Source: Pseudobdellovibrionaceae bacterium (GTDB taxonomy: Bacteria > Bdellovibrionota > Bdellovibrionia > Bdellovibrionales > Bdellovibrionaceae). Taken from it: a DNA stretch of 64,000 nt. Below, piece by piece: positions 1 through 64,000 of the stretch. Position 1 is the first letter of the stretch. The number at the start of each line of letters is the position of its first letter. Below the pieces are notes generated by a model that was not told where the DNA came from, ran no database searches, and worked only from the letters and a program-made list of their open reading frames with translations. The stretch spans positions 1,889 through 65,888 of the forward strand of contig JAKFYD010000011.1 in assembly GCA_021731025.1 (NCBI GenBank), written 5' to 3'. The position numbers were made by a program, and so were the translations under genes.

Positions 1-510
1 CCAATAAAATCCGCCAGGAGTAAATTTTTAGCATTTGGAATGAGGCTCTTAGGATGGAAAACAACTATATACAACATTCAATCAAACATAGGGATTGTTA
101 AGGTAGGGTTAGTTCGCCATCAAGATTTTGGTGCTTATTTAGATACAACTTTTTGTGATAATGAATCCGAAGCTGAACAGAAAATTATTTTCTCGCTATT
201 TAAATATATTTTAATTTTCAAGAAAAGTGGCAAAATTCTAGATACATTGGATTTCTCAGCTCCTGAAGATCATCTTCGGTTCTATGCGAATCCAAAGAAT
301 TTAAGAGCATTTGATTTTTTAGATCAATCAAGTGCTAAAAGAACAAGTTCAATATATATTCCAAATGTTGATTCAATTTGCTCAGAGCTTATCGTAAGTG
401 CAGGTGAGTTTCCTGCAGTCGCTTACTCCTATAATCCAAAATGGAAAGTATTCTGCTGGGGCCAGAACTCAATTCAAGGTGTAAATCCATGGCCACAGCC
501 TCTCGGATAA
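1..510 (+). CDS. hypothetical protein; frame is open to the window start, so possibly the 3' part of a longer gene
   Basis: ORF 40..510 has no in-frame stop back to nt 1 (cca ata aaa tcc ...). The region is visibly AT-rich. No motif recognised. Confidence 0.3.
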   Translation, partial: PIKSARSKFLAFGMRLLGWKTTIYNIQSNIGIVKVGLVRHQDFGAYLDTTFCDNESEAEQKIIFSLFKYILIFKKSGKILDTLDFSAPEDHLRFYANPKNLRAFDFLDQSSAKRTSSIYIPNVDSICSELIVSAGEFPAVAYSYNPKWKVFCWGQNSIQGVNPWPQPLG

Positions 511-1817
511 GTAATCATAATCCTCAGACTTTTTCGTTGCTCATTATTGTAGTTGCTACAATTTTATTCGCCATCGCTGTGTTTAACATAATATCTTTAA
601 CCGAAAGACAAAACCAAAAATTAATTGAAAATGAATTGAAGATTTTTTTACAAGGAAATGGAAGCTTTTTAAAATCAGGAGATCAGCGGCTTTTTGCTCA
701 GAAAATGTTTATTAATGAAGAGAATTACTTTCTAAAAGTCAGTAACTCAATAAAGAAAAATGAATTCCAAATAGGAGTAGAATCCCTCTCCAAATCCCAA
801 GGTCAATGCGTCATCGAAAACTATTACGAATTCAACGTCCTATTCTGTAGGCCCAAACCAATTCCATGGAATCAAATCAAAATCATTTCACTTCTGTTCG
901 GTATCGCAATTCTAATTTCTCTACTTATACTCAAGTACCTGAACTCCCAGGTTCTCTCTTCCTTCCGAAAAATTTTTCAAATGGCACAAATCCCTCATCC
1001 TGAAAAACTTAGCTTCGCCACAGCATGGAAAACGGCCAGCAACATGGCCGAAGCTCTCCAATCCTTCCAAAAAAAATCCATCGCCATTGAAAAAAACAAA
1101 ACTATCACTGAAATCGCAAGCCAAGTCGCTCATGATATACGGTCACCATTGTCAGCACTAAATATGGCAATGCACACTTTGACTGGCGCTTCGGAAGAGC
1201 ACAAAGAAGTTATCAAAGGCTCGATCAATCGCATCAACGATATCGCAAACGATTTACTTAATAAAAGTAAAGAAGCTTCTACCTTGCAAGAAGCCACTCC
1301 GCACTTCAACAATTTAAACGAAACAAAACAAGAAGCTTTGGGTTCCACTGCCACCGTGGCAGTAACTAAAATCAAACCTCTCGTTGAACAGGTGATCGCA
1401 GAAAAGCGGCTAGAATTGCACCATCAAAATAATCTTCACATTGAACTGGATGAAGACAGCTCAACGGAAACCTTGGTGCAGCTTCACCCCTCGGATCTCG
1501 CGCGTATTCTTTCAAATCTCATTAACAATTCTGTCGAGGCCCTGCCGGAATCCCAAGGTAAAATTACGGTAGGGCTTCGATCTTACAGAGATACAGTCTC
1601 CCTCACAGTCAACGACAACGGCAAAGGTATCCCGACAGAAATTCTTCCAAAACTCGGCGAGCAAAAAATAAGTTATAACAAGAACCATCGGGATTCAGGA
1701 TCTGGTCTCGGTCTCTACCACGCGAAAAAAACGATTCAAGATTATGGTGGTCATTTTCAAATTCAATCTCAAGAAAATGTTGGTACGATGATTGAAATTA
1801 AATTACCGCGACATTAA
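489..1817 (+). CDS. membrane sensor histidine kinase with no adjacent response regulator
   Basis: H-box 'SQVAHDIRSPLSAL', N-box 'ILSNLINNSVEAL', G1 'VNDNGKGIP', G2 'GSGLGLYH'. Two hydrophobic segments flank a ~100 aa N-terminal domain. Start chosen at 'MATASRI'; the ORF opens at 441. Confidence 0.8.
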   Translation: MATASRISNHNPQTFSLLIIVVATILFAIAVFNIISLTERQNQKLIENELKIFLQGNGSFLKSGDQRLFAQKMFINEENYFLKVSNSIKKNEFQIGVESLSKSQGQCVIENYYEFNVLFCRPKPIPWNQIKIISLLFGIAILISLLILKYLNSQVLSSFRKIFQMAQIPHPEKLSFATAWKTASNMAEALQSFQKKSIAIEKNKTITEIASQVAHDIRSPLSALNMAMHTLTGASEEHKEVIKGSINRINDIANDLLNKSKEASTLQEATPHFNNLNETKQEALGSTATVAVTKIKPLVEQVIAEKRLELHHQNNLHIELDEDSSTETLVQLHPSDLARILSNLINNSVEALPESQGKITVGLRSYRDTVSLTVNDNGKGIPTEILPKLGEQKISYNKNHRDSGSGLGLYHAKKTIQDYGGHFQIQSQENVGTMIEIKLPRH

Positions 1818-1820
1818 GAC

Positions 1821-2408
1821 TTACCACCAGCCTTTGCCTTCTTTGCAAATCCCATTCTTCAAATAATCTCGGAGCACTCGTTCATAGCGAGATTTTGAAG
1901 ACTGCAAAGGTAGATGGTCAATCTCCAGCAAATATTTTTCAGCTTTCCAAACATTTCGTGAGCTGTAGCGCCAATCGGCCTTGCAATCATCCAAGTGAGC
2001 AAATTGGTATCCAGTAATCATGCTGCTGCCATCAATGTAAGGATCGTAGTAACTCCAAGCCAAATCTCGCACAGATCTAAAAGCAGGAGCTCGTCCATAC
2101 AAACCAGGATCACGCGAATGACCGACGGCTCCCCATCGTCCGGCTTCGCGAAAAATAAAAACCACATGGTCAATTCCATCTTGGCTTTCCAAACTCATCA
2201 CCAGCGGGGGGTAGCCATTCAGTTCAAGTAAAGCTGCTGCGGCAAACGAAGCTTCCAAGCAATGAGCTTTCCGCTCTTGCAAAGTTTTCAAAGCGGACTT
2301 CAGCGTCGTTCCTGATTCTTCGCGATTGTATTCGAAGCCATGCAAAAGTTTCTGCACTTGCCACGGAGTTCGAAATTTTTTCGCGAGCTTTTGAATAAAA
2401 ACATTCAT
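1821..2408 (-). CDS. hypothetical protein, possibly a transglutaminase-like Cys/His fold
   Basis: 195 aa ORF convergent with the kinase. 'KAHCLEASFAAAALLELNGYPP ... DHVVFIF' resembles the Cys...His spacing of the transglutaminase-like core. Weak, by eye only. Confidence 0.4.
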   Translation of the reverse strand: MNVFIQKLAKKFRTPWQVQKLLHGFEYNREESGTTLKSALKTLQERKAHCLEASFAAAALLELNGYPPLVMSLESQDGIDHVVFIFREAGRWGAVGHSRDPGLYGRAPAFRSVRDLAWSYYDPYIDGSSMITGYQFAHLDDCKADWRYSSRNVWKAEKYLLEIDHLPLQSSKSRYERVLRDYLKNGICKEGKGWW

Positions 2409-2516
2409 CGATAATATTCTCGCGATGATAAGAAAACTCTGTCAATTAAAGTATTATTTTCATTCTCTCTTCATTCCACTTCACATCCCGCGAAACCAGC
2501 GGCATAACTCAGCTCC

Positions 2517-3251
2517 ATGTCTGATGCTAAATTTCGATCCATTGCCGGCAACCACGCTATTCGTGAGCTTCTCCAAACTCACCCCAAATCTATTCGTGCG
2601 GCTTGGTTGACTCAACGCTGGGAATCCAGTGCAGAGCTTCGTGAATTCCACAAGCTCTTAACGGCAAAGAAAATCAAAATCGAAATAAAATCAGACAACA
2701 AACTAGAAGAAGTTTGCCGCTCTCATCAAGGTGCAATTTTGCAAGCTGATCCATTGAAAGAATTCGATCTCGCTGAACTCAAAGACCTGCGAACAGCAAC
2801 AGTTCTTGTTCTCGATGGTCTCGAAGATCCACACAATCTCGGCGCAATCCTCAGAACCAGTTGGCTTCTTGGAGTAAAAGCGATTCTTGTTCCCCAAGAT
2901 CGCGCTGTTGGAGTGACAGCCACGGTCCACAAAATTGCCTGTGGTGGAGTCGAGCACGTTCCTGTTATCACTTGTAATCAGTTTGCAAAGCCCATTGAAC
3001 AGCTTAAAGAAATGGGATTTTGGGTTTTCGGCCTTAGTCATGAAGCCAAAACCAATCTTCACAATTGGAAAGCTCACGAAAAAGTAGTCTGGTGTATCGG
3101 CGCGGAAGAAAAAGGCCTTAGGACCACAACCGAGCGCCTGTGCGATGAGCTGGTCCAGATTCCACAACTCAGCGCAGCAGCAAGCTTTAATGCTTCGGTG
3201 GCAGCGGCAATTGCTCTCTCAGAAACTCATCGTCAGCATTCTTCCTTGTAA
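2517..3251 (+). CDS. rlmB: SpoU/TrmH-family 23S rRNA 2'-O-methyltransferase (RlmB-like)
   Basis: 'LVLDGLEDPHNLGAILRT', 'VWCIGAEEKGL' and 'IPQLSAAASFNASVAAAIAL' are SpoU motifs 1-3. The N-terminal substrate-binding-like domain is present. Confidence 0.8.
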   Translation: MSDAKFRSIAGNHAIRELLQTHPKSIRAAWLTQRWESSAELREFHKLLTAKKIKIEIKSDNKLEEVCRSHQGAILQADPLKEFDLAELKDLRTATVLVLDGLEDPHNLGAILRTSWLLGVKAILVPQDRAVGVTATVHKIACGGVEHVPVITCNQFAKPIEQLKEMGFWVFGLSHEAKTNLHNWKAHEKVVWCIGAEEKGLRTTTERLCDELVQIPQLSAAASFNASVAAAIALSETHRQHSSL

Positions 3252-3289
3252 TCAGCTACAAAATCCCCGTAAAATTTTTTAAATCTCTT

Positions 3290-3319
3290 TGACTCATCGG
3301 ATTCATCTCCAGTAGAACA
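3290..3319 (+). promoter_or_regulatory. possible sigma70-type promoter for the tRNA-tuf transcription unit
   Basis: TTGACT at 3290-3295, then an 18 nt spacer to TAGAAC (4/6 match to TATAAT), about 45 nt upstream of the first tRNA. Confidence 0.25.
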
Positions 3320-3364
3320 TTGCGGTTATCAAAACATAGTTGTTTTGGCTGTGTCTTGTAATAG

Positions 3365-3440
3365 GCTGGCTTAGCTCAATTGGTAGAGCAGCTGATTTGT
3401 AATCAGCAGGTTGCGGGTTCGAGTCCCATAGCCAGCTCCA
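3365..3440 (+). tRNA. tRNA-Thr (anticodon TGT), CCA encoded
   Basis: 7 bp acceptor GCTGGCT/AGCCAGC, D-arm 'AGCTCAATTGGTAGAGC', anticodon loop 'tttgtaa', T-loop 'TTCGAGT'. One C:A mismatch in the T-stem. Confidence 0.85.
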
Positions 3441-3471
3441 AACCCCTCAAGGTTCGGGATACACTCTCGAT

Positions 3472-3557
3472 GGACAGGTGCCCGAGTGGCTAAAGGGGAC
3501 GGACTGTAAATCCGTTGACTAACGTCTTCGAAGGTTCGAATCCTTCCCTGTCCACCA
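3472..3557 (+). tRNA. tRNA-Tyr (anticodon GTA), long variable arm, CCA encoded
   Basis: Acceptor GGACAGG/CCTGTCC, anticodon loop 'ctgtaaa', long extra arm, T-arm GAAGG-TTCGAAT-CCTTC. Confidence 0.9.
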
Positions 3558-3642
3558 ATTTTTCCGTAAGGGTAAATTGGCGGAAGTGCTTATCGACAGT
3601 GAAGGGGCCTCGGGATTTTGTCTGGGATTTCAGGAGCGTCGG

Positions 3643-3719
3643 GCGGGAGTAGCTCAATTGGCTAGAGTATCTGCCTTCCAAGCAGAGGGTTGCGGGTTCG
3701 AGACCCGTCTCCCGCTCCA
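3643..3719 (+). tRNA. tRNA-Gly (anticodon TCC), CCA encoded
   Basis: Acceptor GCGGGAG/CTCCCGC, anticodon loop 'cttccaa', T-loop 'TTCGAGA'. Confidence 0.9.
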
Positions 3720-3750
3720 AATTTGAGAAACCTGGGCTGACAACAACTGC

Positions 3751-3825
3751 GCCCGTGTAGCTCAGTGGTAGAGCACACCCTTGGTAAGGGTGAGGTCGTC
3801 GGTTCGGCTCCGATCACGGGCTCCA
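3751..3825 (+). tRNA. tRNA-Thr (anticodon GGT), CCA encoded
   Basis: Acceptor GCCCGTG/CACGGGC, D-arm 'AGCTCAGTGGTAGAGC', anticodon loop 'ttggtaa'. Confidence 0.9.
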
Positions 3826-3965
3826 CTTAAAAAGTGGGATTGTTTTAAGTAGGGAACTTGGTTTAGGATATTGATTTTAAAATTTAGTTTAAACAAAAAG
3901 GAAATTGGTTTTTAAATTACAAATGAAGAATTATCTCAAATGAGAAATTCGCTTCTGGAGGGACA

Positions 3966-5156
3966 ATGTCAAAAGAGAAATTCAACCGCTCAAAACCGCA
4001 CTGTAACATCGGTACCATCGGTCACGTCGATCATGGAAAAACGACTTTAACAGCTGCAATCACTGCAACGCTTGCAGCCGAAGGTAAAGCTACAGCTTTG
4101 ACCTATGATCAAATCGATAAATCTCCTGAGGAAAAAGAGCGTGGTATCACGATCTCTACGACTCACGTTGAGTATGAAACTACAAAACGTCACTACGCTC
4201 ACGTGGATTGCCCAGGCCATGCTGACTACGTAAAAAATATGATCACCGGTGCTGCGCAAATGGATGGAGCCATTCTTGTTGTTTCTGCTGCTGACGGTCC
4301 TATGCCACAAACTCGTGAGCACATCCTGTTGGCTCGTCAAGTTGGTGTTCCAGCACTTGTTGTTTTCATGAACAAAGTGGACATGGTTGATGACAAAGAA
4401 CTTCTTGAGCTTGTTGAAATGGAAATCCGTGAATTGTTGTCTAAATACGAATTCCCTGGCGACAAAATTCCAATAGTAAAAGGTTCTGCGAAATTGGCTC
4501 TTGAAGGTGACACTTCTGAATTAGGTCGTCCTTCAATCCAAAAATTGATGGAAGCTTGTGATGCTTACATTCCTCAACCGGCTCGCGCCGTTGATAAACC
4601 ATTCCTGATGCCTGTGGAAGACGTTTTCTCGATCTCTGGTCGTGGAACTGTTGTTACTGGCCGTATCGAGCGTGGAATCGTTAAAGTGAATGAAGAGATC
4701 GAAATCATCGGTCTTCGCCCAACTGTAAAAACAACTGTTACTGGAATCGAAATGTTCCGTAAACTTTTGGATGAAGGTCAAGCGGGAGACAATGCTGGTT
4801 GCTTACTGCGCGGTACTAAAAAAGAAGACGTTGAGCGCGGTCAAGTTTTGGCTAAACCAGGCACTATTAAGCCTCACAAAAAATTCAAAGCTGAAGCTTA
4901 CATTCTTACAAAAGAAGAAGGTGGACGTCATACTCCATTCTTCAATGGTTACCGTCCTCAGTTTTACTTCCGAACTACTGACGTTACAGGCGTCGTAACT
5001 TTGAAAACTGGAACTGAAATGGTTATGCCAGGCGATCGCGTTGAGTTGAATATCGAGTTGATCGCTCCAATCGCGATGGAAAAAGAGCTTCGTTTTGCGA
5101 TCCGCGAAGGTGGACGTACAGTTGGAGCCGGCGTCGTTGTTGATATCGTTGAGTAA
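3966..5156 (+). CDS. tuf: translation elongation factor Tu
   Basis: '[10 protein letters not shown]', 'DCPGHADY', 'NKVDMVDD' and full-length EF-Tu similarity (396 aa). The Thr-Tyr-Gly-Thr-tuf order matches E. coli thrU-tyrU-glyT-thrT-tufB. Confidence 0.98.
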
Positions 5157-5190
5157 TTACACTCAACAAGATTGAGTTTAATGAATTTTG

Positions 5191-5222
5191 AGGGGGCGCC
5201 TAACAGTCGTCCCCTTAGTTTT
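5191..5222 (+). terminator. hairpin plus short T-run after tuf (possible partial terminator)
   Basis: AGGGGGCG (5191-5198) pairs with CGTCCCCT (5208-5215) around a 9 nt loop, followed by 'tagtttt'. Confidence 0.3.
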
Positions 5223-5243
5223 AGAAGACACGTTAACGGATGC

Positions 5244-5319
5244 AGGGCTGTAGCTCCAGCGGTAGAGCGAGCGACTCCAAATCGCTAGGTCGTGGGTTCG
5301 AATCCCTCCGGCCCTGCCA
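5244..5319 (+). tRNA. tRNA-Trp (anticodon CCA), CCA end encoded
   Basis: Acceptor AGGGCTG/CGGCCCT, anticodon loop 'ctccaaa', T-loop 'TTCGAAT'. One U:U mismatch in the T-stem. Confidence 0.85.
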
Positions 5320-5363
5320 ATTTAGCAACTGACGTGCTTCGAACCGATGTGAGAGGTGCAAAT

Positions 5364-5741
5364 ATGGAAAAAACAAATTCGAAAATATTAACCTTAAGTT
5401 TCGCTTTAACTGGCGCGATCATTGGGTTAACGGTGCATTTATTAATTAAAGCTTTCTCGGGAGCTTTTGGAACTGTTGCCCGTGCAGCTGAAAACGATTT
5501 GGTTAAACACGGTTTGCCGGTTGTTACTGGCTTAGGCTTGTTTTTATTTCTCCAGTTTTCCCCAAAAGTTCTCGCTTGGGCTGAAGAAGTTGTCGTTGAA
5601 GTTCGCAAAGTTGTTTTTCCCACTCGAAAAGAAACGACCGGAATGACGATTGTAGTTCTGATATTTGTTTTTATTTCAAGCCTCATTGTAACCGTTTTCG
5701 ATTTCGGTTCGGCTTGGTTCATCAATGGAATTATTAAGTAG
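5364..5741 (+). CDS. secE: preprotein translocase subunit SecE
   Basis: C-terminal 'EVRKVVFPTRKETTGMTIVVLIFVFISSLIV' is the conserved SecE TM3 region. Position is tRNA-Trp-secE-nusG. The upstream part of ORF 5292.. overlaps the tRNA, so the start was moved to 'MEKTNS'. Confidence 0.8.
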   Translation: MEKTNSKILTLSFALTGAIIGLTVHLLIKAFSGAFGTVARAAENDLVKHGLPVVTGLGLFLFLQFSPKVLAWAEEVVVEVRKVVFPTRKETTGMTIVVLIFVFISSLIVTVFDFGSAWFINGIIK

Positions 5742-5750
5742 GAGCTAGGG

Positions 5751-6293
5751 ATGATGGAGAATCTGGATAAAAAGTGGTACATCGTCAATACTCAAACGGG
5801 CTGTGAAATGACAGCCAAGTCAGCCATTGAAGAGCGTATCCGCTCAAACAAAATGGAAAAGTACTTCGGAGAGATTTTAATCCCCGCCGAGAATGTTGTT
5901 GAGCTGGTTAAAGGCCAAAAACAAACCCGATCGCGTAAATTTTTCCCGGGTTACATCTTCGTAAACATGTTTTTGAATGAACAGACTTGGCATTTGGTCA
6001 AGAATTCGTCTAAGGTGAGCGGCTTCGTAGGCGGAAAAGTTCGACCACCTGAGGTTCCTGAGAGCGAAGTTCTCCGGGTCACTCAGCAAATGGCCGGCGT
6101 CGCCGAAAAACCAAAGCAAAAAGTAAAATTTTCTTTGGGAGAAAATGTGACTGTTGTCGATGGTCCATTTTCAAACTTCAACGGAACGGTTGAGGAGATC
6201 AATGAAGACAAAGGCAAAGTCAAAGTCCTTGTCAGTATCTTTGGTCGTCCAACTCCAGTGGAATTGGATTTCGTTCAGGTTGAAAAAAATTAG
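5751..6293 (+). CDS. nusG: transcription termination/antitermination factor NusG
   Basis: 'KWYIVNTQTGCE', 'FPGYIFVNM' and a KOW region 'GENVTVVDGPFSNFNGTVEEI'. Confidence 0.95.
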   Translation: MMENLDKKWYIVNTQTGCEMTAKSAIEERIRSNKMEKYFGEILIPAENVVELVKGQKQTRSRKFFPGYIFVNMFLNEQTWHLVKNSSKVSGFVGGKVRPPEVPESEVLRVTQQMAGVAEKPKQKVKFSLGENVTVVDGPFSNFNGTVEEINEDKGKVKVLVSIFGRPTPVELDFVQVEKN

Positions 6294-6376
6294 TTTTTAA
6301 CCCTCGGTTTTAAATCGAGGATAATTAAAAATCTGTCGAGATGGTCTTGGCAGAAACCCGTGCAGGAGTGGGTCAC

Positions 6377-6802
<426 letters not shown>

Positions 6803-6809
6803 GTGATAT

Positions 6810-7511
6810 ATGGCAGGAAAAAAATATAAAAAAGCCGCTCAAGCCATCGACCCTAAAAAACGTTATTCTATTGATGAAGCGTTTAAAACAGTCGTTACTT
6901 CTGCGCCCGCAAAATTTGATGAAACTGTGGATGTTGCTTTCCGTTTAGGAGTTGATCCAAAACAATCTGATCAACAAGTTCGTGGAGCTATCGCTCTTCC
7001 TCATGGTCTTGGTAAAGCGGTTCGCGTAATCGTCTTTGCAAAAGGTCCAAAAGAAAATGAAGCAAAAGCTGCTGGAGCTGACTTTGTTGGTGGCGACGAC
7101 CTCGTGGCGAAAATCCAAGAGGGTTGGTTAGACTTCGACAAAGCGATTGCAACTCCTGACATGATGGCAACTGTTTCCAAAGTCGCTAAGGTTTTGGGAC
7201 CTCGTGGTTTAATGCCCAATCCTAAGGTTGGAACAGTCACGATGAATGTCACTGAAGCTGTTACTGCCGAGAAAAAAGGTAAATTGGATTTCCGAGTTGA
7301 TAAAGCGGGGATTATTCACGCTGGTATCGGTAAGAAATCTATGGGTGACACTAAGCTTCGTGAAAATTTCATGTTGATCTTGGGAGCTATATTAAAGGCG
7401 AAGCCGTCGGCAGCTAAAGGGATCTATCTCCGTTCAATCACACTCTCATCAACAATGGGACCTGGGATTAAAGTAGATACTAACGAAGCTGCGGGTAACA
7501 CCGAAGAATAA
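6810..7511 (+). CDS. rplA: 50S ribosomal protein L1
   Basis: '[15 protein letters not shown]' and '[15 protein letters not shown]', plus synteny. Confidence 0.95.
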
Positions 7512-7676
7512 TTTTTTTTAAACATTGCGATCAGAGACAGCCGGTCTCTTGAAAAGATTTAATCCTCGCTGAATTTTCTAATTAAGAACAGCGAGGGCCG
7601 GCCGAGATGGGCAAGTAGGATTTGAATCTCCTCCAAACCTTCCTGAACGCACAATCTACAGAAAGGAGGTCAGCTT
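7512..7676 (+). promoter_or_regulatory. rplJ (L10) leader region with stem-loops, a possible L10(L12)4 autoregulatory leader
   Basis: 165 nt untranslated gap. Hairpins AGAGAC..GTCTCT and CCTCGCTG-N17-CAGCGAGG. Sits in the position of the known L10 leader. Confidence 0.3.
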
Positions 7677-8204
7677 ATGATAACTCGAGCAATAAAAGAG
7701 CAAGAGGTTAAAGCTATTGGCGAAAAATTCGCGAAAGCTAAAGCGGCCTTTATCGTTGATTTTAAAGGGATGAAAGTTGAGCAAGTCACAGACTTGCGTA
7801 AAAAACTGCATCCTGCGGAATCAGAGATGAAGGTTGTACGAAACACTCTCGCTATTCGCGCGCTCAAAGCTTACCCTGACATGGAGAAAGCCATTGGCGC
7901 TTCATTAAAGGGAACTAACGCGCTCGTCTTTGCTTATGGGGATGTCACTGCTGCTGCCAAAACACTTGCGACTTTTGCGAAAGATGTTGAAGTCTTTCAG
8001 TTAAAGACCGGTGTGATGGATGGCCAGCAGCTCGATGAAAACAAAATTAAGTTTTTATCGACATTGCCAGGAAAAGATCAGCTTCGCGCTCAGCTATTGG
8101 CAGTGTTCAATGCTCCAGCAGCGAAATTGGTACGTACAATGAACGAAGTGCCTAGTGCATTCGCTCGCGTGTTGAAAGCAAAAGCCGATCAACCCAGCGC
8201 TTAA
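7677..8204 (+). CDS. rplJ: 50S ribosomal protein L10
   Basis: Synteny, size (175 aa) and L10-like N-terminus '[16 protein letters not shown]'. GGAGG SD upstream. Confidence 0.93.
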
Positions 8205-8255
8205 CTAAGCCTTATTAGAATTTTTTAATTAATTAACTTTTTTCGGAGGAATAAA

Positions 8256-8633
8256 ATGTCTTTAACAAATGATCAATTAGTCCAAGAACTTTCAAACAAA
8301 ACAGTTCTTGAAATCGCTGAACTCGTAAAATTACTAGAAGAAAAATGGGGCGTTTCTGCTGCTGCTCCTGTAGCTATGATGGCTGGTGGCGCTGCTGCTG
8401 CTGGTGCTCCTGCTGAAGAAAAAACTGCGTTTGACGTAGTTTTAGTTGATGCTGGTGCAAACAAAATCAACGTTATTAAAGAAGTTCGCGCTATCACTAA
8501 CTTGGGTTTAGCTGAAGCTAAAGCTCTTGTTGAAGCTGGAAATAAAACAGTTAAAGAAGGCGCAACTAAAGACGACGCAGAAAAAATCAAGAAGCAACTT
8601 GAAGCTGCGGGCGCAAAAGTTCAAGTTAAGTAA
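8256..8633 (+). CDS. rplL: 50S ribosomal protein L7/L12
   Basis: Ala-rich hinge '[13 protein letters not shown]' and C-terminal domain '[24 protein letters not shown]'. Confidence 0.97.
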
Positions 8634-8656
8634 TCTGATTCGAACTTGCATTTTTG

Positions 8657-8681
8657 GGGTGCGGCAGCATACGCCGCGCCT
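8657..8681 (+). terminator. GC-rich hairpin in the rplL-rpoB spacer (attenuator-like)
   Basis: GGGTGCGGC / GCCGCGCCT stem (with G:U pairs) and a 7 nt loop. Weak T-tract. Same position as the E. coli rplL-rpoB attenuator. Confidence 0.3.
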
Positions 8682-8890
8682 CGTTATTAGTTAATTCAAA
8701 GAATATTAAACGTGGGTCCTAAAACTTCCCCCCGAAGCGAAGTTTTTATTTCAAACTAAAACTAGTCTTTTTGTAAAAAAAGGTTTAAGGTCGCCGCTTG
8801 CAACAATATATAAATCTGCAATTTGACGACCAACTGAATGAAATATCATTCTTCGAAAAATATTTTTCGAAGTAATTTTGAGGAAAGTAA

Positions 8891-11800
8891 ATGGAACAAA
8901 CTCCCGTTACCGCTTCGAATCTCCGTATTCGCAAATCGTTTGCAAAAAATAAACAAGTCATTGATATCCCCAATTTGATTGAACTTCAAAAAAGTTCTTA
9001 TGAAGCATTTCTGCAAAGAGATGTTGATCCAGATCGCCGTGGCGACTTGGGATTGAACGGGGTTTTTAAATCTGTCTTCCCTATCAGCGACTTTAACAAT
9101 ACCGCCAGTCTAGAGTTCGTTAGTTATACGCTTGAACCAGCAAAGTACGATGTTGAAGAATGTCGTCAACGAGGAATGACTTTCGCGGCACCCATTAAAG
9201 TGACTCTGCGATTGATCGTTTTTGACGTTGATGAAGAGACCGAAGCTCGAAGCATTCGCGATGTTAAAGAACAAGAAGTTTACTTGGGCGAAATCCCTCT
9301 GATGACAGCAAATGGTTCTTTCATTATCAATGGAACTGAACGTGTTGTCGTTTCCCAATTGCATCGTTCTCCGGGTGTGTTCTTTGACCACGATGGTGGT
9401 AAAAACAATGCTTCTGGAAAATTAATTTATTCTGCTCGAATTATTCCTTATCGTGGATCTTGGTTGGATTCTGAATTTGACCAAAAAGATTTGATCCATG
9501 TTCGTATCGATCGACGTCGTAAATTTCCAGTGACAATCTTGTTAAAAGCCCTTGGTTTCAATACCGAACAGCTTTTGGAATACTTCTACGATCTTGATGA
9601 AGTTTACATTAAAAATTCTAAACTTTATCGTAAACTCGACATTGACCGAATGTCTGGCCAAAGAGCTATTGCTGATATTTTAGATCCAAAAACTCAAGAA
9701 GTTTTGGTTCGTGCTGGTCGTCGTATCACTCGTGCTATTGTTAAAAAAATTAAAGACATCAATCTGACTGAGATTGAAGTTCAGCCTGAAGATTTAGATG
9801 GAAAAGTTTTAGCGAAACCTTTAATCGATGAATCGACAGGAGAAATCTTAGCTGATGCGAATGCAGAGCTAAGCCCTGCATTGATCAAAAAAGCGATTGA
9901 TATTGGTATCGATCGTTTCTTCATGATTTTCTTTGATGGTCTTACAGTTGGTCCTTACCTGCGCAATACTTTGCTTGTTGATAAAGTGAACAACAAAGAC
10001 GAATCATTGATCGAAATTTACAAACGTTTACGTCCTGGTGAGCCTCCAACTTTGGAAGCTTCGACAGCCTTTTTCCAACGTTTATTTTTTGATCCTGAAA
10101 CTTATGACCTTTCTGAAGTTGGTCGTATTAAAATCAATCATAAATTTGGTATCTCAATGGAGGAATGCCCTCCTGAACACCGTACATTGACGGTAAAAGA
10201 TATTCTTTCAACCATTAAACATTTGATCGATTTAAAAAATGGTCGTGGTGTTATCGATGACATCGATCATCTTGGTAACCGTCGTGTTCGGTCAGTGGGT
10301 GAGTTGCTCGAGAATCAATATCGCATCGGTTTGGTGCGTATGGAACGAGCCATCCGTGAGCGCATGAGCTTGCAAGATGTTGAAACAATGATGCCTCATG
10401 ATCTGGTGAATGCGAAACCTGTGAACGCTGTAGTTAAAGAATTTTTCGGATCTTCTCAGTTGTCACAGTTTATGGATCAAACAAATCCACTGTCTGAGAT
10501 CACGCATAAACGTCGTTTATCGGCATTGGGACCCGGTGGTTTAACTCGGGATCGCGCTGGTTTCGAAGTGCGTGACGTTCATCCAACGCATTATGGTCGT
10601 ATTTGTCCTATCGAAACGCCAGAGGGACCAAACATTGGTTTGATCGCTTCATTGGCAACTTATGCTCGTATTAACAATTATGGGTTCATTGAAACTCCTT
10701 ATCGTAAAGTTGATAACGCTAAGGTTTCTTCGGAAATCACTTATATGTCAGCTTTGGAAGAAGCTGGTCACTACATTGCGCAAGCAGCACGTGAGCAAAG
10801 TGGAAACCGCGAGATTGTAACTCCAAACGCAACCGTGCGAAAAGATGGTGAGTACGAAATCGTTGATAAAGAAAAAGTTTCTTTGATGGACGTTTCTCCA
10901 TCTCAGCTGGTTTCAATTGCCGCTTCTTTAATTCCATTCCTTGAGCATGATGATGCGAATCGGGCCTTGATGGGTTCGAACATGCAACGTCAAGCTGTAC
11001 CTTTGTTACGTTCTCGAGCGCCTTTGGTTGGAACCGGGGTCGAGCGACTTGTTGCTCGTGACTCTGGAACATCTGTTGTCGCCATGAACGATGGGGTTGT
11101 CGAAGAGGTTGATGCTTCTCGTATCGTTATCCGCCGTTTTGCTAAAGGTGGAGAACTTGGTGCGAACGTCGACATTTACAATTTAACAAAATATCAAAGA
11201 ACAAATCAAAACACCTGCTTCAATCAAAAACCAATTGTTAAGGTTGGAGACCGTGTTGCTAAGTCAGACATCATTGCTGACGGACCATCAACAGAGTTGG
11301 GAGAGTTGGCTTTAGGACAAAATATCCTGGTCGCCTTCACTCCTTGGATGGGTTACAACTTCGAGGATTCAATTCTTATTTCAGAACGCCTTCTTAAAGA
11401 AGACGTTTACACTTCGATCCACATCGAAGAGTTCGAGTGTGTTGCCCGAGATACAAAATTGGGTAAAGAAGAAATCACTCGTGATATCGCCAATGTTGGT
11501 GAAGAAGCTCTGAAAGATTTGGATAGCTCAGGTATTATCCGTATTGGTGCTGAAGTTAAACCAGGTTACATCTTGGTTGGTAAAGTAACTCCAAAAGGGG
11601 AAACTCAACTTTCTCCAGAGGAAAAACTTCTTCGCGCCATCTTCGGTGAAAAAGCCGGAGACGTTCGTGATACTTCACTGCGCGTACCATCTGGAGTTTA
11701 TGGAACAGTTATCGATGCTCAAGTTTACAGCCGTGAAGGCTCTGATCGCGATGAGCGATTGGCTTCGATCATTGAAGAGAAAAAACGTAAACTTGAAAAA

Positions 11801-13093
11801 GATCTCGCGGTTGAACAAAACGTTATTAAAAATAATGCTATCTCTAAATTGCGTGACATCCTGGTTGGCAAAAAGACAACAGGTGTCTTATTGAATGAAG
11901 ATGGAAGTCAGAAGCTTTTGAATAAAGGCCAAGACATTACCGTCGCCGATTTAGAAACTATTCCGTTTGAACTTCTCAGTTATATTCCTTTGGAACAAGA
12001 TCTTGAATTCCAAGTGACTAAAATCATCGATGGAGCTCGTAATCAGTTGGATGCCGTGAAAATGGTCTTCAATGAAAAAATTGATCGCTTGAAAAAGGGC
12101 GATGAATTACCTCCAGGCGTAATCAAAATGGTTAAAGTTTACGTTGCGATTAAACGTAAATTGCAAGTCGGTGATAAATTTGCCGGCCGTCATGGAAATA
12201 AAGGGGTTGTTTCTAAAGTATTACCTGCGGAAGATATGCCTTACTTGGCTGACGGGACGCCTGTCGACATGGTTCTTAATCCATTGGGGGTTCCATCACG
12301 TATGAACATCGGGCAAGTCCTTGAAGTTCATTTGGGTTGGGCTGCACACAACTTGGGTAAACAATTATCGTCTTACTTGGATCAATGGAATGCTGATAAC
12401 GCTCGTAAATCATTAAAAGATGTTTTTAATGACAGCGAAATTAGCGCTAAAGTTGATAGTGCCGATGAGGTTTCCTTGAAGCACATGCTCACGACCATGA
12501 AGAGCGGTATCCATGTGGGAACTCCGGTCTTTGATGGAGCTCGTGAATCTGATGTGAAAAATCTTTTATCAAAAGCTAACTTATCTGAGCGCGGTCAAAC
12601 GATTCTGTTTGACGGTCGAACTGGTGAGCCGTTCTCGAATCAAGTAACAGTTGGAATCATGTACATGCTGAAACTCCATCACTTGGTTGAAGAGAAGATC
12701 CATGCTCGTTCTATCGGACCATACTCACTTGTTTCCCAACAACCACTGGGCGGTAAAGCTCAGTTCGGGGGACAACGACTTGGAGAGATGGAAGTGTGGG
12801 CCATCGAAGCTTACGGCGCTGCTTACTCATTGCAAGAATTCTTAACGGTTAAGTCAGATGACGTTGCCGGAAGAACTCGCATGTACGAAAGCATCGTGAA
12901 GGGCGAAAATATTCTCGAGCCTGGATTGCCAGAGTCTTTCAACGTTCTTGTGAAAGAGCTGCAGTCTTTAGCCTTGAATATTGAGTTGATGGAATCTGAT
13001 ATTCTTCGTGATCAAGACGAAGAAGATGTTGGAATGAATGGCGAAAGTGAAACGCCATTGGTAATACCACCTTCAGAAACGAATCAACACTAG
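8891..13093 (+). CDS. rpoB: DNA-directed RNA polymerase subunit beta
   Basis: '[34 protein letters not shown]', 'NMQRQAVPL', '[15 protein letters not shown]'. 1400 aa. Confidence 0.98.
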
Positions 13094-13132
13094 TATGAAT
13101 TTTTTAAATATTTTAACAACAAGAGGTGACTT

Positions 13133-16100
13133 TTGAGAGACTTGTTGAACTTTTTTGATAAACCTAAAGATCCATTGTCGTTTGACGCCGTAAGGGTGTC
13201 TTTGGCATCTCCAGAAATGATCCGCGAATGGTCATTTGGTGAAGTGAAAAAGCCAGAAACGATCAACTACCGAACTTTCAAACCAGAGAGAGATGGTCTC
13301 TTCTGTGCGAAAATTTTCGGTCCGATTAAAGACTACGAATGTCTGTGTGGAAAATACAAACGGATGAAATACCGTGGAGTTATCTGCGAAAAGTGCGGCG
13401 TTGAAGTGACGCAGACGAAAGTTCGTCGTGAGCGTCTTGGCCACATTGAACTAGCAACTCCTGTAGCTCACATTTGGTTTTTACGTTCGCTTCCTTCTCG
13501 TATCGGGAACTTACTGAATTTGGCATTGAAAGATGTTGAAAAAGTTCTTTATTGCGAAGCTTACGTGGTGATCGATCCCATGGAAACCACTTTGGAAGAG
13601 GGACAAGTCCTCAGTGAAGAAGCTTATCAAGCAGCACTGAATGAGTTTGGTCCTAGCTTTAAAGCGGGAATGGGCGGGGAATCTGTTCGTGATCTTTTGC
13701 GCAAAATCGATCCTGAATATCTTTCTAAGAAACTTAGAATGGATATCAAAGAAACAAAATCAGAAGCGCAAATTAAAAAACTTTCTAAGCGCTTGAAAGT
13801 GGTTGAAGCTTTCAAAAATTCAATCAACAAGCCCGAGTGGATGATGCTGGAAGCTCTTCCTGTATTGCCACCTGATCTTCGTCCATTGGTTCCATTGGAT
13901 GGCGGTCGCTTTGCGACTTCGGATCTGAATGATCTTTACCGACGAGTTATTAACAGAAATAATCGTTTGAAACGTCTGCAAGAGCTTAACGCTCCAGACA
14001 TCATCATCCGCAATGAAAAACGGATGTTGCAAGAAGCAGTTGATGCTCTCTTGGATAACGGCCGTCGTGGAAAAACATTCACTGGCCCTAATAAACGACC
14101 ACTTCGTTCTTTGAGCGATATGCTTAAAGGGAAACAAGGTCGATTCCGTCAAAATCTACTTGGGAAACGGGTGGATTATTCGGGTCGTTCGGTCATCGTG
14201 GTTGGTCCTACATTGAAATTACATCAATGTGGTCTTCCTAAAAAGATGGCTTTAGAGCTTTTCAAGCCTTTCGTTTACAACAAACTCGAAGAAAAAGGTT
14301 TCGCAACAACAATTAAGCAAGCGAAAAAAATTGTTGATCAAGAAGCTGTCGAAGTTTGGGATATTCTTTCTGATGTAGTTAAAGAGCATCCGGTTCTTTT
14401 GAATCGCGCGCCAACGCTGCATCGTTTAGGGATCCAAGCTTTCGAGCCTGTTCTTCATGAAGGAAAAGCGATTCAGTTGCATCCTTTAGTTTGTACGGCA
14501 TTCAATGCGGATTTCGACGGTGACCAAATGGCGGTTCACGTTCCACTTTCAGTGGAAGCACAAGTTGAAGCTCGTGTACTGATGATGTCGACAAATAATA
14601 TCCTGAGCCCAGCTCACGGAAAACCAATTATCAATCCATCTCAGGACGTTGTCTTGGGACTTTACTGGATGACTCGAATTCGCCCTGGTGCCAAAGGTAC
14701 CGGCAAAATTTTCGCGAATGTGAAAGAAGCCCTTTACGCTTACGAAGCAGGTTTGGTTGATATCCAAGCTTCTTGTAAAGTAAGAATAAATGGAAAAATA
14801 GAAGAGACCACAGTGGGCCGATCTATTTTGTCTGACGTTGTTCCTCCTGAGGTTCCATTCTCTGAAGTGAACACCGTGATGAACAAAAAGACGATCGCGG
14901 GTCTTATAGATAAAACATTCCGTCTTGCTGGCGCGAAATTAACTTGTATCCTCGCAGACAAAATCATGGAGCTTGGATTTAAATATTCAACTCTTGCTGG
15001 TATGTCGATTTGCTTGGATGACATGGTTATTCCTCAAACTAAAGTGACATTGATTGCTGATGCTGAAAAACAAGTTCAAGAAATTCAACAGCAATACGAT
15101 GAAGGTCTGATCACAGATGGAGAGCGATACAATAAAGTCGTCGATATCTGGGCTCAAACGGGTGACAAAGTTGCCAAAGAAATGATGAACCAAATTGAAA
15201 AACAAAAATTTGTCATCGATGGCAAAGAAATTGTTGGTCCATCTTTCAATCCTATCTTCATCATGGCGGATTCAGGAGCGCGGGGTTCTGCGAACCAAAT
15301 TCGTCAGCTGGGTGGAATGCGTGGTCTGATGGCTAAACCGTCTGGTGAAATCATCGAGACTCCGATCACGGCTAACTTCCGTGAGGGATTAACGGTTCTT
15401 CAGTACTTCATTTCGACTCACGGAGCTCGAAAAGGATTAGCTGATACCGCTTTAAAAACTGCGAACTCAGGTTATTTAACTCGTCGTTTAGTGGACGTGG
15501 CACAAGATGTTGTCGTCAGCCAAATTGATTGCGGCACCGAAGATGGTTTAGATATCACGCCAGTTTACGAAGGCGGAGAGATCACTCAAGGTCTTGGTGA
15601 CCGTATTCTTGGTCGTACAACTCTTCAAGACGTTGTTGATCCTTACACTAACGCAGTTATTGTAAGAGCGAATGAAGAAATGACTGAGACACATGTTAAA
15701 AAAATCGAAGAACTAGGTATCGAAAAAGTATCTATTCGTTCAGCTCTGACTTGCGAGTCTGAGCGTGGCGTCTGTGTTCGCTGTTACGGTCGAGACTTAG
15801 CTCGTGGTGCGACTGTGAATCTGGGTGAGACAGTAGGTATTATTGCTGCTCAGTCTATCGGTGAGCCCGGTACTCAATTAACGATGAGAACATTCCATTT
15901 AGGTGGAGCGGCTTCGCGTTCAGTTGAGCAATCAGTTCATACCTCAAGACATGACGGTGTTTTGAAACTTCAAAATGTTCATTCTGTAAAAAATAAACAA
16001 GGGCGCTTAACAACGATGAATCGTAACGGCGAGGCTTTGGTTATTGATGAAACTGGTCGAGAGAGAGAGCGTTTCAAATTAGTTTATGGAACAATCTTAA

Positions 16101-17269
16101 ACTTCAAAGACGGTGATAAAATTCCAAAAGGAGCCACTGTTGCTGAATGGGATCCCTATTCGAACCCAATCATTTCCGAAGTAACGGCGCGAATCCGTTA
16201 CCAAGATATCGAAGAGGGATCAACTATGACCGAGCAAGTGGATGCCGTTACTGGTTTCGCCACTAAAGTGATCACTGAAAGTAAATCGGCTGAGGTCAAA
16301 CCAACGGTTTACCTCGAAGATGAAAATGGTAAAACATTGAATTTACCTGGCCGTGATATTCCAGCTCGGTATTTGATTCCTGTCGGCGCACAACTTCTCG
16401 TTCAAGACGGACAAGAAGTTCATGCGGGTGACATTATCGCGAAGATGCATCGTGAAGCTTCGAAAACCAAAGATATCACTGGGGGTCTTCCTCGAGTGGC
16501 AGAACTCTTTGAAGCTCGTAAACCTAAAGAAGCTGCTATCGTTTCAGAGATCGATGGTTACGTTACTTTTGGTAAAGACGTAAAAGGTAAACAACGTGTG
16601 ATTGTAACTCCTGAAGTGGGAGAGCAAAAAGAATATCTTATCCCTAAAGGAAAACACGTTGCGGTTCGTGAAGGTGAATACGTTAAGGCTGGTGAGGCTT
16701 TAATGGATGGGCCAACGAATCCGCATGATATCTTGGCTGTACTTGGTGAAAAAGCTCTCGCAGCTTACCTAGTGAATGAAGTTCAAGAAGTTTATCGATT
16801 GCAAGGTGTGGGTATCAATGACAAGCACATCGAAGTGATTGTTCGTCAGATGCTTCGTAAAGTTGAAATTGTTGACGGTGCTGATAGTCGTTTCTTAGCT
16901 GGAGAGCAGGCTGAAAAATCAGCTCTTATGGCGGAAACAGAGCGCATTCAAAAAGATGGCGGTCAAATTGCGACGTCTCGTCCTTTGCTACTTGGAATCA
17001 CAAAAGTTTCTTTGAGCACTGACAGTTGGATTTCGGCAGCTTCTTTCCAAGAAACAACAAAAGTTTTAACGGAAGCAGCTATCAATTCACGAACTGACGG
17101 TTTAAGAGGATTGAAAGAAAATATTATTATGGGACGACTGATCCCAGCGGGTACAGGATTAACATCTTATAAACGTTGGAAAGTTGTTCTTAAAGAGGAT
17201 GATGATGTTGAACATTTTGCGGCTTTGCCCGGTGGAATGTCTCCTCAGCCTCAAGTTACACAAGGATAA
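13133..17269 (+). CDS. rpoC: DNA-directed RNA polymerase subunit beta' (TTG start)
   Basis: Zn-finger '[20 protein letters not shown]', catalytic '[12 protein letters not shown]'. 1378 aa. SD 'AGAGGTG' precedes TTG at 13133. Confidence 0.98.
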
Positions 17270-17279
17270 ATTTTTTAGG

Positions 17280-17314
17280 GGAATTGGGAATAACTCTCAA
17301 TTTCTCTGATTTTT
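17280..17314 (+). terminator. possible rho-independent terminator after rpoC
   Basis: GGAATTGGGA / TCTCAATTTC 10 bp stem (2 G:U), 5 nt loop, then 'tctgattttt'. Confidence 0.35.
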
Positions 17315-17324
17315 AACATAGTAC

Positions 17325-17353
17325 TTGACCTGGCTATTAGCCTTCGTTAATTT
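17325..17353 (+). promoter_or_regulatory. possible str-operon promoter
   Basis: TTGACC (17325-17330), 17 nt spacer, TAATTT (17348-17353), about 65 nt upstream of rpsL. Confidence 0.35.
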
Positions 17354-17417
17354 CCAGCGTCTTAAATTGATTATTATAACTGAAAGTTATAAGCATGAAG
17401 CGTAGAGGTAAAAATTA

Positions 17418-17792
17418 ATGCCTACAATAAACCAGCTTATTAAAAGCGAGCGCACAGTACAAAAGAACAAAACCAAGTCTCCAGCACTTGTGGGTTGCCC
17501 CCAACGTCGCGGAGTTTGTACTCGTGTTTATACGACAACACCAAAAAAGCCGAATTCAGCGCTTCGTAAAGTTGCTAAAGTTCGTCTTTCTAATGGCTTT
17601 GAGGTGATTTCTTACATCCCTGGAATTGGTCACAATCTTCAAGAGCACAGTGTGGTCTTGATTCGTGGTGGCCGGGTAAAAGATCTACCTGGAGTTCGTT
17701 ATCACATCGTACGTGGTGTCCTTGATCTTCAAGGGGTGAATGGTCGCCTGCGCGGTCGTTCTAAGTACGGTACAAAAAGACCTAAGAAGTAA
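17418..17792 (+). CDS. rpsL: 30S ribosomal protein S12
   Basis: '[18 protein letters not shown]' and '[14 protein letters not shown]'. Confidence 0.98.
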
Positions 17793-17805
17793 TTGAGGAG
17801 TTCAA

Positions 17806-18279
17806 ATGTCACGTCGTAAAAAGACATTCAAGCGTGAAGTCATTCCAGATCCAGTTTTCAAAGATTTGGTTGTTGCTAAATTTATTAACCGCATGATTTA
17901 CCGTGGGCAAAAAGCTACGGCGCAAAGACTTTTCTACGGAGCTTTAGACGAGCTTAAAGGAAAAGTACAAGGCGAAGAGCCAATCAATGTTTTGAAAAAA
18001 GCCATTGAAAATGCCAAACCTTCTATCGAAGTTCGATCACGTCGGGTGGGTGGGGCAACTTACCAAGTTCCCGTTGATGTTCGTCCTTCACGTCGTTTAG
18101 CTTTAGCTATGAGATGGTTGGTTGAATACTCTCGTGAGCGTGGTGAAAAAGATTTTTCAAAACGTCTTGCTGGCGAAATTATGGATGCTTTCAATAATCG
18201 TGGAAATGCGATTAAGAAAAAAGAAGACGTTCATCGTATGGCTGAAGCAAATAAAGCCTTCTCTCATTACAACTGGTAA
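17806..18279 (+). CDS. rpsG: 30S ribosomal protein S7
   Basis: '[16 protein letters not shown]' and 'AFSHYNW' C-terminus. Confidence 0.97.
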
Positions 18280-18298
18280 TTAAAAGAAACGAATATCA

Positions 18299-20404
18299 AT
18301 GTCGGCGAAAGAACCAAAGACGATCGCTGATCTCAAATTTACAAGAAACATCGGCATCATGGCTCACATTGATGCCGGAAAAACCACGACAACAGAGCGC
18401 ATACTTTTCTATACAGGGCGAAGCCATAAAATTGGTGAAGTCCATGATGGAAATACCACCATGGACTGGATGGTCCAAGAGCAAGAGCGTGGGATAACCA
18501 TCACTTCCGCAGCGACGATGACTTTCTGGAAAGATCATCGCATTAACATTATTGATACTCCCGGGCATGTGGATTTTACCATCGAAGTTGAGCGTTCCTT
18601 ACGAGTGCTCGATGGTGCTGTGGCAGTTTTTGATGGTGTGAACGGGGTTGAGCCTCAATCAGAAACAGTTTGGAAACAAGCTGATAAACATCATGTTCCT
18701 CGCATATGTTTCATTAACAAAATGGATCGTGTTGGTGCAGACTTTGTGATGAGTGTCGCCTCGATCAAAGAAAAATTAAATGCAAATCCAATCCCAGTGC
18801 AAGTTCCTTGGGGTGCTGAAGATACTTTTCAGGGTGTCATCGACCTTCTCGAGCAGAAAGCGTACCGTTGGTCAGGGGACAGCAAGGGCGAAAGTTTTGA
18901 GATTTGCGAAATTCCCGCTGAGTATAAATCAGACGTTGATAAATACCGAATTGAAATCGTCGAAAAAATTGTTGAATTTGATGACACACTTCTTGAAAAA
19001 TATCTCAATGGTGAAGTTGTTTCTGTTGTAGAATTAAAATCAGCTTTACGTAAAGGGACTCTCGAGCAAAAAGCTTTTCCTGTTTTTTGTGGCTCAGCTT
19101 TTAAAAACAAAGGCGTACAGCCGTTGTTGGATGGAGTTATTGATTATTTACCTTCACCCATAGAGGTTGGTGATATCGTTGGTCATCATCCCGAAAAACC
19201 TGAAAAAGAAATTCCATGTCCTACAGACTTCGATGCACACACGGCGGCGCTAGCTTTCAAAATTTCTAACGATCCTTTTGCAGGAACTTTAACTTACGTC
19301 CGAGTTTACTCGGGAGTGGTCAAGGTGGGCGATCAGCTTTACAATCCACGCACTGAAAAAAAAGAGCGCATTCAAAAACTTGTAAAGATGCATGCGAATC
19401 ACCGCGAAGAAATTGAAGCGCTCAAAGCAGGTGATTTAGGAGCCGTTGTTGGTCTGAAATTCACTGGGACAGGGGATACGCTCTGTGAAACTTCTCACCC
19501 GGTTGTGCTTGAATCCATTGTATCTCCAGAGCCTGTGATTTCCGTGGCGATCGAAGCAAAATCATCAGCGGATCAAGAAAAAATGTTGCAAGGCCTGCAG
19601 AAGCTCGAGAAGGAAGATCCTTCGTGCCGCTTGCGAACTGATCCTGAGACGGGACAAATCTTACTATCAGGAATGGGCGAGCTTCACCTTGATATTTTAG
19701 TGGATCGCTTGCTGCGCGAATATAAAGTTCAAGCAAATATTGGTAAGCCGCAAGTTTCCTATCGCGAAACAATCATGAATTCTGCTGAAGCTGAACATGT
19801 CTATGAACGCCAGCTCGGCGGAGAAGATCACTTTGCTAAAGTGAAATTAAAAATTGAACCTATTGGCAGAAATGAATCTATTCAGTTCGTTTCACAAGTT
19901 CCCCTATCGAATCAATTCCCCGCTGCTTTTTTGAAAGCTGTCGAAAGTGGTTTCCGCGAATCTTCAGAAGTGGGGCCGCTGGGAAGCTATTCATTGATTG
20001 GTATTAAGGGCACTTTACTGAGTGTAGAGACTAAGTCAGAGGCCTCCAGTGAAATGTCCTTTAAAGCAGCCGCTTCCTTGGCATTCCGTGAGGCGCTTCA
20101 CAAAACAACTGCGGAACTGCTTGAGCCTATGTTCAAACTTGAAGTCACAACGCCTGATGACTTCGTTGGAAGCATCGTTGGAGATCTAAATGCGCGACGA
20201 GGAAAAATTATTTCCATGAATGTACGTCCCGGTGGGGGGCAAATCATTTCTTCAGAAGCTCCTCTCGCCAGTTTGTTCGGGTACGCGACGGATATTCGAA
20301 GTTTAAGTCAGGGCCGTGCAAGTTTTAGCATGGAATTCCTCGAGTATTCGATTGTGCCTCCAAAGGTAAAATCCGAGATATTACAAAGGCTTGGGCGATT
20401 TTAA
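18299..20404 (+). CDS. fusA: translation elongation factor G
   Basis: '[15 protein letters not shown]', 'DTPGHVDF', 'NKMDRVGA'. 701 aa. Confidence 0.97.
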
Positions 20405-20407
20405 GTC

Positions 20408-20427
20408 TTGGCTCGAATCAGAGCCAA
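20408..20427 (+). terminator. short hairpin immediately after fusA
   Basis: TTGGCTC-gaatca-GAGCCAA, followed by a weak T-tract 'tcatttgtc'. Confidence 0.25.
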
Positions 20428-20457
20428 TCATTTGTCAATAATATTCAACTTATTTCT

Positions 20458-20487
20458 TTGACAAGGTTCAAGAAATTAATGCATATT
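20458..20487 (+). promoter_or_regulatory. possible S10-operon promoter
   Basis: Consensus TTGACA (20458-20463), 18 nt spacer, CATATT. This would leave a ~150 nt leader before rpsJ. Confidence 0.3.
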
Positions 20488-20644
20488 TGCGCACTCGAGT
20501 TTAGCGCTACAGAAAACTCTCAAATCAATGAGCCGTCTAGGTTCGCTGGGATAAAGTTTTTGATGGGTGATGAACAAAAAGAATTGAATAAAAACGTAAT
20601 CAGTTACTTGTAATTAGGAACTAACAAACAAAAGAGAATTCGAT

Positions 20645-20962
20645 ATGCAAAGTCAGAAAATTAGAATTCGCCTAAAGGCTTTTGATCATAAATTGTTGGA
20701 TCAGTCGACTCGTGAGATCGTTGATACAGCACGCAGAACAGGTGCAAAGGTAGCTGGACCAATTCCGCTTCCAACTCGCATCAATCGTTTTACTGTTTTG
20801 CGTTCACCTCACGTGGATAAAAAATCTCGAGAACAATTTGAAATTCGTACTCACAAAAGAATGTTGGATATTCTTGAGCCCACTCAGCAGACAGTAGATC
20901 AGTTGATGAAACTGGATCTATCAGCGGGCGTTGATGTCGAAATTAAAACTTCGGCGAACTAA
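20645..20962 (+). CDS. rpsJ: 30S ribosomal protein S10
   Basis: '[14 protein letters not shown]' and '[13 protein letters not shown]'. Confidence 0.97.
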
Positions 20963-20974
20963 AGGGAGTTTATC

Positions 20975-21628
20975 GTGAGTGAAGCAAGTGCAAACCAAAA
21001 TCTTAAACTGAACGGACTGTTCGCCTTCAAAGAAGGTATGTCCACTATTTTTAATGAACAGGGCGAAGCAATCCCTGTTACAGTTTTGCGGTATGAACCT
21101 TGGGTTGTTTCCCAAGTAAAAACAAAAGAACAAGACGGTTACGAAGCTCTTCAAATGGCTTGCCGTCCAAAAAAATCTAAAAATTCAAATAAGGCTGAAA
21201 AAGCTCATCTGACAAAAGCGGGTTTTGAAAATGGCGCCCAGTTTGTAAAAGAACTGCGTCACAATTTGCCTGATGGCGCATCAGTTGGCGCGCAAATTTC
21301 AATCGAAAGCTTAAATAAAGGCGACTTCGTCAAATTGACTTCAAAGTCAAAAGGCCATGGTTTCGCTGGATCTGTTAAGCGTTGGAATTTTGCTGGTGGA
21401 CCAGCGACTCACGGATCGCATTTTCATCGTCGTCCTGGATCGAGTGGTAACAGAACTTGGCCAGGTCGGGTTATGCCCGGTAAGAAATTTCCAGGGCAGT
21501 ATGGAAATGAAACAGTAACAGTGCGAAATGTTGAAATCGTTGAAGTCAACCCAACGGAAAATGTTTTATTGGTTAAAGGCCCTGTGCCTGGAGCCAGAAA
21601 CACTTTAGTGAAATTGGTGAGAGAATAA
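20975..21628 (+). CDS. rplC: 50S ribosomal protein L3 (GTG start)
   Basis: 'GHGFAGSVKRWNFAGGPATHGS'. Confidence 0.96.
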   Translation: MSEASANQNLKLNGLFAFKEGMSTIFNEQGEAIPVTVLRYEPWVVSQVKTKEQDGYEALQMACRPKKSKNSNKAEKAHLTKAGFENGAQFVKELRHNLPDGASVGAQISIESLNKGDFVKLTSKSKGHGFAGSVKRWNFAGGPATHGSHFHRRPGSSGNRTWPGRVMPGKKFPGQYGNETVTVRNVEIVEVNPTENVLLVKGPVPGARNTLVKLVRE

Positions 21629-21629
21629 T

Positions 21630-22262
21630 ATGGCCACAGCAAATGTTTTAAATTGGAAAAAAGAAAAAGTAGGTCAGGTCGATTTGAATCCTGATGTGTT
21701 TGAAGCTGAAGTTAAAAAAGAAGTGCTTCACACTGTTGTTCGCTGGCAATTAGCTTGTCGACGACAAGGAACCAGCATGACCAAAACTAAGGGTTTAGTT
21801 AGTGGTGGTGGGAAAAAGCCATTCAAACAAAAAGGAACTGGAAATGCCCGTCAGGGTTCGACACGTTCACCTTTGATGCCAGGAGGAGGAACAACTTTCG
21901 GTCCTCAGCCGCGAAGTTACTCTTACGTTCTTCCTAAAAAGATGCGTCGTTTGGGTTTATCAATGGCACTGTCTCATCTTCATAAAGAAGGCCGACTGTA
22001 CATCATTGATCAATTGACCTCTGAAGGTAAAACAAAAGAGCTCAATAAAAAATTAAAAGCTTTTGGTCTTAAAAAGGCTGTTCTTATTGATTCAAGTATT
22101 GATGACAAATTTGCACGCGCTAGTCGTAATTTGGAAAAGTACAAATACTTCCCTGTTGAAGGTATGAATGTATTCGATCTTTTGAAATACGATGCGGCTG
22201 TCATCACAAAAGAATCAGTCGATAAAATCGTTGATCGTTGTTTGGTGGAGAATGTGCGATGA
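21630..22262 (+). CDS. rplD: 50S ribosomal protein L4
   Basis: 'KQKGTGNARQGSTRSPLMPGGG'. Confidence 0.96.
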   Translation: MATANVLNWKKEKVGQVDLNPDVFEAEVKKEVLHTVVRWQLACRRQGTSMTKTKGLVSGGGKKPFKQKGTGNARQGSTRSPLMPGGGTTFGPQPRSYSYVLPKKMRRLGLSMALSHLHKEGRLYIIDQLTSEGKTKELNKKLKAFGLKKAVLIDSSIDDKFARASRNLEKYKYFPVEGMNVFDLLKYDAAVITKESVDKIVDRCLVENVR

Positions 22263-22537
22263 AAAATATAGTAAAGGCTCCCCTCGTTACAGAAAAAAAT
22301 ACCATCCACAATGCGGCTGGTACTTATGTTTTCGAGGTGGATCAAAAAGCCGATAAAGTTGAAATTAGAAAAGCAGTTGAAAAAAACTTTTCAGTTAAAG
22401 TTGATAGTGTTCGAACTGCTGTTTGTCGAGGTCACTCCAAGCAAACAAAATTTGGAAGAACAAATGCTCCTCGTTGGAAAAAAGCTTTTGTAAAGCTTAA
22501 AGCTGGCGAGAAGATCGCACTGTTCGAGGGAGCGTAA
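22259..22537 (+). CDS. rplW: 50S ribosomal protein L23
   Basis: '[26 protein letters not shown]'. Start set at 'MKNIVKAP', an ATGA overlap with the rplD stop. Confidence 0.93.
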
Positions 22538-22538
22538 G

Positions 22539-23357
22539 ATGGGTATTAAAACATACAGCCCTCGCTCAGAGGGTCGCAGAGCAATGACAGGTTTTGATTT
22601 CTCAGAAATCACGAAATCAAAACCCGAGAAATCGTTAACGGCGCCTATTCGAAAAAGTTCAGCTCGTAATAATCACGGGCAAATTACTGTTCGTCACATT
22701 GGTGGCGGTCATAAGCGTCGATTTCGTATTATTGATTTTAAACGAACAAAAGTAGAAATTCCTGCAAAAGTAGTTTCTATCGAGTACGATCCGAATCGCA
22801 CATGCCGAATCGCTTTGATCGCTTACGCTGATGGAGCAAAAGCCTACATCCTTGCGCCAATTGGTTTAAATGTTGGCGATACTGTGTTGTCGAGTGAGAA
22901 AGCCGATATTAAACCAGGTAATGCATTGTCATTGATGTCAATTCCTGTGGGTACGACCATTCACAATATTGAAGTTCGTCCCGGTAAAGGTGCGCAAATG
23001 GTTCGCGGCGCTGGCGCTGCTGCTATTTTAGTAGCCAAAGAGCAACAGTATTGCCAGGTGCGATTGCCTTCTGGTGAAGTTAAAAAGATTTTATCTGTTT
23101 GCAAAGCTTCAATTGGTCAGGTTGGAAACACTGATAACGAGAATATTTCGCTTGGAAAAGCGGGCCGTTCGCGCTGGAGAGGTATCCGTCCTGGAGTTCG
23201 CGGTATGGCGATGAATCCAGTTGACCATCCATTGGGTGGCGGTGAAGGCGTTGGTAAAGGTCATCATCCTGTAACTCCGTGGGGACAGCCCTGCAAAGGT
23301 TACAAAACGAGAAATAATAAACGAACTGATTCTTCAATTATTAAGAGACGTAAGTAG
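22539..23357 (+). CDS. rplB: 50S ribosomal protein L2
   Basis: '[13 protein letters not shown]' and '[13 protein letters not shown]'. Confidence 0.97.
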
Positions 23358-23366
23358 GAGTACATT

Positions 23367-23666
23367 GTGGCTAGGTCAGTAAAAAAGGGACCGTTCATTG
23401 ACGAGCATCTGCAAAAGAAGATCGACAATGCGATTCAAAAAAATGATAAAAAAGTAATTAAAACATGGTCACGTCGTTCAACAATTTTTCCGGAATCTGT
23501 TGGTTTGACGTTCGCCGTTCATAACGGAAAACAATTTGTACCTGTTTACGTCACAGAAAATATGATTGGCCATCGACTGGGCGAGTTTTCTCCGACACGT
23601 AAGTTCGTTGGACACTCTGATAAAAAAGCCGGATCTGCAGCAGGTCCTGCGGCAGATAAGAAGTAA
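23367..23666 (+). CDS. rpsS: 30S ribosomal protein S19 (GTG start)
   Basis: '[10 protein letters not shown]' and '[23 protein letters not shown]'. Confidence 0.96.
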
Positions 23667-23677
23667 GGGGTTAGATA

Positions 23678-24010
23678 ATGGAAGCGAAAGCAAGCCTCAA
23701 ATACGCACGAGTTGGAGCTCAAAAAGCTCGACTAGTAGCTGATATGGTCCGCGGCCAAAATGTGAGTCAGGCCGTAAAAACGCTGACTTTTTTAAATAAA
23801 AAATCGGCTTTAATTATAAAAAAATTGATCGAATCAGCTGTCGCGAATGCAGATTATAAAAAAACAATGGATATCGACAAACTGGTCGTAAAAACGATTT
23901 ATGTTGATCAAGGGCCTGTTTTGAAAAGATTCCGTCCACGAGCTCAAGGCCGTGCTTATGGAATCAGAAAAAAAACTAGTCACATCAACGTCACTCTAGA
24001 GGAGAAATAG
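23678..24010 (+). CDS. rplV: 50S ribosomal protein L22
   Basis: '[18 protein letters not shown]'. Confidence 0.96.
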
Positions 24011-24012
24011 AA

Positions 24013-24678
24013 GTGGGACAAAAGGTAAATCCAATTGGTTTTCGTCTGGGAGTGATTCGTACTTGGGATTCGCGTTGGTATGCCAAAGGGCATAGCTACT
24101 ATGAAAATCTTCACGAAGACATTCGTCTTCGCAAGTATTTGAAAGATAAATTAAAACATGCTGGTGTTGCTAAAATTGAAGTTGAGCGAGCTGCTAAAAA
24201 AGTTAAAATTATCATTTCAACAGCTCGTCCCGGTGTTGTTATCGGTAAAAAAGGCACTGGTATTGATTCTTTAAAAGCTGATGTTCAACGTTTAACTCCA
24301 AACGAAGTCTTCTTGAGCATTCAAGAAGTTCGTAAACCTGATCTTGATGCGCAGCTGGTTGCTGAAAGTATTGCTTTGCAACTCGAAAAACGTATCTCTT
24401 GGAGACGTGCTTTGAAAAAGGCTATCGCTGCTGCCATTAAAGGTGGAGTGCGAGGGATCAAAGTTAGAGTTTCTGGTCGATTGGATGGAGCAGAGATCGC
24501 TCGTTCAGAGTGGTACAATGAGAAGAGTGTTCCTCTTCACACATTGCGCGCCGATATTGATTATGGAACAGCCGAAGCTTTAACAAGCTATGGAATTATT
24601 GGTTTGAAAGTTTGGATCTACAAAGGTGATATTTTGTCAGCCCGAGAAGTTGAGGAGGCAGGCCGTGTTAAGTCCTAA
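24013..24678 (+). CDS. rpsC: 30S ribosomal protein S3 (GTG start)
   Basis: '[12 protein letters not shown]' and KH domain '[11 protein letters not shown]'. Confidence 0.97.
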
Positions 24679-25072
24679 GCGAGTTAAATATCGTAAACAA
24701 TTTGTTGGTCGTGCAACTGGACTTGCTGTTCGTGGTTGTCACTTAGATTTTGGTGATTACGGTTTGCAAGCCATCGAAGAAGGTCGTTTGACAGCACGTC
24801 AACTAGAGGCGGGTCGTATTGCGATTTCCCGCAGTGTAAAACGTGGTGGTAAATTTTGGTGCCGTGTTTTTCCTGATCGCCCAGTAACAAAAAAGGCAGC
24901 AGAAACAAGGATGGGTAGTGGTAAGGGTAATCCTGAATTTTGGATTGCGCGAATATTGCCTGGTCGAATTTTGTTTGAAATGAATGGCGTTACAAGAGAG
25001 CAAGCTAAAGAGGCTTTTGATCGCGCAGCTTACAAGCTCCCTTTTAAAACGCGTTTTCTGGTTCGGGAGTAA
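24665..25072 (+). CDS. rplP: 50S ribosomal protein L16 (GTG start)
   Basis: '[11 protein letters not shown]' N-terminus begins at GTG 24665 and overlaps the rpsC end. '[12 protein letters not shown]'. Confidence 0.95.
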
Positions 25073-25077
25073 TAAAG

Positions 25078-25272
25078 ATGATGAAATTTACTGAAATCAA
25101 AGATCTGTCAGTGACAGAATTAAAGAAAAAAAGAGCTGGATTAAGCGAAGCTCTTTTTCAAGCGAAAGTTAAAAATTCAATTGGTCAGCTTCCAAACCCA
25201 ATTGAGATTAGAAATTTACGACGTGATATCGCAAAAATAAACACTGCGATTGTTAAAAAAGTAGCTCGATAA
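25078..25272 (+). CDS. rpmC: 50S ribosomal protein L29
   Basis: 64 aa, 'ELKKKRAGLSEALFQAKVKNSIGQL', plus synteny. Confidence 0.93.
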   Translation: MMKFTEIKDLSVTELKKKRAGLSEALFQAKVKNSIGQLPNPIEIRNLRRDIAKINTAIVKKVAR

Positions 25273-25282
25273 GAGGGATGAA

Positions 25283-25558
25283 ATGAAAACTCAAGAAGTG
25301 TCTCCTCGGGGACGGAAAATTGAAGTAACCGGTGAAGTGATTTCCGATAAAATGGAAAAAACCATCTCTGTGTTGATCTATAGAATGATAAGACACAAAA
25401 AATACGGTAAGTATGTTAAAAAGACTTCTGTATTTAAAGCTCATGATGAAAAAAAACAGGCTAAAGTTGGCGATATCGTACGAATTTATGAAACTCGCCC
25501 CTTAAGCAAAACTAAACGTTGGGCTTTAAGCGCTGTCGTTGAATCAGCGAATAAGTAG
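25283..25558 (+). CDS. rpsQ: 30S ribosomal protein S17
   Basis: '[16 protein letters not shown]', '[17 protein letters not shown]', '[18 protein letters not shown]'. Confidence 0.96.
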
Positions 25559-25566
25559 GAGACAAC

Positions 25567-25935
25567 ATGATACAGATGCAGACCCGTTTAAATGTTGCAG
25601 ATAATTCAGGCGCCAAAGAAGTCATGTGCATCAAAGTTCTTGGTGGCTCAAAGCGAAGAAGCGCTGCGATCGGAGACATTATTGTTGTTTCGATCAAAGA
25701 AGCTCTTCCTAATGCAAAAGTAAAAAAAGGTGAAGTTGCCAAAGCAGTTGTTGTGCGTACAGTGCAAAAATTGAGAAGAGCGGATGGGTCTTATATCCGT
25801 TTTGATGACAATTCAGCGGTTTTGATTAATGCGGCAAAAGAACCAATTGGTACACGTATTTTCGGTCCAGTAGCTAGAGAACTTCGCGCAAAGCAGTTTG
25901 TGAAGATTGTTTCTTTGGCTCCTGAGGTCCTATAG
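25567..25935 (+). CDS. rplN: 50S ribosomal protein L14
   Basis: '[17 protein letters not shown]'. 122 aa. Confidence 0.98.
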
Positions 25936-25943
25936 AGGTTGAT

Positions 25944-26483
25944 ATGAATCGATTGCATGAAAGATACAAAAAAGAAATAGTTCCTCAGTTGGCCAAACAG
26001 CTTGGCGCGAAGAACGTGATGCAAGTGCCACGGCTTGAAAAAATTATTATCAGTGTGAGCACAGGCGATGCCGTTCAAAATCCAAAGATTTTGAACGCTG
26101 TTGTTGATGAGATCACGTCCATTGCAGGACAAAAAGCAGTGATTACCAAATCTAAAAAAGCGATCTCAAATTTTAAATTGAGAAAAGGTTTGGCGATCGG
26201 GGCGCGAGTAACTTTGCGTCGTGACAGAATGTGGTCTTTTATGGATCGATTGAACACTTTGGCATTGCCACGTGTTCGTGACTTCCGTGGATTGCCAAGC
26301 AAAGGTTTTGATGGTCGCGGAAATTACAATATGGGTCTGAAAGAACAGATCGTATTTCCTGAAATTAATTACGACCGCGTTGAAAAAGTAAGAGGAATGA
26401 ACATTACAATTTGCACAACTGCAAATAGTGATACAGAAGGCAGAGCACTGTTAGAAGCTCTCGGAATGCCGTTTAGGAAATAA
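25944..26483 (+). CDS. rplE: 50S ribosomal protein L5
   Basis: '[13 protein letters not shown]', '[24 protein letters not shown]'. Starts 8 nt after rplN, so no rplX lies between them. Confidence 0.97.
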
Positions 26484-26498
26484 AGGAAGAGGTGAATC

Positions 26499-26804
26499 TT
26501 GGCTCGATTAGCTGCGATCATGAAAAACAATAAGAGAAAAGAAAAATCTTCTCGCTATTGGAAACACAGAAAAGAACTTCGCGAAGCGGCAGTTAACTTT
26601 AAATTGTCAGACGAAGAGAGAATGGCTGCGAGAAAAAAATTGATGAAGTTGCCTCGTGACACTTCTCCGACGAGGGTCATTACTCGATGCGAACTTTCAG
26701 GTCGTCCTCGTGGTTGTTATAAAAAATTTGGACTATCACGGATTGCCTTCCGAGCATTAGCTCTGGATGGAAAATTACCTGGCGTAACGAAAGCCAGTTG
26801 GTAA
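26499..26804 (+). CDS. rpsN: 30S ribosomal protein S14, long non-zinc form (TTG start)
   Basis: '[23 protein letters not shown]' and C-terminal 'GVTKASW'. 101 aa with no CxxC pairs. Confidence 0.95.
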
Positions 26805-26813
26805 GAGGGAAAG

Positions 26814-27203
26814 ATGGATACAATTTCACAATTTATTACAGTTATTCGAAATGCAGGTTTAGCTAAGCATGAAAAAGTAGATGTTCCTGCATCGAAATTG
26901 CGTGCAGGTATCGCTCAAATTCTTGCTAACGAAGGTTATATCCGCAGTTTTAAAATTGCTAAAGATTCTAAACAAGGAATTATGCGGATTTATTTGAAAT
27001 ATGATGATTCTGGAAACCACATGATCAGCTCTATTGATCGAGTGAGTCGTCCTGGTCGTCGTGTTTATGTACAAAATGACAAAGTTCCTAGTGTTCGGTC
27101 TGGTTTGGGTATGTCCATTATCAGCACCAGCCAAGGAATCATGGATTCTAAACAGGCAAAGGAAAAAAAGTTGGGCGGAGAACTCCTCTGCTCACTTTGG
27201 TAG
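26814..27203 (+). CDS. rpsH: 30S ribosomal protein S8
   Basis: 'ISQFITVIRNA', 'ISTSQGIMDSKQA', 'GGELLCSLW'. Confidence 0.96.
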   Translation: MDTISQFITVIRNAGLAKHEKVDVPASKLRAGIAQILANEGYIRSFKIAKDSKQGIMRIYLKYDDSGNHMISSIDRVSRPGRRVYVQNDKVPSVRSGLGMSIISTSQGIMDSKQAKEKKLGGELLCSLW

Positions 27204-27210
27204 GTGAAAT

Positions 27211-27753
27211 ATGTCACGTATTGGAAAAGCACCGATTTTTTTAGATGATAAAGTGCAAGTGGCCGTTTCGGCAAAAAATGAAGTTTCTGTTAAAGGTGCC
27301 AAACACACTTTAAGTATCTTAATGAAACCTGAAGTTACGGCGAAGGTTGAAGGCAAAACTGTTGTTTTGACCCGAAATTCTGAGTCAAAAGAAGCTCGAG
27401 CTCTTCATGGTCTTTACCGTGCTCTTTTGCAAAATGCTGTCAGCGGAGTTTCAAAAGGTTTCACTAAATCTCTTGAGCTGCAAGGGGTTGGTTATCGAGC
27501 CAGCGTAGCAGGAAAAAAATTGGAGCTATCCTTAGGGTTCAGCCATCCAATTTCTTTTGATATCCCTGAAGGAATCGAAATTAAAGTTGAGAAACAAACA
27601 GTTATTCAAGTTACTGGTCCAAGCCGTGAATTGGTTGGGCAAGTCGCCGCTAAAATTCGCTCGTTCAGACCGCCAGAGCCTTACTTAGGTAAAGGTGTGC
27701 GCTACTTGGGTGAAAAAATCCGCCGTAAAGCGGGTAAGTCGGCTGGTAAATAG
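27211..27753 (+). CDS. rplF: 50S ribosomal protein L6
   Basis: 'MSRIGKAPI' and 'PEPYLGKGVRY'. Confidence 0.96.
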   Translation: MSRIGKAPIFLDDKVQVAVSAKNEVSVKGAKHTLSILMKPEVTAKVEGKTVVLTRNSESKEARALHGLYRALLQNAVSGVSKGFTKSLELQGVGYRASVAGKKLELSLGFSHPISFDIPEGIEIKVEKQTVIQVTGPSRELVGQVAAKIRSFRPPEPYLGKGVRYLGEKIRRKAGKSAGK

Positions 27754-27773
27754 ATTTTTAAGAGGAATTATTT

Positions 27774-28145
27774 ATGATGAAGTTAAAATTTAGAAAACAC
27801 ACCAGTGAACGGCAAGTTAACCGCTTAACGAAGAAAATTCGTATCCGTAAAACTGTGAAAGGCACAGACGAGCGTCCTCGTCTTTGTGTTTTTCGCAGCG
27901 GCCGACACATTTACGCACAAATCATTAATGATGTTACAGGCCATACATTGGCAGCTGTTTCCTCACTGACTTTGAAGTCAGAAGCTTCAGGTCGTGAATT
28001 AGCAAAGATTGTGGGTTCAGAGGTTGCTAAAGCGGCGATTCAGAAAAAAATTAAAGATGTTGTGTTTGATCGTAATGGTTATATTTATCATGGCCGTGTT
28101 CAGTCATTAGCTGATGGCGCTCGTGAAGCTGGTTTGAATTTTTAA
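27774..28145 (+). CDS. rplR: 50S ribosomal protein L18
   Basis: '[17 protein letters not shown]' and '[24 protein letters not shown]'. Confidence 0.96.
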
Positions 28146-28155
28146 GGAGTGATCG

Positions 28156-28602
28156 ATGGATAAAGTGTCGACTGAATTTGAAGAAAGAGTCGTAGCAATT
28201 AACAGGGTCACCAAGGTGGTCAAGGGTGGTCGAAGATTTTCATTCGCTGCTTTAGTTGTTGTTGGAAACAAATCAGGTGAAATCGGTTTTGGTTCAGGAA
28301 AAGCAGGTGAAGTGCCTGAAGCTATCGGTAAAGCAAGCCGTTCAGCAAAAAAAGCTTCACGAAGCATTTCCTTGAAAGACAATAGAACAATTCATCACGA
28401 AGTGATTGGAACTTTTGGCGCCGCTAAAGTTATCATGAAGCCTGCAGCTCCTGGAACTGGAGTTATTGCTGGTGGAGCGGTTCGCGCGGTTCTCGAGTCT
28501 GTTGGTGTAAAAGATATATTAACTAAATGTGTAGGGACTAGAAATCCTCACAATGCTGTTCGAGCTACTTTAAATGGGCTTGGGCAACTGAAAAAAGCTT
28601 AA
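28156..28602 (+). CDS. rpsE: 30S ribosomal protein S5
   Basis: '[24 protein letters not shown]' and '[19 protein letters not shown]'. Confidence 0.96.
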
Positions 28603-28611
28603 GGTGTTTTT

Positions 28612-28797
28612 ATGGCTAAATCTTTTAAAGTTACATTAAAAAGATCTCTGATTGGTTGCAATCAAACTCAGCGGGAAACAATCCGTTGCCTAGGTTTGAG
28701 AAAAAGACATCATTCAGCGGATGTTAAAGATACGCCTGCAAACCGCGGGCAAATTATGAAAGTTCAACACCTTGTTGACGTGGAAGTGGTGGGGTAA
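28612..28797 (+). CDS. rpmD: 50S ribosomal protein L30
   Basis: 61 aa, 'LKRSLIGCNQTQRETIRCLGLRK'. Confidence 0.93.
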   Translation: MAKSFKVTLKRSLIGCNQTQRETIRCLGLRKRHHSADVKDTPANRGQIMKVQHLVDVEVVG

Positions 28798-28800
28798 TTT

Positions 28801-29241
28801 ATGAGTTTATTATCACAATTATCTCCTAAAGCAGGTTCAACTCACTATCGCAAACGCGTTGGACGAGGAATTGGATCAGGTTTGGGTGGTTACTCTGGAA
28901 AAGGTGGTAAAGGGCAAACTCAACGGAGCGGCGGAAGTATTCGTCGTGGCTTCGAGGGTGGTCAAACTCCTTTGCATCGTCGTCTTCCTAAATTTGGTTT
29001 TACGAATGAAGCTTTCGCAACTCATTACGAAATTGTTAATTTAAGCCAATTGGCTGAGATGAGCGGCGAAGTAACAATCGAAACTTTACGTGAAGCTGGT
29101 TTAGTTAACCGAGGCCCAGTAAAAGTTTTAGGCAATGGAAAAGTGACTAAAGCATTAACTGTAAAAGCTCATAAATTCAGTGAATCAGCAAAAAAAGCCA
29201 TTGAATCGGCTGGTGGAAAAACAGAAACCGTTAAATTATAA
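28801..29241 (+). CDS. rplO: 50S ribosomal protein L15
   Basis: '[19 protein letters not shown]' and '[17 protein letters not shown]'. Confidence 0.96.
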
Positions 29242-29254
29242 AAAGGATTTTTAA

Positions 29255-30580
29255 GTGTCTGCTGTTGATAGTATTTCTAAAAATTCAGATTTAAGAAGCC
29301 GCATACTTTTTACTTTAGGGATGTTAGCCATCTACCGTATTGGTGTGCACGTTCCAACTCCAGGTGTCGATGGCGCCGCGGTTCTTTCATTCTTCGAAGC
29401 TCAAAGTCGAGGAATTTTTGGATTGTTCAATACATTCAGCGGGGGAGCTCTTTCGCAATTCAGTATTTTTGCTTTAGGGATTATGCCCTACATCTCTGCA
29501 TCAATTATTTTTCAATTGTTAACTTCTGCGGTTCCTTACCTAGAAGCTTTAAAAAAAGAGGGTGAGTACGGTCGTCGTAAAATCACTCAATACACACGTT
29601 ATGCAACTGTTGCTTTAGCAATCATTCAAGGGATTGGGATCAGTTCATGGATAGCTAATCAGAGCAGTCCTGACGGAAAACTTCTTGTGGTTTCTAGCAC
29701 CATTGGCTTTTTGCCATTTCAAGTAATGACAGTAATTACTTTGACCGCAGGAACATGTTTTATCATGTGGTTAGGTGAACAAATTACTGAACGCGGAATC
29801 GGAAATGGATCTTCATTGATCATTTTCACTGGTATTGCATCGTCAATTCCGGCTAGCGCCCAGCAACTTATCGAACTTATTTCTCAAGGCGAATTAAAAC
29901 TGGCCGTAGCTCTGATTCTTCTCGCTTTTATGGTGCTTATTGTTGCTGGCGTCATCTATATGGAGGTGGCGCAAAGACGTATCACCATCCAGTACTCGCA
30001 GCGCAGTCAGGCGGGCATGCAATCTATGACTGCTCCGAGCAGCCATTTGCCAATCAAAGTTAATTTTTCTGGAGTTATTCCTCCGATTTTTGCGAGTTCT
30101 TTATTAATGTTCCCTGCGACAATTGCCCAATTTTATGATGTTCCTTGGTTGAAGGCTTTGCAGGACTCATTGAATCCTTCAGGAACTATTTTTAATATTT
30201 TATTTGTCAGTTTAATTATCTTCTTTGCCTTTTTCTATACAGAAATTGTTTTTAATCCTAAAGATGTCGCTGAAAATTTGAAAAAATACGGAGGATTTAT
30301 TCCTGGCGTTCGTGCCGGAAATAGCACTTCTGAATATATTCAAAAAGTTTTGGACCGAGTGAATGTTGCTGGCTGTATTTACTTAAGCGCTGTGTGCGTG
30401 TTGCCAGGTATTTTATCAAATCAGTTTAAAATTCCGTTTTATTTTGGTGGAACAAGCTTACTCATTCTGGTGGGTGTTGCGCTGGATACAGCTCAACAAA
30501 TTCAATCTCACGTTATCAGCCAGAAGTATGAAGGTTTCCTGACTAAAACAAAAATTAAGAGCCGGAGGGTTCAGTTTTGA
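29255..30580 (+). CDS. secY: preprotein translocase subunit SecY (GTG start)
   Basis: '[15 protein letters not shown]' and '[14 protein letters not shown]'. Multi-TM, 441 aa. Confidence 0.97.
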
Positions 30581-31212
30581 ACATTATTCTCTTTGGAGCT
30601 CCCGGAGCGGGGAAGGGCACTCAGTCTTCTTTGCTTATTGAGAGAAAGAACATGTTTCAGATCAGTACAGGAGACTTGTTCCGATCGGCGATTAAAAATA
30701 AAACTGAACTTGGAAAAAAAGCTCAAGATTACATGGTTCGTGGAGAGTTAGTACCAGATTCTATTGTGATCGGAATGGTTGAAGAAGTTCTTCAAGGACA
30801 AAAAAAAGATTTTATCCTTGATGGTTTTCCGCGAACGGTGGCGCAAGCGGAAGCCTTAGATACTTTGACTTCAAAAATGAATATCAAAATCGATAAAGCG
30901 ATTTTTGTTCATGTGCCAAAAACTGAGTTGTTGGGTCGGTTATCTGGTCGAAGAGTGTGTAAAAATTGCGGAGCAGTTTATCACTTGAAGGCTAAGCCAA
31001 CACGCAAACCTGATGTTTGCGACGCTTGCGGTGGTGAAGTGGTGCAAAGACCAGACGACCATGAAAGCGTGATAGAAACGAGATTAAAAGCTTATGAGGA
31101 CTACACGAGCCCTCTTAAGGAATATTATAAGAAGTTGGGTAAGTATTTTGAGGTTGATGGAAACCAAGCCTCCGAAAGCGTGTACGGGAAAATCGAAGCT
31201 CTTTTAAATTAG
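30577..31212 (+). CDS. adk: adenylate kinase with a 4-Cys zinc lid (TTG start overlapping the secY stop)
   Basis: P-loop '[10 protein letters not shown]'. Lid 'CKNCGAVYH...CDACGG'. Confidence 0.95.
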
Positions 31213-31286
31213 AGTTGACTATCTTGTGGACATGATCATTTTGGGGTGTTAGTTTTCCGAACCGCATTTGTAAAATAGGGTGCACT

Positions 31287-31400
31287 ATGAAAGTAAGACC
31301 ATCAGTAAAAAAGATTTGCAATAAATGCAAAGTGATTAAACGCAAAGGTGTTATCAGAGTTATTTGTGAAAACTCGAAACACAAGCAAAGGCAGGGCTAG
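31287..31400 (+). CDS. rpmJ: 50S ribosomal protein L36 (zinc-ribbon type)
   Basis: Not in the ORF track because it is under 60 aa. ATG at 31287 gives '[37 protein letters not shown]' with the CxxC...C....H pattern. Confidence 0.93.
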
Positions 31401-31402
31401 TT

Positions 31403-31777
31403 ATGGCACGTTTATTAGGCGTCGACTTACCTCGTAATAAGCGAGTTGAAATAGCATTAACTTACATTTTCGGAATTGGCCGCCCTCGCGCCCAAAAAAT
31501 TTGTGAAGTAGCACAAATTCCAGCGACCCTTCGTACTGAAGGATTAACTGACGAACACATTGCAAAAATTCGTGCTTACATTGAGCAACATTTTAAAGTT
31601 GAAGGGGATCTTCGACGTGACATTGGACTTTCAATCAAACGATTGATGGATCTGAATTGCTACCGCGGAACTCGTCATCGTAAAGGTTTACCTGTGCGTG
31701 GACAAAATACGCGATCTAATGCTCGCACTCGAAAAGGTCCTAAGAAAACTGTCGCTAATAAGAAAAAAGCTGTTTAA
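31403..31777 (+). CDS. rpsM: 30S ribosomal protein S13
   Basis: '[14 protein letters not shown]' and '[16 protein letters not shown]'. Confidence 0.97.
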
Positions 31778-31796
31778 TTCTAGGAGTTAAAGTTTC

Positions 31797-32210
31797 ATGA
31801 GTACTGAAAATAAAGCCGCACCAAATAAAGCTGGTTCTCCAGCAAAAAAGAAAATCAAAAGAAACGTTCCGCAAGGTTACTGTTTCATTCAAGCTGGTTT
31901 TGGTAACGTTATCGTTACTATGACAGATCCTAACGGAGACACCATTGCTTGGAGTTCAGCAGGGCATTTGGGCTTCAAAGGGAGCCGTAAAGGAACTCCA
32001 TTTGCGGCACAAGTAGCAGCAGAAGATGCAGCGAAAAAGGCAATGGAAGCAGGAATGAAATCTGTTGATGTTCTTTTAAAAGGACCTGGCGCCGGACGTG
32101 AACCTGCGATTCGTGCTCTGGCGGCAACTGGAATGAGAATTTTGTCTCTGAAAGATATAACTCCAGTTCCACATAATGGCTGCCGTCCACCTAAACGTCG
32201 TCGAATTTAA
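31797..32210 (+). CDS. rpsK: 30S ribosomal protein S11
   Basis: '[14 protein letters not shown]', '[11 protein letters not shown]', '[17 protein letters not shown]'. Confidence 0.97.
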
Positions 32211-32227
32211 GAAATAGGAGAATTAAA

Positions 32228-32854
32228 GTGAGTTGCGTGAACGACAGTGTTTGTAAATTGTGCCGAAGAGAAAACCTTAAATTATTTTTAAAAGGTGATC
32301 GTTGTTATTCAGACAAATGTTCTTTTGATCGACGACCTTATCCTCCAGGACAGCATGGCCAATCTCGATTAAAATTTTCTGAGTTTGCTTTGCAACTGCG
32401 TGAGAAACAAAAAACTAAACGTTGGTATGGACTTTCTGAAAAGCAATTCCGTCGTTACTTCAAAGAAGCTAATGCCTCTAAAGAATTAACAGGTACTGCC
32501 TTATTGAAATTCTTAGAAATGCGTTTGGACAATGTTGTTTACGCTTTAGGTTTTGGAAGCTCACGTCGTGAAGCACGACAATTGGTTCGCCATAACCACA
32601 TTTTGGTTAACGGAAAACGTGCTAATATTCCAAGCATTCTTGTGAATAAAGGTGATGTGATCCAGATCGCTGACAAGAGCAAAGACCAAACTCGCATTCA
32701 AGCTTCTGTTCAATCAGTAGCGCGACGTTCGATTCCTGCATGGCTTGAAGCTGATCACGGGAAACTTTCGGGAACGATCAAAGATCTACCGACTCGTGAT
32801 GATGTGACTGTGCCGTCAGAAGAAAATATGATTGTTGAATACTACTCAAGATAA
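32228..32854 (+). CDS. rpsD: 30S ribosomal protein S4 with an N-terminal Cys4 cluster (GTG start)
   Basis: 'CKLCRRE...CYSDKC' and 'LQLREKQKTKRWYGL', plus an S4 RNA-binding domain. Confidence 0.96.
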   Translation: MSCVNDSVCKLCRRENLKLFLKGDRCYSDKCSFDRRPYPPGQHGQSRLKFSEFALQLREKQKTKRWYGLSEKQFRRYFKEANASKELTGTALLKFLEMRLDNVVYALGFGSSRREARQLVRHNHILVNGKRANIPSILVNKGDVIQIADKSKDQTRIQASVQSVARRSIPAWLEADHGKLSGTIKDLPTRDDVTVPSEENMIVEYYSR

Positions 32855-32874
32855 TCGTCTAGGGAGACAGAAAT

Positions 32875-33906
32875 ATGCAAGAGCACTATTATAAATTTTG
32901 GAGAGAGATGATCAAACCCAAAGCTTTTGAGGTTGATCGTGAATCTCTTCGTGCAGATTATGCCCGCTTCATCGTTCGTCCTCTCGAGCGAGGCTTTGGC
33001 GTAACTTTAGGGAACTCACTGCGACGAATTCTTTTGAGCTCAATGATGGGTTCAGCTGTTTCTGCAGCGAAATTCGAAGGCGTTCTTCATGAGTTCACAA
33101 CAATCCCTGATGTGCTTGAAGACGTTACGGATATTATTTTAAATTTAAAAGAAGTGCGTTTCCGTCAATTTACTCCTGACACTTTGACTTTGAAAATTTC
33201 AAAAAAAGGTCCTGGTAAATTAACGGCGGCTGACATTCAAACCAGTGACAAAGTTGAAGTTCTTAATAAAGAACAGCACATTGCCACTTTGGGTGCTAAT
33301 GCTAATTTCAATGCTGAAATTATTGTGAGCTATGGTCGTGGATATGTACCTACTGAAAATCGCGAGGAAGAGCTTCCCGTTGGTTTTATTCCAGTGGATG
33401 CATTGTACAGCCCTATTCGTAAGGTTAATTACAATGTTTCGAATGCACGTGTTGGTCAAAGAACTGACTACGATGCTTTGGCATTGGAAGTTTGGACAGA
33501 TGGTTCTTTGAAACCTGAAGAGTCAGTGGCACTGGCTTCAAAAATTATGAAAGAGCAGTTACAGATCTTCTTAACTTTCGACGAGACCATGGAACCGGCG
33601 GAAGAGAAGAAGGATTCATCGTCTCCTCAATTGAACGACAATTTATTCCGTTCTGTTGATGACCTTGAGCTTTCTGTGCGCTCTGCAAATTGCTTGAAAA
33701 ACGCAAACATCAGATACATCGGTGAGCTGGTGGTGCGATCTGAAGCAGAAATGTTAAAGACTAAAAATTTCGGAAGAAAATCATTGAATGAGATCAAGGA
33801 AATCTTGTCAGAAATGGGCCTCGGACTTGGAATGAAGATCGACGGTTGGCCACCTGCAGGATGGGATCCAAATAATCCTCCCCCTCAAAAACGGGAACAA
33901 CAGTAA
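32875..33906 (+). CDS. rpoA: DNA-directed RNA polymerase subunit alpha
   Basis: '[12 protein letters not shown]' and C-terminal domain '[23 protein letters not shown]'. Confidence 0.97.
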
Positions 33907-33918
33907 TCGGAGTTTGTC

Positions 33919-34461
33919 ATGAGTTCTCATAGAAGAAGAATAAAACATTTTTCACGAGCTAGTGGTCCAAGAAAAGCTTTGATCCGTGGTTTAGTGATTT
34001 CTTTGATCGAGCACGGTCGCATTAAAACGACTGTAGAAAAGGCAAAAGAAATTCGCCGTCACGCAGAGAAGGTCGTCACCTTGGGTAAAGACGCAGGAAC
34101 GGCAACACGCCGTTTGCTTTTGTCTCGTTATCCCAATCCTAAGGCTATTGATGCTATCATTAATGATATTTCACCGCGTTTTAAAGCGCGTCCAGGTGGT
34201 TACACCCGTATTATTAAAATTGGTCGTCGTCCTGGTGACACGGCCGAAATGGCATTCCTTGAATTTGTTGATTATGACTTCAGCTCAAAAGTAGAAAAAA
34301 CGACTGGAAAATCATCTGATAAAAAAGGTGAAAAGAAGGAAGATAAAGCTGCTAAAAAAGAAGCTGCTGTTCTCCGTCGCGCAAAAATGAGAGTTGTTGC
34401 TGCGAAGAAGAAATCAGTCAAGAAAATGCAAAAAACTTCGCGAGTTGAATCTCGCGCTTAG
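33919..34461 (+). CDS. rplQ: 50S ribosomal protein L17 with a ~60 aa Lys/Ala/Glu-rich C-terminal extension
   Basis: 'HRRRIKHFSRASGPRKALIRGL' and 'RPGGYTRIIKIGRRPGD'. 180 aa. Confidence 0.95.
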   Translation: MSSHRRRIKHFSRASGPRKALIRGLVISLIEHGRIKTTVEKAKEIRRHAEKVVTLGKDAGTATRRLLLSRYPNPKAIDAIINDISPRFKARPGGYTRIIKIGRRPGDTAEMAFLEFVDYDFSSKVEKTTGKSSDKKGEKKEDKAAKKEAAVLRRAKMRVVAAKKKSVKKMQKTSRVESRA

Positions 34462-34486
34462 AGTTTGCCAAAATTTAAATTTCTAC

Positions 34487-34520
34487 AAAAAGACTCACAC
34501 TGTTGAGTCTTTTTGTTTTT
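34487..34520 (+). terminator. rho-independent terminator ending the alpha operon
   Basis: AAAAAGACTCA-cactgt-TGAGTCTTTTT perfect stem followed by a T-run (tttttgttttt). Confidence 0.65.
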
Positions 34521-34536
34521 CAGGCATACTTTTCTT

Positions 34537-35100
34537 ATGAAAGCTCATCTTAAAGCCCTAGGAATTGTCGGCGTCTTTTTTCTTCTCTTTGCAGGAGTGT
34601 ATTTGTATTTCTCGCGGTCGCCTCAAAGTAGCAGCTCGCATATCGATACGGTGCAGAGAATGGAGGCCAAAGGGGTGCCGACTTTTACGGCGAACACCAT
34701 TGATAATATTAAATTCGAACTTTCGGCTCATCCGGGGAAAGTCATCATTGTTAATTTTTGGGCGTCTTGGTGTGGGCCTTGTATCGAGGAAATCCCTTCC
34801 TTAATCCAACTGGCCGAACATTTTAAAGACCGCATTGAAATTTTAGCCGTATCTAACGATGAAAAGATCGAAGACATACAGATTTTCTTGAAGGCTTTTT
34901 CGAAATTGAAAGCTTCGAGTATTAAAATCATTTGGGATGGCGATCGAAAGATTGCTGATCTTTTCAATGTTCAACGTTTGCCAGAGTCTTTCATTGTGCG
35001 AGCTGATGGAAAGCTCGAGAAGAAGATTATTGGCTCGATCACCTGGTATACGCCTCAATCGCTCGAGTACATTGAGTCTGTGATAAAAAAGGGCCAGTAA
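34537..35100 (+). CDS. TlpA/ResA-like thiol:disulfide oxidoreductase (membrane-anchored thioredoxin fold)
   Basis: 'NFWASWCGPCIEEIP' CxxC motif and an N-terminal TM segment. ATG 34537 preferred over the TTG at 34513, which lies inside the terminator. Confidence 0.8.
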   Translation: MKAHLKALGIVGVFFLLFAGVYLYFSRSPQSSSSHIDTVQRMEAKGVPTFTANTIDNIKFELSAHPGKVIIVNFWASWCGPCIEEIPSLIQLAEHFKDRIEILAVSNDEKIEDIQIFLKAFSKLKASSIKIIWDGDRKIADLFNVQRLPESFIVRADGKLEKKIIGSITWYTPQSLEYIESVIKKGQ

Positions 35101-35104
35101 TTAT

Positions 35105-37078
35105 TTACAGCCCGAATTTCTTTTTTAAATCATCGACGGCTTTTTTGCCTTCTTCTTCAAGCTTTTTCTTTCCTTGGTTTTCGGCGTCCTTTTTGGCTTG
35201 GTCGGTTTTTGATTCGGCTAACTTCTTTTGGGCTTCGGCTTGCTGTTGAAGTTTTTTGATTTCGCCGTCAATTTGTGACCGGAACTGATTGATTTGGGCT
35301 TCAATCTTTTCTTTGTTCTGAGTCACTTCCTTCTGAACATAGTCTTCGATTTTTTTACGAGCTTCATCGATTTTTAGCTGAATTTGTTTTTGGAAGCCTT
35401 TTTGGAGTTCGGCACCTAAATTCGAATTAATGTTAAAAGCTAGGTGAGGTAAAGTTCCGTTAATGTCGGCGTCCAGGGTTACTTGGCTGATGCCGGCAAA
35501 AACATTTTTCAGGATTGAATCAGCGACTGAGTTGGGTGAAGACACATCGTAATCTACGTTCTTAAATTGATTGTCCAAATTGAGCTTAAGGTCTTTGTAA
35601 GCTACAAGTTCAGCATTCAATTGGAGAGCTCCTTGAGCCTTTCTAAACCCAACCTTGACGTCAGGTGATTGGACCAGTTCTTTGCCTTCAATAGGGTATG
35701 CACCGACTTTAAGAGCCAGCTCTGCTCGCCCAATGGGTTTCGTATTGTCCATGACGACGCGGAGATCAGTGGAACGAATATTTTGTGCAGGGAAATCGCC
35801 CGAGGCTGTGAGCACGGTCGGTTTTCCAATGAGGGCTTGGTTGGAAGTGATATCGGTGATTTGCCCGCGGATTTCGCCGGCGTGTTCTGATTTTCCTGCC
35901 TGCGAGCTGATCGAAGTTTTTCGCAGCCAAAAGAGGGGGTAGGAATTCGGGCGACCGAATTCGTAACTGACTCCTTCGGCGCGAGGGTGGGGTTGAATTT
36001 CAACTTCGGCCTCGCTGGGGACATTCTTCTTCGTTAGATTGGGTGGAGCGTATTTATAGTACATGGCTTTGTAACGATTGAGTTTGGCCATGTAGGGATC
36101 GAGATAGCGCTTGAAGATGGACATACTGATGGCCTTCGCATCAATTTTGGGAATTTTAAAATGTTTTTCGAGGTCTTTGATGTCGTTTCTGATTTGCGCC
36201 TCGAGAGATTTTAAGCCGTCCTGTGTGGCCTTAAGATCGCTGTTCAGATCATTGCTTGCTGACTGGATGGCTTTGTATTTGGCATCGCCCTCTTTCAGGA
36301 CAGCGTCGATTTCCCGAAGAGAATCTTGAAGTTCTTGAGGAGTTTTGAAGTTACTGGTTTTAACTTTGCCCAGGCGATCACCCAAAACCTGAAAATCTTT
36401 ACCCTGAGGCAGTTGTTTCAGGCGCTCTTGCCAAGCCGCTTGTTTTTTCTTGAAGTCTTCTTCGAGAGCTTTGGCTTTTTCCTTTGATACAAGACTTTGA
36501 TTTAATTTTTCTAACTGAACTTCAGTGGAAGAACCGCCCAACATGGCGATGATGTCACCCAAAACATTTTCTTCGCCAGCCATTTTGACTTGAGAAAGGG
36601 CCTGGCCCTTAATTTTGTCGGCTTCTTTGGCTAAGGCTGATTCTTTTTGCTCGGAGGGTGGCTCAGGGGGTTTAACTTTTCCTTCGCGGGCTCGAGGTTT
36701 GTTGAATTCAATTTGCTCGACAGCAACTTCATTAACAACAACCTTGGCGCGCAGAAGAGCATCCCACAACATGGAAAAACGAATGTTGCCGATGCTTAAA
36801 GAATTTCTTTTAGGTTGTTCGGCATCGGTAATATCAATGCCTTGAATGCGGAGAGAAGCTTTGAAAAAACTGGTTTCTAAATTAGCCACGTCGACTTCGG
36901 CTCCGACAACTTGGTAGCCCACCCACTCGAGAGATTTGCGCAGGTGTAAATCAAAAAAGAAATGGAAGTAGAGAGCCATCAACACCACGACGATAAACAC
37001 AGGGACAATGGCGTTCCAGCGAATGGGGCCTTGCGGTTTTTTTATTTTTTCAGGCTTTTGTTGAGAGTCGTTATTCAA
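35105..37078 (-). CDS. large membrane-anchored AsmA-like / coiled-coil protein (resembles the TIGR03545-type family from memory)
   Basis: N-terminal TM 'WNAIVPVFIVVVLMALYF', then AsmA-like 'VDVANLETSFFKASLRIQGIDITD'. Long K/E/Q-rich coiled-coil C-terminus. 657 aa. Confidence 0.5.
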   Translation of the reverse strand: MNNDSQQKPEKIKKPQGPIRWNAIVPVFIVVVLMALYFHFFFDLHLRKSLEWVGYQVVGAEVDVANLETSFFKASLRIQGIDITDAEQPKRNSLSIGNIRFSMLWDALLRAKVVVNEVAVEQIEFNKPRAREGKVKPPEPPSEQKESALAKEADKIKGQALSQVKMAGEENVLGDIIAMLGGSSTEVQLEKLNQSLVSKEKAKALEEDFKKKQAAWQERLKQLPQGKDFQVLGDRLGKVKTSNFKTPQELQDSLREIDAVLKEGDAKYKAIQSASNDLNSDLKATQDGLKSLEAQIRNDIKDLEKHFKIPKIDAKAISMSIFKRYLDPYMAKLNRYKAMYYKYAPPNLTKKNVPSEAEVEIQPHPRAEGVSYEFGRPNSYPLFWLRKTSISSQAGKSEHAGEIRGQITDITSNQALIGKPTVLTASGDFPAQNIRSTDLRVVMDNTKPIGRAELALKVGAYPIEGKELVQSPDVKVGFRKAQGALQLNAELVAYKDLKLNLDNQFKNVDYDVSSPNSVADSILKNVFAGISQVTLDADINGTLPHLAFNINSNLGAELQKGFQKQIQLKIDEARKKIEDYVQKEVTQNKEKIEAQINQFRSQIDGEIKKLQQQAEAQKKLAESKTDQAKKDAENQGKKKLEEEGKKAVDDLKKKFGL

Positions 37079-37124
37079 GGGAAGTCCTTTCTGGTGTTAG
37101 TTCAGCAACTGCAAATGATTGTGT

Positions 37125-37652
37125 TTAAGCGCCGTAAAGTTTGTCGTATTTGCAGTACCAGTTGTAAATGCTCGTGGCCGCGAAGGCTTTCCAGTATTTG
37201 GTTTCTCTGAACCGGGCAACAATAGTGGCTCGGTATTTTATAATTAAAATTTTGAAAACCACGAAGGCAATGGGAGCCAAGACGAAAGAAATAATCATTG
37301 ATCCCATGACAATGCTGTTGTTGAAGCGGGTCATGGGAACCAAAGGAGCATTGTACATTGAGACAAATAAAGGGCGAAGGCCCGGGAGTTCTAAAACTTT
37401 TTGTCCCATGATGTTGGCTAAGGGATCGATCAGGTAAGCGACAAATTTAAAAAAGAAGGCCGACAGAAAAGCCGCTCCCAGTTGAATGCGAAAAATAAAA
37501 ATGAGAAAAAGGATGATAAAGGTTTGCAGAGAGATAAAGGGAGCAAAACCCAGAATGAGTCCACAGGCCAGTCCAGCCGCCAGAGAGTTTGTCCCTGTGT
37601 CAGAGTTAAGAAGCTTAAAAAAGGCGAAAATTTGCTTTAAAAGTAATGTCAT
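37125..37652 (-). CDS. small polytopic membrane protein (DUF2062/TIGR03546-like), upstream partner of the AsmA-like gene
   Basis: 'NSLAAGLACGLILGFAPFISLQTFIILFL'. 175 aa with 4-5 TM segments. Confidence 0.45.
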   Translation of the reverse strand: MTLLLKQIFAFFKLLNSDTGTNSLAAGLACGLILGFAPFISLQTFIILFLIFIFRIQLGAAFLSAFFFKFVAYLIDPLANIMGQKVLELPGLRPLFVSMYNAPLVPMTRFNNSIVMGSMIISFVLAPIAFVVFKILIIKYRATIVARFRETKYWKAFAATSIYNWYCKYDKLYGA

Positions 37653-37791
37653 AGGGCCTCATTTAAATTAATATAAAATAAATCAGTTCAAATATTTCTC
37701 TGAATTTCTCGAAGAGATAGGAATTTTGTGCTGAGTCGGAGATTTTTTTGCTAAATTAAGTGAGAAAGCCTGAATCCGGGCAGAGGTAAAG

Positions 37792-38397
37792 ATGAATCTG
37801 AAAGAGTATATCCATAATAGCTTCAAGGAATCAGCGAGCAACTTGGAAAGATTAGCTCAATCGCAAGAGGTTCAGACTCAGGTCATTAAAGCAGCCGAGT
37901 GGATCATTGAGAGCCTTAAAAATGGCGGGAAGCTGTTGATCGCTGGAAATGGTGGGTCCGCAGCTGACGCCCAGCACATTGCTGCAGAATTGGTCGCAAA
38001 ACTTTCGAGGGATCGTACATCCATCGCCGCTATAGCTTTAACTGTGGATACTTCATTGCTTACGGCTGTTGGCAATGACTATGGCTATGACTATATTTAT
38101 GATCGCCAGATTCAAGGTTTGGCTCAGCCTCAAGATATCTTTTTAGCTATTACCACTTCAGGGAATTCAAAAAATATCCTCAAAGCTTTAGAGCGGGCCA
38201 AACAGAAAAAAGTGAAGTCGATTTTGCTGACAGGATTTGAAGGGGGCAAGGCTCGTGCTGTGGCTGATTTGTCGATTGTGGCTCCCGGTGAGCATACGGC
38301 TCAGATCCAAGAAGCTCACATCGCGATTTATCACACATTGTGTTTTATGATCGAGAAGTCGCTGGTTGAATCAGGTCACGTCGAGTACTTCGACTGA
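37792..38397 (+). CDS. gmhA: D-sedoheptulose-7-phosphate isomerase (SIS domain)
   Basis: 'GNGGSAADAQHIAAELV', 'TAVGNDYGYDYIY', 'ITTSGNSKNILKA', 'IQEAHIAIYH'. Colinear with E. coli GmhA. Confidence 0.9.
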   Translation: MNLKEYIHNSFKESASNLERLAQSQEVQTQVIKAAEWIIESLKNGGKLLIAGNGGSAADAQHIAAELVAKLSRDRTSIAAIALTVDTSLLTAVGNDYGYDYIYDRQIQGLAQPQDIFLAITTSGNSKNILKALERAKQKKVKSILLTGFEGGKARAVADLSIVAPGEHTAQIQEAHIAIYHTLCFMIEKSLVESGHVEYFD

Positions 38398-39369
38398 TTT
38401 TTCTTTTCTTTGTAAATAGAAAACGGCGCCGACCAAACCGAAAATCAACTGGAAGATCTGCATGGCCGTTACGATCGTGGGACCAATCTCTGATTTGTAA
38501 CCCAAATAATTATTAAATAAGAAATAAAAAGCGGCTTGCCCCACGCCAATCCCAGCCGGTGAAATAGGCACGGCCGTGGCCATGAAACCGAGTGGGGCCA
38601 CCAGGAAATAAGTGGACCATTTCGTTCCTTCAGCTAGCCCGGAAACCTCTCCGGCGAGGATAAGAAAACAAATGGTGGTGACCTGAGCTAACAGGCTGTA
38701 GCCAACCACTTGGAATAGATGCCCTGGGGAACTGCCATAAAGTTGAGTTGAAGAATACAACTTAATAAATTTATCTTGTTTAGGTAGAAAGCTTAGAAAC
38801 TTATGGATGCGATCTTGAAAAAAGGGGCGGCGAGTGAAGAGTAAAAATAAGATCAATGTGAAAGCCAGGAAGAGAACACAAAAGAGCATAAAGAGTTTGT
38901 GTAAAACGGGTGAGGTTCGAACGTGTTGAAAATCGTAAAACATCACGGTGAGCGCCATCAGTACCATGGTGTAAAGTCCTAAAATGCGATCGACAGCGAC
39001 ACTGGAAACAGCGGTCGCCCGTGACTCTTTCTGATCTTTGTAGAAGTAGAAGGCCTTCACAAGATCGCCGCCGACGCCGCCAGGGACCGCGTAATTAAAA
39101 AAAGTACCTATAAGAGTGAGCTTGAGCAAAGGCCAAGTCTTACTATGGATGTTTTGGGTTTCAAGAAGAACTCCCCAGCGAAGAGTAGCAAATAAAATAC
39201 TGGAGCCTAAAAGAAGTAAGCCAAGAAAAAAGGGGCCGGGACTAAGCATATTTTTAAGCGCCGAGAAATTGAGTTTACCGCTTTGGACAAGCCAATAAAT
39301 AATTCCTGATGCGATGAGGATTTTTACCGCGGTCAAAATATTTTTTCGAAGAGGAGAAGGTGTCGACAC
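38371..39369 (-). CDS. LPG-synthase-TM / UPF0104 'flippase-like' integral membrane protein
   Basis: 332 aa, about 8 TM segments. N-terminal 'ILIASGIIYWLVQSGKLNFSALK...TLRWGVLL' is typical of this family. Confidence 0.6.
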   Translation of the reverse strand: MSTPSPLRKNILTAVKILIASGIIYWLVQSGKLNFSALKNMLSPGPFFLGLLLLGSSILFATLRWGVLLETQNIHSKTWPLLKLTLIGTFFNYAVPGGVGGDLVKAFYFYKDQKESRATAVSSVAVDRILGLYTMVLMALTVMFYDFQHVRTSPVLHKLFMLFCVLFLAFTLILFLLFTRRPFFQDRIHKFLSFLPKQDKFIKLYSSTQLYGSSPGHLFQVVGYSLLAQVTTICFLILAGEVSGLAEGTKWSTYFLVAPLGFMATAVPISPAGIGVGQAAFYFLFNNYLGYKSEIGPTIVTAMQIFQLIFGLVGAVFYLQRKEKSVEVLDVT

Positions 39370-39377
39370 GGAGATCC

Positions 39378-40232
39378 TCAGCTCAAAAAATGAGTTTTAA
39401 AAATACTTTGTAAGTTCGTAAGAACCTTTTCTAAATTTTTAAGCGGCAAAGAGGTAGGGCCATCACACAGAGCTTGTTCGGGTCGAGGATGAGTTTCCAG
39501 AAAAACTCCGTCGACTCCAACGGCCATTGCAGCGCGGGCCAGTGGCCAAACCATTTCACTGCGACCGCCACTGCTTTCCCCGGTGGCTCCTGGGAGTTGA
39601 GTGGAGTGAGTTGCATCCATAATGACAGGAAACCCCAGATTTCGCATTTCCACGAGTCCTGTCATGTCGTTGATTAATCGATTGTAACCAAAAGTTGTTC
39701 CGCGATCGCAAAGTAAAAGTTTACTGTTTCCTGCCTGAACGGCTTTGTTAGCAATGGACTTCATATCCCAAGGTGCAAGAAATTGTCCCTTTTTGATGTG
39801 AATGACTTTTCCCGTTTTTGCAGTTTCGACGAGAAGATCTGTTTGTCGAGACAAAAAGGCTGGAATTTGAAGAACGTCAGCGACTTCAGCGACGGGAGCT
39901 ACCTGGTGAGTTTCGTGAACATCAGTCAATAAAGGAGCATTCAGTTTTGTTTTTAATTTGAATAAAGATTTAAGAGCTTGATCAGCGCCAGGACCGCGAA
40001 AGCTGGATGAACTTTGGCGATTGGCCTTATCGAAAGAGCATTTTAAAATCCAAGGAATCCCTAATTTTTCGGTGACCCTTTTGATTTCTTGGCCAGTTTC
40101 CAGAACAAGGCCTTCATCTTCGATAATATCGGGACCAGCAAAAAGCACAAAGTTTTTTGCATCTCCCCAGGTGAATGTTTGCGAACCAAATTGAAACGAT
40201 ACGGTTTTAGAGAGCGCTTGGAATCCTGTCAT
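39378..40232 (-). CDS. kdsA: 3-deoxy-8-phosphooctulonate (KDO-8-P) synthase
   Basis: 'FDKANRQSSSSFRGPG', 'IKKGQFLAPWDM', 'LCDRGTTFGYN', 'DATHSTQLPG'. Start set at 'MTGFQAL'; the ORF opens at 40268 and would overlap the upstream gene. Confidence 0.9.
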   Translation of the reverse strand: MTGFQALSKTVSFQFGSQTFTWGDAKNFVLFAGPDIIEDEGLVLETGQEIKRVTEKLGIPWILKCSFDKANRQSSSSFRGPGADQALKSLFKLKTKLNAPLLTDVHETHQVAPVAEVADVLQIPAFLSRQTDLLVETAKTGKVIHIKKGQFLAPWDMKSIANKAVQAGNSKLLLCDRGTTFGYNRLINDMTGLVEMRNLGFPVIMDATHSTQLPGATGESSGGRSEMVWPLARAAMAVGVDGVFLETHPRPEQALCDGPTSLPLKNLEKVLTNLQSIFKTHFLS

Positions 40233-40239
40233 GCCCGAG

Positions 40240-41349
40240 TTATCGCACAGCTTTGAGGACGCTTTCAATGATTTTATCTTGTGTCGCCCTGTCCATATCT
40301 GGGAAAAGGGGGAGACTGATCACATGTTCAGCGGCCCAGCGAGCTTTCGAAATATCGCCCGTAGCGGGAGCATGCTCTTTGTACCAAGGTTGATCAGGCA
40401 TTGTGCGGGGATAGTGAATCGTCGTAGGAACTCCCATCTCTGCTAATTTTTTTTGAAATTGTTCCCGCTGATCAACGGTCACCGTGTATTGAGCCCAAAC
40501 GCTGTCACGATCGGATTTCACTTTAGGGTACGAGAATCCAGGAACTTTTATCTCAGCAAAAGCCTGATTAAAGTTTTGAGCAATTTTTTGCCTTTGTTCA
40601 ACTTCCCAATCATAGCGTTCCATTTTTGCGAGAAGAATGGCGCATTGAATGGTATCTAAACGACCGTTTAAGCCTAAACGAGTGTGGTAGTAGCGGCTTT
40701 CAGAGCCGTGATCGCGAATCTCTTTCATCGCTTTAAAAAGCTTATCATCATTGGTAAAAATGGCTCCGCCGTCGCCATAACATCCAAGGGGTTTTGCGGG
40801 ATAAAAGCTAGTGCCTGCAGCAATGGTTAAACTTCCGCTGCGTTTATTTTTATATTTAGCGCCGTAGCTTTGGGCGAGATCTTCGACGACAAACAGATTG
40901 TGTTTTTTGGCAATGGCGTTGATCTCGTCCATGTCAGCCACTTGCCCGTAGAGAGAGACCGGCATGATCGCTTTTGTTTTTGGGGTGATAGCTTTTTCAA
41001 TTTGAGTGACATCGATGTTGAAAGTCACGGGATCGATATCAACATAAACAGGTTTAGCTCCAGCAAGAACAATAGTTTCTGCCGTGGCAATGAATGAAAA
41101 AGCTGTCGTGATGACTTCATCGCCGGCTTTAATTCCCAAGGCCATGAGAGGAATCAACAGAGAATCGGTTCCGCTGGCGCAGGCTAAAGAGTATTTAACT
41201 CCTGTGTGTTGAGCTAATTTTGTTTCCAATTCTTGGACTTCAGGTCCGTTGATGTAAGCGCCACTTTCAAGAACTTTGAGCACCCGTGAATTGATGGATT
41301 CTTTCAGAGCATTGTACTGGGTTTTTAAATCGATAAAAGGAATCGTCAT
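40240..41349 (-). CDS. DegT/DnrJ/EryC1/StrS-family PLP-dependent sugar aminotransferase
   Basis: 'IPFIDLKTQY', 'ACASGTDSLL', 'SFYPAKPLGCYGDGG' (PLP-Lys region), 'HYPRTMPDQP'. Confidence 0.85.
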   Translation of the reverse strand: MTIPFIDLKTQYNALKESINSRVLKVLESGAYINGPEVQELETKLAQHTGVKYSLACASGTDSLLIPLMALGIKAGDEVITTAFSFIATAETIVLAGAKPVYVDIDPVTFNIDVTQIEKAITPKTKAIMPVSLYGQVADMDEINAIAKKHNLFVVEDLAQSYGAKYKNKRSGSLTIAAGTSFYPAKPLGCYGDGGAIFTNDDKLFKAMKEIRDHGSESRYYHTRLGLNGRLDTIQCAILLAKMERYDWEVEQRQKIAQNFNQAFAEIKVPGFSYPKVKSDRDSVWAQYTVTVDQREQFQKKLAEMGVPTTIHYPRTMPDQPWYKEHAPATGDISKARWAAEHVISLPLFPDMDRATQDKIIESVLKAVR

Positions 41350-41550
41350 GGGGCCTCCGCCGAGTCAAATTTTCAAAAGATAGACTCTAGTTTCCGTTCT
41401 TATGATCTGGAAAGAAAGTGAATTTTTGGTGAAGATATATTTTTTTTGCTTAAAAAGTTTTTTGTGACTTTCCGTCCTCATTTTTTACATGCCGCTGTTG
41501 ACGATCCGAATCATTGCGCTTTTTTTAAGAACGAGGAATCATAGGGCTCT

Positions 41551-42849
41551 ATGGACAAAAGAACACAAAGTCGTCGGGCAAAGGCAAAAAAATCTTTAAC
41601 ATTATTAATTCTCGCTAGTCTGTTAGCGACAAGTAAGGAGTCGAAAGCCGCTTATTCCAACTACAATTCGATTTTAATCGGAGATCTTGCTGCCGGCTTA
41701 GGGGGCGCGGCGACTGCCGTCGTGGGGGATTCGTCTTCGGCTTCTTTCTACAACCCTGCGACCCTAGCTTTCATGGAGGGAAATTCGTTTTCGGCTGCAG
41801 TAGGAATTTACAAAAAATTCGATACTGTATTTGGTGAAAACGAGGACTTTACGAAAGCTCCTTTGCGGGTCAATCAAGGTTTCTTTCGCTCGCTTCCAGC
41901 CTCGACAGGGAATGTGATCCGTGCGGGGAAATACACTGTGGCTTTATCCATTCTGGTTCCCGATTATGATGAATTTAAAGGGGATCTGAAAAAGCAGGAT
42001 GAAAATGCGACAACTCTGTCTGTTCGAGACGAATCGCTATGGGTTGGTGGAAGTGTCGCGCAAAATATTTCTGAAAACGAGTCTGTTGGTTTGTCCGCTT
42101 ATTATACAGCACGAAGCTTTTCACGTTCCTTGAATGATCGAACTTATCCTTCGGCAACCCGAGTTCAGTTGTATACCGAGGAAAAAACTTTGGTTGAAAA
42201 TGGCATTGTGATGATTTTTGGCTACTTTAAAAAATTCTCAGAGGACTTTGGATTTGGAGCCAGCTTAAGAACACCGGCAGTGAAAGTGGCCAGTCATGCA
42301 AATATTTTTAGGTCGACCACGGATGTGGATACGTCTATTCCTTCGATAAATCGGCCCACTGAAAACTTTGTGGATAAAACTTCTCGAGTGGTTATACCGG
42401 GGAAGGTGGCCGTAGGTTTAACTTATCGTCAGGATCCAACACTTCTTTGGTCACTTGATGTAACTTTACACGAAGGGATAAGTTACGTGGATATGGAAGA
42501 TGAAAGCATTGGTGCTCGCGTGGATCACAAGGCTGTATGGAATGCCTCCTTGGGATTAGAAAAAGCATTTAAGGATTGGCTAAAAATTAGACTAGGGGGA
42601 TTTACAAATTTTTCGTCTCATCACGATCCTAATCCTGATTTAGCTCAGCTTCAGGAAGATAAAGTTGATATGTTGGGCTTCAGCGCAAATCTTGTTTTTA
42701 TTGCCGGCCAAAAGATCAGTTACACCTTTGGAGGCTATTATACGGGGGGACGGGGACGATCTATCCAAAGAATCCAGCAGCAGTATGAAGTGACTACGAA
42801 AACCCAACATATTTTCACGATGCTTGTTGGCACGTCGTTCCATTTTTAA
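41551..42849 (+). CDS. outer-membrane beta-barrel protein, FadL/OmpP1-like
   Basis: Signal peptide, 'AGLGGAATAVVGDSSSASFYNPATLA' (FadL-like N-terminal motif), alternating beta-strand pattern and a C-terminal '...GTSFHF'. Confidence 0.55.
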   Translation: MDKRTQSRRAKAKKSLTLLILASLLATSKESKAAYSNYNSILIGDLAAGLGGAATAVVGDSSSASFYNPATLAFMEGNSFSAAVGIYKKFDTVFGENEDFTKAPLRVNQGFFRSLPASTGNVIRAGKYTVALSILVPDYDEFKGDLKKQDENATTLSVRDESLWVGGSVAQNISENESVGLSAYYTARSFSRSLNDRTYPSATRVQLYTEEKTLVENGIVMIFGYFKKFSEDFGFGASLRTPAVKVASHANIFRSTTDVDTSIPSINRPTENFVDKTSRVVIPGKVAVGLTYRQDPTLLWSLDVTLHEGISYVDMEDESIGARVDHKAVWNASLGLEKAFKDWLKIRLGGFTNFSSHHDPNPDLAQLQEDKVDMLGFSANLVFIAGQKISYTFGGYYTGGRGRSIQRIQQQYEVTTKTQHIFTMLVGTSFHF

Positions 42850-42939
42850 TCCGCGGCATTATGGCCATAAAACTTGTAATTACTCTGAAATTCTTCTACT
42901 CCAGTTCCACTTTGGAACTTTTTGAAGAAAAGAGGAATT

Positions 42940-43326
42940 ATGAATTTTCGAAATCTTATTATAAGCCTTAGTCTTGTGTGTGCTACCAGTCTTGCTTCTG
43001 CCGCCACCTACACTGTAGCTGGCCAGTTAAACGCTAAAACCTTAACCCTGGATATTAAAGAGACCGAAGCCATTGGGCCTGGTTGTGATCTTTATGTGCA
43101 AAATTTTACTTATTATCCCGATTTTAAGTTTATCGATGTTGGACTTCGAGAAGTTAAAAATTGTCCCCTCGATAATATTGCTCCTCGAAGTGCGCAACTT
43201 ATCTGGAATTTTCCTTTCAATTTTTCTGCTGAAAAACAAATTTTTCTAAAAATTAATCGCCGCACTGTTGGAACTTTACATATTGAAAACCAAAACATCG
43301 TTTTCAAACCTCGGGGGACTAAGTGA
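42940..43326 (+). CDS. small secreted protein of unknown function, translationally coupled to the subtilase
   Basis: Signal peptide 'MNFRNLIISLSLVCATSLASA'. Its TGA stop overlaps the GTG start of the next gene (GTGA at 43323-43326). Confidence 0.55.
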   Translation: MNFRNLIISLSLVCATSLASAATYTVAGQLNAKTLTLDIKETEAIGPGCDLYVQNFTYYPDFKFIDVGLREVKNCPLDNIAPRSAQLIWNFPFNFSAEKQIFLKINRRTVGTLHIENQNIVFKPRGTK

Positions 43327-44864
43327 ATCGAAAAATATTTTTTATTATCCCTGCAGCCGTTTTATTGATTGCTCAATTAGCAGCTGCAGCCGCTTACGTT
43401 GATCCACGTTTGCAAAATTTTGTTCGCCAAAAGGGCGCACAAAAAGCACGAGTGGTTGCTTTGATGAAAAATGATGGAGCCGGTTTAGCGGGTCCTCAAA
43501 GATATAACTTTCGTTCGGTCCATCAATTCCTAACGGCTCGGGCCCAAGCTTCATGGCAACAAGTAAAACCAGTTGTTTCTAGTGCGCCGAATGATATCGC
43601 AGTCCGCAGCGCATTTTGGATTAATAATTCGGTTGTTGCTGATGTGACTCCTCAGGGTTTGCGAATTTTGTCTCAGGTTCCAAACATCGAAAAAATTTAT
43701 TTGAATGGTGAAGTTCAATACATTCGTGCAGCTCCTACAAGCGGCGTTTTTCCTAGAACCAATAAAGCAGCTCAATACCCTTATGATCTTGTTGATATTG
43801 GAATTGATAAACTGATGGAAAAACGACCTGATCTATTAGGAGACGGGGTTCGTGTAGGTTTGATTGATACAGGGGTCGATGGAAAGCATCCTGCACTCGC
43901 TGGAAAAGTCGCTTTGTTTTATGATGCGAAAACAAATCAAATCAAAGAACCTTACGATGCCGGCAGCCACGGAACTCACACCGCAGGAACAATTGCGGGT
44001 GGAGATCGTCAAGCGACCAACATCGGTGTCGCACCAAAGGCTCAATTGGTCGCATCAGCAGCTTTGGGAAGTTACGAAGAAATGCTGAAGGCTATGGAAT
44101 TCATGTTGGATCCAGATAAAAATCCAAGCACCAATGATCGACCTCGTTTGATCAGCAATTCATGGAATACCGGTGGTGCTCCTGATCAAGAATTATTTTA
44201 TCGCGCAATTTCAGCTTGGGAAGCAGCGGGAATTCTACCTGTGTTCTCGGCGGGGAATTCGGGACCTAATCCTAAAACTATCACTCGTCCTCACGAACAC
44301 CCTGGAGTTCTTGCAATAGCGGCTACGGGAAAAGATGGGAAAGTGGCAAATTTTAGTTCCCGTGGACCTGCAGAATATCAGGGTAAACCAGTTCAAAAAC
44401 CTGATCTTTCAGCTCCTGGAGTTGATATTGTTTCTACTGTCCCTGGTGGTGGTTTGCAGGCGATGTCGGGAACTTCGATGGCTTGTCCCCATGCTGCCGG
44501 TGTTGCAGCTTTGATTTTCCAAGCGAATCCAAATTTAAATCCAGCTCAAGTTCGTGAAGTCATGATGAAAACTTTGATTCTTGTGGATGAAAAAGGAAAT
44601 CCTGCACCGTCGCAAGTATGGAATGCGTCCTATGGATTTGGCCGTTTGAATGCTTTAGCGGCAATTCAAGCTGTGACTGGAATGCAGAATTTGCAAAAGG
44701 GAACAATGGCTCAGTTCCAACCGACGGCTGCGTTTCAAAATTTTGTTGGTGAGATGAAGTCTTTGTCTTCTCAGTTGTCTCGATTGAATTTTGTGAACAC
44801 AAATGACTTAACAGAGAAGTACAACACTGATCCTCGGCTGTGGCTCGACGGCTCACGCCTTTAA
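43323..44864 (+). CDS. secreted subtilisin-like (S8) serine protease with an N-terminal propeptide
   Basis: Catalytic triad motifs 'GLIDTGVDGKHPAL', 'HGTHTAGTIAG' and 'SGTSMACPHAAGVAAL'. Signal peptide present. Confidence 0.9.
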   Translation: MNRKIFFIIPAAVLLIAQLAAAAAYVDPRLQNFVRQKGAQKARVVALMKNDGAGLAGPQRYNFRSVHQFLTARAQASWQQVKPVVSSAPNDIAVRSAFWINNSVVADVTPQGLRILSQVPNIEKIYLNGEVQYIRAAPTSGVFPRTNKAAQYPYDLVDIGIDKLMEKRPDLLGDGVRVGLIDTGVDGKHPALAGKVALFYDAKTNQIKEPYDAGSHGTHTAGTIAGGDRQATNIGVAPKAQLVASAALGSYEEMLKAMEFMLDPDKNPSTNDRPRLISNSWNTGGAPDQELFYRAISAWEAAGILPVFSAGNSGPNPKTITRPHEHPGVLAIAATGKDGKVANFSSRGPAEYQGKPVQKPDLSAPGVDIVSTVPGGGLQAMSGTSMACPHAAGVAALIFQANPNLNPAQVREVMMKTLILVDEKGNPAPSQVWNASYGFGRLNALAAIQAVTGMQNLQKGTMAQFQPTAAFQNFVGEMKSLSSQLSRLNFVNTNDLTEKYNTDPRLWLDGSRL

Positions 44865-46885
44865 TTTGTAAATACAGCAGGACAAGTAAGAGCCCTGAAA
44901 CTTTTAGTTTCGGGGCTTTGTTTTTTTTGTTCGCGGGCTTGTTTTTCGAAAAGCTTTAAACCTAATTTGATTTCTGTCGGAGTATTGAAGCGATTTCTGC
45001 GCGCGACCTCTTCTTTAATAGAATAGGATGTATCAGAAAAACTTTCGAATACGTAATCAATAGCTTCGGCCGCTTTTTTAGCAATGTATTCGCTAAAGAC
45101 AATTACGATTTGCTCTTGGTTTGTTTTGCCCGCGTTGCTAAAATTTATACTTGTACCAGCATCAGTCACTGCGCCGATCGCAAATAATTTATGATGTAAT
45201 TTAACTTCATAGGTAATTTTTTTTCCATTGTATTCAAAGCTCGACTCTTTAAATGATTTATTAGTTACGCGGATTCCTTTTCTAAACTCTTCGAATTCCT
45301 TTGGCGATAAAAGATCGCGAATTGGTTTTGAAATAGGATCATTCAGATCTTCGATATAAACTTTTTTGTTTTTTTCTTTTTTAATCCCTTGGTCGAATTC
45401 TTCAGGATCTTTTATCGAATTATTTTGGCCAGTCACCAGTTGAGTCGGATCAGCAGGGTCAAATTCGACCAAGCGATAGCCTGATAAACGCAACAGCATG
45501 CTAAAATCACGCATAGCAAAGCGAGTGTCACCAACAAGTTTAACTAGATCTTTCATTGACCTTTTTTCTTTACGGCGAAATTTAATTTCTTGAACAATTT
45601 TTTGCGTGAGTTCAAGGGCAAGCTCTTCAGAAGAGAAAGAGAAAAAAGCGCCTGAAATAGGCCCTGATGAAGCTCTGAAAACGCGAGCAAAAATATCACG
45701 ATTGATGTCGCCAAGCCCGCCATTGGGAGAGAAGGCCATCAGCATCCAATCATGATATTGGTAGCCTGGACGTTTAGGCCCTAGAAGCTGATAGGCTCCG
45801 CTGATTGGGAATTCGCTCTGGCCGCGCAATTTATAGATTATATTTTTTCTAATCTCCGCAACCGCAATGATGGCAGGGATTTCTCCTTCAACGACAATCA
45901 TATTGTTAGGATTTGGAATCGATTCTTTTGGTCTAATGTCTGCGGGAACTTCGGGGAGATCCCCTTCAGGACCGCTGCAAGACTGAGTGGGATTTCCAGA
46001 GCTCAGAATTGTTTTTGAAGTTCCATGGGCCGATTGCAAAGCAATTATTTTTTGATGATTGAGTCCTACGGAATCCACGGCTTCAACATAGACTCCAGCA
46101 GCTTTTAATTTTTTAAAGACTTCTTGAGCCGCGGGTTTTGATTCAACAACACCTTTATCCACACCACCTAAAACCTTGACGCCTCTTTTGTGAGCCTGAA
46201 TAAAAGCTTCAGCCAAATCTAGCAAATCAAGATCATAAAAATTAAAATGAAGTATATCACCAGGTTTTGCGGAATTAACCAAATCGATCATGACTTGGCG
46301 GTGATCATCCGCAGGAATTGTTTTAACGGTTCCATTTCGAGTGAGTTCTTTTCGCGGATGATTGGCATAAAATTCCATGTCATCATAGCTGAGACTATGT
46401 TTCTTATCGACGATGCGTATGGGTTGATTGGTGGCCAAATTGGTTTTAATAAGCTCAATTAATTTTTTATCTTTGATGACATCATTAAAGAGTTTACGAA
46501 AGCGTTCATGGATAACTTTAATCTCTGGGTCAGTCACTTTTTCTTCAGGAACTTTATCCAGATACTTTTCTATTGCGATCCAGTCTTTTTTCACTTGTGA
46601 TAACAAGAAAATAATTTTTGATTGGGAAACGCGAGGTTTTTCATTTGTCGGCGTTTCGAGCAAGGGGCCAAAAGTATCATTAATTAATTTATAAAGTTCT
46701 TTATTCACCATTATTCGAACAGAAAGATCCATCATTTTTTCGAGTTCGAGACCAGTTGTTTCGATTGTTAATTTAGAGAGATGGGTTTCTTGAGCAGCCT
46801 GAACTGGCAAAGCGACTAACAGCTGTAAAGAAATTAGACAGCTGAGGGCTCTGAAAAGAAATGAATTGCAGTAGGATGTTGTCAT
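44861..46885 (-). CDS. secreted phospholipase-D-superfamily protein with two degenerate HKD motifs
   Basis: Signal peptide 'LISLQLLVALPVQAAQE'. 'NHQKIIALQ...ILSSGNPT' (aa 277-299) and 'HHKLFAIG...GTSINFSNAG' (aa 564-586). Confidence 0.6.
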   Translation of the reverse strand: MTTSYCNSFLFRALSCLISLQLLVALPVQAAQETHLSKLTIETTGLELEKMMDLSVRIMVNKELYKLINDTFGPLLETPTNEKPRVSQSKIIFLLSQVKKDWIAIEKYLDKVPEEKVTDPEIKVIHERFRKLFNDVIKDKKLIELIKTNLATNQPIRIVDKKHSLSYDDMEFYANHPRKELTRNGTVKTIPADDHRQVMIDLVNSAKPGDILHFNFYDLDLLDLAEAFIQAHKRGVKVLGGVDKGVVESKPAAQEVFKKLKAAGVYVEAVDSVGLNHQKIIALQSAHGTSKTILSSGNPTQSCSGPEGDLPEVPADIRPKESIPNPNNMIVVEGEIPAIIAVAEIRKNIIYKLRGQSEFPISGAYQLLGPKRPGYQYHDWMLMAFSPNGGLGDINRDIFARVFRASSGPISGAFFSFSSEELALELTQKIVQEIKFRRKEKRSMKDLVKLVGDTRFAMRDFSMLLRLSGYRLVEFDPADPTQLVTGQNNSIKDPEEFDQGIKKEKNKKVYIEDLNDPISKPIRDLLSPKEFEEFRKGIRVTNKSFKESSFEYNGKKITYEVKLHHKLFAIGAVTDAGTSINFSNAGKTNQEQIVIVFSEYIAKKAAEAIDYVFESFSDTSYSIKEEVARRNRFNTPTEIKLGLKLFEKQAREQKKQSPETKSFRALTCPAVFTN
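44891..44929 (+). terminator. rho-independent terminator for the subtilase gene, embedded in the 3' end of the convergent ORF
   Basis: AGCCCTGAAAC-tttta-GTTTCGGGGCT (11 bp, one G:U) followed by 'ttgttttttttgt'. Confidence 0.6.
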
Positions 46886-46942
46886 GCCAGTCTTGTTCTC
46901 CTTGGGACTTTAAGGAGCAAGGATATGGCCAGATCTGTGGTC

Positions 46943-47428
46943 TTATGTCTTTTTTCGCACGTAAAGGGTTTTAATAACGGTCGCGACAATCTCTCCTGAT
47001 TCATTGAGAATGTTAACAGGTTTATCGAAGATATACTTTCCAGCAGTATCAGTCTTCGCTTTAATGTCAGCAATTTCTTCGGCGGTCATTTTGAATTCCG
47101 CAGTGACTTTGCCTTTCCCCGGTTTTTTAAAATCGATGGAAGCGGCTTTGTCCCAGACTATGTAGCTTCGCCCTAAATTGTTCATCAGCATGAGCATATA
47201 GAAGGGGTCTGTCATGGCGTACAGAGATCCGCCGAAGTGAGTGCCCACGTAATTTTTGTTGTACCAGTGCAGCTTCATGGAAACTTTAATGTAAAGATAA
47301 TCCGGACTCACTTCGTCGACAGCGATGCCGGCGCCGAGATAGGGGAGCCAAATATTTCCTAAGAGTTTTAAAAGCCAGATTGGTGTTTTTTCACCACTTA
47401 ATTTACGAATGAGGTTGGGTGATGGCAT
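46943..47428 (-). CDS. hotdog-fold protein (DUF4442 / thioesterase-like)
   Basis: 161 aa. 'NYVGTHFGGSLYAMTDPFYMLML' resembles the DUF4442/PaaI-type hotdog core. Confidence 0.45.
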   Translation of the reverse strand: MPSPNLIRKLSGEKTPIWLLKLLGNIWLPYLGAGIAVDEVSPDYLYIKVSMKLHWYNKNYVGTHFGGSLYAMTDPFYMLMLMNNLGRSYIVWDKAASIDFKKPGKGKVTAEFKMTAEEIADIKAKTDTAGKYIFDKPVNILNESGEIVATVIKTLYVRKKT

Positions 47429-47436
47429 TTTTTTCC

Positions 47437-48450
47437 TTAACTTGTTTTTCCTAGTGAAATTAAAAATGGATCTGCTTTTTGTCTTTCTGAAAAGTCATTT
47501 TTAGAATTGATATTGAGCCATTTGTTTTGCACCAGAATTTGGCCGATGGCTCCGCCCAAGGAATTTCCTGGGCCTAAGAGGATAACTCGATCTGGACAAA
47601 ATTCTTTTAAGCAGACAGTAATGGCCTGAGTGAAATTGTAAGGTTGAACCACTTGATGATCAAAAGTGTACTGGTAAATTTCTTCAAGATCAGTCGAGTA
47701 AGGAGACCAGATGTGCCCGCGGCCATCAATCAACGGGACCTGAGGTCGCTGAAATAAGTCCTTGGATAAAATTTCGAAAGCTTTTTGCGATGTTTGATGC
47801 AACAGAGGAGTGTGAAAGGCCGCGTGATTCACCAACTGAAAAGGATAGTTTTCTATTTTTGGCAAACGCTTCATCAGGGCTTCGAGAGCTTTTTGATTTC
47901 CACCGATAACAAGGTAACCACCGAGTTCAATCGAGATGTAAGCTTCGCAGTCCGCTTGTTGGTTCACTTCAAGAAGTGCATTTTCAGTAGATTGCACGCG
48001 GGCAAAATCTTTTTTCCACTGATCATCCAAGATAGGATAAATGATCTGCCCGCCGATAATTTTTTCTTTCATCATGGAGCCCATTGTATTGATCACTTCG
48101 AAAGCACCATGGACATCAAGAACTCCAGCGACGGCACAGGCAATGTACCAGCCCATGGAATTTCCCGTCACGGCCACAATTTCGTAGCGGTCGGGATCAA
48201 GGCTCATAAAATCAGCGTAACTGCAGGCGTAGATTAAGGCCGAAGCATTTTCGCCTTTGGTGTGCAGTTGAGGTTTAAAGACAGGCTCGTCATCCAACTG
48301 CGTGAGTGTAGGCTCGCCCAGGGCTAAGCGTTTTTCATCGAGAGTGTGAATGAACTCATTCTGCTGAGGACGATATTTTTTCAGATAACCTAAAGTTTCT
48401 TTGGTGTAGGTGCCCCGTCCTGGGCAAACGATGACGACTCGCTCTTTCAT
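47437..48450 (-). CDS. FabD-like acyltransferase (malonyl-CoA:ACP transacylase superfamily)
   Basis: Nucleophile elbow 'VTGNSMGWYIA' (GxSxG) and 'NHAAFHTPLL' (FabD-like His). Start at 'MKERVVIV' forms an ATGA overlap with the upstream stop. Confidence 0.6.
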   Translation of the reverse strand: MKERVVIVCPGRGTYTKETLGYLKKYRPQQNEFIHTLDEKRLALGEPTLTQLDDEPVFKPQLHTKGENASALIYACSYADFMSLDPDRYEIVAVTGNSMGWYIACAVAGVLDVHGAFEVINTMGSMMKEKIIGGQIIYPILDDQWKKDFARVQSTENALLEVNQQADCEAYISIELGGYLVIGGNQKALEALMKRLPKIENYPFQLVNHAAFHTPLLHQTSQKAFEILSKDLFQRPQVPLIDGRGHIWSPYSTDLEEIYQYTFDHQVVQPYNFTQAITVCLKEFCPDRVILLGPGNSLGGAIGQILVQNKWLNINSKNDFSERQKADPFLISLGKTS

Positions 48451-50666
48451 TTTTTCTCCGTATTTTTGCCAAGCAAGGATAAACAAGATTGGATGATATC
48501 GTCTCGCGAAGGAAGTCCTGCAGCTGCGGCTACTCCCAGTGTAATAAAGCAATCGTGCGCGGCCAACACTTTGATGTTTGGGATCTTTGCGCTATTTTCA
48601 ACGATCATCGTAACAAGAGCTTCACTGAGAGAACCTGACTTTCGACATTCGTCGACGATCAGAATATTTTTATCGTGTTGAATTTCTTTCATCAGAGATT
48701 CAGTTGGTAAAGGCGAAATCCACCGCAGATCAATGATCTTGCAATTCACGCCGTGCTTTTCGCGCAGAATTTTTTCGGCTTGGCGGGAAAAATAATAACC
48801 ATTTCCATAGGTTAGAATGGTTAAATCTTTCCCCTGACCATGAACACCAAATTCACCGAAGGAAATTTCTTCTTCAGGTTGTGGATAAGCAGAACTCCAT
48901 TCTTTGTCGCCCTCTTGATGGAGATCCTTCGTCATGTAAAGAGCAATGGGCTCGACAAAGACAATCACGCGACCTTCTTCATAAGCCTTGCGCACGCAGG
49001 CTCTCATCATTTTTACAGCGTCAGCGCCATTAGATGGGACGGCGAGGATAACTCCGGGGATATCTCGAAAGATGGCCAAAGAATTATCATTGTGAAAGTG
49101 ACCACCGAAACCTTTTTGATAAGGCAATCCAGCGATGCGGATCACCATGGGATTCGTGAATTGGCCTTGAGAGAAAAAAGCCAAGGTTGCGGCTTCGCCA
49201 CGAATTTGATCTTCGGCATTGTGAACATAAGCTAAGAATTGAATTTCGGGAATGGGAAGAAAACCATTGTGACTTAAACCAATCGCTGTACCAAGAATAG
49301 ACTGTTCATCCAGCAAAGAATTGAAAACGCGTTTGGCGCCAAACTTGGAGTACAATCCTTCGGTCACATTGTAGACTCCGCCTTTTTGAGCAACGTCTTC
49401 ACCGAAGATCGCTGCATTTTTATAGCGCAATAAAATATCCGTGAGACCGTAGTTGATCAGTTTGGCCATATGTTGCGGAGTTTTCAAACGAGCGTACTCA
49501 CGATCAAAAGTTTTTTCGCGCAAATTTTCTTCAGGTAAATCGGGTGCTGTTTTCATTTGAGTGCAAGCCGTTACAGCGCTGCGGATGTCTTCGGGCTTCA
49601 AAAGCTTCGGTCGATGAATCACGTACTGACCCACATGCTGAATACGACTGCGCGTTTGTTCGTAGAGTTTTAAAATTTCTTCAGCGGAGAGAATGGAATT
49701 CTCGATCAACAAGCGGGCAGAATGTAACAGAGGATCATTGAACTCTAGCGCTTCGATTTTTGCGAGAGTGTGATAATTGAATTCCATATCCGAGCCGGCA
49801 TGTCCTAACAGGCGCACTGTTTCCATATGAAGGAACACAGGCCGACGTCTTTGACGAACGTACTCTTCGGCGCTTTTTGTTTGCACGTAGAGATCAATCA
49901 GATTTAAACCATCGCCTTTAAAGTATTTCAGGCCAGGTCGATTTGAAAAATTATTTTGAATCCATCCAGAGGGTGTTGAAACCGAAATGCCAATTCCATT
50001 GTCTTCGCAAATAAAAGCCAAAGGCATTCTGACATTTTGATAGGCGGTCCATGCGGCGGCATTGATTGCACCAAGGGATGTCGAGTGATTGGCTGAAGCA
50101 TCTCCAAAGGTGCAAAGAACGACACTGTCATCAGCCATCACGGAATTCAGTCCCAGGTCTTTTGCTTTTTGAATTGAAAGAGCTGCGCCCATGGCCTTCG
50201 GCAAATGAGAAGCAATTGTGCTGGTTTGTGGGGGGACCATTAAAGGAAGGCTGCCAAAAACTTTATGTCGCCCACCCGCAATAGGATCTTCGCTGGAGGC
50301 CACGAAAGAAAGCATGGTGTCGTAAATCGACGTCGATCCAGGAAGTTGCTTCGCCCGTTCCAGCATTAAAGCCCCACTGCGGTAATGCAGAAAAGCCATA
50401 TCGTCGAGACGAAAGACATTTCCAAAGACCGCGTTTCCTTCATGTCCCGAACTTCCAATCGTGTAAAAACAGAGATTGGAGTTCTTTAAAATGCGAGCGC
50501 GTAGATCCAAATGGCGACTGGCCACTTGGCTTTCAAATAATTGCACCAGGCGACTAGGACTTAAGCCTGAACCTTCTAAAGAAGTGGGGGTGCGGGCCGG
50601 GGGGAATTTTCCTGTTGAAACGAATTGAGTGAAATTCTGATCAACGACTTCAGCGCGATTATACAT
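48447..50666 (-). CDS. fused alpha/beta E1 component of a thiamine-diphosphate 2-oxoacid dehydrogenase
   Basis: 739 aa. ThDP motif 'FGDASANHS...ICEDNGIGIS' in the N-terminal half. The C-terminal half is transketolase-pyrimidine/E1-beta-like ('FGEDVAQKGGVYNVT', 'FNSLLDEQSILG'). Confidence 0.8.
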   Translation of the reverse strand: MYNRAEVVDQNFTQFVSTGKFPPARTPTSLEGSGLSPSRLVQLFESQVASRHLDLRARILKNSNLCFYTIGSSGHEGNAVFGNVFRLDDMAFLHYRSGALMLERAKQLPGSTSIYDTMLSFVASSEDPIAGGRHKVFGSLPLMVPPQTSTIASHLPKAMGAALSIQKAKDLGLNSVMADDSVVLCTFGDASANHSTSLGAINAAAWTAYQNVRMPLAFICEDNGIGISVSTPSGWIQNNFSNRPGLKYFKGDGLNLIDLYVQTKSAEEYVRQRRRPVFLHMETVRLLGHAGSDMEFNYHTLAKIEALEFNDPLLHSARLLIENSILSAEEILKLYEQTRSRIQHVGQYVIHRPKLLKPEDIRSAVTACTQMKTAPDLPEENLREKTFDREYARLKTPQHMAKLINYGLTDILLRYKNAAIFGEDVAQKGGVYNVTEGLYSKFGAKRVFNSLLDEQSILGTAIGLSHNGFLPIPEIQFLAYVHNAEDQIRGEAATLAFFSQGQFTNPMVIRIAGLPYQKGFGGHFHNDNSLAIFRDIPGVILAVPSNGADAVKMMRACVRKAYEEGRVIVFVEPIALYMTKDLHQEGDKEWSSAYPQPEEEISFGEFGVHGQGKDLTILTYGNGYYFSRQAEKILREKHGVNCKIIDLRWISPLPTESLMKEIQHDKNILIVDECRKSGSLSEALVTMIVENSAKIPNIKVLAAHDCFITLGVAAAAGLPSRDDIIQSCLSLLGKNTEKK

Positions 50667-50774
50667 AGCTCAACCTCTATTTTGAGGATCATCTTCGGCA
50701 ATAAATAACTCTTTGTCAGGATACCGTTTAAGGCCTATATTAGCACCTAAAGCTAAAAATTCCAGGGAGTATTT

Positions 50775-51947
50775 ATGGCCAGTTACGAATCTTTAAACTA
50801 CATGGAAGAGGACTCGCTCTTTACTGAAGACGAGCTCATGGTAAGAAAAACAGTCCGGGACTTTGTCACTGCCGAAGTCATGCCCACTCTTCAAGAGGCG
50901 AATCGCAAAGAAGAATTTCCTATGCACTTGATTCCTCGCTTTGCCGAAATGGGTTTACTGGGCTCGACGATTCAAGGTTACGATTGTCCAGGTCTGGGTC
51001 ATATAGCCTATGGTCTATTGATGCAGGAGCTTGAGCGGGCTGACTCTGGAATTCGCTCTTTCTGTTCCGTGCAAGGCGCCTTGGTGATGTATCCCATCTT
51101 TGCTTATGGTTCTGAAGAACAGAAAAAAAAGTATCTGCCGAAGTTAGCTAAAGGGGAATTGATTGGATGTTTTGGTCTGACTGAACCCGATGCGGGATCA
51201 AATCCTGGCGGCATGCTCACCCGCGCTGAAAAAGTAAAGGGCGGTTTTAAACTCAATGGAAATAAAATGTGGATCACGAACGGATGTATTTCTGACATCG
51301 CGGTTGTGTGGGCCAAATTGGATGGAGAAGTTCGTGGGTTCATCGTTGAAAAAGGAACAAAAGGTTTTTCAACGAGCACCATGAAAGGAAAATTTTCTCT
51401 GCGAGTGAGTGTCACTTCCGAGTTGCACATGCAAGACTGTGTTGTTCCCGAGGAGAATATGCTTCCTCACGGTGCGGGTCTAAGAGCTCCTTTGGGGTGT
51501 TTGACCCAAGCTCGATACGGAATTGCTTGGGGCGTGGTTGGCGCGGCGAATGCCTGTTACCACACGGCTCTGAACTACGCTAAAGATCGAGTGATCTTCG
51601 AAAAAAGTAAACCTCTTGCCGCCTATCAATTAGCTCAAGCAAAATTGGTGAAGATGGCTCAGGAAATTACCAAAGGCCAATTGCTGGCCATTCAAATGGG
51701 AAGATTGAAAGAGGCAGGACGAATTCAACCTCATCATGTTTCCCTGGGGAAAATGAACAACTGCCGTATGGCTTTAGATGTGGCCCGTGATGCTCGCGAT
51801 ATGTTGGGTGCCAATGGGATCATCGATGAATATCCTGTTATTCGTCATATGAACAATCTAGAGACTGTGAATACTTATGAAGGAACAGAAGATATTCACC
51901 GCTTAGTGGTGGGACAGCAGATCACTGGCATTCCAGCCTTCCGCTAA
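50775..51947 (+). CDS. gcdH: acyl-CoA dehydrogenase, glutaryl-CoA dehydrogenase-like
   Basis: 'GCFGLTEPDAGSNPG', 'GNKMWITNG', 'ARYGIAWGVVGAA', 'YEGTEDIHRLVVGQQITG'. 390 aa. Confidence 0.75.
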   Translation: MASYESLNYMEEDSLFTEDELMVRKTVRDFVTAEVMPTLQEANRKEEFPMHLIPRFAEMGLLGSTIQGYDCPGLGHIAYGLLMQELERADSGIRSFCSVQGALVMYPIFAYGSEEQKKKYLPKLAKGELIGCFGLTEPDAGSNPGGMLTRAEKVKGGFKLNGNKMWITNGCISDIAVVWAKLDGEVRGFIVEKGTKGFSTSTMKGKFSLRVSVTSELHMQDCVVPEENMLPHGAGLRAPLGCLTQARYGIAWGVVGAANACYHTALNYAKDRVIFEKSKPLAAYQLAQAKLVKMAQEITKGQLLAIQMGRLKEAGRIQPHHVSLGKMNNCRMALDVARDARDMLGANGIIDEYPVIRHMNNLETVNTYEGTEDIHRLVVGQQITGIPAFR

Positions 51948-51956
51948 ATTCAAGCC

Positions 51957-53228
51957 TCACTGTGTGAGGCTCATGATTCTTTCAAAATTAGCTTTATTCA
52001 TGGGGAACCATAGATTTCCCATGTGTCCACCGTAAGGGTAGAGGACAAAGCGTTCGTGCATTGTATTCTCTAAGAATTCAATATCTGCAGGGGTAACCAA
52101 AAAATCATCTTTGTTCGTAAGAACGAAGATATTTTTATTATTTTTAAGGGTTTCAGCCAATGAAGTGAAATTCGCTTCATTAAGTGCGATTTCCATTTCT
52201 TCTCGTGTTGGAGTTTCTCGATTTGGTTTTAGAGAAGGCGCTAAAAAGCGTATGAAGTACTCGCGGAAACCAAACTGGCGAGCCTCTTTCATGCGCTCAT
52301 TGAATCTGTAAGGTAATGCTTTTTTCTTTAAAAATCCCAAGTCTTTAACTTGTTGGCTGGCAAAAATAACTTCGCTCAAATTTATGCGAAAGCTCTCGCC
52401 AATGAGCCAACGGCATTCCGGATGAGTCAGATGGAGCTTTTGTGCGGCACCTGCGACTAACTTAAGATCAAAACCTTCGCCCTGAATCTGACTCGCAACT
52501 GTAACCAGGGCACCCATAATATCAGATCTTCTTTCGGGAGTAATATTTTTTACTTCAGCGAAATAGTTATCCAGAAGCATCATGCTGGATTTCAAATTGA
52601 AAGGTGGATTGATAATAATAACTTTGGCGAAATTAAAAACTTTTTGCTTTTCATCTTCACGAGCTAAAAATCCTGAAAGTAATCCACCGTAAGAATAACC
52701 GGCCACAGAGATATCTGTGAAATTCAAGCCCTGTTGTTTTTTAAGAAAGGAAGTTACTTTTTTCATGAACTCATAATACTCGGGAGCATCACGCAATGGA
52801 TTGCCAGGTAAAGCACTTTCACTGACGCCTAAAACGTAGTGCCAAGAGATGGGGTCAGGCAAAGTGACAGCATGATATCCTTGAAGATAAAGCTGGCTCG
52901 CTAAAAGCAGTGCGCTTCCGCTAAGAGCTGTTCCACCTGTTCCTGAAATGATAAAGGCTAAGGGTGCTTTTTTGTTTTTATGTTCGAACAAAGCCAAGGG
53001 TACGGCATTTCGTTTTTCAAGTAAGGGAACGTTCCGGCGATCTTTGCGAACTTCAATTTTAAGAGTCTCGTAAGAAGCTAAAGGAGTATTAGCAGCAGAA
53101 GAAATTGTTGAGACGTAATGATCCTTGATCGGGAATGGGTATTCGCTTTCTGGGATAATTGTTGCCCAGGCCAAGTTGGTCGTTGTGAGAGCTATGAAAA
53201 CTTTTATTAAAAACAATGGTAATCGCAT
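51957..53228 (-). CDS. secreted alpha/beta-hydrolase (putative lipase/esterase)
   Basis: Signal peptide 'MRLPLFLIKVFIALTTTNLAWA' and nucleophile elbow 'VAGYSYGGLL'. The ORF opens at 53276; the later Met was chosen. Confidence 0.5.
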   Translation of the reverse strand: MRLPLFLIKVFIALTTTNLAWATIIPESEYPFPIKDHYVSTISSAANTPLASYETLKIEVRKDRRNVPLLEKRNAVPLALFEHKNKKAPLAFIISGTGGTALSGSALLLASQLYLQGYHAVTLPDPISWHYVLGVSESALPGNPLRDAPEYYEFMKKVTSFLKKQQGLNFTDISVAGYSYGGLLSGFLAREDEKQKVFNFAKVIIINPPFNLKSSMMLLDNYFAEVKNITPERRSDIMGALVTVASQIQGEGFDLKLVAGAAQKLHLTHPECRWLIGESFRINLSEVIFASQQVKDLGFLKKKALPYRFNERMKEARQFGFREYFIRFLAPSLKPNRETPTREEMEIALNEANFTSLAETLKNNKNIFVLTNKDDFLVTPADIEFLENTMHERFVLYPYGGHMGNLWFPMNKANFERIMSLTQ

Positions 53229-53412
53229 TTGAGTGGAATCCTTTTGGCCGGAATATAGCTCACAGAAAATTTCCACACAATGGCAATCTCGAGGACCCTA
53301 AGAATGTGGAAATATTTTTACAATTCAACTCGAGATGTGATGTAAAAATGAAAGAATTTTGTAGTACCAACTTGGAACCATGCTTTTTCCGAGAGGAAAA
53401 AAGAGGTATCTC

Positions 53413-53796
53413 TCATTTTTTTGAGGCTTTTTGGTAGTGTGTTTTTGTAATTACGAAACAGTAGATGATTGAAACCACCAGGGGCGCCGCTACGGTTTTG
53501 GCCAAATTTTGTGTGTGATTGATCCAGTGAATGAGGATCAGCAAGATCCCTGTATGACCAACGGTAAATAATACAGGCCACAAGTAAGGGATTGGCCATG
53601 AGCTTGTTCGCCGAGCAAAGAAGACTACGGCCAAGGACATATAGAGTGTCATAGCTCCGCTATAAACGGCTTGAACGGCAGCTGTTCGCAAAGCTTCGGT
53701 GAGATTGTCTTCATGATAGTTCACGTAAAAGGCCCATAGCCCCCACATAAGAGAGGCGCCTAAAACTGAAAAAGTGATCAGTGCTTTTGAACTCAT
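53413..53796 (-). CDS. small 4-TM membrane protein, unknown function
   Basis: 127 aa with four hydrophobic segments. No recognised motif. Confidence 0.4.
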   Translation of the reverse strand: MSSKALITFSVLGASLMWGLWAFYVNYHEDNLTEALRTAAVQAVYSGAMTLYMSLAVVFFARRTSSWPIPYLWPVLFTVGHTGILLILIHWINHTQNLAKTVAAPLVVSIIYCFVITKTHYQKASKK

Positions 53797-53869
53797 TTAA
53801 ATCCTTAGAGCTTGAGTTGAATCCAATTTTAAACTTGATCTTCTTTGAAAAGCAAAAAAGGATTAGGTT

Positions 53870-54790
53870 ATGACTCATTCCAATGTGCCTGCTGATGTTT
53901 TTGGAAGGTATTTTTTTATTTCTTTGGGTCTATTTCTTTCAGTCGTAACCATCGTGTTTCTGCTGATCAAAAAGAAAAAAGGAAATAGCCAACTCATCAA
54001 AGAAATTCTTATACGGATCTATTCTTGGTGGGCTATCAGTTTTATCTTTTTTGTGGCCTACAATTTTGATCGAGTTGGCTTCGCCGTTGTTTTTACTTTG
54101 ATAAGTTTGTTTGGCGTTCATGAAGTCTTTCGAATCCTTCGGCAAAGAATGAAATTCAGGAAAATTATTTACCTCATTTATTTTTTGATTCCTCTGCAAT
54201 ACTATTTGATTCTGAATGGCAGTGCCCATGCTTATTTAGCTTTTGTACCGATTGGTTCATTTATCATCTTGCCTTCATTCAGCATCTTCTTGCGTTCGTC
54301 AGAAAATTTCTTAAGTCAGGTTTCATCCATCCAGTGGTGTTTGATGATGACGATTTACTGTCTCAGTCATACGGTCATGCTTTCGAAATACAACAGTTCG
54401 GTGATTTTGTTGTTGTTTTTTCTGACTCAGTTGAATGACGTGGCTCAATTCACTTGGGGTAAAACTTTTGGTCGTCGAAAAATCATTCCCCATATGAGCC
54501 CGAACAAAACCTGGGAAGGACTTATCGGTGGAGCCCTCACTTTGGGAGTGGTCTCGGCCTTTTTAATGCCCATGGTTTTGCCGCTGTCTTATTTAGAAAG
54601 TTTTTTTGTGGGGCTATTTCTTTCGCCCCTGGGATTTTTTGGCGATGTTGTGTTGTCAGCCGTTAAAAGAGATTTTGGTGTGAAGGACTATGGCAGTTCT
54701 ATTCCTGGACATGGTGGTTTTATGGATCGCTTTGATAGTCTTACTTTTACGGCACCTGCTCTTTATTATTTTCTATTTTTAATCCTTTGA
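53870..54790 (+). CDS. phosphatidate cytidylyltransferase-family (CdsA-like) enzyme
   Basis: Family signature 'SAVKRDFGVKDYGSSIPGHGGFMDRFDS' near the C-terminus. Polytopic membrane protein. Confidence 0.85.
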   Translation: MTHSNVPADVFGRYFFISLGLFLSVVTIVFLLIKKKKGNSQLIKEILIRIYSWWAISFIFFVAYNFDRVGFAVVFTLISLFGVHEVFRILRQRMKFRKIIYLIYFLIPLQYYLILNGSAHAYLAFVPIGSFIILPSFSIFLRSSENFLSQVSSIQWCLMMTIYCLSHTVMLSKYNSSVILLLFFLTQLNDVAQFTWGKTFGRRKIIPHMSPNKTWEGLIGGALTLGVVSAFLMPMVLPLSYLESFFVGLFLSPLGFFGDVVLSAVKRDFGVKDYGSSIPGHGGFMDRFDSLTFTAPALYYFLFLIL

Positions 54791-55434
54791 TGGAGTGTAA
54801 AAAAATGAATGTTGTTCGTCGCCCCGTTAAATCCCGAGAGCAAGGTTGGTCAAAATCACTAGCGCAGAATCTTTACCGGATGGGTTTAAAGCCAAATTTT
54901 GTATCGGTGATGAGCTCTGTCTTTGCTGCGGGTGCGGGTTTCTGTATCTTTAAAAGTGGCCAGGGCTCGTTTTTTATTCTTCTTTCTTTGGTCTTTATTC
55001 AGATGAGATTGATCTGCAATCTCATCGATGGAATGTTGGCCATAGAGCATGGGCTTAAATCTAAAGTTGGTGAAATTTACAATGATCTTCCAGATCGCTT
55101 TTCTGACTTATTTATTATTGTTCCCTTAGGATATGCCATTGTCGAAAAAGCTTGGGCTCTGGAGCTGGCGTGGATTGCGGGAACTCTTGCCGTGTTAACG
55201 GCCTACGTGCGCATTTTGGGTGCGGTTGCGGGGGCTCCACAGTTTTTCATTGGGCCAATGGCAAAACAACATCGCATGGCTTTAATTAATTTAACGATGT
55301 TAGTGGCGTTAATTGAATACAATATGAGCTCTACCATCGTTCAATCATTTTTTTGGTGCTTAATCATTCTTGCTTTTGGTTCTTTAATAACTGTCGTGCG
55401 AAGGCTCAGAATCATCTTTAAAGCCCTCACCTAA
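54790..55434 (+). CDS. CDP-alcohol phosphatidyltransferase-family enzyme
   Basis: 'NLIDGMLAIEHGLKSKVGEIYNDLPDRFSD' matches the DG..A...G...D...D family motif, with Ile in place of the usual Arg. The ATG overlaps the upstream TGA (TGATG). Confidence 0.75.
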   Translation: MECKKMNVVRRPVKSREQGWSKSLAQNLYRMGLKPNFVSVMSSVFAAGAGFCIFKSGQGSFFILLSLVFIQMRLICNLIDGMLAIEHGLKSKVGEIYNDLPDRFSDLFIIVPLGYAIVEKAWALELAWIAGTLAVLTAYVRILGAVAGAPQFFIGPMAKQHRMALINLTMLVALIEYNMSSTIVQSFFWCLIILAFGSLITVVRRLRIIFKALT

Positions 55435-55437
55435 CTT

Positions 55438-56535
55438 TTATTCCTTTTCAAAAATATGAAATTTATAAACACCGGTGCCGTCAATTTGGTGTGCCCATGA
55501 TTCCTTTGTTGCCAATTGAGTCCAACCCTTGTGATCAATGGCAGTTGGCGCACGCATGAAAGAACGGATAACAACTCGGGAAGTTTTTTTTGTTTCAGGG
55601 TGAAGCTTCTGTAGAATCTGATTCGCAGCTTCTGTTGGCAAATACGAGATCGTGTCTGAAAGAGAGATGAACTGAAAAGGTTTGGTCGGTAAAATATCTA
55701 AAAGATTTCCAACATGATAGTGAATCTGGGTAGAAGATTTTTTACTTTCATGAAATATTTTGTCGTGGGCCTCTAAGGGAAGACCCTCTTCGTAGCGAAT
55801 TTCTCCAAGAAAAAGAATCTGCATAAAATAATTTTTTCGCACAAGTTGATTTTTGAAAATGCGTTCGAACTCTTCTTGAATAAATTGGTAAGGCGGGCGA
55901 TCTTCAGTTCGGTGATGAGCTTGCCCGCTAAAATGACCTTTGTAGAGATACTTATTAAAAACATACTCGCTAGCTAAAATTCTTAAAAATGATTTCCAAC
56001 GAAGGTGAGGCCAATGTTTTTCATAGAGGGAAATTTGTTCCCTTAAATTTTGCGCTTTGAAAAGAAACGAAAAATCACATTGAAGATAATCGCGGAAGAT
56101 AAGGCCAAGCTTTTGAAAGTGAGATTCCCAACGGCCCAACAAAATAAAACCTTGTTTTTCCCAGCCTTCCTTTCGGTCTTGCCAATAGGCTTTCGTTTCA
56201 GGTTTCAATTGAATCTTTTGAAAAATTTCCGAACGTGAATCACCAGCATCAGATCCGCCTTGAGTGGCGCCACGGTAGCCAAAGAAAAATAACCACTGTT
56301 GATAGCTCAATTGGCGCATGGCTTCGAATCTAAGCTCACAGAGGTGAATCTGTGCGGGACTCATGTCGATGATGTGCAGTTCGCGAGGATTTCGTGCGAT
56401 CAGAGGTAAACAGCGTGCCCCAGATCCAGCGATGCTAAATATGCAATCGGCTTGATTGGGAAGGAGTTCGTGTTCCACACGAGTGTCTTCGTTGGCCAGT
56501 GTGTAATTTAAATCTGAAAAATACTCTTGAGCCAT
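55438..56535 (-). CDS. BtaA-like (DUF3419) putative SAM-dependent 3-amino-3-carboxypropyl transferase
   Basis: 'YFSDLNYTLANEDTRVEHELL' and 'IFSIAGSGARCLPLIA' (SAM-binding-like). Start set at 'MAQEYF', with GGAGGAA SD, 1 nt after the upstream stop. Confidence 0.6.
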   Translation of the reverse strand: MAQEYFSDLNYTLANEDTRVEHELLPNQADCIFSIAGSGARCLPLIARNPRELHIIDMSPAQIHLCELRFEAMRQLSYQQWLFFFGYRGATQGGSDAGDSRSEIFQKIQLKPETKAYWQDRKEGWEKQGFILLGRWESHFQKLGLIFRDYLQCDFSFLFKAQNLREQISLYEKHWPHLRWKSFLRILASEYVFNKYLYKGHFSGQAHHRTEDRPPYQFIQEEFERIFKNQLVRKNYFMQILFLGEIRYEEGLPLEAHDKIFHESKKSSTQIHYHVGNLLDILPTKPFQFISLSDTISYLPTEAANQILQKLHPETKKTSRVVIRSFMRAPTAIDHKGWTQLATKESWAHQIDGTGVYKFHIFEKE

Positions 56536-56536
56536 A

Positions 56537-57625
56537 TTATTTTCCTCCTCTGAAAGATCCACTGTATTGGAATCTAAATCCAAACAAGGTTCCCCCGGTG
56601 TTTTGTTCAATAATCGATGCGTAATTAAAATTTTCGCCGTGATAATTTTGCAGCAACAGAGTTAAACCCCAGTTGCGCAGCCAGGTGTAAGTGTAAGTGG
56701 CGCTGTAAAAGACATTTGTATAATCTTTGTTAGAGAAATTCTGCCATTGGAACTCGTGGCGACCACGAGAATAAGTTGCAGATAAATATCCCACGAGCTG
56801 GCTGGAATCAGGTGAGGAAAGATTTTCGTTACTAAATCCTGTCACCTGAGGAGTGATGGTCCATTGATCCCAGAAAATATCTAATCCAAAAGTACTGAAT
56901 GCGGATCGACGGCTCAGAAGGGCATCGTTTTTTTGTTCATTAATTGTTCCACCAACTTCGATTTTTGGAACAAATTTTTCAAAAGCATAGTTGGCACTAA
57001 AGCCAAAAGTGTTTTGGCGAAGTGCGCGCGCGGCAACAAAGGAAGACTGTATGCCTCCCAAAGCCATTTTGATTCTCATTCCAGGATTCACGGCTTCTTC
57101 TTCGGCTATTTTTTCAAGAATGGGATAAGGTGCGGGGTAGGTATCCTGAGGAACCTCCCACATTGCAGCGAGATCCATCGACCATGTCGAACCAACAAAG
57201 GTAAAAACGGCACCGGTCGAATGAGCTAATTGAAATGGAAGAGGATCAATAAATAATCTTTCATAGCGGCGGGCGGTCCACACATCCAGCGAAGGGGTAA
57301 TCCAAGAGTCACTCCAGCGATTGGCTTGTCGTCCCAGTTTGAAGTAAATCGAATTCCCCGCATATTCTCCGTAGAGTTCTTGCAGATAGGCTGCGTTTTT
57401 CGAGCGCCGCCAAGTTTTCTGTTCTTCAGGGGCAAAATCAGCGTCCGCGAAACCATCTGCAAAAAATTTAAATTTTTGGGTCTGAAGGGAAAGATCTGTT
57501 TGCAGCAAAGTTCTGTTGAATGAAATTTCTTTGCCGCTGATAAGATCATAACGAGGGTTGATATTAAAGTCGATGGCCCATGCCGAATTCACTTGGACTA
57601 AAATCAGCAGGATCCAGGTTCGCAT
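56537..57625 (-). CDS. outer-membrane beta-barrel protein (unknown family)
   Basis: Signal peptide 'MRTWILLILVQVNSAWA'. Aromatic-rich alternating strands ('YSATYTYTWLRNWGLTLLLQNY', 'LFGFRFQYSG'). Abuts the LolA-like gene with no gap. Confidence 0.55.
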   Translation of the reverse strand: MRTWILLILVQVNSAWAIDFNINPRYDLISGKEISFNRTLLQTDLSLQTQKFKFFADGFADADFAPEEQKTWRRSKNAAYLQELYGEYAGNSIYFKLGRQANRWSDSWITPSLDVWTARRYERLFIDPLPFQLAHSTGAVFTFVGSTWSMDLAAMWEVPQDTYPAPYPILEKIAEEEAVNPGMRIKMALGGIQSSFVAARALRQNTFGFSANYAFEKFVPKIEVGGTINEQKNDALLSRRSAFSTFGLDIFWDQWTITPQVTGFSNENLSSPDSSQLVGYLSATYSRGRHEFQWQNFSNKDYTNVFYSATYTYTWLRNWGLTLLLQNYHGENFNYASIIEQNTGGTLFGFRFQYSGSFRGGK

Positions 57626-58315
57626 TTATTTGAGTGACTCCATATTTCTAACGCTGAAGAAAGAATCTTCAAAAGATTTTGGTGTCATACTGAGAATTTT
57701 AACCTGTGATTTTTTTTTATTTGTGTCTTCAATACGTATCAAGGTCGGCCGCACATCTCCGGCAATCTGTTTGTAATTTTCAAAGTAGGCTTTTTTCAAC
57801 AAAGTTTTTCCATTAAGCCCTAGGTATTCTGTGCGTAAAGGACGATTCGTTTTTTTATCAATCCATAGACGGATCCAAGAGTAAGTTAAATTTTCTTTGT
57901 TGGCTTTTAAGAGCAGCTGCGCCTCTTCGGGAGTTTCCTTCTCGAGTGTGGGGGTGTAGTCACCGTGCCAACGTGTTCGTGAAATATCCCCATTGGCAAC
58001 TTGACCTGACAGTTTTTGGGCCAAGGATAAGCGCATAGATCTTTTTAGGTTCGGGATATATGCTTGAAAGTCCCGGTCGAGCATCAGCATATTGCGTCCA
58101 CGGTCACGGGCTGGTGATTTGGTGACGATAATAGTTTTATCCTGACCCTTCATATAAACTTCAAATTCCATGGCATCACCATCGCCTTCAACCTCGACGT
58201 TCATCACGTAGGATTGTGCGGGATTTCTAATTTCATCAGCTTTTTTAAGAAGTGCTTCGGGATTTGTGGCTGCGTGCAGTGGCAAAGCGAACAACAGTAA
58301 AAAAACGAATTTCAT
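57626..58315 (-). CDS. LolA-like 'outer membrane lipoprotein-sorting' periplasmic protein
   Basis: Signal peptide. 'ALLKKADEIRNP...KSPARDRGRNMLMLDRDFQAYIPNLKRSMRLS' is typical of the LolA_like family found next to FtsX-type ABC exporters. Confidence 0.6.
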   Translation of the reverse strand: MKFVFLLLFALPLHAATNPEALLKKADEIRNPAQSYVMNVEVEGDGDAMEFEVYMKGQDKTIIVTKSPARDRGRNMLMLDRDFQAYIPNLKRSMRLSLAQKLSGQVANGDISRTRWHGDYTPTLEKETPEEAQLLLKANKENLTYSWIRLWIDKKTNRPLRTEYLGLNGKTLLKKAYFENYKQIAGDVRPTLIRIEDTNKKKSQVKILSMTPKSFEDSFFSVRNMESLK

Positions 58316-58353
58316 AATGACACCTTCCTGTTACCTTATATAAATTATAGAAT

Positions 58354-59028
58354 ATGGATTTACTTTATAAGTTAGAATCAATTCAGTACAGCTATGTTTG
58401 GAATCAACAGCAGATTTCTGTTCTAAAGGGCATTTCTTTAGACATACCCCGCGGGTCATTCACCTGTTTGGTGGGTCCGAGTGGTGTGGGAAAAACCACT
58501 CTGTTGAATTTAATGGGTGTCATTGAGAACCCGACCAAGGGCCGTTTGATTTTCTGTGATCAGTCGATTGCTGAATTGAATGAAAAAGAAAAAGAAAATA
58601 TCCGTTTAAAAAATATCGGTTTCGTTTTTCAAGCCTTCTATTTGATTCCCACGCTGACAGTGCTTGAAAACGCTTCTTACTTTCTTCCCTCATTGGGAAT
58701 GGACCGAAAAAAAGCGGATCAGTGGGCCAGCGAAATTTTAGACCTTTTAGGTTTAGCAGATCAGCGCCATAAAAAACCTCTCGAACTTTCAGGAGGTCAG
58801 CGTCAGCGGGTGGCGATCGCTCGTGCTATGGCTAAACGTCCAAAAGTTATTTTGGCTGATGAGCCAACAGCAAATTTGGATTCTGTGACTGCTGACAAAA
58901 CGATTGCGGCTTTTAAAGAATTGCAACGGGTGGAAAATACCAGTTTTATTTTTGCGACCCATGATTCTCATTTGGTGGGTTATGCAAAGAATGTTTTAAA
59001 AATGAAAGATGGATTGATTTATGAATGA
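58354..59028 (+). CDS. ABC transporter ATP-binding protein (LolD/MacB-type)
   Basis: Walker A 'GPSGVGKTT', signature 'LSGGQRQRVAIARA', Walker B 'ILADEPT'. Confidence 0.9.
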   Translation: MDLLYKLESIQYSYVWNQQQISVLKGISLDIPRGSFTCLVGPSGVGKTTLLNLMGVIENPTKGRLIFCDQSIAELNEKEKENIRLKNIGFVFQAFYLIPTLTVLENASYFLPSLGMDRKKADQWASEILDLLGLADQRHKKPLELSGGQRQRVAIARAMAKRPKVILADEPTANLDSVTADKTIAAFKELQRVENTSFIFATHDSHLVGYAKNVLKMKDGLIYE

Positions 59029-60226
59029 TCTTTTAAAACTCTCTTGGCGAAATCTTTTTCGTAATCCACGCCGAACATTGGCTAGTTTGATCACCGTGGG
59101 ACTTGGTGCTGCGGGCTTATTAATTTATCAAGGTTTTAACACGGGCATTATGAACCAGTATCGAGAAAATACAATTCACGGTCACTACGGCTATGGCCAG
59201 GTGTTTCCCAAAGGTTATCATGGAAAAGTTTTAGAAAAACCTTGGGAAGCATGGATCACTAATTGGACTGAGGTTGAAAAGCAATTGAAGTCAGTGTCTG
59301 CGATCAATGAAGTCTTTCCCCGGGTCACATTTTATTCTTTCTTAGTTAAAGGTGGAGTGACCTTAGGTGGAAAAGGCGATGGCATTATTCCTGAACGTGA
59401 GAATAAATTTTTTAATCAGCTGAACTTTATTGCGGGTGGAGATATTCAAGGTGATGATGAAGTGATTCTCGGAAAAGGTTTAGCAGAAAGTTTAGATGCT
59501 AAAGTCGGCGAAACGATTACTCTTTTATCTCAGACAATTAACGGACAATTGAATGGAGTTGATGCAAAAGTTGCTGGAGTTTTCCATATTGGAATCAAAA
59601 AAGTTGATGACACTTATTTCCGTTTAAATTTAAAAGCGGCCCAAGGTTTACTGAACACCGACCGCATCGAATCTTTTTCGCTGGATACGAAAGGGGTCGA
59701 ATACTGGGATGAAGTGGCCCAGGGTATTGTCGAAAAAAATCCTAATCTAGAGCCCATTCGATTTGAAATTTTGGATAAAGTCTACTACCAAAATTCCGTC
59801 GATTTTTTGGCCGCGCAATTTGCTTTTATTCGTTCGATCATTTTGCTGATTGTGGCTTTAGGAATTTTTAACACCATCGCAGTGGGATTGTTGGAAAGAG
59901 GAGGCGAGGTCGGAGCCTTGCGTGCGAACGGTGAAAGCCGGTCCCGTCTATTTAAGATTTTTATGTTTGAAAGTGCTTTCGTTGGTGTCCTTGGTGGAAT
60001 GTTGGGTGTGGTGATTGCTTTTATTATGTGGGGAATGTTGTCCAAAGGAATTCCCATGCCTCCGGGACCGGGGATCACTCGTCAGTATCTTATATTTCTT
60101 GAAATTAAACCTTCGCACTTGATACAGGCTTTACTCTTGCCGGCGATTGCGGCCGTTGTTTCAAGCTTGTGGCCTATCTATAAACTTTTAAGAAAAAGCA
60201 TTCCTGAATTATTACGAACGACTTGA
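59021..60226 (+). CDS. FtsX-family ABC permease (LolC/E- or MacB-like)
   Basis: N-terminal TM, ~230 aa periplasmic domain and a C-terminal 3-TM FtsX module ('ALGIFNTIAVGLLERGGEVGALRANGESR'). Overlaps the ATPase gene by 8 nt. Confidence 0.8.
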   Translation: MNDLLKLSWRNLFRNPRRTLASLITVGLGAAGLLIYQGFNTGIMNQYRENTIHGHYGYGQVFPKGYHGKVLEKPWEAWITNWTEVEKQLKSVSAINEVFPRVTFYSFLVKGGVTLGGKGDGIIPERENKFFNQLNFIAGGDIQGDDEVILGKGLAESLDAKVGETITLLSQTINGQLNGVDAKVAGVFHIGIKKVDDTYFRLNLKAAQGLLNTDRIESFSLDTKGVEYWDEVAQGIVEKNPNLEPIRFEILDKVYYQNSVDFLAAQFAFIRSIILLIVALGIFNTIAVGLLERGGEVGALRANGESRSRLFKIFMFESAFVGVLGGMLGVVIAFIMWGMLSKGIPMPPGPGITRQYLIFLEIKPSHLIQALLLPAIAAVVSSLWPIYKLLRKSIPELLRTT

Positions 60227-62350
60227 TCGACGGGATAAAGCTAACTCTCGAGTCAGTGCAATCTCGCGGTCAGTGAGTGTTCCCATATGACCTTGAATGC
60301 TAGCAAGTTTAACACCGTGTTTTTGAGAGAGCTTGTAAATTTCTTTTACCTTTGTCCATTCGATATCTCGACCCATGGTGAAGCTTTCATGCTTTTCTTC
60401 CAGAGCTAAAACAGTGGTTTCTGCAAGACAGGCGTAGACGGTATTGCCCGGCAAACCAATATCGCAGGTCAACTGATAGGGACCAGGAAGAACAAGCTCG
60501 CCCGATTCCATAATGATAACATCGGGGCGTTTCTTGGCATCTTCCTTTGTAAAATCTAAAGGTCGCGAGCAGTCGCAGACAACACAACCTGGTTTTAAGC
60601 GCATCACATCGATGATTTTTTGATCGAAGGCCGAGGTTGCGGTAACTAAGACATCAGCCATCGACGCAAACTCATTCGCATCGGTACAACAAATAATTTC
60701 GCAATGAGGAGCCATTTTTTGCAATTCGGCTTTTAACTCTTGGAGCTTTTCGAGGCGTGGCGAAACTAAAATCAATTTATTAAAAACTAAGCTCAATAGT
60801 TTTGCGGAAACTTTTCCGATCGAACCCGAAGCGCCAATCACCATGGCTGTGCCAATAGCTTTTCCTGTTTGAGAGTCCGTTTTAAGAAGGCGCATTTTCT
60901 GAACGACATCGTAGAGTCCCCACAATGTGGCTGAGGCGCTTAAACTATTTCCGGTGGTGACGGGCAATGGAGAATTTTTATTGATCGTCACACCAGAGTC
61001 GCCGACAACTTTGGTGTAGGCACCAAGACCAATAATCTGAGCCCCACGTGCAGCGGCATCGTTACAGCACTTTTGAATTTGGGCATAGGTGATTTCGGGA
61101 TCCATGGATTTTAAAACTTTGGGTGTTGACCATAAAGCATAAATAATTCCATTGACCTCTTTGCCTGTGGCTGGCGAAACGACATTTTTAACATGACCCA
61201 AGATGAGCGGGGGTAAACGGGAAATTGTTTTATCAACTTCATCGTTCCATTGCTTTGGAAGGGCACGAATCATTTGACCCACAACGGGAACTCTTTCGAA
61301 GTCCCGGTGGGATAAAGCGTGAACAACAAAGGCAAAATCAGGTGTCGTTTCACGAATGATGCGATTTTTAATTTTGTAAAAGGTGCGGGCGGCTTTGACC
61401 TGCATGGAATCTTTACGTGGTAAAGTGTATTTGCGCACGATAGACATGGTCTCTGGCGAAATTTTCAAAAAATCTTTCCACTCTTCAAAAGAGAGACTGG
61501 CTTCCATCTTATGTGCTAGCCGAAAAGCTGCTTCCAGGACGCTGTAGTTCATATAATGACTGAATTGGTAAGCACTGGGAAAAAGATTATGGATAGCTTT
61601 GAACTCATATCTTTTTAAATATTTTTCGATTCCAATATGATGAGACCAAACGATAAGCTCTTTATCTTTAAAAATTTTACTGACGTCATTGAAGTAAGCG
61701 ATGTGAGCCAAATCAGCTACAATGTAGCGAGAAGATTTTATTTGGGATGCCAGAACTTTTTGGGTCATCTCTTGAAGTGGGAGGTTCAGGTTGGAAGTAC
61801 CACCTTTGATTTTCTTCACCGTTGCAATATTTAAACCTGTTTTGGCCAAAGTCATTAAGCCCAAGAAGGGTTTTAAAACTAAGGGTATACCCAAAATAGA
61901 ATAGAGGTCTCCAAATGAAACTTGAGCCTCGGGTGTATTTCGAATGAGCTCTTCCAGCTCGGTGTTTAAAAGAACCGTTGGGAAAAAAAATCCGTCTTTG
62001 GCTACTAATTTTTTTGTTTCCAAGGCCGACATTAAATTTTTAATGTTTAGAATTTCTCTTAAGCCAGTTCCATCACAAAGAGGGACAGAAGAAGGTGTAT
62101 TCATAATTTCAAAATACTGACGATGAACAAAGCTTTGATTCCCAAGACAAATAGGTGGCGGCAAGGAGACCAGAGCAAAAGCATCCACTTCACTGCGCAA
62201 ATTTCCGATGAGGGTTTTGACGGCATCTACAGAATAATTAGCGCCGTAGCGTTGCACTTGAAAGGTGAACCCTTTGTACTGAAATTCATAGCTTGTATCC
62301 CAATGGGAATAACCAAAGCTAATTTCGGCGATGCGATAGGTATTTTTCAT
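60212..62350 (-). CDS. two-domain protein: unknown ~335 aa N-terminal domain fused to a long-chain acyl-ACP reductase (AAR)-like NAD(P)-binding domain
   Basis: The C-terminal half is colinear with cyanobacterial AAR as I recall it: 'FAFVVHALS', 'GLGAYTKV', 'TTGNSLSAS', 'VIGASGSIGK', 'VYACLAETTVLALEE' (Cys at nt 60428-60430) and 'FTMGRDIEW'. Start at ATG 62350 (GGAG upstream); the ORF opens at 62374. Confidence 0.6.
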   Translation of the reverse strand: MKNTYRIAEISFGYSHWDTSYEFQYKGFTFQVQRYGANYSVDAVKTLIGNLRSEVDAFALVSLPPPICLGNQSFVHRQYFEIMNTPSSVPLCDGTGLREILNIKNLMSALETKKLVAKDGFFFPTVLLNTELEELIRNTPEAQVSFGDLYSILGIPLVLKPFLGLMTLAKTGLNIATVKKIKGGTSNLNLPLQEMTQKVLASQIKSSRYIVADLAHIAYFNDVSKIFKDKELIVWSHHIGIEKYLKRYEFKAIHNLFPSAYQFSHYMNYSVLEAAFRLAHKMEASLSFEEWKDFLKISPETMSIVRKYTLPRKDSMQVKAARTFYKIKNRIIRETTPDFAFVVHALSHRDFERVPVVGQMIRALPKQWNDEVDKTISRLPPLILGHVKNVVSPATGKEVNGIIYALWSTPKVLKSMDPEITYAQIQKCCNDAAARGAQIIGLGAYTKVVGDSGVTINKNSPLPVTTGNSLSASATLWGLYDVVQKMRLLKTDSQTGKAIGTAMVIGASGSIGKVSAKLLSLVFNKLILVSPRLEKLQELKAELQKMAPHCEIICCTDANEFASMADVLVTATSAFDQKIIDVMRLKPGCVVCDCSRPLDFTKEDAKKRPDVIIMESGELVLPGPYQLTCDIGLPGNTVYACLAETTVLALEEKHESFTMGRDIEWTKVKEIYKLSQKHGVKLASIQGHMGTLTDREIALTRELALSRRSSRS

Positions 62351-63344
62351 ATCCACTCCAAAAAGCTTTTTCATATTCCATAAATTCAGGGCACCAGTTC
62401 TGGCCTAAAATCTTTCGCGTATCTTCACTGTTATATCGGGGAAGTTGCAGAGCATAGCGAAGCTGCTCTTCAGGAAAGCCTAAAGCATATTGACTTAACT
62501 TGGTCACAATCGCTTGGGGAATTTTACGAACAAGAACAAGTCGAGAATGACGAATTTGAAAGTGTCTTAAAGTTGAAAGATAGAGGTCTTCCACCTTAAG
62601 TCCTTCTTTGGGAACTATATGAAAGCTCTTGTATCCCTGTTCTGAAGATTCGATGGCCCATTTTGTTAAGTTCACTAAAGCTTCAGCGGCCTTGTCGACA
62701 GGAACGAGAGGCAAGTGCACATCGCGATTACCGGGAACGGGCAATGGGAGTTTCCAGGCCTCGATAAATTTTTTGAGTCGAGAAAAAACATCAGCTGTAT
62801 GATAAGGACCATCAATTCGAGAGATCTTTCCATTGGTGGAATCGCCAACTAAAATTCCTAAACGTAAATTGATTTTAAGACGCAATGGACCTAACCAATT
62901 TAAAATTTGTTGTTCAGCGAGAGCTTTGCTTTCCGCATAAGGATCGTGAAATTTGCGAGAAAAATCGATCTCGTAAGGATTAACTTCGGCGTGAGACAAA
63001 TTTGTTGCAGCAGCTATGGAGCTTGTATTCACAAAGACAGGAATTTTGAGTAAAGAAGCAATTCGTAAGGCGGTGCCTGTGCCAGTGACATTGTTCATGA
63101 GGACATCTTCACGTGAGGCCGACAGATCATAAAGGCCTGCAAGATGCAGAAAGGCATCGTAATTTTTTTCGGAAAGTTCACTTAAGTTTATTCCACCATC
63201 CCACTTTGTCAAATCTCCAGTGACGTCAGCCTTTGGTGAGCGAGAAATAACATCGATATCAGCCTCGTTATGAAACAACTCTTGAACGACTTTTCCTAAA
63301 AATCCGGTCCCGCCGGTCATAAGGATTTTGTAAGTTCTTTTCAT
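62319..63344 (-). CDS. extended SDR / NAD-dependent epimerase-dehydratase-type reductase (thioester-reductase-like)
   Basis: 'ILMTGGTGFLGKVV' Rossmann motif and 'YAESK' catalytic YxxxK. 341 aa. Confidence 0.75.
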   Translation of the reverse strand: MKRTYKILMTGGTGFLGKVVQELFHNEADIDVISRSPKADVTGDLTKWDGGINLSELSEKNYDAFLHLAGLYDLSASREDVLMNNVTGTGTALRIASLLKIPVFVNTSSIAAATNLSHAEVNPYEIDFSRKFHDPYAESKALAEQQILNWLGPLRLKINLRLGILVGDSTNGKISRIDGPYHTADVFSRLKKFIEAWKLPLPVPGNRDVHLPLVPVDKAAEALVNLTKWAIESSEQGYKSFHIVPKEGLKVEDLYLSTLRHFQIRHSRLVLVRKIPQAIVTKLSQYALGFPEEQLRYALQLPRYNSEDTRKILGQNWCPEFMEYEKAFWSGYEKYLSHRRN

Positions 63345-64000
63345 TCACGCACCATGATGGTTAAGGCTTGAGGAAGACAACGAATTGAAATTTCATCAGC
63401 TTCGCGAAATAAAATTTCGCCGTCGCCGAAGAAGGTGATTTTTCTTTGAGGGTTTTTTGAGCGCAATGTCATTTCTGGGACTTCGTACGATTTAACAATA
63501 TCACTCTCGGCGAGATTCCCTTGATAGACCTTTGCAACTTCCATCAACTGGGACAATCGTGTGGTGCTTTCGATAAGAAGCAAATTGATCAAACCATCAT
63601 TATTTGAAGTGTAAGGAGCCGTTAAAAAGTTTTTTCCCAAGTAGGGTTGGTTGTTGATCAGAATAAAGGGAGCAATGGTTGTTATTTTTTTTCCATCTTT
63701 GAATTCCAAATCAAGATGCCAGCCGCTTTGTTCCCAAACTCTCAGTGTCTCAAGCAACATCGCAATGTAAACAAATGATCCCAATTTTCTCACGATTCCG
63801 TAAGAAACCTGGGAAGCGATTTGTGCGAAGGAAGATCTATTTTGATCGGCTGATAAATTCTGCAGAAACGAACGAAGTTTGTTAGCTTTATCCGCGGTCT
63901 CTGCAGGAACTCCTAAGCCCCCGTTCGTGAGCATGTATTTTTTGGTAGTTCCTGAGGTGACCTCGATGATATCAATCTTTTTCTCCTTACCTTCCAGGAT
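63341..64000 (-). CDS. DAG-kinase/YegS/LCB5-family lipid kinase, C-terminal part (5' end beyond the window)
   Basis: The frame stays open to nt 64000 ('ILEGKEKKIDIIEVTSGTTKKYMLTNGGLGVPAETA...'). This matches the 'vD.g.vn..yF.n.agiGfda' region of DAGK-family accessory domains. 4 nt ATGA overlap with the SDR gene. Confidence 0.55.
   Translation of the reverse strand: MLEGKEKKIDIIEVTSGTTKKYMLTNGGLGVPAETADKANKLRSFLQNLSADQNRSSFAQIASQVSYGIVRKLGSFVYIAMLLETLRVWEQSGWHLDLEFKDGKKITTIAPFILINNQPYLGKNFLTAPYTSNNDGLINLLLIESTTRLSQLMEVAKVYQGNLAESDIVKSYEVPEMTLRSKNPQRKITFFGDGEILFREADEISIRCLPQALTIMVRE

Follow-up and report, generated by a model that had tools for sequence, protein, structure and literature searches.

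Several described systems resemble parts of the locus analysed here. Related type VII ABC exporter systems include LolCDE-LolA, which sorts lipoproteins, and DevCA, which is linked to the heterocyst glycolipid, and LolA-like genes occur in aryl-polyene and flexirubin clusters. A fused OleBC architecture is known in actinobacteria. The CdsA paralogue YnbB has been linked to synthesis of the glycolipid MPIase; we know of no substrate for YnbA, even in E. coli. In E. coli, YnbB is unable to substitute for CdsA (PMC6362211), and the N-domain of PigE converts a thioester to an aldehyde (PMC8341465).

We analysed a stretch of 64,000 nucleotides (the window) from a predatory, Bdellovibrio-like bacterium of the Pseudobdellovibrionaceae. 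ORF analysis showed that positions 53870-64000 are filled by ten genes with essentially no non-coding DNA between them. Our literature searches found no paper describing this cluster or its pathway, in agreement with an initial annotation of the sequence, which knew of no characterised pathway with this gene set. Based on gene content and conservation, we somewhat favour the view that the window carries most of a conserved Bdellovibrionota cluster that would build a specialised amphiphilic lipid and deliver it to the envelope. The ten genes, together with one possible accessory gene to their left, are as follows.

51957-53276, minus strand: secreted 439-aa alpha/beta-hydrolase-like protein, possible accessory (GYSYG motif)
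53870-54790, plus strand: YnbB-like CdsA paralogue (CTP_transf_1), 306 aa, predicted accessory (Pfam, E. coli YnbB match)
54787-55434, plus strand: YnbA-like small CDP-alcohol phosphatidyltransferase, 209-215 aa depending on the start codon, predicted accessory (NCBIfam, YnbA match)
55438-56535, minus strand: DUF3419 protein of the BtaA superfamily, 365 aa, core (Pfam DUF3419, 203 bits)
56537-57625, minus strand: secreted 362-aa protein, putative outer-membrane beta-barrel (signal peptide)
57626-58315, minus strand: periplasmic LolA_like/TP_0789-like carrier, 229 aa (Pfam PF17131, 120.8 bits)
58354-59028, plus strand: ABC ATPase of the LolD/MacB/DevA type, 224 aa (ABC_tran, 121.7 bits)
59021-60226, plus strand: type VII (MacB/LolC-like) ABC permease with a periplasmic domain, 401 aa (FtsX and MacB_PCD)
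60212-62350, minus strand: 712-aa two-domain reductase, core (PigE/AAR profiles, fold)
62319-63344, minus strand: extended SDR of the NAD_binding_4 (fatty-acyl/thioester reductase) type, 341 aa, core (NAD_binding_4, 63.5 bits)
63341-64000, minus strand: YegS/DAGK-family lipid kinase, C-terminal 219 codons, core (YegS_C; the gene exits the window)

The initial annotation counted eleven genes where ten were found; its own list also sums to ten. The tight packing and coupling that it described were borne out, with overlapping or abutting ORFs throughout, and all the junctions that it gave (TGATG, 1 nt, 0 nt, 32 nt and ATGA) were reproduced. The TGATG overlap joins the CdsA-like and CDP-alcohol transferase genes, and the latter converges on the DUF3419 gene with a 3-nt gap. 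The 362-aa ORF and the DUF3419 gene are 1 nt apart, with a GGAGG 9 nt 5' of the ATG, and the junction between the LolA-like gene and the 362-aa ORF is TAAATG, with no gap. The ABC ATPase and permease genes overlap by 8 nt, and the permease gene overlaps the convergent reductase gene by 15 nt. The SDR and reductase genes overlap by 32 nt, taking the ATG at 62350 as in database orthologues, and the kinase and SDR genes share an ATGA. Promoter and terminator scans gave no operon-defining signal above chance. The family names proposed earlier held in Pfam and NCBIfam profile searches, the outer-membrane barrel excepted.

We compared the locus with 27 non-redundant related Bdellovibrionota loci. 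The kinase, SDR, reductase and DUF3419 genes, here called the core, stand together in 24-25 of them, spanning Bdellovibrionales, Bacteriovoracales and Oligoflexales, and this linkage is kept although gene order and strand differ between lineages. Since the same families recur together across 27 independent loci, their co-occurrence goes beyond chance. In 15/27 loci, at least five of the families fit into a span of at most 11 kb, tighter than the 15 kb named beforehand as a check, and this linkage supports the earlier view of one conserved unit of lipid-type enzymes and an envelope transporter.

In two close relatives (L091 and L002, 85 % and 73 % identical as measured on the reductase), the kinase-SDR-reductase operon continues past the kinase with four more conserved genes, encoding a PEP-synthase/PigC-like dikinase, a UbiA-like transferase, an alpha/beta-hydrolase-AMP-ligase fusion and a formyltransferase. 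These four genes lie outside the window, where their location is predicted by synteny with the two relatives only, and they shift the likely chemistry. A dikinase/UbiA/AMP-ligase module is found beside the core in 14-17 of the 27 loci. The fusion protein of the relatives matches PRK09274 (351 bits) and the OleC models (204 bits), with scores below cut-off. It resembles OleBC and fatty acyl-AMP ligases in its N-terminal alpha/beta-hydrolase fused to an AMP-ligase, but here the OleA thiolase is missing, and other lineages of the cluster carry a plain AMP-ligase and a GNAT. The 439-aa secreted protein has only weak Pfam hydrolase matches (E 2e-3 to 1e-1); an orthologue with 66 % identity occupies the same place beside the DUF3419 gene in L091 and L092, and none was found in the remaining loci of the 27.

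The reductase had been described as an AAR-like fusion, which holds for its C-terminal domain, while its N-terminal half is without known function. Residues ~339-712 make up an NAD(P)H thioester reductase domain of the AAR/PigE-N type (NCBIfam PigE N-domain 164 bits, AcACP_reductase 56 bits), whose closest characterised relative is the PigE N-domain. In a Foldseek search with the AF2 model (pLDDT 86.6 for the 712-aa protein), this domain matched AAR (6jzq/6jzy) and the carmabin TAD (9e4s) with E ~1e-17 and a TM to target of 0.63-0.72, and it shares with them the GxSGxIG nucleotide motif and a catalytic Cys that aligns with AAR C294. Unlike these enzymes, the cluster reductase falls far short of the AAR equivalog cut-off (56 vs 450), has no aldehyde-deformylating oxygenase or aminotransferase partner (the absence of the former had been noted at the outset), and adds a 338-aa N-terminal domain. 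The latter is an alpha/beta domain without family assignment, rare (37 representatives among 1.84 billion, mostly ~700-aa fusions); its top fold match is AAR, weakly (E 6e-4, TM 0.37), and hhalign gave no significant match between it and the C-domain.

The partner of the reductase also differs from that of AAR, PigE or TAD, being an SDR or an Fe-ADH. The SDR (Epimerase 49.6 bits, PRK07201 122 bits) carries TGGTGFLG and YAESK motifs and is encoded directly upstream of the reductase in 24/27 Bdellovibrionota loci. In the genomes of other phyla that we examined, the two-domain reductase always adjoins an alcohol-forming partner enzyme: in Nocardioides likewise an NAD_binding_4 SDR encoded upstream; Inhella and one Desulfobacterales genome have an Fe-ADH, which in the latter is fused to a lipid-binding SCP2. 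Thioester reduction by the AAR-like domain and the SDR, placed first in the initial annotation's route, thus appears well supported by predicted fold, catalytic Cys and PigE kinship.

The kinase fragment (YegS_C 61 bits, frame open to base 64000) corresponds to residues 112-330 of the 330-aa L091 orthologue, with 78 % identity, and complete orthologues contain both DAGK_cat and YegS_C. The DUF3419 gene adjoins the reductase gene in 25/27 loci. Its product, matched over its full length by the Pfam model and carrying a SAM-binding GxGxG motif, is a putative SAM-dependent 3-amino-3-carboxypropyl transferase, and probably shares with BtaA the transfer of this group to a lipid hydroxyl. For the proposed BtaA-like head-group modification, the resemblance stops at the family level, with 23 % identity to a canonical btaA. 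The canonical btaA compared adjoins a btaB-like methyltransferase, whereas BtaB is absent from the cluster, as had been stated, and the partners found here (UbiA-like transferase, dikinase, AMP-ligase, formyltransferase or GNAT) include none from DGTS synthesis. The nearest plasmid homologues of the DUF3419 protein (Deefgea, Xylella) lie in small-molecule clusters with a SAM decarboxylase and redox enzymes.

The CdsA-like protein (CTP_transf_1 202 bits) aligns with E. coli YnbB from end to end (39 % identity, 6e-63), but its match to E. coli CdsA (88 bits) is confined to the C-terminal 136 aa, and it reaches 87.5 against a cut-off of 385 for the NCBIfam CdsA equivalog. The CDP-alcohol transferase is 26 % identical to YnbA (1e-9) and scores below cut-off to Pfam CDP-OH_P_transf (18 bits) and to the NCBIfam archaetidylinositol-phosphate synthase (75.8 bits, E 4e-21) and PIP synthase (50.5 bits) models. 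Translational coupling of the pair is a further likeness to ynbABCD; here, however, the gene order is inverted, ynbC and ynbD are missing from the window, and the pair adjoins an unrelated lipid cluster. The pair is not at the syntenic site in L091 or L002, and besides the window a ynb-like pair lies beside the core in one of the 27 loci, Bacteriovorax L022, with a gene for a YnbC-like hydrolase-methyltransferase. Judged from these comparisons, the pair is a ynbB/ynbA-like accessory and not a core step. It also looks horizontally acquired, because its nearest homologues belong to Planctomycetota, Verrucomicrobiota and Gammaproteobacteria (for the transferase, ~50 % identity at best after itself). 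A PAP2 lipid phosphatase gene sits at the same variable spot in L091.

The transporter genes share several features with LolCDE-LolA and other type VII exporters: a MacB/LolC-type permease with its periplasmic domain, an ATPase resembling LolD, a LolA-superfamily carrier in the periplasm, and a place within a cluster for lipid biosynthesis. Yet they miss every equivalog cut-off (LolD TIGR02211 206.7 vs 307.75, lolCE TIGR02212 93 vs 362; DevA gave 178 bits, FtsX 67 and MacB_PCD 34), and the permease is encoded by one gene only. The carrier, which has a signal peptide but lacks a lipobox Cys, belongs to PF17131 and not to LolA (17 bits to the NCBIfam LolA1/LolA3 models), and the unclassified 362-aa protein takes the place of LolB, MFP or TolC; no MFP/TolC-type efflux partner was found with the transporter. 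The signal peptide of the 362-aa protein (ending ...SAWA), the ...LTGNLAF ends of its Bdellovibrio orthologues and sub-threshold matches to Alginate_exp and OMP_b-brl are in line with the proposed outer-membrane barrel, but it has no significant Pfam or PDB sequence match. The LolA-like gene adjoins the cluster in 13/27 loci, the 362-aa gene adjoins the LolA-like gene in 11/27, and the ABC/FtsX/LolA-like module is beside the core in about half (13/27). The best family matches of the module are lipoprotein-sorting proteins.

We propose the following course. In close relatives, the OleC-like AMP-ligase encoded beyond the window edge probably activates an acid. The AAR/PigE-type C-domain would reduce the acyl thioester to an aldehyde, which the SDR would turn into an alcohol. 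The YegS/DAGK-type kinase would phosphorylate the alcohol, the dikinase perhaps a second time, and the UbiA-like transferase may take the product. The DUF3419 enzyme would then transfer a 3-amino-3-carboxypropyl (homoserine-type) group from SAM, the order within the kinase, UbiA and DUF3419 steps not being fixed. The added amine may be formylated or acylated, by the formyltransferase in this lineage and by GNAT in others, and the product would reach the outer membrane via the MacB/LolC-type ABC transporter, the LolA-like carrier and the secreted, probably beta-barrel protein. The ynbB/ynbA-like pair may supply a phospho-head-group variant outside the core. UbiA enzymes normally require allylic diphosphates, so a reduced fatty alcohol as UbiA substrate is chemically uncertain.

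A cassette of UbiA, dikinase, DUF3419, GNAT and AMP-ligase genes was found in Oscillatoria, Geobacter, Anaerolineae, Brevibacillus and Roseinatronobacter and reaches at least five other phyla; its sites include Cyanobacteria, Chloroflexota and an alphaproteobacterial plasmid. This cassette is previously undescribed. The GNAT occupies the place of the formyltransferase of this lineage. HMG-CoA reductases take a thioester to an alcohol within one protein, and in Brevibacillus, Geobacter and Roseinatronobacter the place that the reductase, SDR and kinase fill in Bdellovibrionota is taken by an HMG-CoA-reductase-like gene, apparently as a non-homologous replacement. The Roseinatronobacter and Brevibacillus cassettes lie on plasmids or chromids near a P450, a GNAT, two FecCD permeases and an ABC exporter. 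Occurrence in a Gram-positive and on plasmids, beside P450 and siderophore-type transporters, fits a secreted metabolite equally with a membrane lipid. P450 genes flank the Bacteriovorax version of the cluster.

Accordingly, a secreted specialised metabolite (lipopeptide-like surfactant, metallophore or predation factor), exported by a MacB-type pump and not a structural envelope lipid, has to be weighed. The plasmid settings just described, the small-molecule clusters of Deefgea and Xylella, the P450s in Bacteriovorax, and the fact that dikinase and reductase match the prodigiosin enzymes PigC and PigE best among characterised proteins all point that way. We nevertheless consider it rather unlikely: the core spans three Bdellovibrionota orders, a breadth that suits a physiological envelope component over a strain-specific natural product; it goes together with an enzyme from a lipid-kinase family, a LolA-like carrier for hydrophobic cargo and what may be an outer-membrane protein; the efflux partner is missing; and the partner enzyme elsewhere is fused to SCP2. 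It is distinctly improbable that the enzymes work oxidatively, from alcohol through aldehyde to acyl thioester, and remodel or catabolise prey-derived or environmental lipids as a salvage and not a biosynthetic system. The two kinases, the DUF3419 transferase, the formyltransferase/GNAT and the UbiA-like transferase all belong to anabolic types, the transporter is an exporter by class (type VII ABC), and phototrophs and anaerobes that are not predators also carry the cassette; these points weigh against the occurrence of the reductase beside Fe-alcohol dehydrogenases in Burkholderiales and Desulfobacterales, a pairing that recalls AdhE-like oxidation, the adjoining secreted hydrolase-like gene, and the catabolic left flank of the window (acyl-CoA dehydrogenase, E1 dehydrogenase, DUF4442 thioesterase-like and PLD-like genes).

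The initial annotation's six-step linear route (reduction, phosphorylation, CMP activation, head-group transfer, SAM modification, export) was not supported, as its third and fourth steps need the CdsA-like/CDP-alcohol pair, an accessory missing at the syntenic site in the 73 % relative and in the 85 % relative, whose synteny is otherwise identical. Every family it named is present and translationally coupled, and the ynb-like genes of L022 and the PAP2 phosphatase of L091 suggest that lipid-phosphate enzymes gravitate to this locus; still, with the pair so rare and apparently acquired, and four conserved genes left out, the route as written is very improbable. Least probable of those weighed is that no single system exists, and that housekeeping phospholipid synthesis (cdsA/pgsA-like), lipoprotein sorting (lolCDE/lolA) and unrelated dehydrogenases simply lie side by side. 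In NCBIfam the transporter genes match LolD and LolC/E best, in some lineages one or more modules stand apart, and the promoter and terminator scans agree with such a mosaic. Against it, the LolD, lolCE and CdsA scores are far below their equivalog cut-offs, none of the LolA models matches, the permease has a single gene and not two, and the CdsA-like protein is of the YnbB type, which does not stand in for CdsA. The adjacency, moreover, recurs in at least 13 loci despite inversions.

We found ten genes packed into 53870-64000, with nearly no spacer DNA between them, by analysis of the open reading frames and junctions in the window.

Genes at 53870-64000, with strand, product and junction
53870-54790, plus strand: CTP_transf_1 protein (YnbB-like), TGATG coupling to the CDP-alcohol phosphatidyltransferase gene
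54787-55434, plus strand: small CDP-alcohol phosphatidyltransferase (YnbA-like)
55438-56535, minus strand: DUF3419 protein, 1-nt gap after the 362-aa protein gene, GGAGG site
56537-57625, minus strand: secreted 362-aa protein, 0-nt gap after the LolA_like gene
57626-58315, minus strand: LolA_like protein
58354-59028, plus strand: ABC ATPase, 8-nt overlap with the permease gene
59021-60226, plus strand: FtsX/MacB_PCD permease
60212-62350, minus strand: 712-aa reductase, 32-nt overlap with the SDR gene
62319-63344, minus strand: NAD_binding_4 SDR, ATGA overlap with the kinase gene
63341 to the window edge, minus strand: lipid kinase, frame open to base 64000

In a 330-aa orthologue, the counterpart of the window's kinase fragment is residues 112-330. 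The initial annotation spoke of eleven genes; its own list holds ten, and the families it named match the Pfam/NCBIfam assignments. Promoter and terminator scans for operon boundaries gave no signal above shuffled controls. The start codons of the LolA-like and ABC genes are divergent and 38 bp apart (58316-58353); within this gap lies a promoter-like plus-strand sequence, ATGACA-18-TAAATT, and hardly any space is left for two divergent promoters.

Loci around relatives of the two-domain, AAR-like reductase were taken from public genomes and scored by tblastn, with 27 non-redundant Bdellovibrionota loci (Bdellovibrionales, Bacteriovoracales and Oligoflexales) as the count base, part of them on contigs too short for the full gene set. 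Reductase orthologues labelled Bdellovibrionota or Bdellovibrio showed 48-85 % identity (B. bacteriovorus, 56 %). The DUF3419 and kinase genes each adjoin the reductase in 25/27 loci and the SDR gene in 24/27, while the ABC, FtsX and LolA-like genes do so in 13/27 each, the 362-aa protein gene in 11/27, and the CdsA-like and CDP-alcohol transferase genes in 1/27 (Bacteriovorax L022). At least five of the families first proposed to belong together lie inside 11 kb in 15 of the 27 loci, which bears out their co-occurrence. In B. bacteriovorus (L001) all eight genes lie on the same strand; in the window, L002 and L091 the transporter has the opposite orientation. A 291-aa ORF (12159-13034) with faint HTH_7/rve (transposase-like) matches is inserted between the FtsX and reductase genes of L091. 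Straight after DUF3419 in L002 (16923-18737) stand an MbnB/TglH-family (DUF692) gene, an HvfC_N gene and an 89-aa ORF, which together look like a small RiPP-type set; this set is absent from the window.

In both close relatives, at 85 % (L091/L092) and 73 % (L002/L003) reductase identity, four genes precede the kinase gene in the same operon, and synteny is otherwise as in the window, flanking acyl-CoA dehydrogenase and E1 dehydrogenase included.

Genes upstream of the kinase gene in the two relatives
Formyltransferase: N-x-H...D motif seen in the sequence
797-aa alpha/beta-hydrolase-AMP-ligase fusion: PRK09274, 351 bits; OleC models, 204 bits
UbiA-like protein: DxxxDxxxD motif
893-aa PEP-synthase-like dikinase: NF004881, 1197 against a cut-off of 883; also matches PigC/RedH at ~350-370 bits

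These four genes adjoin the core (kinase, SDR, reductase and DUF3419) in 13-17/27 loci. Judging from the relatives, the window's cluster probably continues past 64000 with the same dikinase, UbiA-like, hydrolase-AMP-ligase and formyltransferase genes, and the boundaries originally drawn for it were too narrow, as the relatives' operon runs four genes beyond the kinase. The same genes belong to a five-gene cassette found across phyla (UbiA, PEP-utilising dikinase, DUF3419, N-acyl- or formyl-transferase and AMP-ligase), of which DUF3419 alone is visible in the window.

The AlphaFold model of the 712-aa reductase is confident (pLDDT 86.6). For residues ~339-712, Foldseek gave matches to cyanobacterial AAR and to the carmabin TAD domain (E ~1e-17); against AAR 6jzy/6jzq, the reductase gave Foldseek E values of 6e-17 to 1e-13. 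Its 'YACLAET' aligns with 'FACFAEA' of AAR, the site of catalytic C294, and the catalytic Cys is nearly invariant among 37 orthologues. The AAR fold, the nucleotide-binding motif and the catalytic cysteine are all present in the window protein, which scores 56.4 bits on the AAR equivalog TIGR04058, under the cut-off of 449.7. Aldehyde-deformylating oxygenase, AAR's partner in alkane synthesis, was found neither among the ten window genes nor in the 27 related loci; the reductase is partnered by an SDR or Fe-ADH instead. Its top profile match is the PigE N-domain, which forms an aldehyde by thioester reduction (PMC8341465).

No family was found for the N-terminal 338 residues. This domain is rare (37 representatives in 1.84 billion), and almost every one belongs to a ~700-aa fusion. 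The idea that it is a degenerate AAR duplicate was dropped: AAR is its best PDB fold match yet a weak one (E 6e-4, TM 0.37, rmsd ~10 Å), and hhalign of the N- against the C-domain profile was not significant (probability 0.2 %). Outside Bdellovibrionota, the ~700-aa two-domain architecture occurs in Burkholderiales genera including Inhella, Rhodoferax, Sulfuritalea and Hydrogenophaga, and in Endozoicomonas, a Desulfobacterales genome and Actinomycetota; this family, too, was exposed by the analysis as a feature of several phyla. An alcohol-forming enzyme adjoins it in all three such contexts examined: a NAD_binding_4 SDR in Nocardioides, an Fe-ADH beside a single reductase in Inhella, and, in Desulfobacterales HSG16 (L037 5597-12064), a fusion of Fe-ADH with an SCP2 lipid-binding domain, followed by two tandem ~700-aa reductase paralogues. 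Fe-ADH and the two-domain reductase form an uncharacterised enzyme pair spread across several phyla. Because of the reductase fold, the aligned Cys, the PigE match and the alcohol-forming partners, conversion of a thioester via an aldehyde to an alcohol is the best-supported step of the pathway, and the reduction step initially proposed is upheld by this evidence.

The DUF3419 protein matches PF11899 over its full length (202.9 bits, residues 3-364). Compared with a canonical btaA from Chondrinema, which has a btaB-like gene beside it, it showed 23 % identity (E 2e-16). The NCBIfam set searched was without a BtaA model, and the btaA control likewise gave no match. A BtaB N-methyltransferase was found neither in the window cluster nor in the Bdellovibrionaceae loci, and the nearest plasmid homologues of DUF3419 lie within small-molecule clusters with SAM decarboxylase. 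The term 'BtaA-like' refers to the likely chemistry, SAM aminocarboxypropyl transfer, and not to membership of BtaA.

The ATPase and permease belong to the LolD/LolC/MacB type VII class, and no component reaches a Lol equivalog cut-off: the ATPase scores 206.7 on LolD (cut-off 307.75), the permease 93.3 on lolCE (cut-off 362.45) and the carrier, a PF17131 protein and not LolA, 17 bits on the LolA1/LolA3 models (cut-offs 83-100). The Lol system has LolC and LolE permeases or a LolF homodimer, plus an outer-membrane LolB; the window has a single permease gene and, as putative outer-membrane partner, the unclassified 362-aa protein, which lacks a lipobox. For this protein, a putative beta-barrel, a signal peptide is seen; ...LTGNLAF forms the C-terminus of the Bdellovibrio orthologues, and no significant Pfam, NCBIfam or PDB sequence match was obtained for it, a nine-sequence profile included. 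Family and linkage suggest that the module may be a Lol-like pathway for non-lipoprotein hydrophobic cargo.

The CdsA-like protein is 39 % identical to E. coli YnbB over its full length (6e-63). On the housekeeping CdsA equivalog NF008635 it scores 87.5 against 385, in the C-terminal half only, and the BLASTP alignment with E. coli CdsA likewise covers only the C-terminal 136 aa. YnbB shows CdsA similarity of the same C-terminal pattern; it is dispensable and unable to substitute for CdsA (PMC6362211). No second CdsA copy was found within the 64-kb window. The adjoining transferase is 26 % identical to E. coli YnbA (1e-9), so that the window, like E. coli, combines a YnbB-type CdsA paralogue with a small CDP-alcohol transferase, here with a TGATG overlap; the E. 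coli partners YnbC (hydrolase-methyltransferase) and YnbD (phosphatase) are absent. The transferase's best homologues, its own genome aside, reach ~50 % identity, those named being from Planctomycetota, Verrucomicrobiota, Binatia and Gammaproteobacteria. In a planctomycete (Planctomycetaceae, L086 8001-10248), its nearest kin stand in a triad with PlsC-like acyltransferase and CdsA-like genes; this triad has the look of a compact and perhaps mobile phospholipid module. L091 has a PAP2 lipid phosphatase (19366-20079) in the variable region from acyl-CoA dehydrogenase to DUF3419, the spot of the window's ynbBA-like pair, and in Bacteriovorax L022 YnbB-, YnbC- and YnbA-like genes, an O-methyltransferase and P450s directly adjoin DUF3419. 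This comparison of gene content shows the pair to be accessory, and lipid-phosphate head-group genes to be recurrent guests rather than core members, since both PAP2 in L091 and ynb-like genes in L022 occupy such places. A 127-aa predicted four-helix membrane protein (53413-53796, minus strand), between a hydrolase-like and the ynbB-like gene, has no homologue in any fetched locus and appears to have come in together with the ynbBA-like pair when that was inserted.

A plasmid search showed DUF3419 next to a UbiA-like gene in Roseinatronobacter and Brevibacillus laterosporus, and the Brevibacillus UbiA-like protein as query gave 4022 matches. Oscillatoria, Geobacter and Anaerolineae share one gene order, [HMG-CoA-reductase-like]-UbiA-dikinase-DUF3419-[polytopic membrane protein]-GNAT-AMP-ligase. 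The GNAT/plain-ligase version is also found in Bdellovibrionota (L012, L016, L022, L024 and L028), while the formyltransferase/hydrolase-ligase version is that of the window's lineage. HMG-CoA reductases take a thioester to an alcohol in a single protein. Bdellovibrionota lack the HMG-CoA-reductase-like gene and have the kinase-SDR-reductase triad instead; we infer that one function was replaced by non-homologous genes, in support of a sequence from acid through thioester to alcohol. The polytopic membrane protein of the foreign cassettes (439-456 aa; L093 8464-9783, L094 7187-8506, L097 14675-16045) has no Pfam match and a conserved motif, LTLADAxAALVGxRYG...KSxEGS. Perhaps it acts as a membrane kinase or a cytidylyltransferase; kinship with CTP_transf_1/phytol kinase is not claimed, as the hhalign alignment of its motif with the CdsA/phytol-kinase motif is not significant (E 0.11). 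The Brevibacillus laterosporus cassette (NZ_CP011076) is flanked (L094 1483-2436 and 15767-20009) by an ETX/MTX2 pore-forming toxin, two FecCD siderophore-type permeases and an ABC exporter. The UbiA/dikinase/DUF3419/acyltransferase/AMP-ligase cassette, conserved from Cyanobacteria to Firmicutes, is the larger unknown exposed by the analysis: no published function for it was found in the literature searched. A full-text search, with most subscription-journal papers outside its scope, gave no description of either cluster or cassette, and within that scope the initial statement that no characterised pathway is known to have this gene set holds.

Taken together, the cluster is both real and conserved, and apparently it has not been described before; it is of a specialised lipid-type biosynthesis kind with dedicated export. 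An acyl thioester would be reduced to an alcohol, which the kinase and/or the dikinase would phosphorylate and the UbiA-like enzyme would then use. As UbiA substrate, an allylic 2-alkenol from a 2-enoyl thioester would be easier in chemical terms than a saturated alkyl phosphate. DUF3419 would add the SAM aminocarboxypropyl group, N-formylation or N-acylation would follow, and the product would be exported to the outer membrane. A bolder reading, improbable in our estimate, is that cluster and cassette make an undescribed class of bacterial lipid. Under it, a carboxylic acid would become an alcohol that is mono- and then di-phosphorylated; a UbiA-type enzyme would take this as its alkyl donor and form an ether or C-alkyl linkage in place of an ester; the head group would be SAM-derived, of homoserine type and N-formylated or N-acylated; and the resulting phosphorus-poor aminolipid would have its own Lol-like outer-membrane route in Bdellovibrionota.

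The strongest rival is a secreted metabolite instead of an envelope lipid, as plasmid-borne cassettes neighbour P450 and FecCD genes and two of the enzymes resemble prodigiosin enzymes. Less likely are lipid salvage and the exact six-step route of the initial annotation, whose gene calls were right and whose narrative was right in part, its CdsA-like/CDP-alcohol pair being accessory and not core. Mere juxtaposition of genes is also less likely: gene order and orientation vary by lineage and the linkage is retained, which argues for selection on linkage. A sphingolipid/ceramide-kinase reading was dropped, as Spt, bCerS and CerR-type genes occur in none of the loci. Bdellovibrio-like predators have unusual envelopes; if true, a lipid cluster that spans the phylum and serves the outer membrane through a delivery system of its own would offer a concrete handle on how these are built. 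Non-lipoprotein lipid export in Gram-negative bacteria is still poorly known, and the ABC/LolA-like/secreted-protein module would be a candidate route for it.

Elsewhere in the window, tRNA genes Thr(tgt)-Tyr-Gly-Thr(ggt), with Trp ~1.4 kb beyond, lie at 3365-5319, in an order typical of the surroundings of tuf/secE-nusG. This tRNA group and the even base composition across the window suggest ordinary core chromosome with no obvious foreign island. The left flank (44861-51947) includes acyl/lipid-metabolism genes: a 674-aa PLD-like protein, DUF4442 (thioesterase-like), a 739-aa fused E1 alpha/beta dehydrogenase and an acyl-CoA dehydrogenase. The PLD-like gene (44861-46885) shows no real similarity to the PLDc_2 gene beside the Geobacter cassette, and a link between the two was rejected. 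The E1 and acyl-CoA dehydrogenase genes of this flank are syntenic in L091.

Follow-up and report, generated by a model that had tools for sequence, protein, structure and literature searches.

A BtaA-related DUF3419 protein of the Bdellovibrionota is linked to a conserved cluster of putative lipid-building and lipid-exporting genes

Gene content of the locus

The gene that interests us lies on the reverse strand of the window (the whole stretch of 64,000 nucleotides that was analysed), where its reading frame runs from an ATG at 56535 to a TAA at 55438-55440. A longer reading frame starting with TTG (56610) was ruled out, as the homologues begin at the methionine equivalent to position 56535. 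The first-pass annotation had described the product as a DUF3419-type protein, and the HMM search agrees: the Pfam profile PF11899 (DUF3419) matches it over its full length (profile positions 3-385 of 385, E = 1.2e-59, 203 bits for a cut-off of 28). The gene is present in a single copy in the genome. The features of the region are the following (positions are those of the window, except in the last line):

53870-54790, forward strand: CdsA-like protein (PF01148, E = 2e-59)
54787-55434, forward strand: CDP-alcohol-transferase-like protein (nearest NCBIfam model archaetidylinositol-phosphate synthase, below its cut-off)
55438-56535, reverse strand: putative DUF3419/BtaA-family SAM-dependent transferase, 365 aa, without signal peptide (PF11899)
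56537-57625, reverse strand: porin-like outer-membrane beta-barrel, 362 aa, with signal peptide (no Pfam or NCBIfam match; AlphaFold2 model)
57626-58315, reverse strand: predicted LolA-like (PF17131/TP_0789-like) periplasmic carrier (PF17131, E = 7e-35)
58354-59028, forward strand: LolD/DevA-like ABC ATPase (PF00005, E = 4e-35), divergent from the LolA-like gene and conserved in the cluster
59021-60226, forward strand: MacB/LolCE-type permease (MacB_PCD and FtsX; PF12704, PF02687), conserved in the cluster
60212-62374, reverse strand: two-domain AAR/PigE-N-like thioester reductase, 720 aa, conserved beside the SDR and the kinase
62319-63344, reverse strand: NAD_binding_4/epimerase-type SDR, fatty-acyl-reductase-like (PF07993, E = 2e-17), conserved
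63341-64000, reverse strand: DAGK_cat/YegS_C lipid kinase (PF19279), cut by the window end
C10:66227-72950, upstream of the kinase and outside the window: Rph/PigC-like dikinase, UbiA, hydrolase-fused fatty-acid ligase and formyltransferase (genome scan with HMMs of the cluster)

The LolA-like, barrel and DUF3419 genes follow one another on the same strand, with gaps of 0 nt between the first two and 1 nt between the last two, and the DUF3419 gene, the last of the three, is tightly coupled to the others. This order, already noticed in the first-pass annotation, is fixed in ~45 loci from Bdellovibrionaceae and Pseudobdellovibrionaceae, and each of the 51 barrel homologues sits between a LolA-like gene and DUF3419. 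The spacing and the conserved gene order suggest that the three genes are co-transcribed; a scan for promoters and terminators gave counts no higher than in shuffled sequence. At the junction of the barrel and DUF3419 genes the coding strand reads ...AGA GGA GGA AAA TAA T ATG. The GGAGGAA Shine-Dalgarno motif, which had been placed 1 nt past the barrel stop, is thus found ahead of that stop, within the last barrel codons, and it is the ATG that lies 1 nt past it.

The outer-membrane barrel proposed earlier is well supported by its signal peptide and by an all-beta AlphaFold2 model with ~18 strands (pLDDT 85.5, pTM 0.80), whose best Foldseek matches are MOMP and OccAB/OprD porins (5ldv, 5dl8, 3szv; E = 2e-11, TM 0.55-0.63) at 7-13% identity. 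As modelled, the protein would belong to the OprD/Occ and MOMP-type porins by fold, not by family. An obligatory role for the barrel was rejected: it is missing from some DUF3419-bearing genomes, among them a complete Bdellovibrio genome that has no barrel homologue. The LolA-like protein matches PF17131 with 121 bits (cut-off 30) and has a signal peptide without a lipobox cysteine; it reaches 17 bits with the NCBIfam models LolA1 and LolA3, below their cut-offs of 83-100. Its gene is linked to DUF3419 in most Bdellovibrionota lineages.

The convergent CdsA/CDP-alcohol transferase pair had been put forward as context for the DUF3419 gene. The two genes are real and end 3 nt from the DUF3419 stop, but among the loci compared they adjoin DUF3419 only in this genome. 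In a set of 41 genomes (this one and 40 relatives), the pair occurs in 5, this one included; it is absent from the two genomes of the same genus and its presence does not correlate with that of DUF3419. The pair was consequently rejected as a part of the pathway, and its adjacency is incidental.

A conserved supercluster around DUF3419

In this genome the DUF3419-associated genes extend over ~16 kb and ~13 genes (C10:57326-72950), partly beyond the window end. The first-pass annotation did not include this larger cluster, most of which lies outside the window and whose members include UbiA, the dikinase, the ligase, the formyltransferase or GNAT, the lipid kinase and two reductases. Several of its proteins fall below the NCBIfam cut-offs of the families that they resemble. 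The models nearest to the ABC ATPase are LolD (207 bits, cut-off 308) and DevA (E = 2e-52), both below cut-off, and the same holds for the permease (lolCE, 93 bits, cut-off 362) and for the 720-aa reductase (N-terminal part of PigE, E = 4.5e-48; acyl-ACP reductase, E = 3e-15). The full-length orthologue of the truncated lipid kinase consists of DAGK_cat and YegS_C domains, and the fatty-acid (ANL) ligase is fused to an alpha/beta hydrolase. There is no membrane-fusion protein among the recognised genes of the cluster.

Related loci were sought with a 15-sequence DUF3419 alignment as seed. In ~90 loci, the Bdellovibrionota DUF3419 branch is found in one supercluster made up of three modules. 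The first has a lipid kinase, an SDR and an AAR-like reductase. The second combines a MacB-type ABC transporter with a LolA-like protein and may or may not include the barrel. In the third, an Rph/PigC-like dikinase is accompanied by a fatty-acid ligase, a UbiA-family transferase and one of two enzymes, a formyltransferase or a GNAT. The linkage of DUF3419 with these modules spans Bdellovibrionaceae, Pseudobdellovibrionaceae, Bacteriovoracaceae, Bacteriovorax and Silvanigrella-like genomes, although the order of the genes is rearranged, and DUF3419 both co-locates and co-occurs with UbiA, the dikinase, the ligase and the N-acylating enzyme. The loci with dikinase and UbiA contain a formyltransferase (16 loci) or a GNAT (15) but never both; five have neither, but they include loci in which the retrieved DNA stops at the ligase and the gene may follow outside it. 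This mutual exclusion is evidence for an amine in the product, and so is the presence of a GNAT in the related core of Verrucomicrobiota and Cyanobacteria (see below).

Among the 41 genomes, a dikinase orthologue (>730 bits) is present in all nine that carry a non-canonical DUF3419 and in only one of the 31 that have no DUF3419 at all, an assembly that is 72% complete. The system is patchy, being carried by about a quarter of the relatives, and is therefore accessory. The whole cluster lies on one stretch in Bdellovibrio bacteriovorus. Literature searches found no paper on the cluster or on the Bdellovibrio DUF3419, and the FcrA paper is silent on neighbours of this kind.

Relationship to BtaA

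BtaA and BtaB make up the pathway of the betaine lipid DGTS in Rhodobacter sphaeroides and Sinorhizobium meliloti (Klug and Benning 2001, as summarised in PMC3972451). BtaA transfers the 3-amino-3-carboxypropyl group of SAM to diacylglycerol with release of methylthioadenosine, and BtaB trimethylates the amine of the product; aminocarboxypropyl transferases are the only characterised DUF3419 members (PMC3972451). The family is large, since this DUF3419 protein alone matches more than 1,100 representatives at 50% identity, and BtaA is its only studied member.

The window protein shares 23% identity with the BtaA encoded in a true btaA-btaB operon of a related genome (G025), which served as the canonical anchor in place of a named characterised sequence; the homologues of its partner are named BtaB by JGI. 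In the DUF3419 tree, which is midpoint-rooted, the Bdellovibrionota sequences form a separate clade with a long stem (support 100/100), almost confined to this phylum, and canonical BtaA is placed next to the other branch that is associated with a cassette (see below). The window protein thus neither shares a clade nor has substantial identity with BtaA. The first-pass annotation had noted that the window has no BtaB-like methyltransferase; this holds, and it can be extended to the whole 99.95%-complete genome, in which the best match to a BtaB profile that gives its family members 310-419 bits is UbiE/MenG, with 36.6 bits. The genome therefore offers no methylation route. Similarly, no BtaB was found beside the Bdellovibrionota-branch DUF3419 in the ~90 loci. 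The notion of an orphan BtaA, that is, an orthologue that lost its BtaB, is rejected on these grounds. The description of the gene as BtaA-like and without its partner was right as to the family and the missing btaB, but the protein comes from a deep separate branch and is not a BtaA orthologue. The conclusion that this system is not ordinary DGTS synthesis stands.

The gene product, a cytoplasmic protein with a SAM fold, belongs to a branch specific to the Bdellovibrionota. Its AlphaFold2 model (pLDDT 89.4) has a Rossmann core split by a large helical insert. All three DUF3419 branches compared retain G39, D57 and Q62 of the class I SAM-binding scaffold; we read G39 as the probable motif I glycine and D57 as the probable acidic position after beta2. 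The Bdellovibrionota branch and a widespread second branch have twelve residues in common (Y11, E16, D17, G39, D57, Q62, G86, G134, N235, G244, D294 and Y357), most of which are also present in the one canonical BtaA sequence compared. At other positions, fixed in canonical BtaA and in the widespread branch, the Bdellovibrionota proteins differ: "WED" has become "NED", the motif I "S-A-G-x-N" has become "G-S-G-x-R", and G197/R198 are replaced by L/Y. Because these positions are otherwise fixed, the chemistry or the acceptor may have changed.

Structure does not settle the chemistry, since a Foldseek search with the confident model found only weak methyltransferase neighbours, the uncharacterised Leptospira protein 6ulo and, as a local match, the nocardicin aminocarboxypropyl transferase. 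PDB sequence searches gave no usable match with either the sequence alone or a profile, and there is no close solved structure. Neither the window protein nor canonical BtaA matches any NCBIfam model, and no feature of the sequence tells aminocarboxypropyl transfer from methyl transfer.

A possible pathway and its alternatives

Taken together, the cluster probably builds a lipid headed by an amino acid and ships it to the outer membrane. The reductases would reduce an activated fatty acid to the level of a fatty aldehyde or alcohol, which the kinase, the dikinase and UbiA, whose roles are guessed, may elaborate into a lipid acceptor other than diacylglycerol. By analogy with BtaA, the DUF3419 enzyme would then move the 3-amino-3-carboxypropyl (homoserine) moiety from SAM onto a hydroxyl group of this lipid, releasing methylthioadenosine. 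The new alpha-amino group, which BtaB trimethylates in the known pathway, would be capped by N-formylation in this genome and by GNAT acylation in sister lineages. Finally, the MacB-type pump would extract the finished lipid from the inner membrane and hand it to the LolA-like carrier, and the barrel would serve for its insertion into, or passage through, the outer membrane. Export is supported by the presence of a MacB_PCD/FtsX permease and a LolA-like protein without a membrane-fusion protein, and by the barrel fold. An unmethylated homoserine-type lipid, made on an acceptor other than diacylglycerol and bound for the outer membrane, is still the best hypothesis. As to the pathway as a whole, with a SAM-derived homoserine-type head group on a fatty-alcohol-derived lipid, N-formylation instead of N-methylation and Lol-like export, we consider that it has about an even chance of being correct.

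Several other scenarios may explain the same genes. The DUF3419 enzyme could be a methyltransferase, or use SAM in some other way, on an intermediate of the same lipid cluster, so that no homoserine head group would be added. Its class I methyltransferase Rossmann core, the methyltransferases found among its weak structural and sequence neighbours and the changes in motif I and the N-terminal "WED" that set the branch apart from canonical BtaA would fit such a role. Nevertheless, all characterised members of the family are aminocarboxypropyl transferases (PMC3972451) and canonical BtaA branches beside the other cassette-associated group; moreover, 31 of the 36 loci with dikinase and UbiA encode an amine-acylating enzyme, yet no other enzyme of the cluster obviously supplies the amine. 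This scenario seems unlikely. Alternatively, the protein could be a functional BtaA acting on diacylglycerol, which without BtaB would yield unmethylated diacylglyceryl-homoserine (DGHS), a phosphate-sparing membrane lipid. Plain DGHS synthesis needs none of the reductases, UbiA, dikinase, ligase and exporter to which the gene is tied, and the true btaA-btaB operon of the related genome looks different; the low identity to real BtaA, the separate clade and the lack of BtaB pairing in the ~90 loci point the same way. Even if the full-length DUF3419 match, the JGI annotation of relatives as SAM:diacylglycerol aminocarboxypropyl transferase and the DAGK-family kinase of the cluster are taken into account, DGHS synthesis appears improbable.

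The fixed position of DUF3419 directly after the LolA-like and barrel genes could also mean that a protein or lipoprotein carried by the Lol-like exporter, rather than a free lipid, is the substrate of the enzyme, for instance for aminocarboxypropylation or methylation. Lipoproteins are indeed the usual cargo of MacB/LolCDE-type pumps and LolA. Yet the cluster has no conserved gene that could encode such a cargo, its other members are all lipid-type enzymes, and Bacteriovoracaceae and other phyla keep DUF3419 with UbiA, dikinase and ligase but without the barrel and sometimes without LolA, which makes a protein substrate very improbable. It is hardly credible that the DUF3419 gene is a mere neighbour of unrelated function: the convergent CdsA pair shows that incidental adjacency is possible in this region, but the linkage of DUF3419 survives many rearrangements across the phylum and beyond, and its presence or absence tracks that of the dikinase.

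The preferred reading, a homoserine-headed lipid that is capped and exported, can be carried further into the tentative and rather doubtful proposal of a new class of outer-membrane lipid in the Bdellovibrionota, with a fatty-alcohol-derived anchor (possibly ether-linked and assembled by UbiA), an N-formylated or N-acylated SAM-derived homoserine head and a dedicated Lol-like route that moves the lipid, not a lipoprotein, to the surface. If the chemistry proposed above is correct, the SAM-derived homoserine head group would have another fate than trimethylation, namely N-formylation or N-acylation, the acceptor would be something other than diacylglycerol, and a Lol-like pathway would carry a lipid. 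The cluster being spread across predatory lineages, such a lipid could matter for the predator envelope during attack. The Bdellovibrio-type DUF3419 genes are not stray DGTS genes; they are fixed members of a large cluster for lipid building and lipid export, which is conserved and apparently undescribed. Since B. bacteriovorus is genetically tractable and has the whole cluster on one stretch, the hypothesis is directly testable.

Comparison with known systems

The Bdellovibrionota system shares with BtaA/BtaB the Pfam family, the SAM-binding scaffold with its invariant residues and, presumably, the use of SAM as donor to a lipid. It differs in the absence of BtaB from the window genome, in the deep separation of its DUF3419 clade (23% identity), in the altered motif I and "WED" motif and in its partners, which are reductases, UbiA, a dikinase, a ligase, a formyltransferase and an exporter, with no methylase; its acceptor is probably not diacylglycerol.

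A second parallel is the cassette of other phyla (Verrucomicrobiota, Cyanobacteria), of which the literature searched has no description and which was found in Pelagicoccus, Trichocoleus and one further locus, where the second DUF3419 branch accompanies a core of UbiA, dikinase, ligase and GNAT and an HMG-CoA-reductase-like reductase. These four core proteins score 126-1151 bits with HMMs made from Bdellovibrionota loci, and the logic of reductase, DUF3419 and amine-acylating enzyme is common to both systems. Nevertheless, the DUF3419 proteins of the two branches are 23% identical, the HMG-CoA-reductase-like enzyme replaces the AAR-like reductase, the SDR and the DAGK-type kinase, and the cassette has neither LolA-like protein nor barrel. 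Relative to it, the Bdellovibrionota version has added a Lol-like export module and often has a formyltransferase in the place of the GNAT.

PigC and PigE belong to the prodigiosin pathway. The dikinase resembles PigC, RedH and Rph and the 720-aa reductase resembles the N-terminal domain of PigE, but the cluster has no pyrrole-pathway genes and all scores are far below the cut-offs of those families. The resemblance is one of enzyme class only: ATP-driven activation of an oxygen and thioester reduction.

With regard to export, cyanobacterial DevBCA-HgdD exports heterocyst glycolipids, which are fatty-alcohol glycosides. The cluster similarly has a DevA-like ATPase and an FtsX-type permease beside enzymes that would make fatty-alcohol-derived lipids for an outer layer, but a LolA-like carrier and a porin-like barrel stand in the place of the DevB membrane-fusion protein and the TolC-like duct. 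Those components recall LolCDE-LolA-LolB, the lipoprotein sorting pathway, with which the cluster shares several features: the permease is of the MacB/LolC type and has a periplasmic domain, the ATPase is LolD-like, the carrier is soluble and has a LolA fold, and there is no membrane-fusion protein among the recognised genes. Contrary to true Lol proteins, all these components score below the NCBIfam Lol cut-offs, and the outer-membrane partner is a porin-like barrel of ~18 strands instead of LolB. Since the Lol-like genes are embedded in a lipid-biosynthesis cluster, their cargo is probably a lipid.

The DUF3419 gene and its operon

The gene under study is intact and belongs to the DUF3419 family, as the first-pass annotation had proposed: it matches Pfam PF11899 along the full length of the model (E = 1.2e-59, 203 bits) but no NCBIfam model. 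It is the only DUF3419 copy in its genome (3.49 Mb, 99.95% complete), and its close homologues, whose source names put the organism in Bdellovibrionota, include Bdellovibrio bacteriovorus proteins (66% identity). The relevant genes of the window are:

53870-55434 (+): CdsA-like and CDP-alcohol-transferase genes, translationally coupled, convergent with DUF3419
55438-56535 (-): DUF3419 gene, 365 codons, ATG at 56535, TAA at 55438-55440
56537-57625 (-): 362-aa protein, no family match, directly upstream of DUF3419
57626-58315 (-): LolA_like protein (PF17131), upstream of the 362-aa gene

The gaps between the last three genes are 0 and 1 nt, and this spacing, together with the conserved order, suggests that they are co-transcribed. 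A scan for promoters and terminators gave counts that did not exceed those of shuffled sequence. The GGAGGAA Shine-Dalgarno motif reported earlier is present but misplaced: it is part of the final codons of the 362-aa gene (AGA GGA GGA AAA TAA T ATG), and what follows 1 nt past the stop is the ATG of DUF3419.

The description of the 362-aa protein as an outer-membrane barrel is borne out. It carries a signal peptide and is modelled as a ~18-stranded barrel (pLDDT 85.5, pTM 0.80; 28-sequence alignment) whose closest solved structures are MOMP and the OccAB/OprD porins (E = 2e-11, TM 0.55-0.63). The most conserved residues (R103, W104, S105, W108, P111, S112 and D114) map to a long loop (100-135). 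Model confidence is low over this conserved stretch (residues 98-135), which may form a constriction or gating loop within the barrel. The protein is present in only 5 of 41 genomes (the window's own and 40 relatives) and, since it is absent from one complete Bdellovibrio genome that carries DUF3419, it is an accessory part.

The CdsA/CDP-alcohol pair, previously taken as supporting context, is incidental. It adjoins DUF3419 only in the window's genome, where its CdsA-like gene is a third paralogue beside two other CdsA homologues. The transferase, closest in NCBIfam to archaetidylinositol-phosphate synthase (76 bits, below cut-off), occurs in 5 of the 41 genomes, the window's own included, and in neither of two same-genus genomes. 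Of the four remaining genomes with the transferase, three lack DUF3419, and in the fourth (G021) about 0.9 Mb separates the two genes.

Separation from canonical BtaA

In one genome of the same order (G025) the DUF3419 match is far stronger (375 bits), and its gene overlaps that of a 240-aa class I methyltransferase of the BtaB family (381 bits). Homologues of the methyltransferase (45-68% identity) bear the JGI name SAM:diacylglycerolhomoserine N-methyltransferase, so this is a genuine btaA-btaB operon (locus L013, G025:C8, 8351-10251, minus strand), and ordinary DGTS synthesis is predicted for some members of the order. A BtaB profile was built from 120 proteins of this type, which score 310-419 bits. 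In the window's genome it reaches 36.6 bits at most, the best match being UbiE/MenG (TIGR01934, 245 bits), and the absence of btaB noted for the window therefore holds genome-wide.

The window protein is only 23% identical to the G025 BtaA and falls in a separate clade; it is not a BtaA orthologue. Among 1.84 billion representatives, 129 match it at E<1e-30, the best all being about 360 aa long. A scan of species genomes recovered 154 loci, nearly all from Bdellovibrionaceae, Pseudobdellovibrionaceae, Bacteriovoracaceae, Halobacteriovorax, Bacteriovorax stolpii, Oligoflexia and Silvanigrellaceae. Maximum likelihood recovers this Bdellovibrionota-specific branch (BD) as monophyletic (100/100, stem of 1.52 changes per site) and joins canonical BtaA, on a long branch, to a second, widespread branch (W; 100/98), the deep order being provisional because the tree is midpoint-rooted and includes a single canonical sequence. 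BD and W share Y11, E16, D17, G39, D57, Q62, G86, G134, N235, G244, D294 and Y357, most of them also present in the one canonical BtaA; among these residues we read G39 as the motif I glycine and D57 as the post-beta2 acidic residue of the class I SAM fold. The AlphaFold2 model is a Rossmann core into which a helical segment of ~200 residues is inserted (pLDDT 89.4, pTM 0.88). Sequence and structure searches of the PDB found no close solved relative; the best structural neighbour is the uncharacterised protein 6ulo of Leptospira interrogans (E = 7e-4, TM ~0.3).

A conserved lipid gene cluster

ORFs were labelled in 93 loci using HMMs made from the window genes and the Pfam-annotated B. bacteriovorus locus. 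DUF3419 nearly always sits within the same set of modules:

(a) DAGK_cat/YegS_C kinase, NAD_binding_4 SDR, AAR/PigE-N-like two-domain reductase
(b) MacB-type ABC transporter (ATPase and MacB_PCD/FtsX permease), LolA-like protein
(c) PPDK_N/Rph/PEP-utilizers dikinase (~893 aa), UbiA-family protein, ANL ligase, small N-acylating enzyme

Module (b) gains the barrel in Bdellovibrionaceae and Pseudobdellovibrionaceae. In NCBIfam the dikinase corresponds to NF004881 (it resembles PigC, RedH and Rph), and the ligase is closest to fatty-acid CoA ligases and frequently fused to an alpha/beta hydrolase. About 45 loci have the order LolA-barrel-DUF3419, Bacteriovoracaceae have ligase-dikinase-DUF3419 and Silvanigrella-like genomes have kinase-reductase-DUF3419-LolA; cluster membership persists through these lineage rearrangements. 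In the window's genome the minus-strand operon runs beyond the window end on contig C10, in the order formyltransferase (C10:72171-72950), hydrolase-ligase, UbiA, dikinase, kinase, SDR and reductase, followed by divergent ABC genes and then LolA-barrel-DUF3419. Across the 41 genomes, dikinase orthologues (scores above 730 bits) were found in 9/9 genomes carrying a non-canonical DUF3419 and in only 1/31 without any DUF3419, an assembly that is 72% complete.

In the B. bacteriovorus cluster, two unknown genes (248 and 178 aa) stand ahead of the ABC transporter. Their orthologues in the window's genome lie outside the window, beside a second ANL ligase (C5:22219-25338); a portion of the system has apparently been separated onto a different contig. 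In a Bdellovibrionales MAG (JADJOV010000023.1, L024/L054) the DUF3419 gene (59% identical) is detached from the cluster and adjoins YjeF_N/Carb_kinase genes, and a 249-aa barrel remnant about 5 kb upstream alone remains, an arrangement that suggests cluster decay or rearrangement.

The W-branch DUF3419 of another relative (G027) adjoins UbiA, dikinase, ligases and an HMG-CoA-reductase-like protein, and has 1,922 homologues at E<1e-10 from Myxococcota, Verrucomicrobiota, Acidobacteriota, Cyanobacteria, Alphaproteobacteria and others. Pelagicoccus has, in sequence, HMGR-like, UbiA, dikinase, DUF3419, two unknowns and ligase, whereas Trichocoleus has HMGR-like, UbiA, dikinase, GNAT and DUF3419; on a third contig a MacB-type ABC is added. 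The partners in these other phyla score 126-1151 bits against the Bdellovibrionota-derived HMMs and, judged by such matches, the core cassette extends past Bdellovibrionota. In G027, an 804-aa fusion of HMG-CoA-reductase and APH-type phosphotransferase domains (L018, G027:C1, 11533-13947, plus strand) neighbours the W-branch DUF3419, UbiA, an Rph-like dikinase and an ANL-ligase/carrier-protein fusion. The FcrA paper (PMC11948995) makes no mention of cassette neighbours of this kind, and literature searches found no publication on the cluster or on Bdellovibrio DUF3419. The gene puts a BtaA-family member into a new pathway setting, and the cluster as a whole could turn out to be a new pathway.

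Possible chemistry and known systems

Among the loci with both dikinase and UbiA (L015-L101), 16 encode a Formyl_trans_N protein, 15 a GNAT-type protein and none both; five have neither, some of them ending at the ligase, where the gene may lie past the fetched DNA. The slots differ, the formyltransferase preceding the hydrolase-fused ligase and the GNAT following the dikinase. The window's genome is of the formyltransferase type. Formyltransferases and GNATs both acylate amines. Since the cluster has these enzymes and a ligase of fatty-acid rather than amino-acid type, but lacks aminotransferases and sugar enzymes, the amine is most economically explained by the SAM-derived aminocarboxypropyl group that the DUF3419 enzyme would transfer. 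In the known pathway, BtaB methylates this same homoserine amine (PMC3972451).

A fatty acid would be activated and then reduced to an alcohol; the kinase, dikinase and UbiA would assemble a non-diacylglycerol lipid acceptor; the DUF3419 enzyme would put the homoserine moiety of SAM on a hydroxyl; the amine would be N-formylated; and outward transport of the lipid would fall to the MacB-type pump and LolA-like carrier, joined by the barrel in genomes that have one. Taken as a whole, this mechanism could equally well be right or wrong. Much firmer is the conclusion that the gene belongs to a conserved lipid cluster, does not make DGTS and has no BtaB, in agreement with the initial proposal of something other than ordinary DGTS synthesis.

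The BD branch has fixed substitutions of its own: N15 for W ('WED' to 'NED'), G37/R41 for S/N in motif I, L197/Y198 for G/R and S297 for E/D. That it acts as a methyltransferase or uses SAM in another way is the main rival to aminocarboxypropyl transfer, and a rather unlikely one. Plain DGHS synthesis from diacylglycerol appears improbable, and modification of a protein cargo highly so. Aminocarboxypropyl transfer to a cluster-made lipid remains our preferred reading.

Two of the cluster's enzymes are similar to prodigiosin-pathway enzymes: its reductase (window 60212-62374, minus strand) is like the PigE N-terminal domain and its dikinase (C10:66227-68911, minus strand) like PigC/RedH, with no other pyrrole-pathway genes beside them. 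The proposed export by pump and LolA-like carrier, in a cluster where none of the recognised genes encodes a membrane-fusion protein, parallels the LolCDE-LolA system.

Follow-up and report, generated by a model that had tools for sequence, protein, structure and literature searches.

The 64,000-nucleotide stretch of Pseudobdellovibrionaceae DNA that we analysed (here called the window) carries towards its end a gene for a two-domain protein, surrounded by genes for lipid enzymes and lipid exporters (Table 1). An intact minus-strand open reading frame runs through 60212..62374 and encodes 720 aa when read from its first ATG. Every full-length homologue begins with MKNTYRIAE, so the start at 62350 is better than that at 62374 and gives a fusion protein of 712 aa. 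P0001, also 712 aa long, is 100% identical to this protein, and homologues covering its full length (about 710 aa) number more than 119 in Bdellovibrionota. The gene and the two motifs that a preliminary description of this DNA had assigned to it, the GASGSIGK loop and the cysteine of YAC, are real and correctly placed.

Table 1. Fusion gene, its domains and conserved residues, and neighbouring genes in the window.
Feature	Position	Strand	Remarks
Fusion gene: partner domain, then AAR-like thioester-reductase domain	60212..62350	-	712 aa + stop; open reading frame and homologue starts
N-terminal partner domain, aa 1-335 of 712-aa protein	61346..62350	-	Member of 'quinate 5-dehydrogenase'-annotated family
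C-terminal catalytic domain, aa 336-712, AAR/PigE-N-type (COG5322) thioester reductase	60215..61345	-	NF053554, TIGR04058 and PDB matches
Asp56 codon (VDAFAL)	62183..62185	-	Conserved in 93% of 80 superfamily sequences
Gly94 codon (CDG)	62069..62071	-	Aligns with Gly of AAR-fold TTG motif
Asp148 codon (FGD)	61907..61909	-	100% conserved; end of strand 144-146
Lys230 codon (KDK)	61661..61663	-	99% conserved in superfamily
VTTGNS, Thr-Thr-Gly motif at two-lobe junction	60944..60961	-	Aligns with AAR FTTGNT
GASGSIGK, NAD(P)-binding Gly-rich loop, aa 514-521 of 720-aa frame	60812..60835	-	Aligns with AAR GATGDIG
Catalytic Cys649 of 720-aa frame (Cys641 of 712-aa protein)	60428..60430	-	Codon TGT; in YAC; aligns with AAR Cys294
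Extended SDR, NAD_binding_4/thioester-reductase type	62319..63344	-	GGTGFLG and YAESK intact; overlaps fusion gene by 32 nt
YegS/DAGK_cat-family lipid kinase, C-terminal part	63341..64000	-	Overlaps SDR by 4 nt; open to window edge
MacB_PCD/FtsX permease, LolCDE/MacB-like	59021-60226	+	Open reading frame; Pfam domain on L001 orthologue
ABC ATPase, LolCDE/MacB-like	58354-59028	+	Open reading frame; Pfam domain on L001 orthologue
LolA-like periplasmic carrier (PF17131)	57626..58315	-	Pfam; L001 orthologue
362-aa protein, no family match, signal-peptide-like N-terminus	56537..57625	-	L001 orthologue 35% identical; kept in cluster
DUF3419 protein (BtaA/BTA1 betaine-lipid-synthase family)	55438..56610	-	E 1.5e-59; orthologues in L001 and L007

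The SDR and the lipid kinase are co-transcribed with the fusion gene and are its conserved partners. The order kinase-SDR-reductase is common to the window, B. bacteriovorus, Oligoflexia, a 34%-identical fused homologue and one split form, and it is kept down to 24-26% identity; eight genes are syntenic between the window and B. bacteriovorus. A fused homologue (L009) and a split pair (L003) carry neither kinase nor SDR, so the downstream kinase/SDR pathway is not universal. We rejected the idea of a truncated kinase, as its reading frame is still open at the window edge; the full-length orthologue at L001 has both DAGK_cat and YegS_C domains. The ABC ATPase and permease genes (58354..60226) are inverted relative to B. 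bacteriovorus, and their L001 orthologues are 67-68% identical. The DUF3419 family has been linked to BTA1 (PMC10685587). A tblastn search of the whole 64 kb with an approximate query sequence detected no homologue of aldehyde-deformylating oxygenase (ADO), the best E being 3.1, and none of the neighbours had an ADO Pfam match. The preliminary description had thus been right about both the co-transcribed partners and the missing ADO. The window also showed no NRPS/PCP context for the fusion gene and no fused or adjacent transaminase.

The C-terminal half of the protein is homologous to cyanobacterial acyl-ACP reductase (AAR), judging by profile and sequence comparisons, and has a stronger match to the thioester-reductase domain of PigE. 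Residues 34-335 of the Synechococcus elongatus AAR (6jzq) aligned with aa 384-689 of the window protein (HMMER, E 1.9e-10), and identity between the C-domain and AAR was 24% over 324 columns. The AAR model TIGR04058 matched at E 3.1e-15 with 56.4 bits, short of its equivalog cut-off of 449.7 bits, which leaves the protein outside that equivalog. Positions 2-348 of the PigE model NF053554 matched aa 347-703 (E 4.5e-48), and the score of 164 bits, compared with 56 bits for the AAR model, places the C-domain closer to PigE; the equivalog cut-off of NF053554 (850) also exceeds the window score and belongs to a model that spans the PigE transaminase half too. The PigE structure (PDB 4ppm) matched the C-domain at E 3.5e-25.

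The residues expected of such an enzyme are in place, and the domain is AAR-like throughout, as had been proposed. The cysteine aligns with AAR Cys294, the acyl-enzyme nucleophile, and the NAD(P)-binding Gly-rich loop and the Thr-Thr-Gly (TTG) motif are conserved as well; in the TAD and AAR structures, the TTG motif positions the catalytic Cys (TAD paper). The TTG glycine, the three loop glycines and the following glutamate are kept in 34 to 36 of 36 diverse AAR-like halves. After strand beta2 the C-domain carries Ser-Pro-Arg (LVSPR), and this arginine suggests NADPH as the cofactor. TAD matched the C-domain weakly (E 0.014), as did GluTR models, which matched the AAR-like partners of split forms more strongly. 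A shikimate/quinate dehydrogenase identity was rejected for the C-domain: Pfam Shikimate_DH covered the Rossmann stretch only, at E 0.004, below threshold.

The N-terminal half had been described as matching nothing recognisable, and residues 1-340 indeed have no match in Pfam or NCBIfam. They are nevertheless strongly conserved across the more than 119 homologues and fold confidently (AF2 model pLDDT 87.8), and the region is therefore a real domain. A profile built from it retrieved 247 representative clusters, which included both fused proteins (~690 aa) and stand-alone proteins (~300 aa); the latter matched over profile positions ~6-300 (E 1e-10 to 1e-23). NCBI names the stand-alone family 'quinate 5-dehydrogenase', with at least ~8,000 matches. 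The domain consequently belongs to a very large family linked to AAR-like genes, and the claim that it matches nothing does not hold. It is annotated in that its family has an NCBI name, but the name looks like an untested legacy label without a library model. Ten stand-alone or distant members were scanned against Pfam and NCBIfam, and no model covered the partner domain; we also found no evidence of quinate activity for the family so annotated. Against PDB sequences, the N-domain profile of the Bdellovibrionota alignment gave no matches and a second profile gave noise only. We also rejected a shikimate/quinate dehydrogenase (AroE/YdiB) identity for the N-domain, which has neither the Pfam match nor the Gly-loop.

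Four residues mark the N-domain superfamily (Asp56, Gly94, Asp148 and Lys230), and the window protein has them all. Asp148 ends its strand at the place corresponding to the end of beta2, which in NAD-specific Rossmann folds is the adenosine-ribose binding position (TAD paper). The stand-alone family also has strongly conserved polar motifs (GTDGD, TNTTT and GRSFGTNV), which would suit an active site for ligand binding or catalysis better than a passive scaffold. These motifs are lost from the window N-domain.

Structure prediction and fold searching yielded a confident two-lobed, AAR-like fold for residues 1-340. The top Foldseek match of the window N-domain was AAR (6jzq), with TAD among the top three. 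A second, independent model from the partner family (pLDDT 94.4) likewise matched AAR at probability 1.00, as did the window model. TM-scores of the N-domain models were low (0.38-0.50), AAR being the best match of the second model (0.50), and many two-lobed dehydrogenases also matched. When diverse profiles of the N- and C-domains were compared (hhalign, with the N-region slices strictly trimmed of C-domain residues), they aligned colinearly with a score of 35.9 (P 3.9e-4; probability 26-36%). Reversed profiles scored 16, and block-shuffled profiles scored 18.1±3.1 (maximum 26.6), with 0 of 60 reaching the observed value. Shallow profiles restricted to Bdellovibrionota showed no N-C similarity (hhalign probability 0.2%). 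The N-domain, which has neither the Cys nor the Gly-rich dinucleotide loop, looks like a divergent paralogue of the AAR-like fold from which these two elements are missing. Since the N-C sequence signal is weak, TM-scores are low and other dehydrogenases also match, the halves may share a fold class without specific paralogy.

The two domains are also found as separate genes. A locus search with the window protein by itself returned six close loci only; a purpose-built N-domain HMM matched the N-domains of all 14 loci examined at E <= 1e-63. At each of the 14, the AAR-like reading frame was either fused to a complete N-domain or on the same strand as one. Of nine split loci, eight had it directly adjacent; in L004 the two genes overlap by 4 nt. 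Fused and split forms were interleaved in the phylogeny. At three split loci from other phyla (L004-L006), the pair adjoins a separate class-III aminotransferase gene (Aminotran_3) and is accompanied by an SRPBCC hydrophobic-ligand protein. Pairing of the partner with an AAR-like gene occurs across many phyla, and we found no description of it in the literature searched. That search covered Bdellovibrio DUF3419, COG5322, and 'quinate 5-dehydrogenase' together with AAR, and it returned nothing on the partner family or the cluster.

Although an AAR-like domain outside cyanobacteria is present here, as the preliminary description had it, such domains are not new. COG5322/AAR-like reductase domains have been published in PigE, KecF, a Pseudomonas transaminase fusion and TAD, and TamH carries one too. 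PigE (of the prodigiosin MAP pathway), TamH and KecF share the Cys/TTG/Gly-loop layout of the window C-domain. In these three, however, the fusion is to a PLP transaminase and a partner domain is absent, whereas the window protein is fused to a paralogue-like domain and has an SDR and a lipid kinase as gene neighbours. The homologous domain of PigE is experimentally supported as a thioester reductase with an alkyl thioester substrate, and the purified protein gave no turnover, for which its authors suspected missing factors (PMC8341465). AAR itself (TIGR04058; 6jzq/6jzu) has in common with the window C-domain the Cys294 equivalent, TTGN and GxxGxxG, and both halves of the window protein superpose best on its fold. 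AAR is nevertheless a single-domain enzyme whose N-terminal lobe binds ADO, while the window protein has an extra 335-aa domain and no ADO.

TAD, the terminal amidation domain of NRPS/PKS (PDB 9e4u), has an AAR-like two-domain fold with an invariant Cys beside the NAD site. Its place is the end of NRPS modules, it forms dimers through the N-terminal lobe, and amidation in place of aldehyde release is its proposed reaction (TAD paper). TAD is NAD-specific via an Asp at the end of beta2, where the window C-domain has Ser-Pro-Arg, and the window gene has no NRPS context. The 'quinate 5-dehydrogenase' proteins have the same invariant Asp, Gly, Asp and Lys as the window N-domain and the same partnership with AAR-like genes. 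They differ in standing alone (~18-21% identity to the window N-domain) and in their usual context of aminotransferase and SRPBCC genes rather than kinase and SDR. The 'novel AAR' TabE of Streptomyces was rejected as a relative, as it belongs to the unrelated ALDH family.

We think it probable that the window gene naturally fuses both subunits of a widespread two-component thioester reductase that feeds an aldehyde into an exported-lipid pathway. The domain homologies, motif conservation, the relationship of fused to split forms, and synteny are observed and underlie this proposal. What the enzyme acts on, which way the chemistry runs once the aldehyde is made and what the N-domain does, we infer as follows. 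By analogy with AAR, an acyl group would move to Cys649 from the thioester of a carrier (acyl-ACP or acyl-CoA), and NAD(P)H bound at GASGSIG would reduce the acyl-enzyme and release the aldehyde. The N-domain would be an obligate partner that does no reducing itself. As the mate in a pseudo-dimer it may help to shape or gate the route of substrate or product, or dock the carrier or the next enzyme, and it may have kept the ability to bind an adenosine nucleotide through Asp148. The co-translated SDR would convert the aldehyde to an alcohol and the lipid kinase would convert this to a phosphate ester. The SDR, itself of a thioester-reductase family, could also act on the thioester. With the BtaA-like head-group enzyme and the LolCDE-like/LolA-like export route of the cluster, the end product would be an exported envelope lipid rather than an alkane. 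Since the SDR and the lipid kinase are both co-transcribed and conserved alongside the reductase, a lipid fate is plausible.

Could the N-domain instead be an enzyme in its own right, dependent on NAD(H) or ADP, with its own, separate reaction on the same substrate, such as preparing the acyl substrate or converting the aldehyde further? The protein would then be truly bifunctional. The invariance of the Asp, Gly, Asp and Lys across the superfamily, the very strong conservation of the polar motifs in the stand-alone family, the position of Asp148 at the beta2 end, where NAD-specific Rossmann folds bind adenosine ribose, and a fold class made up of active dehydrogenases would all fit such an enzyme. 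We still regard this as unlikely, given that the domain has no Gly-rich dinucleotide loop and no Cys, that TDGD and TNTTT are gone from the window N-domain, a loss that hints at weaker constraint on catalysis in this lineage, and that no library model or solved relative points to any chemistry.

Doubt can also fall on the C-domain, whose Cys/NAD(P) site might serve another chemistry or substrate, as in TAD or GluTR, rather than form an aldehyde from a fatty acyl group. GluTR acts on aminoacyl-tRNA. TAD uses the AAR fold for a different outcome (the proposed terminal amidation), both TAD and GluTR were detected as weak matches, the latter more strongly with the split-form partners, and the class-III aminotransferase beside the pair in other phyla mirrors the GluTR/GSAM pair. 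The C-domain is, however, far closer to PigE-N than to either of these proteins. It also lacks an NRPS/PCP context and has lipid enzymes and lipid exporters as neighbours, and split pairs come with a hydrophobic-ligand protein, which makes a different chemistry quite improbable. The original reading of the locus, a true AAR orthologue outside cyanobacteria fused to a wholly novel and unrelated domain, is largely refuted, and we give it very little credence. It accommodates the retained Cys and NADPH motifs, the full-length alignment and an N-half without Pfam or NCBIfam match. It conflicts with a score of 56 bits where the equivalog requires 449.7, with the better match to PigE-N, with the lack of an ADO match in 64 kb (approximate query), and with an N-half of AAR-like fold in a family of at least ~8,000 matches.

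The fused two-component thioester reductase invites a wider generalization, which we offer tentatively and with more doubt than confidence. Most non-cyanobacterial stand-alone AAR-like reductases may be obligate two-subunit enzymes with a Cys-less and Gly-loop-less 'quinate 5-dehydrogenase' paralogue, and the fused form in Bdellovibrionota may start a new pathway. This pathway would lead from acyl thioester to aldehyde, alcohol and a phosphorylated or BtaA-modified lipid, which a dedicated LolCDE-like/LolA-like system would carry to the outer membrane.

This gene of Bdellovibrio type combines an AAR-like reductase domain with a partner that elsewhere has its own, neighbouring gene. AAR-type reductases are of practical interest for the production of fatty aldehydes, alcohols, amines and alkanes. 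If the partner reading is true, a conserved protein, fused here but encoded beside the reductase gene in thousands of genomes, would be an obvious candidate for something that this class of enzymes has been missing, and the widespread misannotation as 'quinate 5-dehydrogenase' would be corrected. For the predatory bacteria themselves, the conserved cluster of kinase, SDR, reductase, BtaA-like, LolA-like and ABC exporter genes points to an exported envelope lipid.

The fusion gene is an intact open reading frame of 720 aa counted from its first ATG (60212..62374, minus strand). All full-length homologs, including the database protein P0001 (712 aa; 100% identical), begin at MKNTYRIAE, so the real start is the ATG at 62350, as the preliminary description had it. 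GASGSIGK and the cysteine codon (TGT) of "YAC" also lie where it placed them, and its observation was confirmed. The frame of the lipid-kinase gene stays open at the window edge; the window border cuts the gene, which is not itself truncated.

Features of the window and of related loci
Feature	Location	Strand	Remark
Putative core gene cluster	about 4000-35100	+
rpoB	8891-13093	+	Confirmed
657-aa ORF	35105-37078	-	No Pfam match
674-aa PLD-like protein	44861-46885
DUF4442 thioesterase-like protein	46943-47428
371-aa ORF	47437-48552	-	No Pfam match
739-aa E1 fusion	48447-50666	-	E1_dh, Transket_pyr, Transketolase_C
Acyl-CoA dehydrogenase	50775-51947	+
439-aa ORF	51957-53276	-	No Pfam match
CdsA-type cytidylyltransferase	53870-54790	+	Overlaps next gene
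CDP-alcohol phosphatidyltransferase	54787-55434	+	Overlaps CdsA-type gene
362-aa ORF	56537-57625	-	No Pfam match
ABC/FtsX pair	58354-60226	+	FtsX 3' end overlaps that of fusion gene by 15 nt
Fusion gene	60212-62350	-	Convergent with FtsX gene
Cysteine codon	60428-60430	-	"YAC"
GASGSIGK motif	60812-60835	-	Dinucleotide loop
SDR gene	62319-63344	-	Upstream of fusion ORF, 32-nt overlap with it
Lipid-kinase gene			4-nt overlap with SDR gene; open frame up to window edge
B. bacteriovorus block			ABC ATPase, FtsX/MacB permease, lipid kinase, SDR, fusion, LolA-like, unknown (~360 aa), DUF3419
Four-gene set	L004 3988-7921; L005 4096-7906; L006 2609-6704		Also in L010-L014
Further gene set beside kinase-SDR-reductase genes	L001 15026-22130; L007 1-5588		Also P0134 contig

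The C-terminal half matched the NCBIfam model of PigE through the PigE N-terminal domain only (positions 2 to 348; E = 4.5e-48; 164 bits) and TIGR04058, the equivalog model of cyanobacterial acyl-ACP reductase (AAR), at positions 35 to 335 of 339 (E = 3.1e-15; 56 bits), with both scores far below the curated cutoffs. Sequence matches in the PDB followed the same order (PigE 4ppm, E = 3.5e-25; S. elongatus AAR 6jzq, E = 1.9e-10). In an alignment of 36 sequences (diverse AAR-like halves plus AAR), the window cysteine lies opposite the catalytic Cys294 of AAR, and the TTG glycine, the three glycines of the dinucleotide loop, and the glutamate after the cysteine are kept in 34 to 36 sequences; over 324 columns, the window half and AAR share 24% identity. 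The proposed homology to AAR holds, but the nearest relative is the PigE-type thioester-reductase domain and not AAR proper. Grouping with shikimate/quinate dehydrogenases was ruled out, since the Pfam Shikimate_DH match covers the Rossmann stretch only and is subthreshold (E = 0.004). Five of the 36 aligned AAR-like halves carry Glu, Ser, or Thr instead of Cys at the catalytic position and could be genuine Cys-less variants or local misalignments. The occurrence outside cyanobacteria has precedents among published AAR-like (COG5322) domains: PigE, for which thioester reduction has experimental support (PMC8341465), KecF (PMC6498172), a Pseudomonas transaminase fusion (PMC10829540), and the AAR-resembling terminal amidation domain (TAD) of NRPSs (bioRxiv 10.1101/2024.10.28.620694).

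The N-terminal half had no match in Pfam or NCBIfam and had been described as unrecognized. It is conserved in more than 119 full-length Bdellovibrionota homologs, and an exhaustive search with a profile built from 35 sequences yielded 247 representative clusters, some fused (~670 to 830 aa) and many stand-alone (~300 aa), making it homologous to a large family that NCBI names "quinate 5-dehydrogenase" (JGI uses "hypothetical protein"). A central stand-alone member used as the query retrieved at least about 8,000 proteins, which come from Eremiobacterota/Vulcanimicrobiota, Armatimonadota, Actinobacteria, and other groups. Since no Pfam or NCBIfam model fitted the partner domain in the ten stand-alone or distant members scanned, the name appears to be a legacy label without a test behind it, and replacing it would correct a common misannotation.

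Stand-alone N-domain genes directly adjoin a separate AAR-like gene (357 to 399 aa), which has the full set of catalytic motifs and matches the PigE and AAR models. We scored all fetched loci with purpose-built HMMs for the N-domain and the AAR-like ORF. Of these loci, 14 (5 fused and 9 split) contained a complete N-domain, and every one of them also had a same-strand AAR-like ORF, which was the immediate neighbor in eight of the nine split loci; in the exception, L006, only aminotransferase and SRPBCC genes lie between the two. In split locus L004, the 4-nt overlap of the two genes suggests translational coupling. Both gene orders were found in split loci, and the partner domain is always N-terminal in fusions. 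For example, fused protein P0225 shares 56% identity with stand-alone P0149 versus only 19% with the window domain, and this interleaving of fused and split forms implies that fusion or fission has probably happened repeatedly. The pattern is Rosetta stone evidence of the classic type for a physical and functional partnership of the two halves, and we regard the statement that the fusion joins partners as near-certain.

AlphaFold2 gave confident, independent models of the window N-domain (pLDDT 87.8; pTM 0.88) and of a stand-alone member (pLDDT 94.4; pTM 0.91). The top Foldseek match of the window model in the PDB was AAR (6jzq_A; E = 1.1e-4; probability 1.00), followed by AAR 6jzy and then TAD. 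Top matches of the stand-alone model were all two-lobed (amino-acid-dehydrogenase-like plus Rossmann), namely malic enzyme, GluDH, FolD, DpaA, and AAR; in global superposition, AAR was best (TM 0.50; others, 0.30 to 0.43). Shallow profiles of the N- and C-terminal domains had no similarity to each other. With diverse profiles (80 N-domains versus 36 AAR-like halves), a weak alignment emerged, colinear over 266 to 285 columns in extended (-mact 0.05) and global modes (P = 7e-4). The reference-column version scored 35.9 (P = 3.9e-4), clearly above reversed profiles (16) and 60 block-shuffled profiles (18.1 ± 3.1; maximum, 26.6). In this alignment, N-domain "VDAI.L.G" falls opposite "GA.IIGLGA" of the C-domain, "tPV.DG..L" opposite "PVTTGNSL" (with invariant Gly94 in the column of the TTG glycine), "FFFP" ("SAxDRxG" in stand-alone members) opposite the Gly loop "GASGSIG," and "nVlEA" opposite "YACLAE," with Ser or Asn in place of Cys. 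Most likely, the N-domain arose long ago as a paralog of its partner, diverged strongly, and lost the canonical dinucleotide loop as well as the thioester nucleophile. It keeps Asp56, Gly94, Asp148, and Lys230, which are invariant or nearly so across the superfamily. Asp148 sits where the second strand of the Rossmann-like lobe ends, a position at which TAD uses an Asp to bind adenosine ribose (bioRxiv 10.1101/2024.10.28.620694); by this analogy, the N-domain may possibly retain residual adenosine-nucleotide binding.

Orthologs of eight window genes form a single codirectional block in B. bacteriovorus, where the ortholog of the fusion belongs to the WP_061833602 family. The ABC/FtsX pair, which there lies ahead of the kinase in the same orientation, is inverted and relocated in the window. 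The association of the reductase with SDR and lipid-kinase genes, already described from the window, is kept in several distant relatives: the kinase-SDR-reductase order recurs in an Oligoflexia genome and around P0134, a marine metagenome homolog only 34% identical, and in split locus L002, the SDR gene follows the kinase gene and is itself followed by the partner gene and then the AAR-like gene (24 to 26% identity for kinase and SDR). Loci L003 and L009 are without the kinase/SDR context. The window SDR belongs to the NAD_binding_4/thioester-reductase type, and its GGTGFLG and YAESK motifs are intact; DUF3419 corresponds to the BtaA/BTA1 family of betaine-lipid synthases (PMC10685587). A tblastn search with one query sequence found no aldehyde-deformylating oxygenase homolog in the 64-kb window, bearing out its reported absence. 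The 362-aa ORF has a signal-peptide-like N terminus and a 35%-identical ortholog within the B. bacteriovorus cluster; its product may be an outer-membrane component of the export route. In three distant genomes (L001, L007, and the P0134 contig), an ~890- to 910-aa PPDK_N/Rph/PEP-utilizing enzyme, a UbiA-family prenyltransferase, and AMP-binding ligases (one fused to an alpha/beta hydrolase in L001) lie beside the kinase-SDR-reductase genes, and L001 and L007 additionally have a Formyl_trans_N protein, which suggests that these genes belong to a larger biosynthetic cluster. That set lies outside the window, which stops at the kinase.

As judged from ORF sizes, order, and rpoB, a conserved ribosomal-protein/RNA-polymerase/elongation-factor cluster fills most of the window's first half, which puts core housekeeping genes ~20 kb upstream of the lipid cluster. 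The CDP-alcohol phosphatidyltransferase matched archaetidylinositol-phosphate synthase best (E = 3.9e-21) and then phosphatidylinositol-phosphate synthase (E = 2e-13), both below the NCBIfam cutoff, which hints that this Bdellovibrionota genome may encode the synthesis of inositol phospholipids; in B. bacteriovorus, the CdsA/phosphatidyltransferase pair is not beside the lipid cluster. The 739-aa protein combines E1 alpha and E1 beta of a 2-oxoacid dehydrogenase in one chain, with acyl-CoA dehydrogenase, thioesterase-like, and PLD-like genes as neighbors.

Alongside the observed homology and active-site conservation of the C-domain, the fusion/split relationship, the N-domain fold class, and the synteny, we infer computationally a fused two-part thioester reductase that probably feeds an exported-lipid pathway. 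An acyl thioester (acyl-ACP or acyl-CoA) would acylate Cys649 (720-aa numbering), and reduction of this acyl-enzyme by NAD(P)H at GASGSIG would yield an aldehyde; an Arg follows beta2 (in "LVSPR"), which points to NADPH as the cofactor. This chemistry is likely. What the N-domain does is uncertain: it would be an obligate nonreducing partner, either a pseudo-dimer mate shaping or gating access or one handing over the product. More speculatively, the SDR would convert the aldehyde to an alcohol for phosphorylation by the lipid kinase, and the BtaA-like enzyme and LolCDE-like/LolA-like proteins would be responsible for modification of the product and its export to the envelope.

The polar motifs of the stand-alone family are strongly conserved, which would suit an independent nucleotide-dependent N-domain and a truly bifunctional protein; the window domain, however, has lost several of these motifs and has no Gly loop, and we consider this rather unlikely. 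TAD-like or GluTR-like chemistry of the C-domain on a nonlipid substrate is more doubtful still, given the much closer similarity to the PigE N-terminal domain and the lipid-related context. The original proposal of a true AAR joined to a wholly novel domain is largely refuted by the closer match to PigE and by the AAR-like fold of the "quinate 5-dehydrogenase" family that contains the N-half.

The literature searched offered no description of COG5322 reductases and the "quinate 5-dehydrogenase" family as obligate partners, of the likely origin of that family as a degenerate paralog, or of a Bdellovibrionota kinase-SDR-reductase lipid cluster. In a large stand-alone clade, the partner ("quinate 5-dehydrogenase") and AAR-like genes occur with a class III aminotransferase and an SRPBCC (Polyketide_cyc2) protein. 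This four-gene set was found in Eremiobacterota/Vulcanimicrobiota, Armatimonadota, Actinobacteria, and a Synergistia-labeled MAG, and greA and lysS adjoin it in three loci. By analogy with PigE, whose logic is reductase then transaminase, the set looks like the same acyl thioester-to-amine route built from separate genes. Because the downstream context differs (kinase/SDR versus aminotransferase/SRPBCC), the reductase and its partner look like a portable aldehyde-generating module serving different downstream enzymes.
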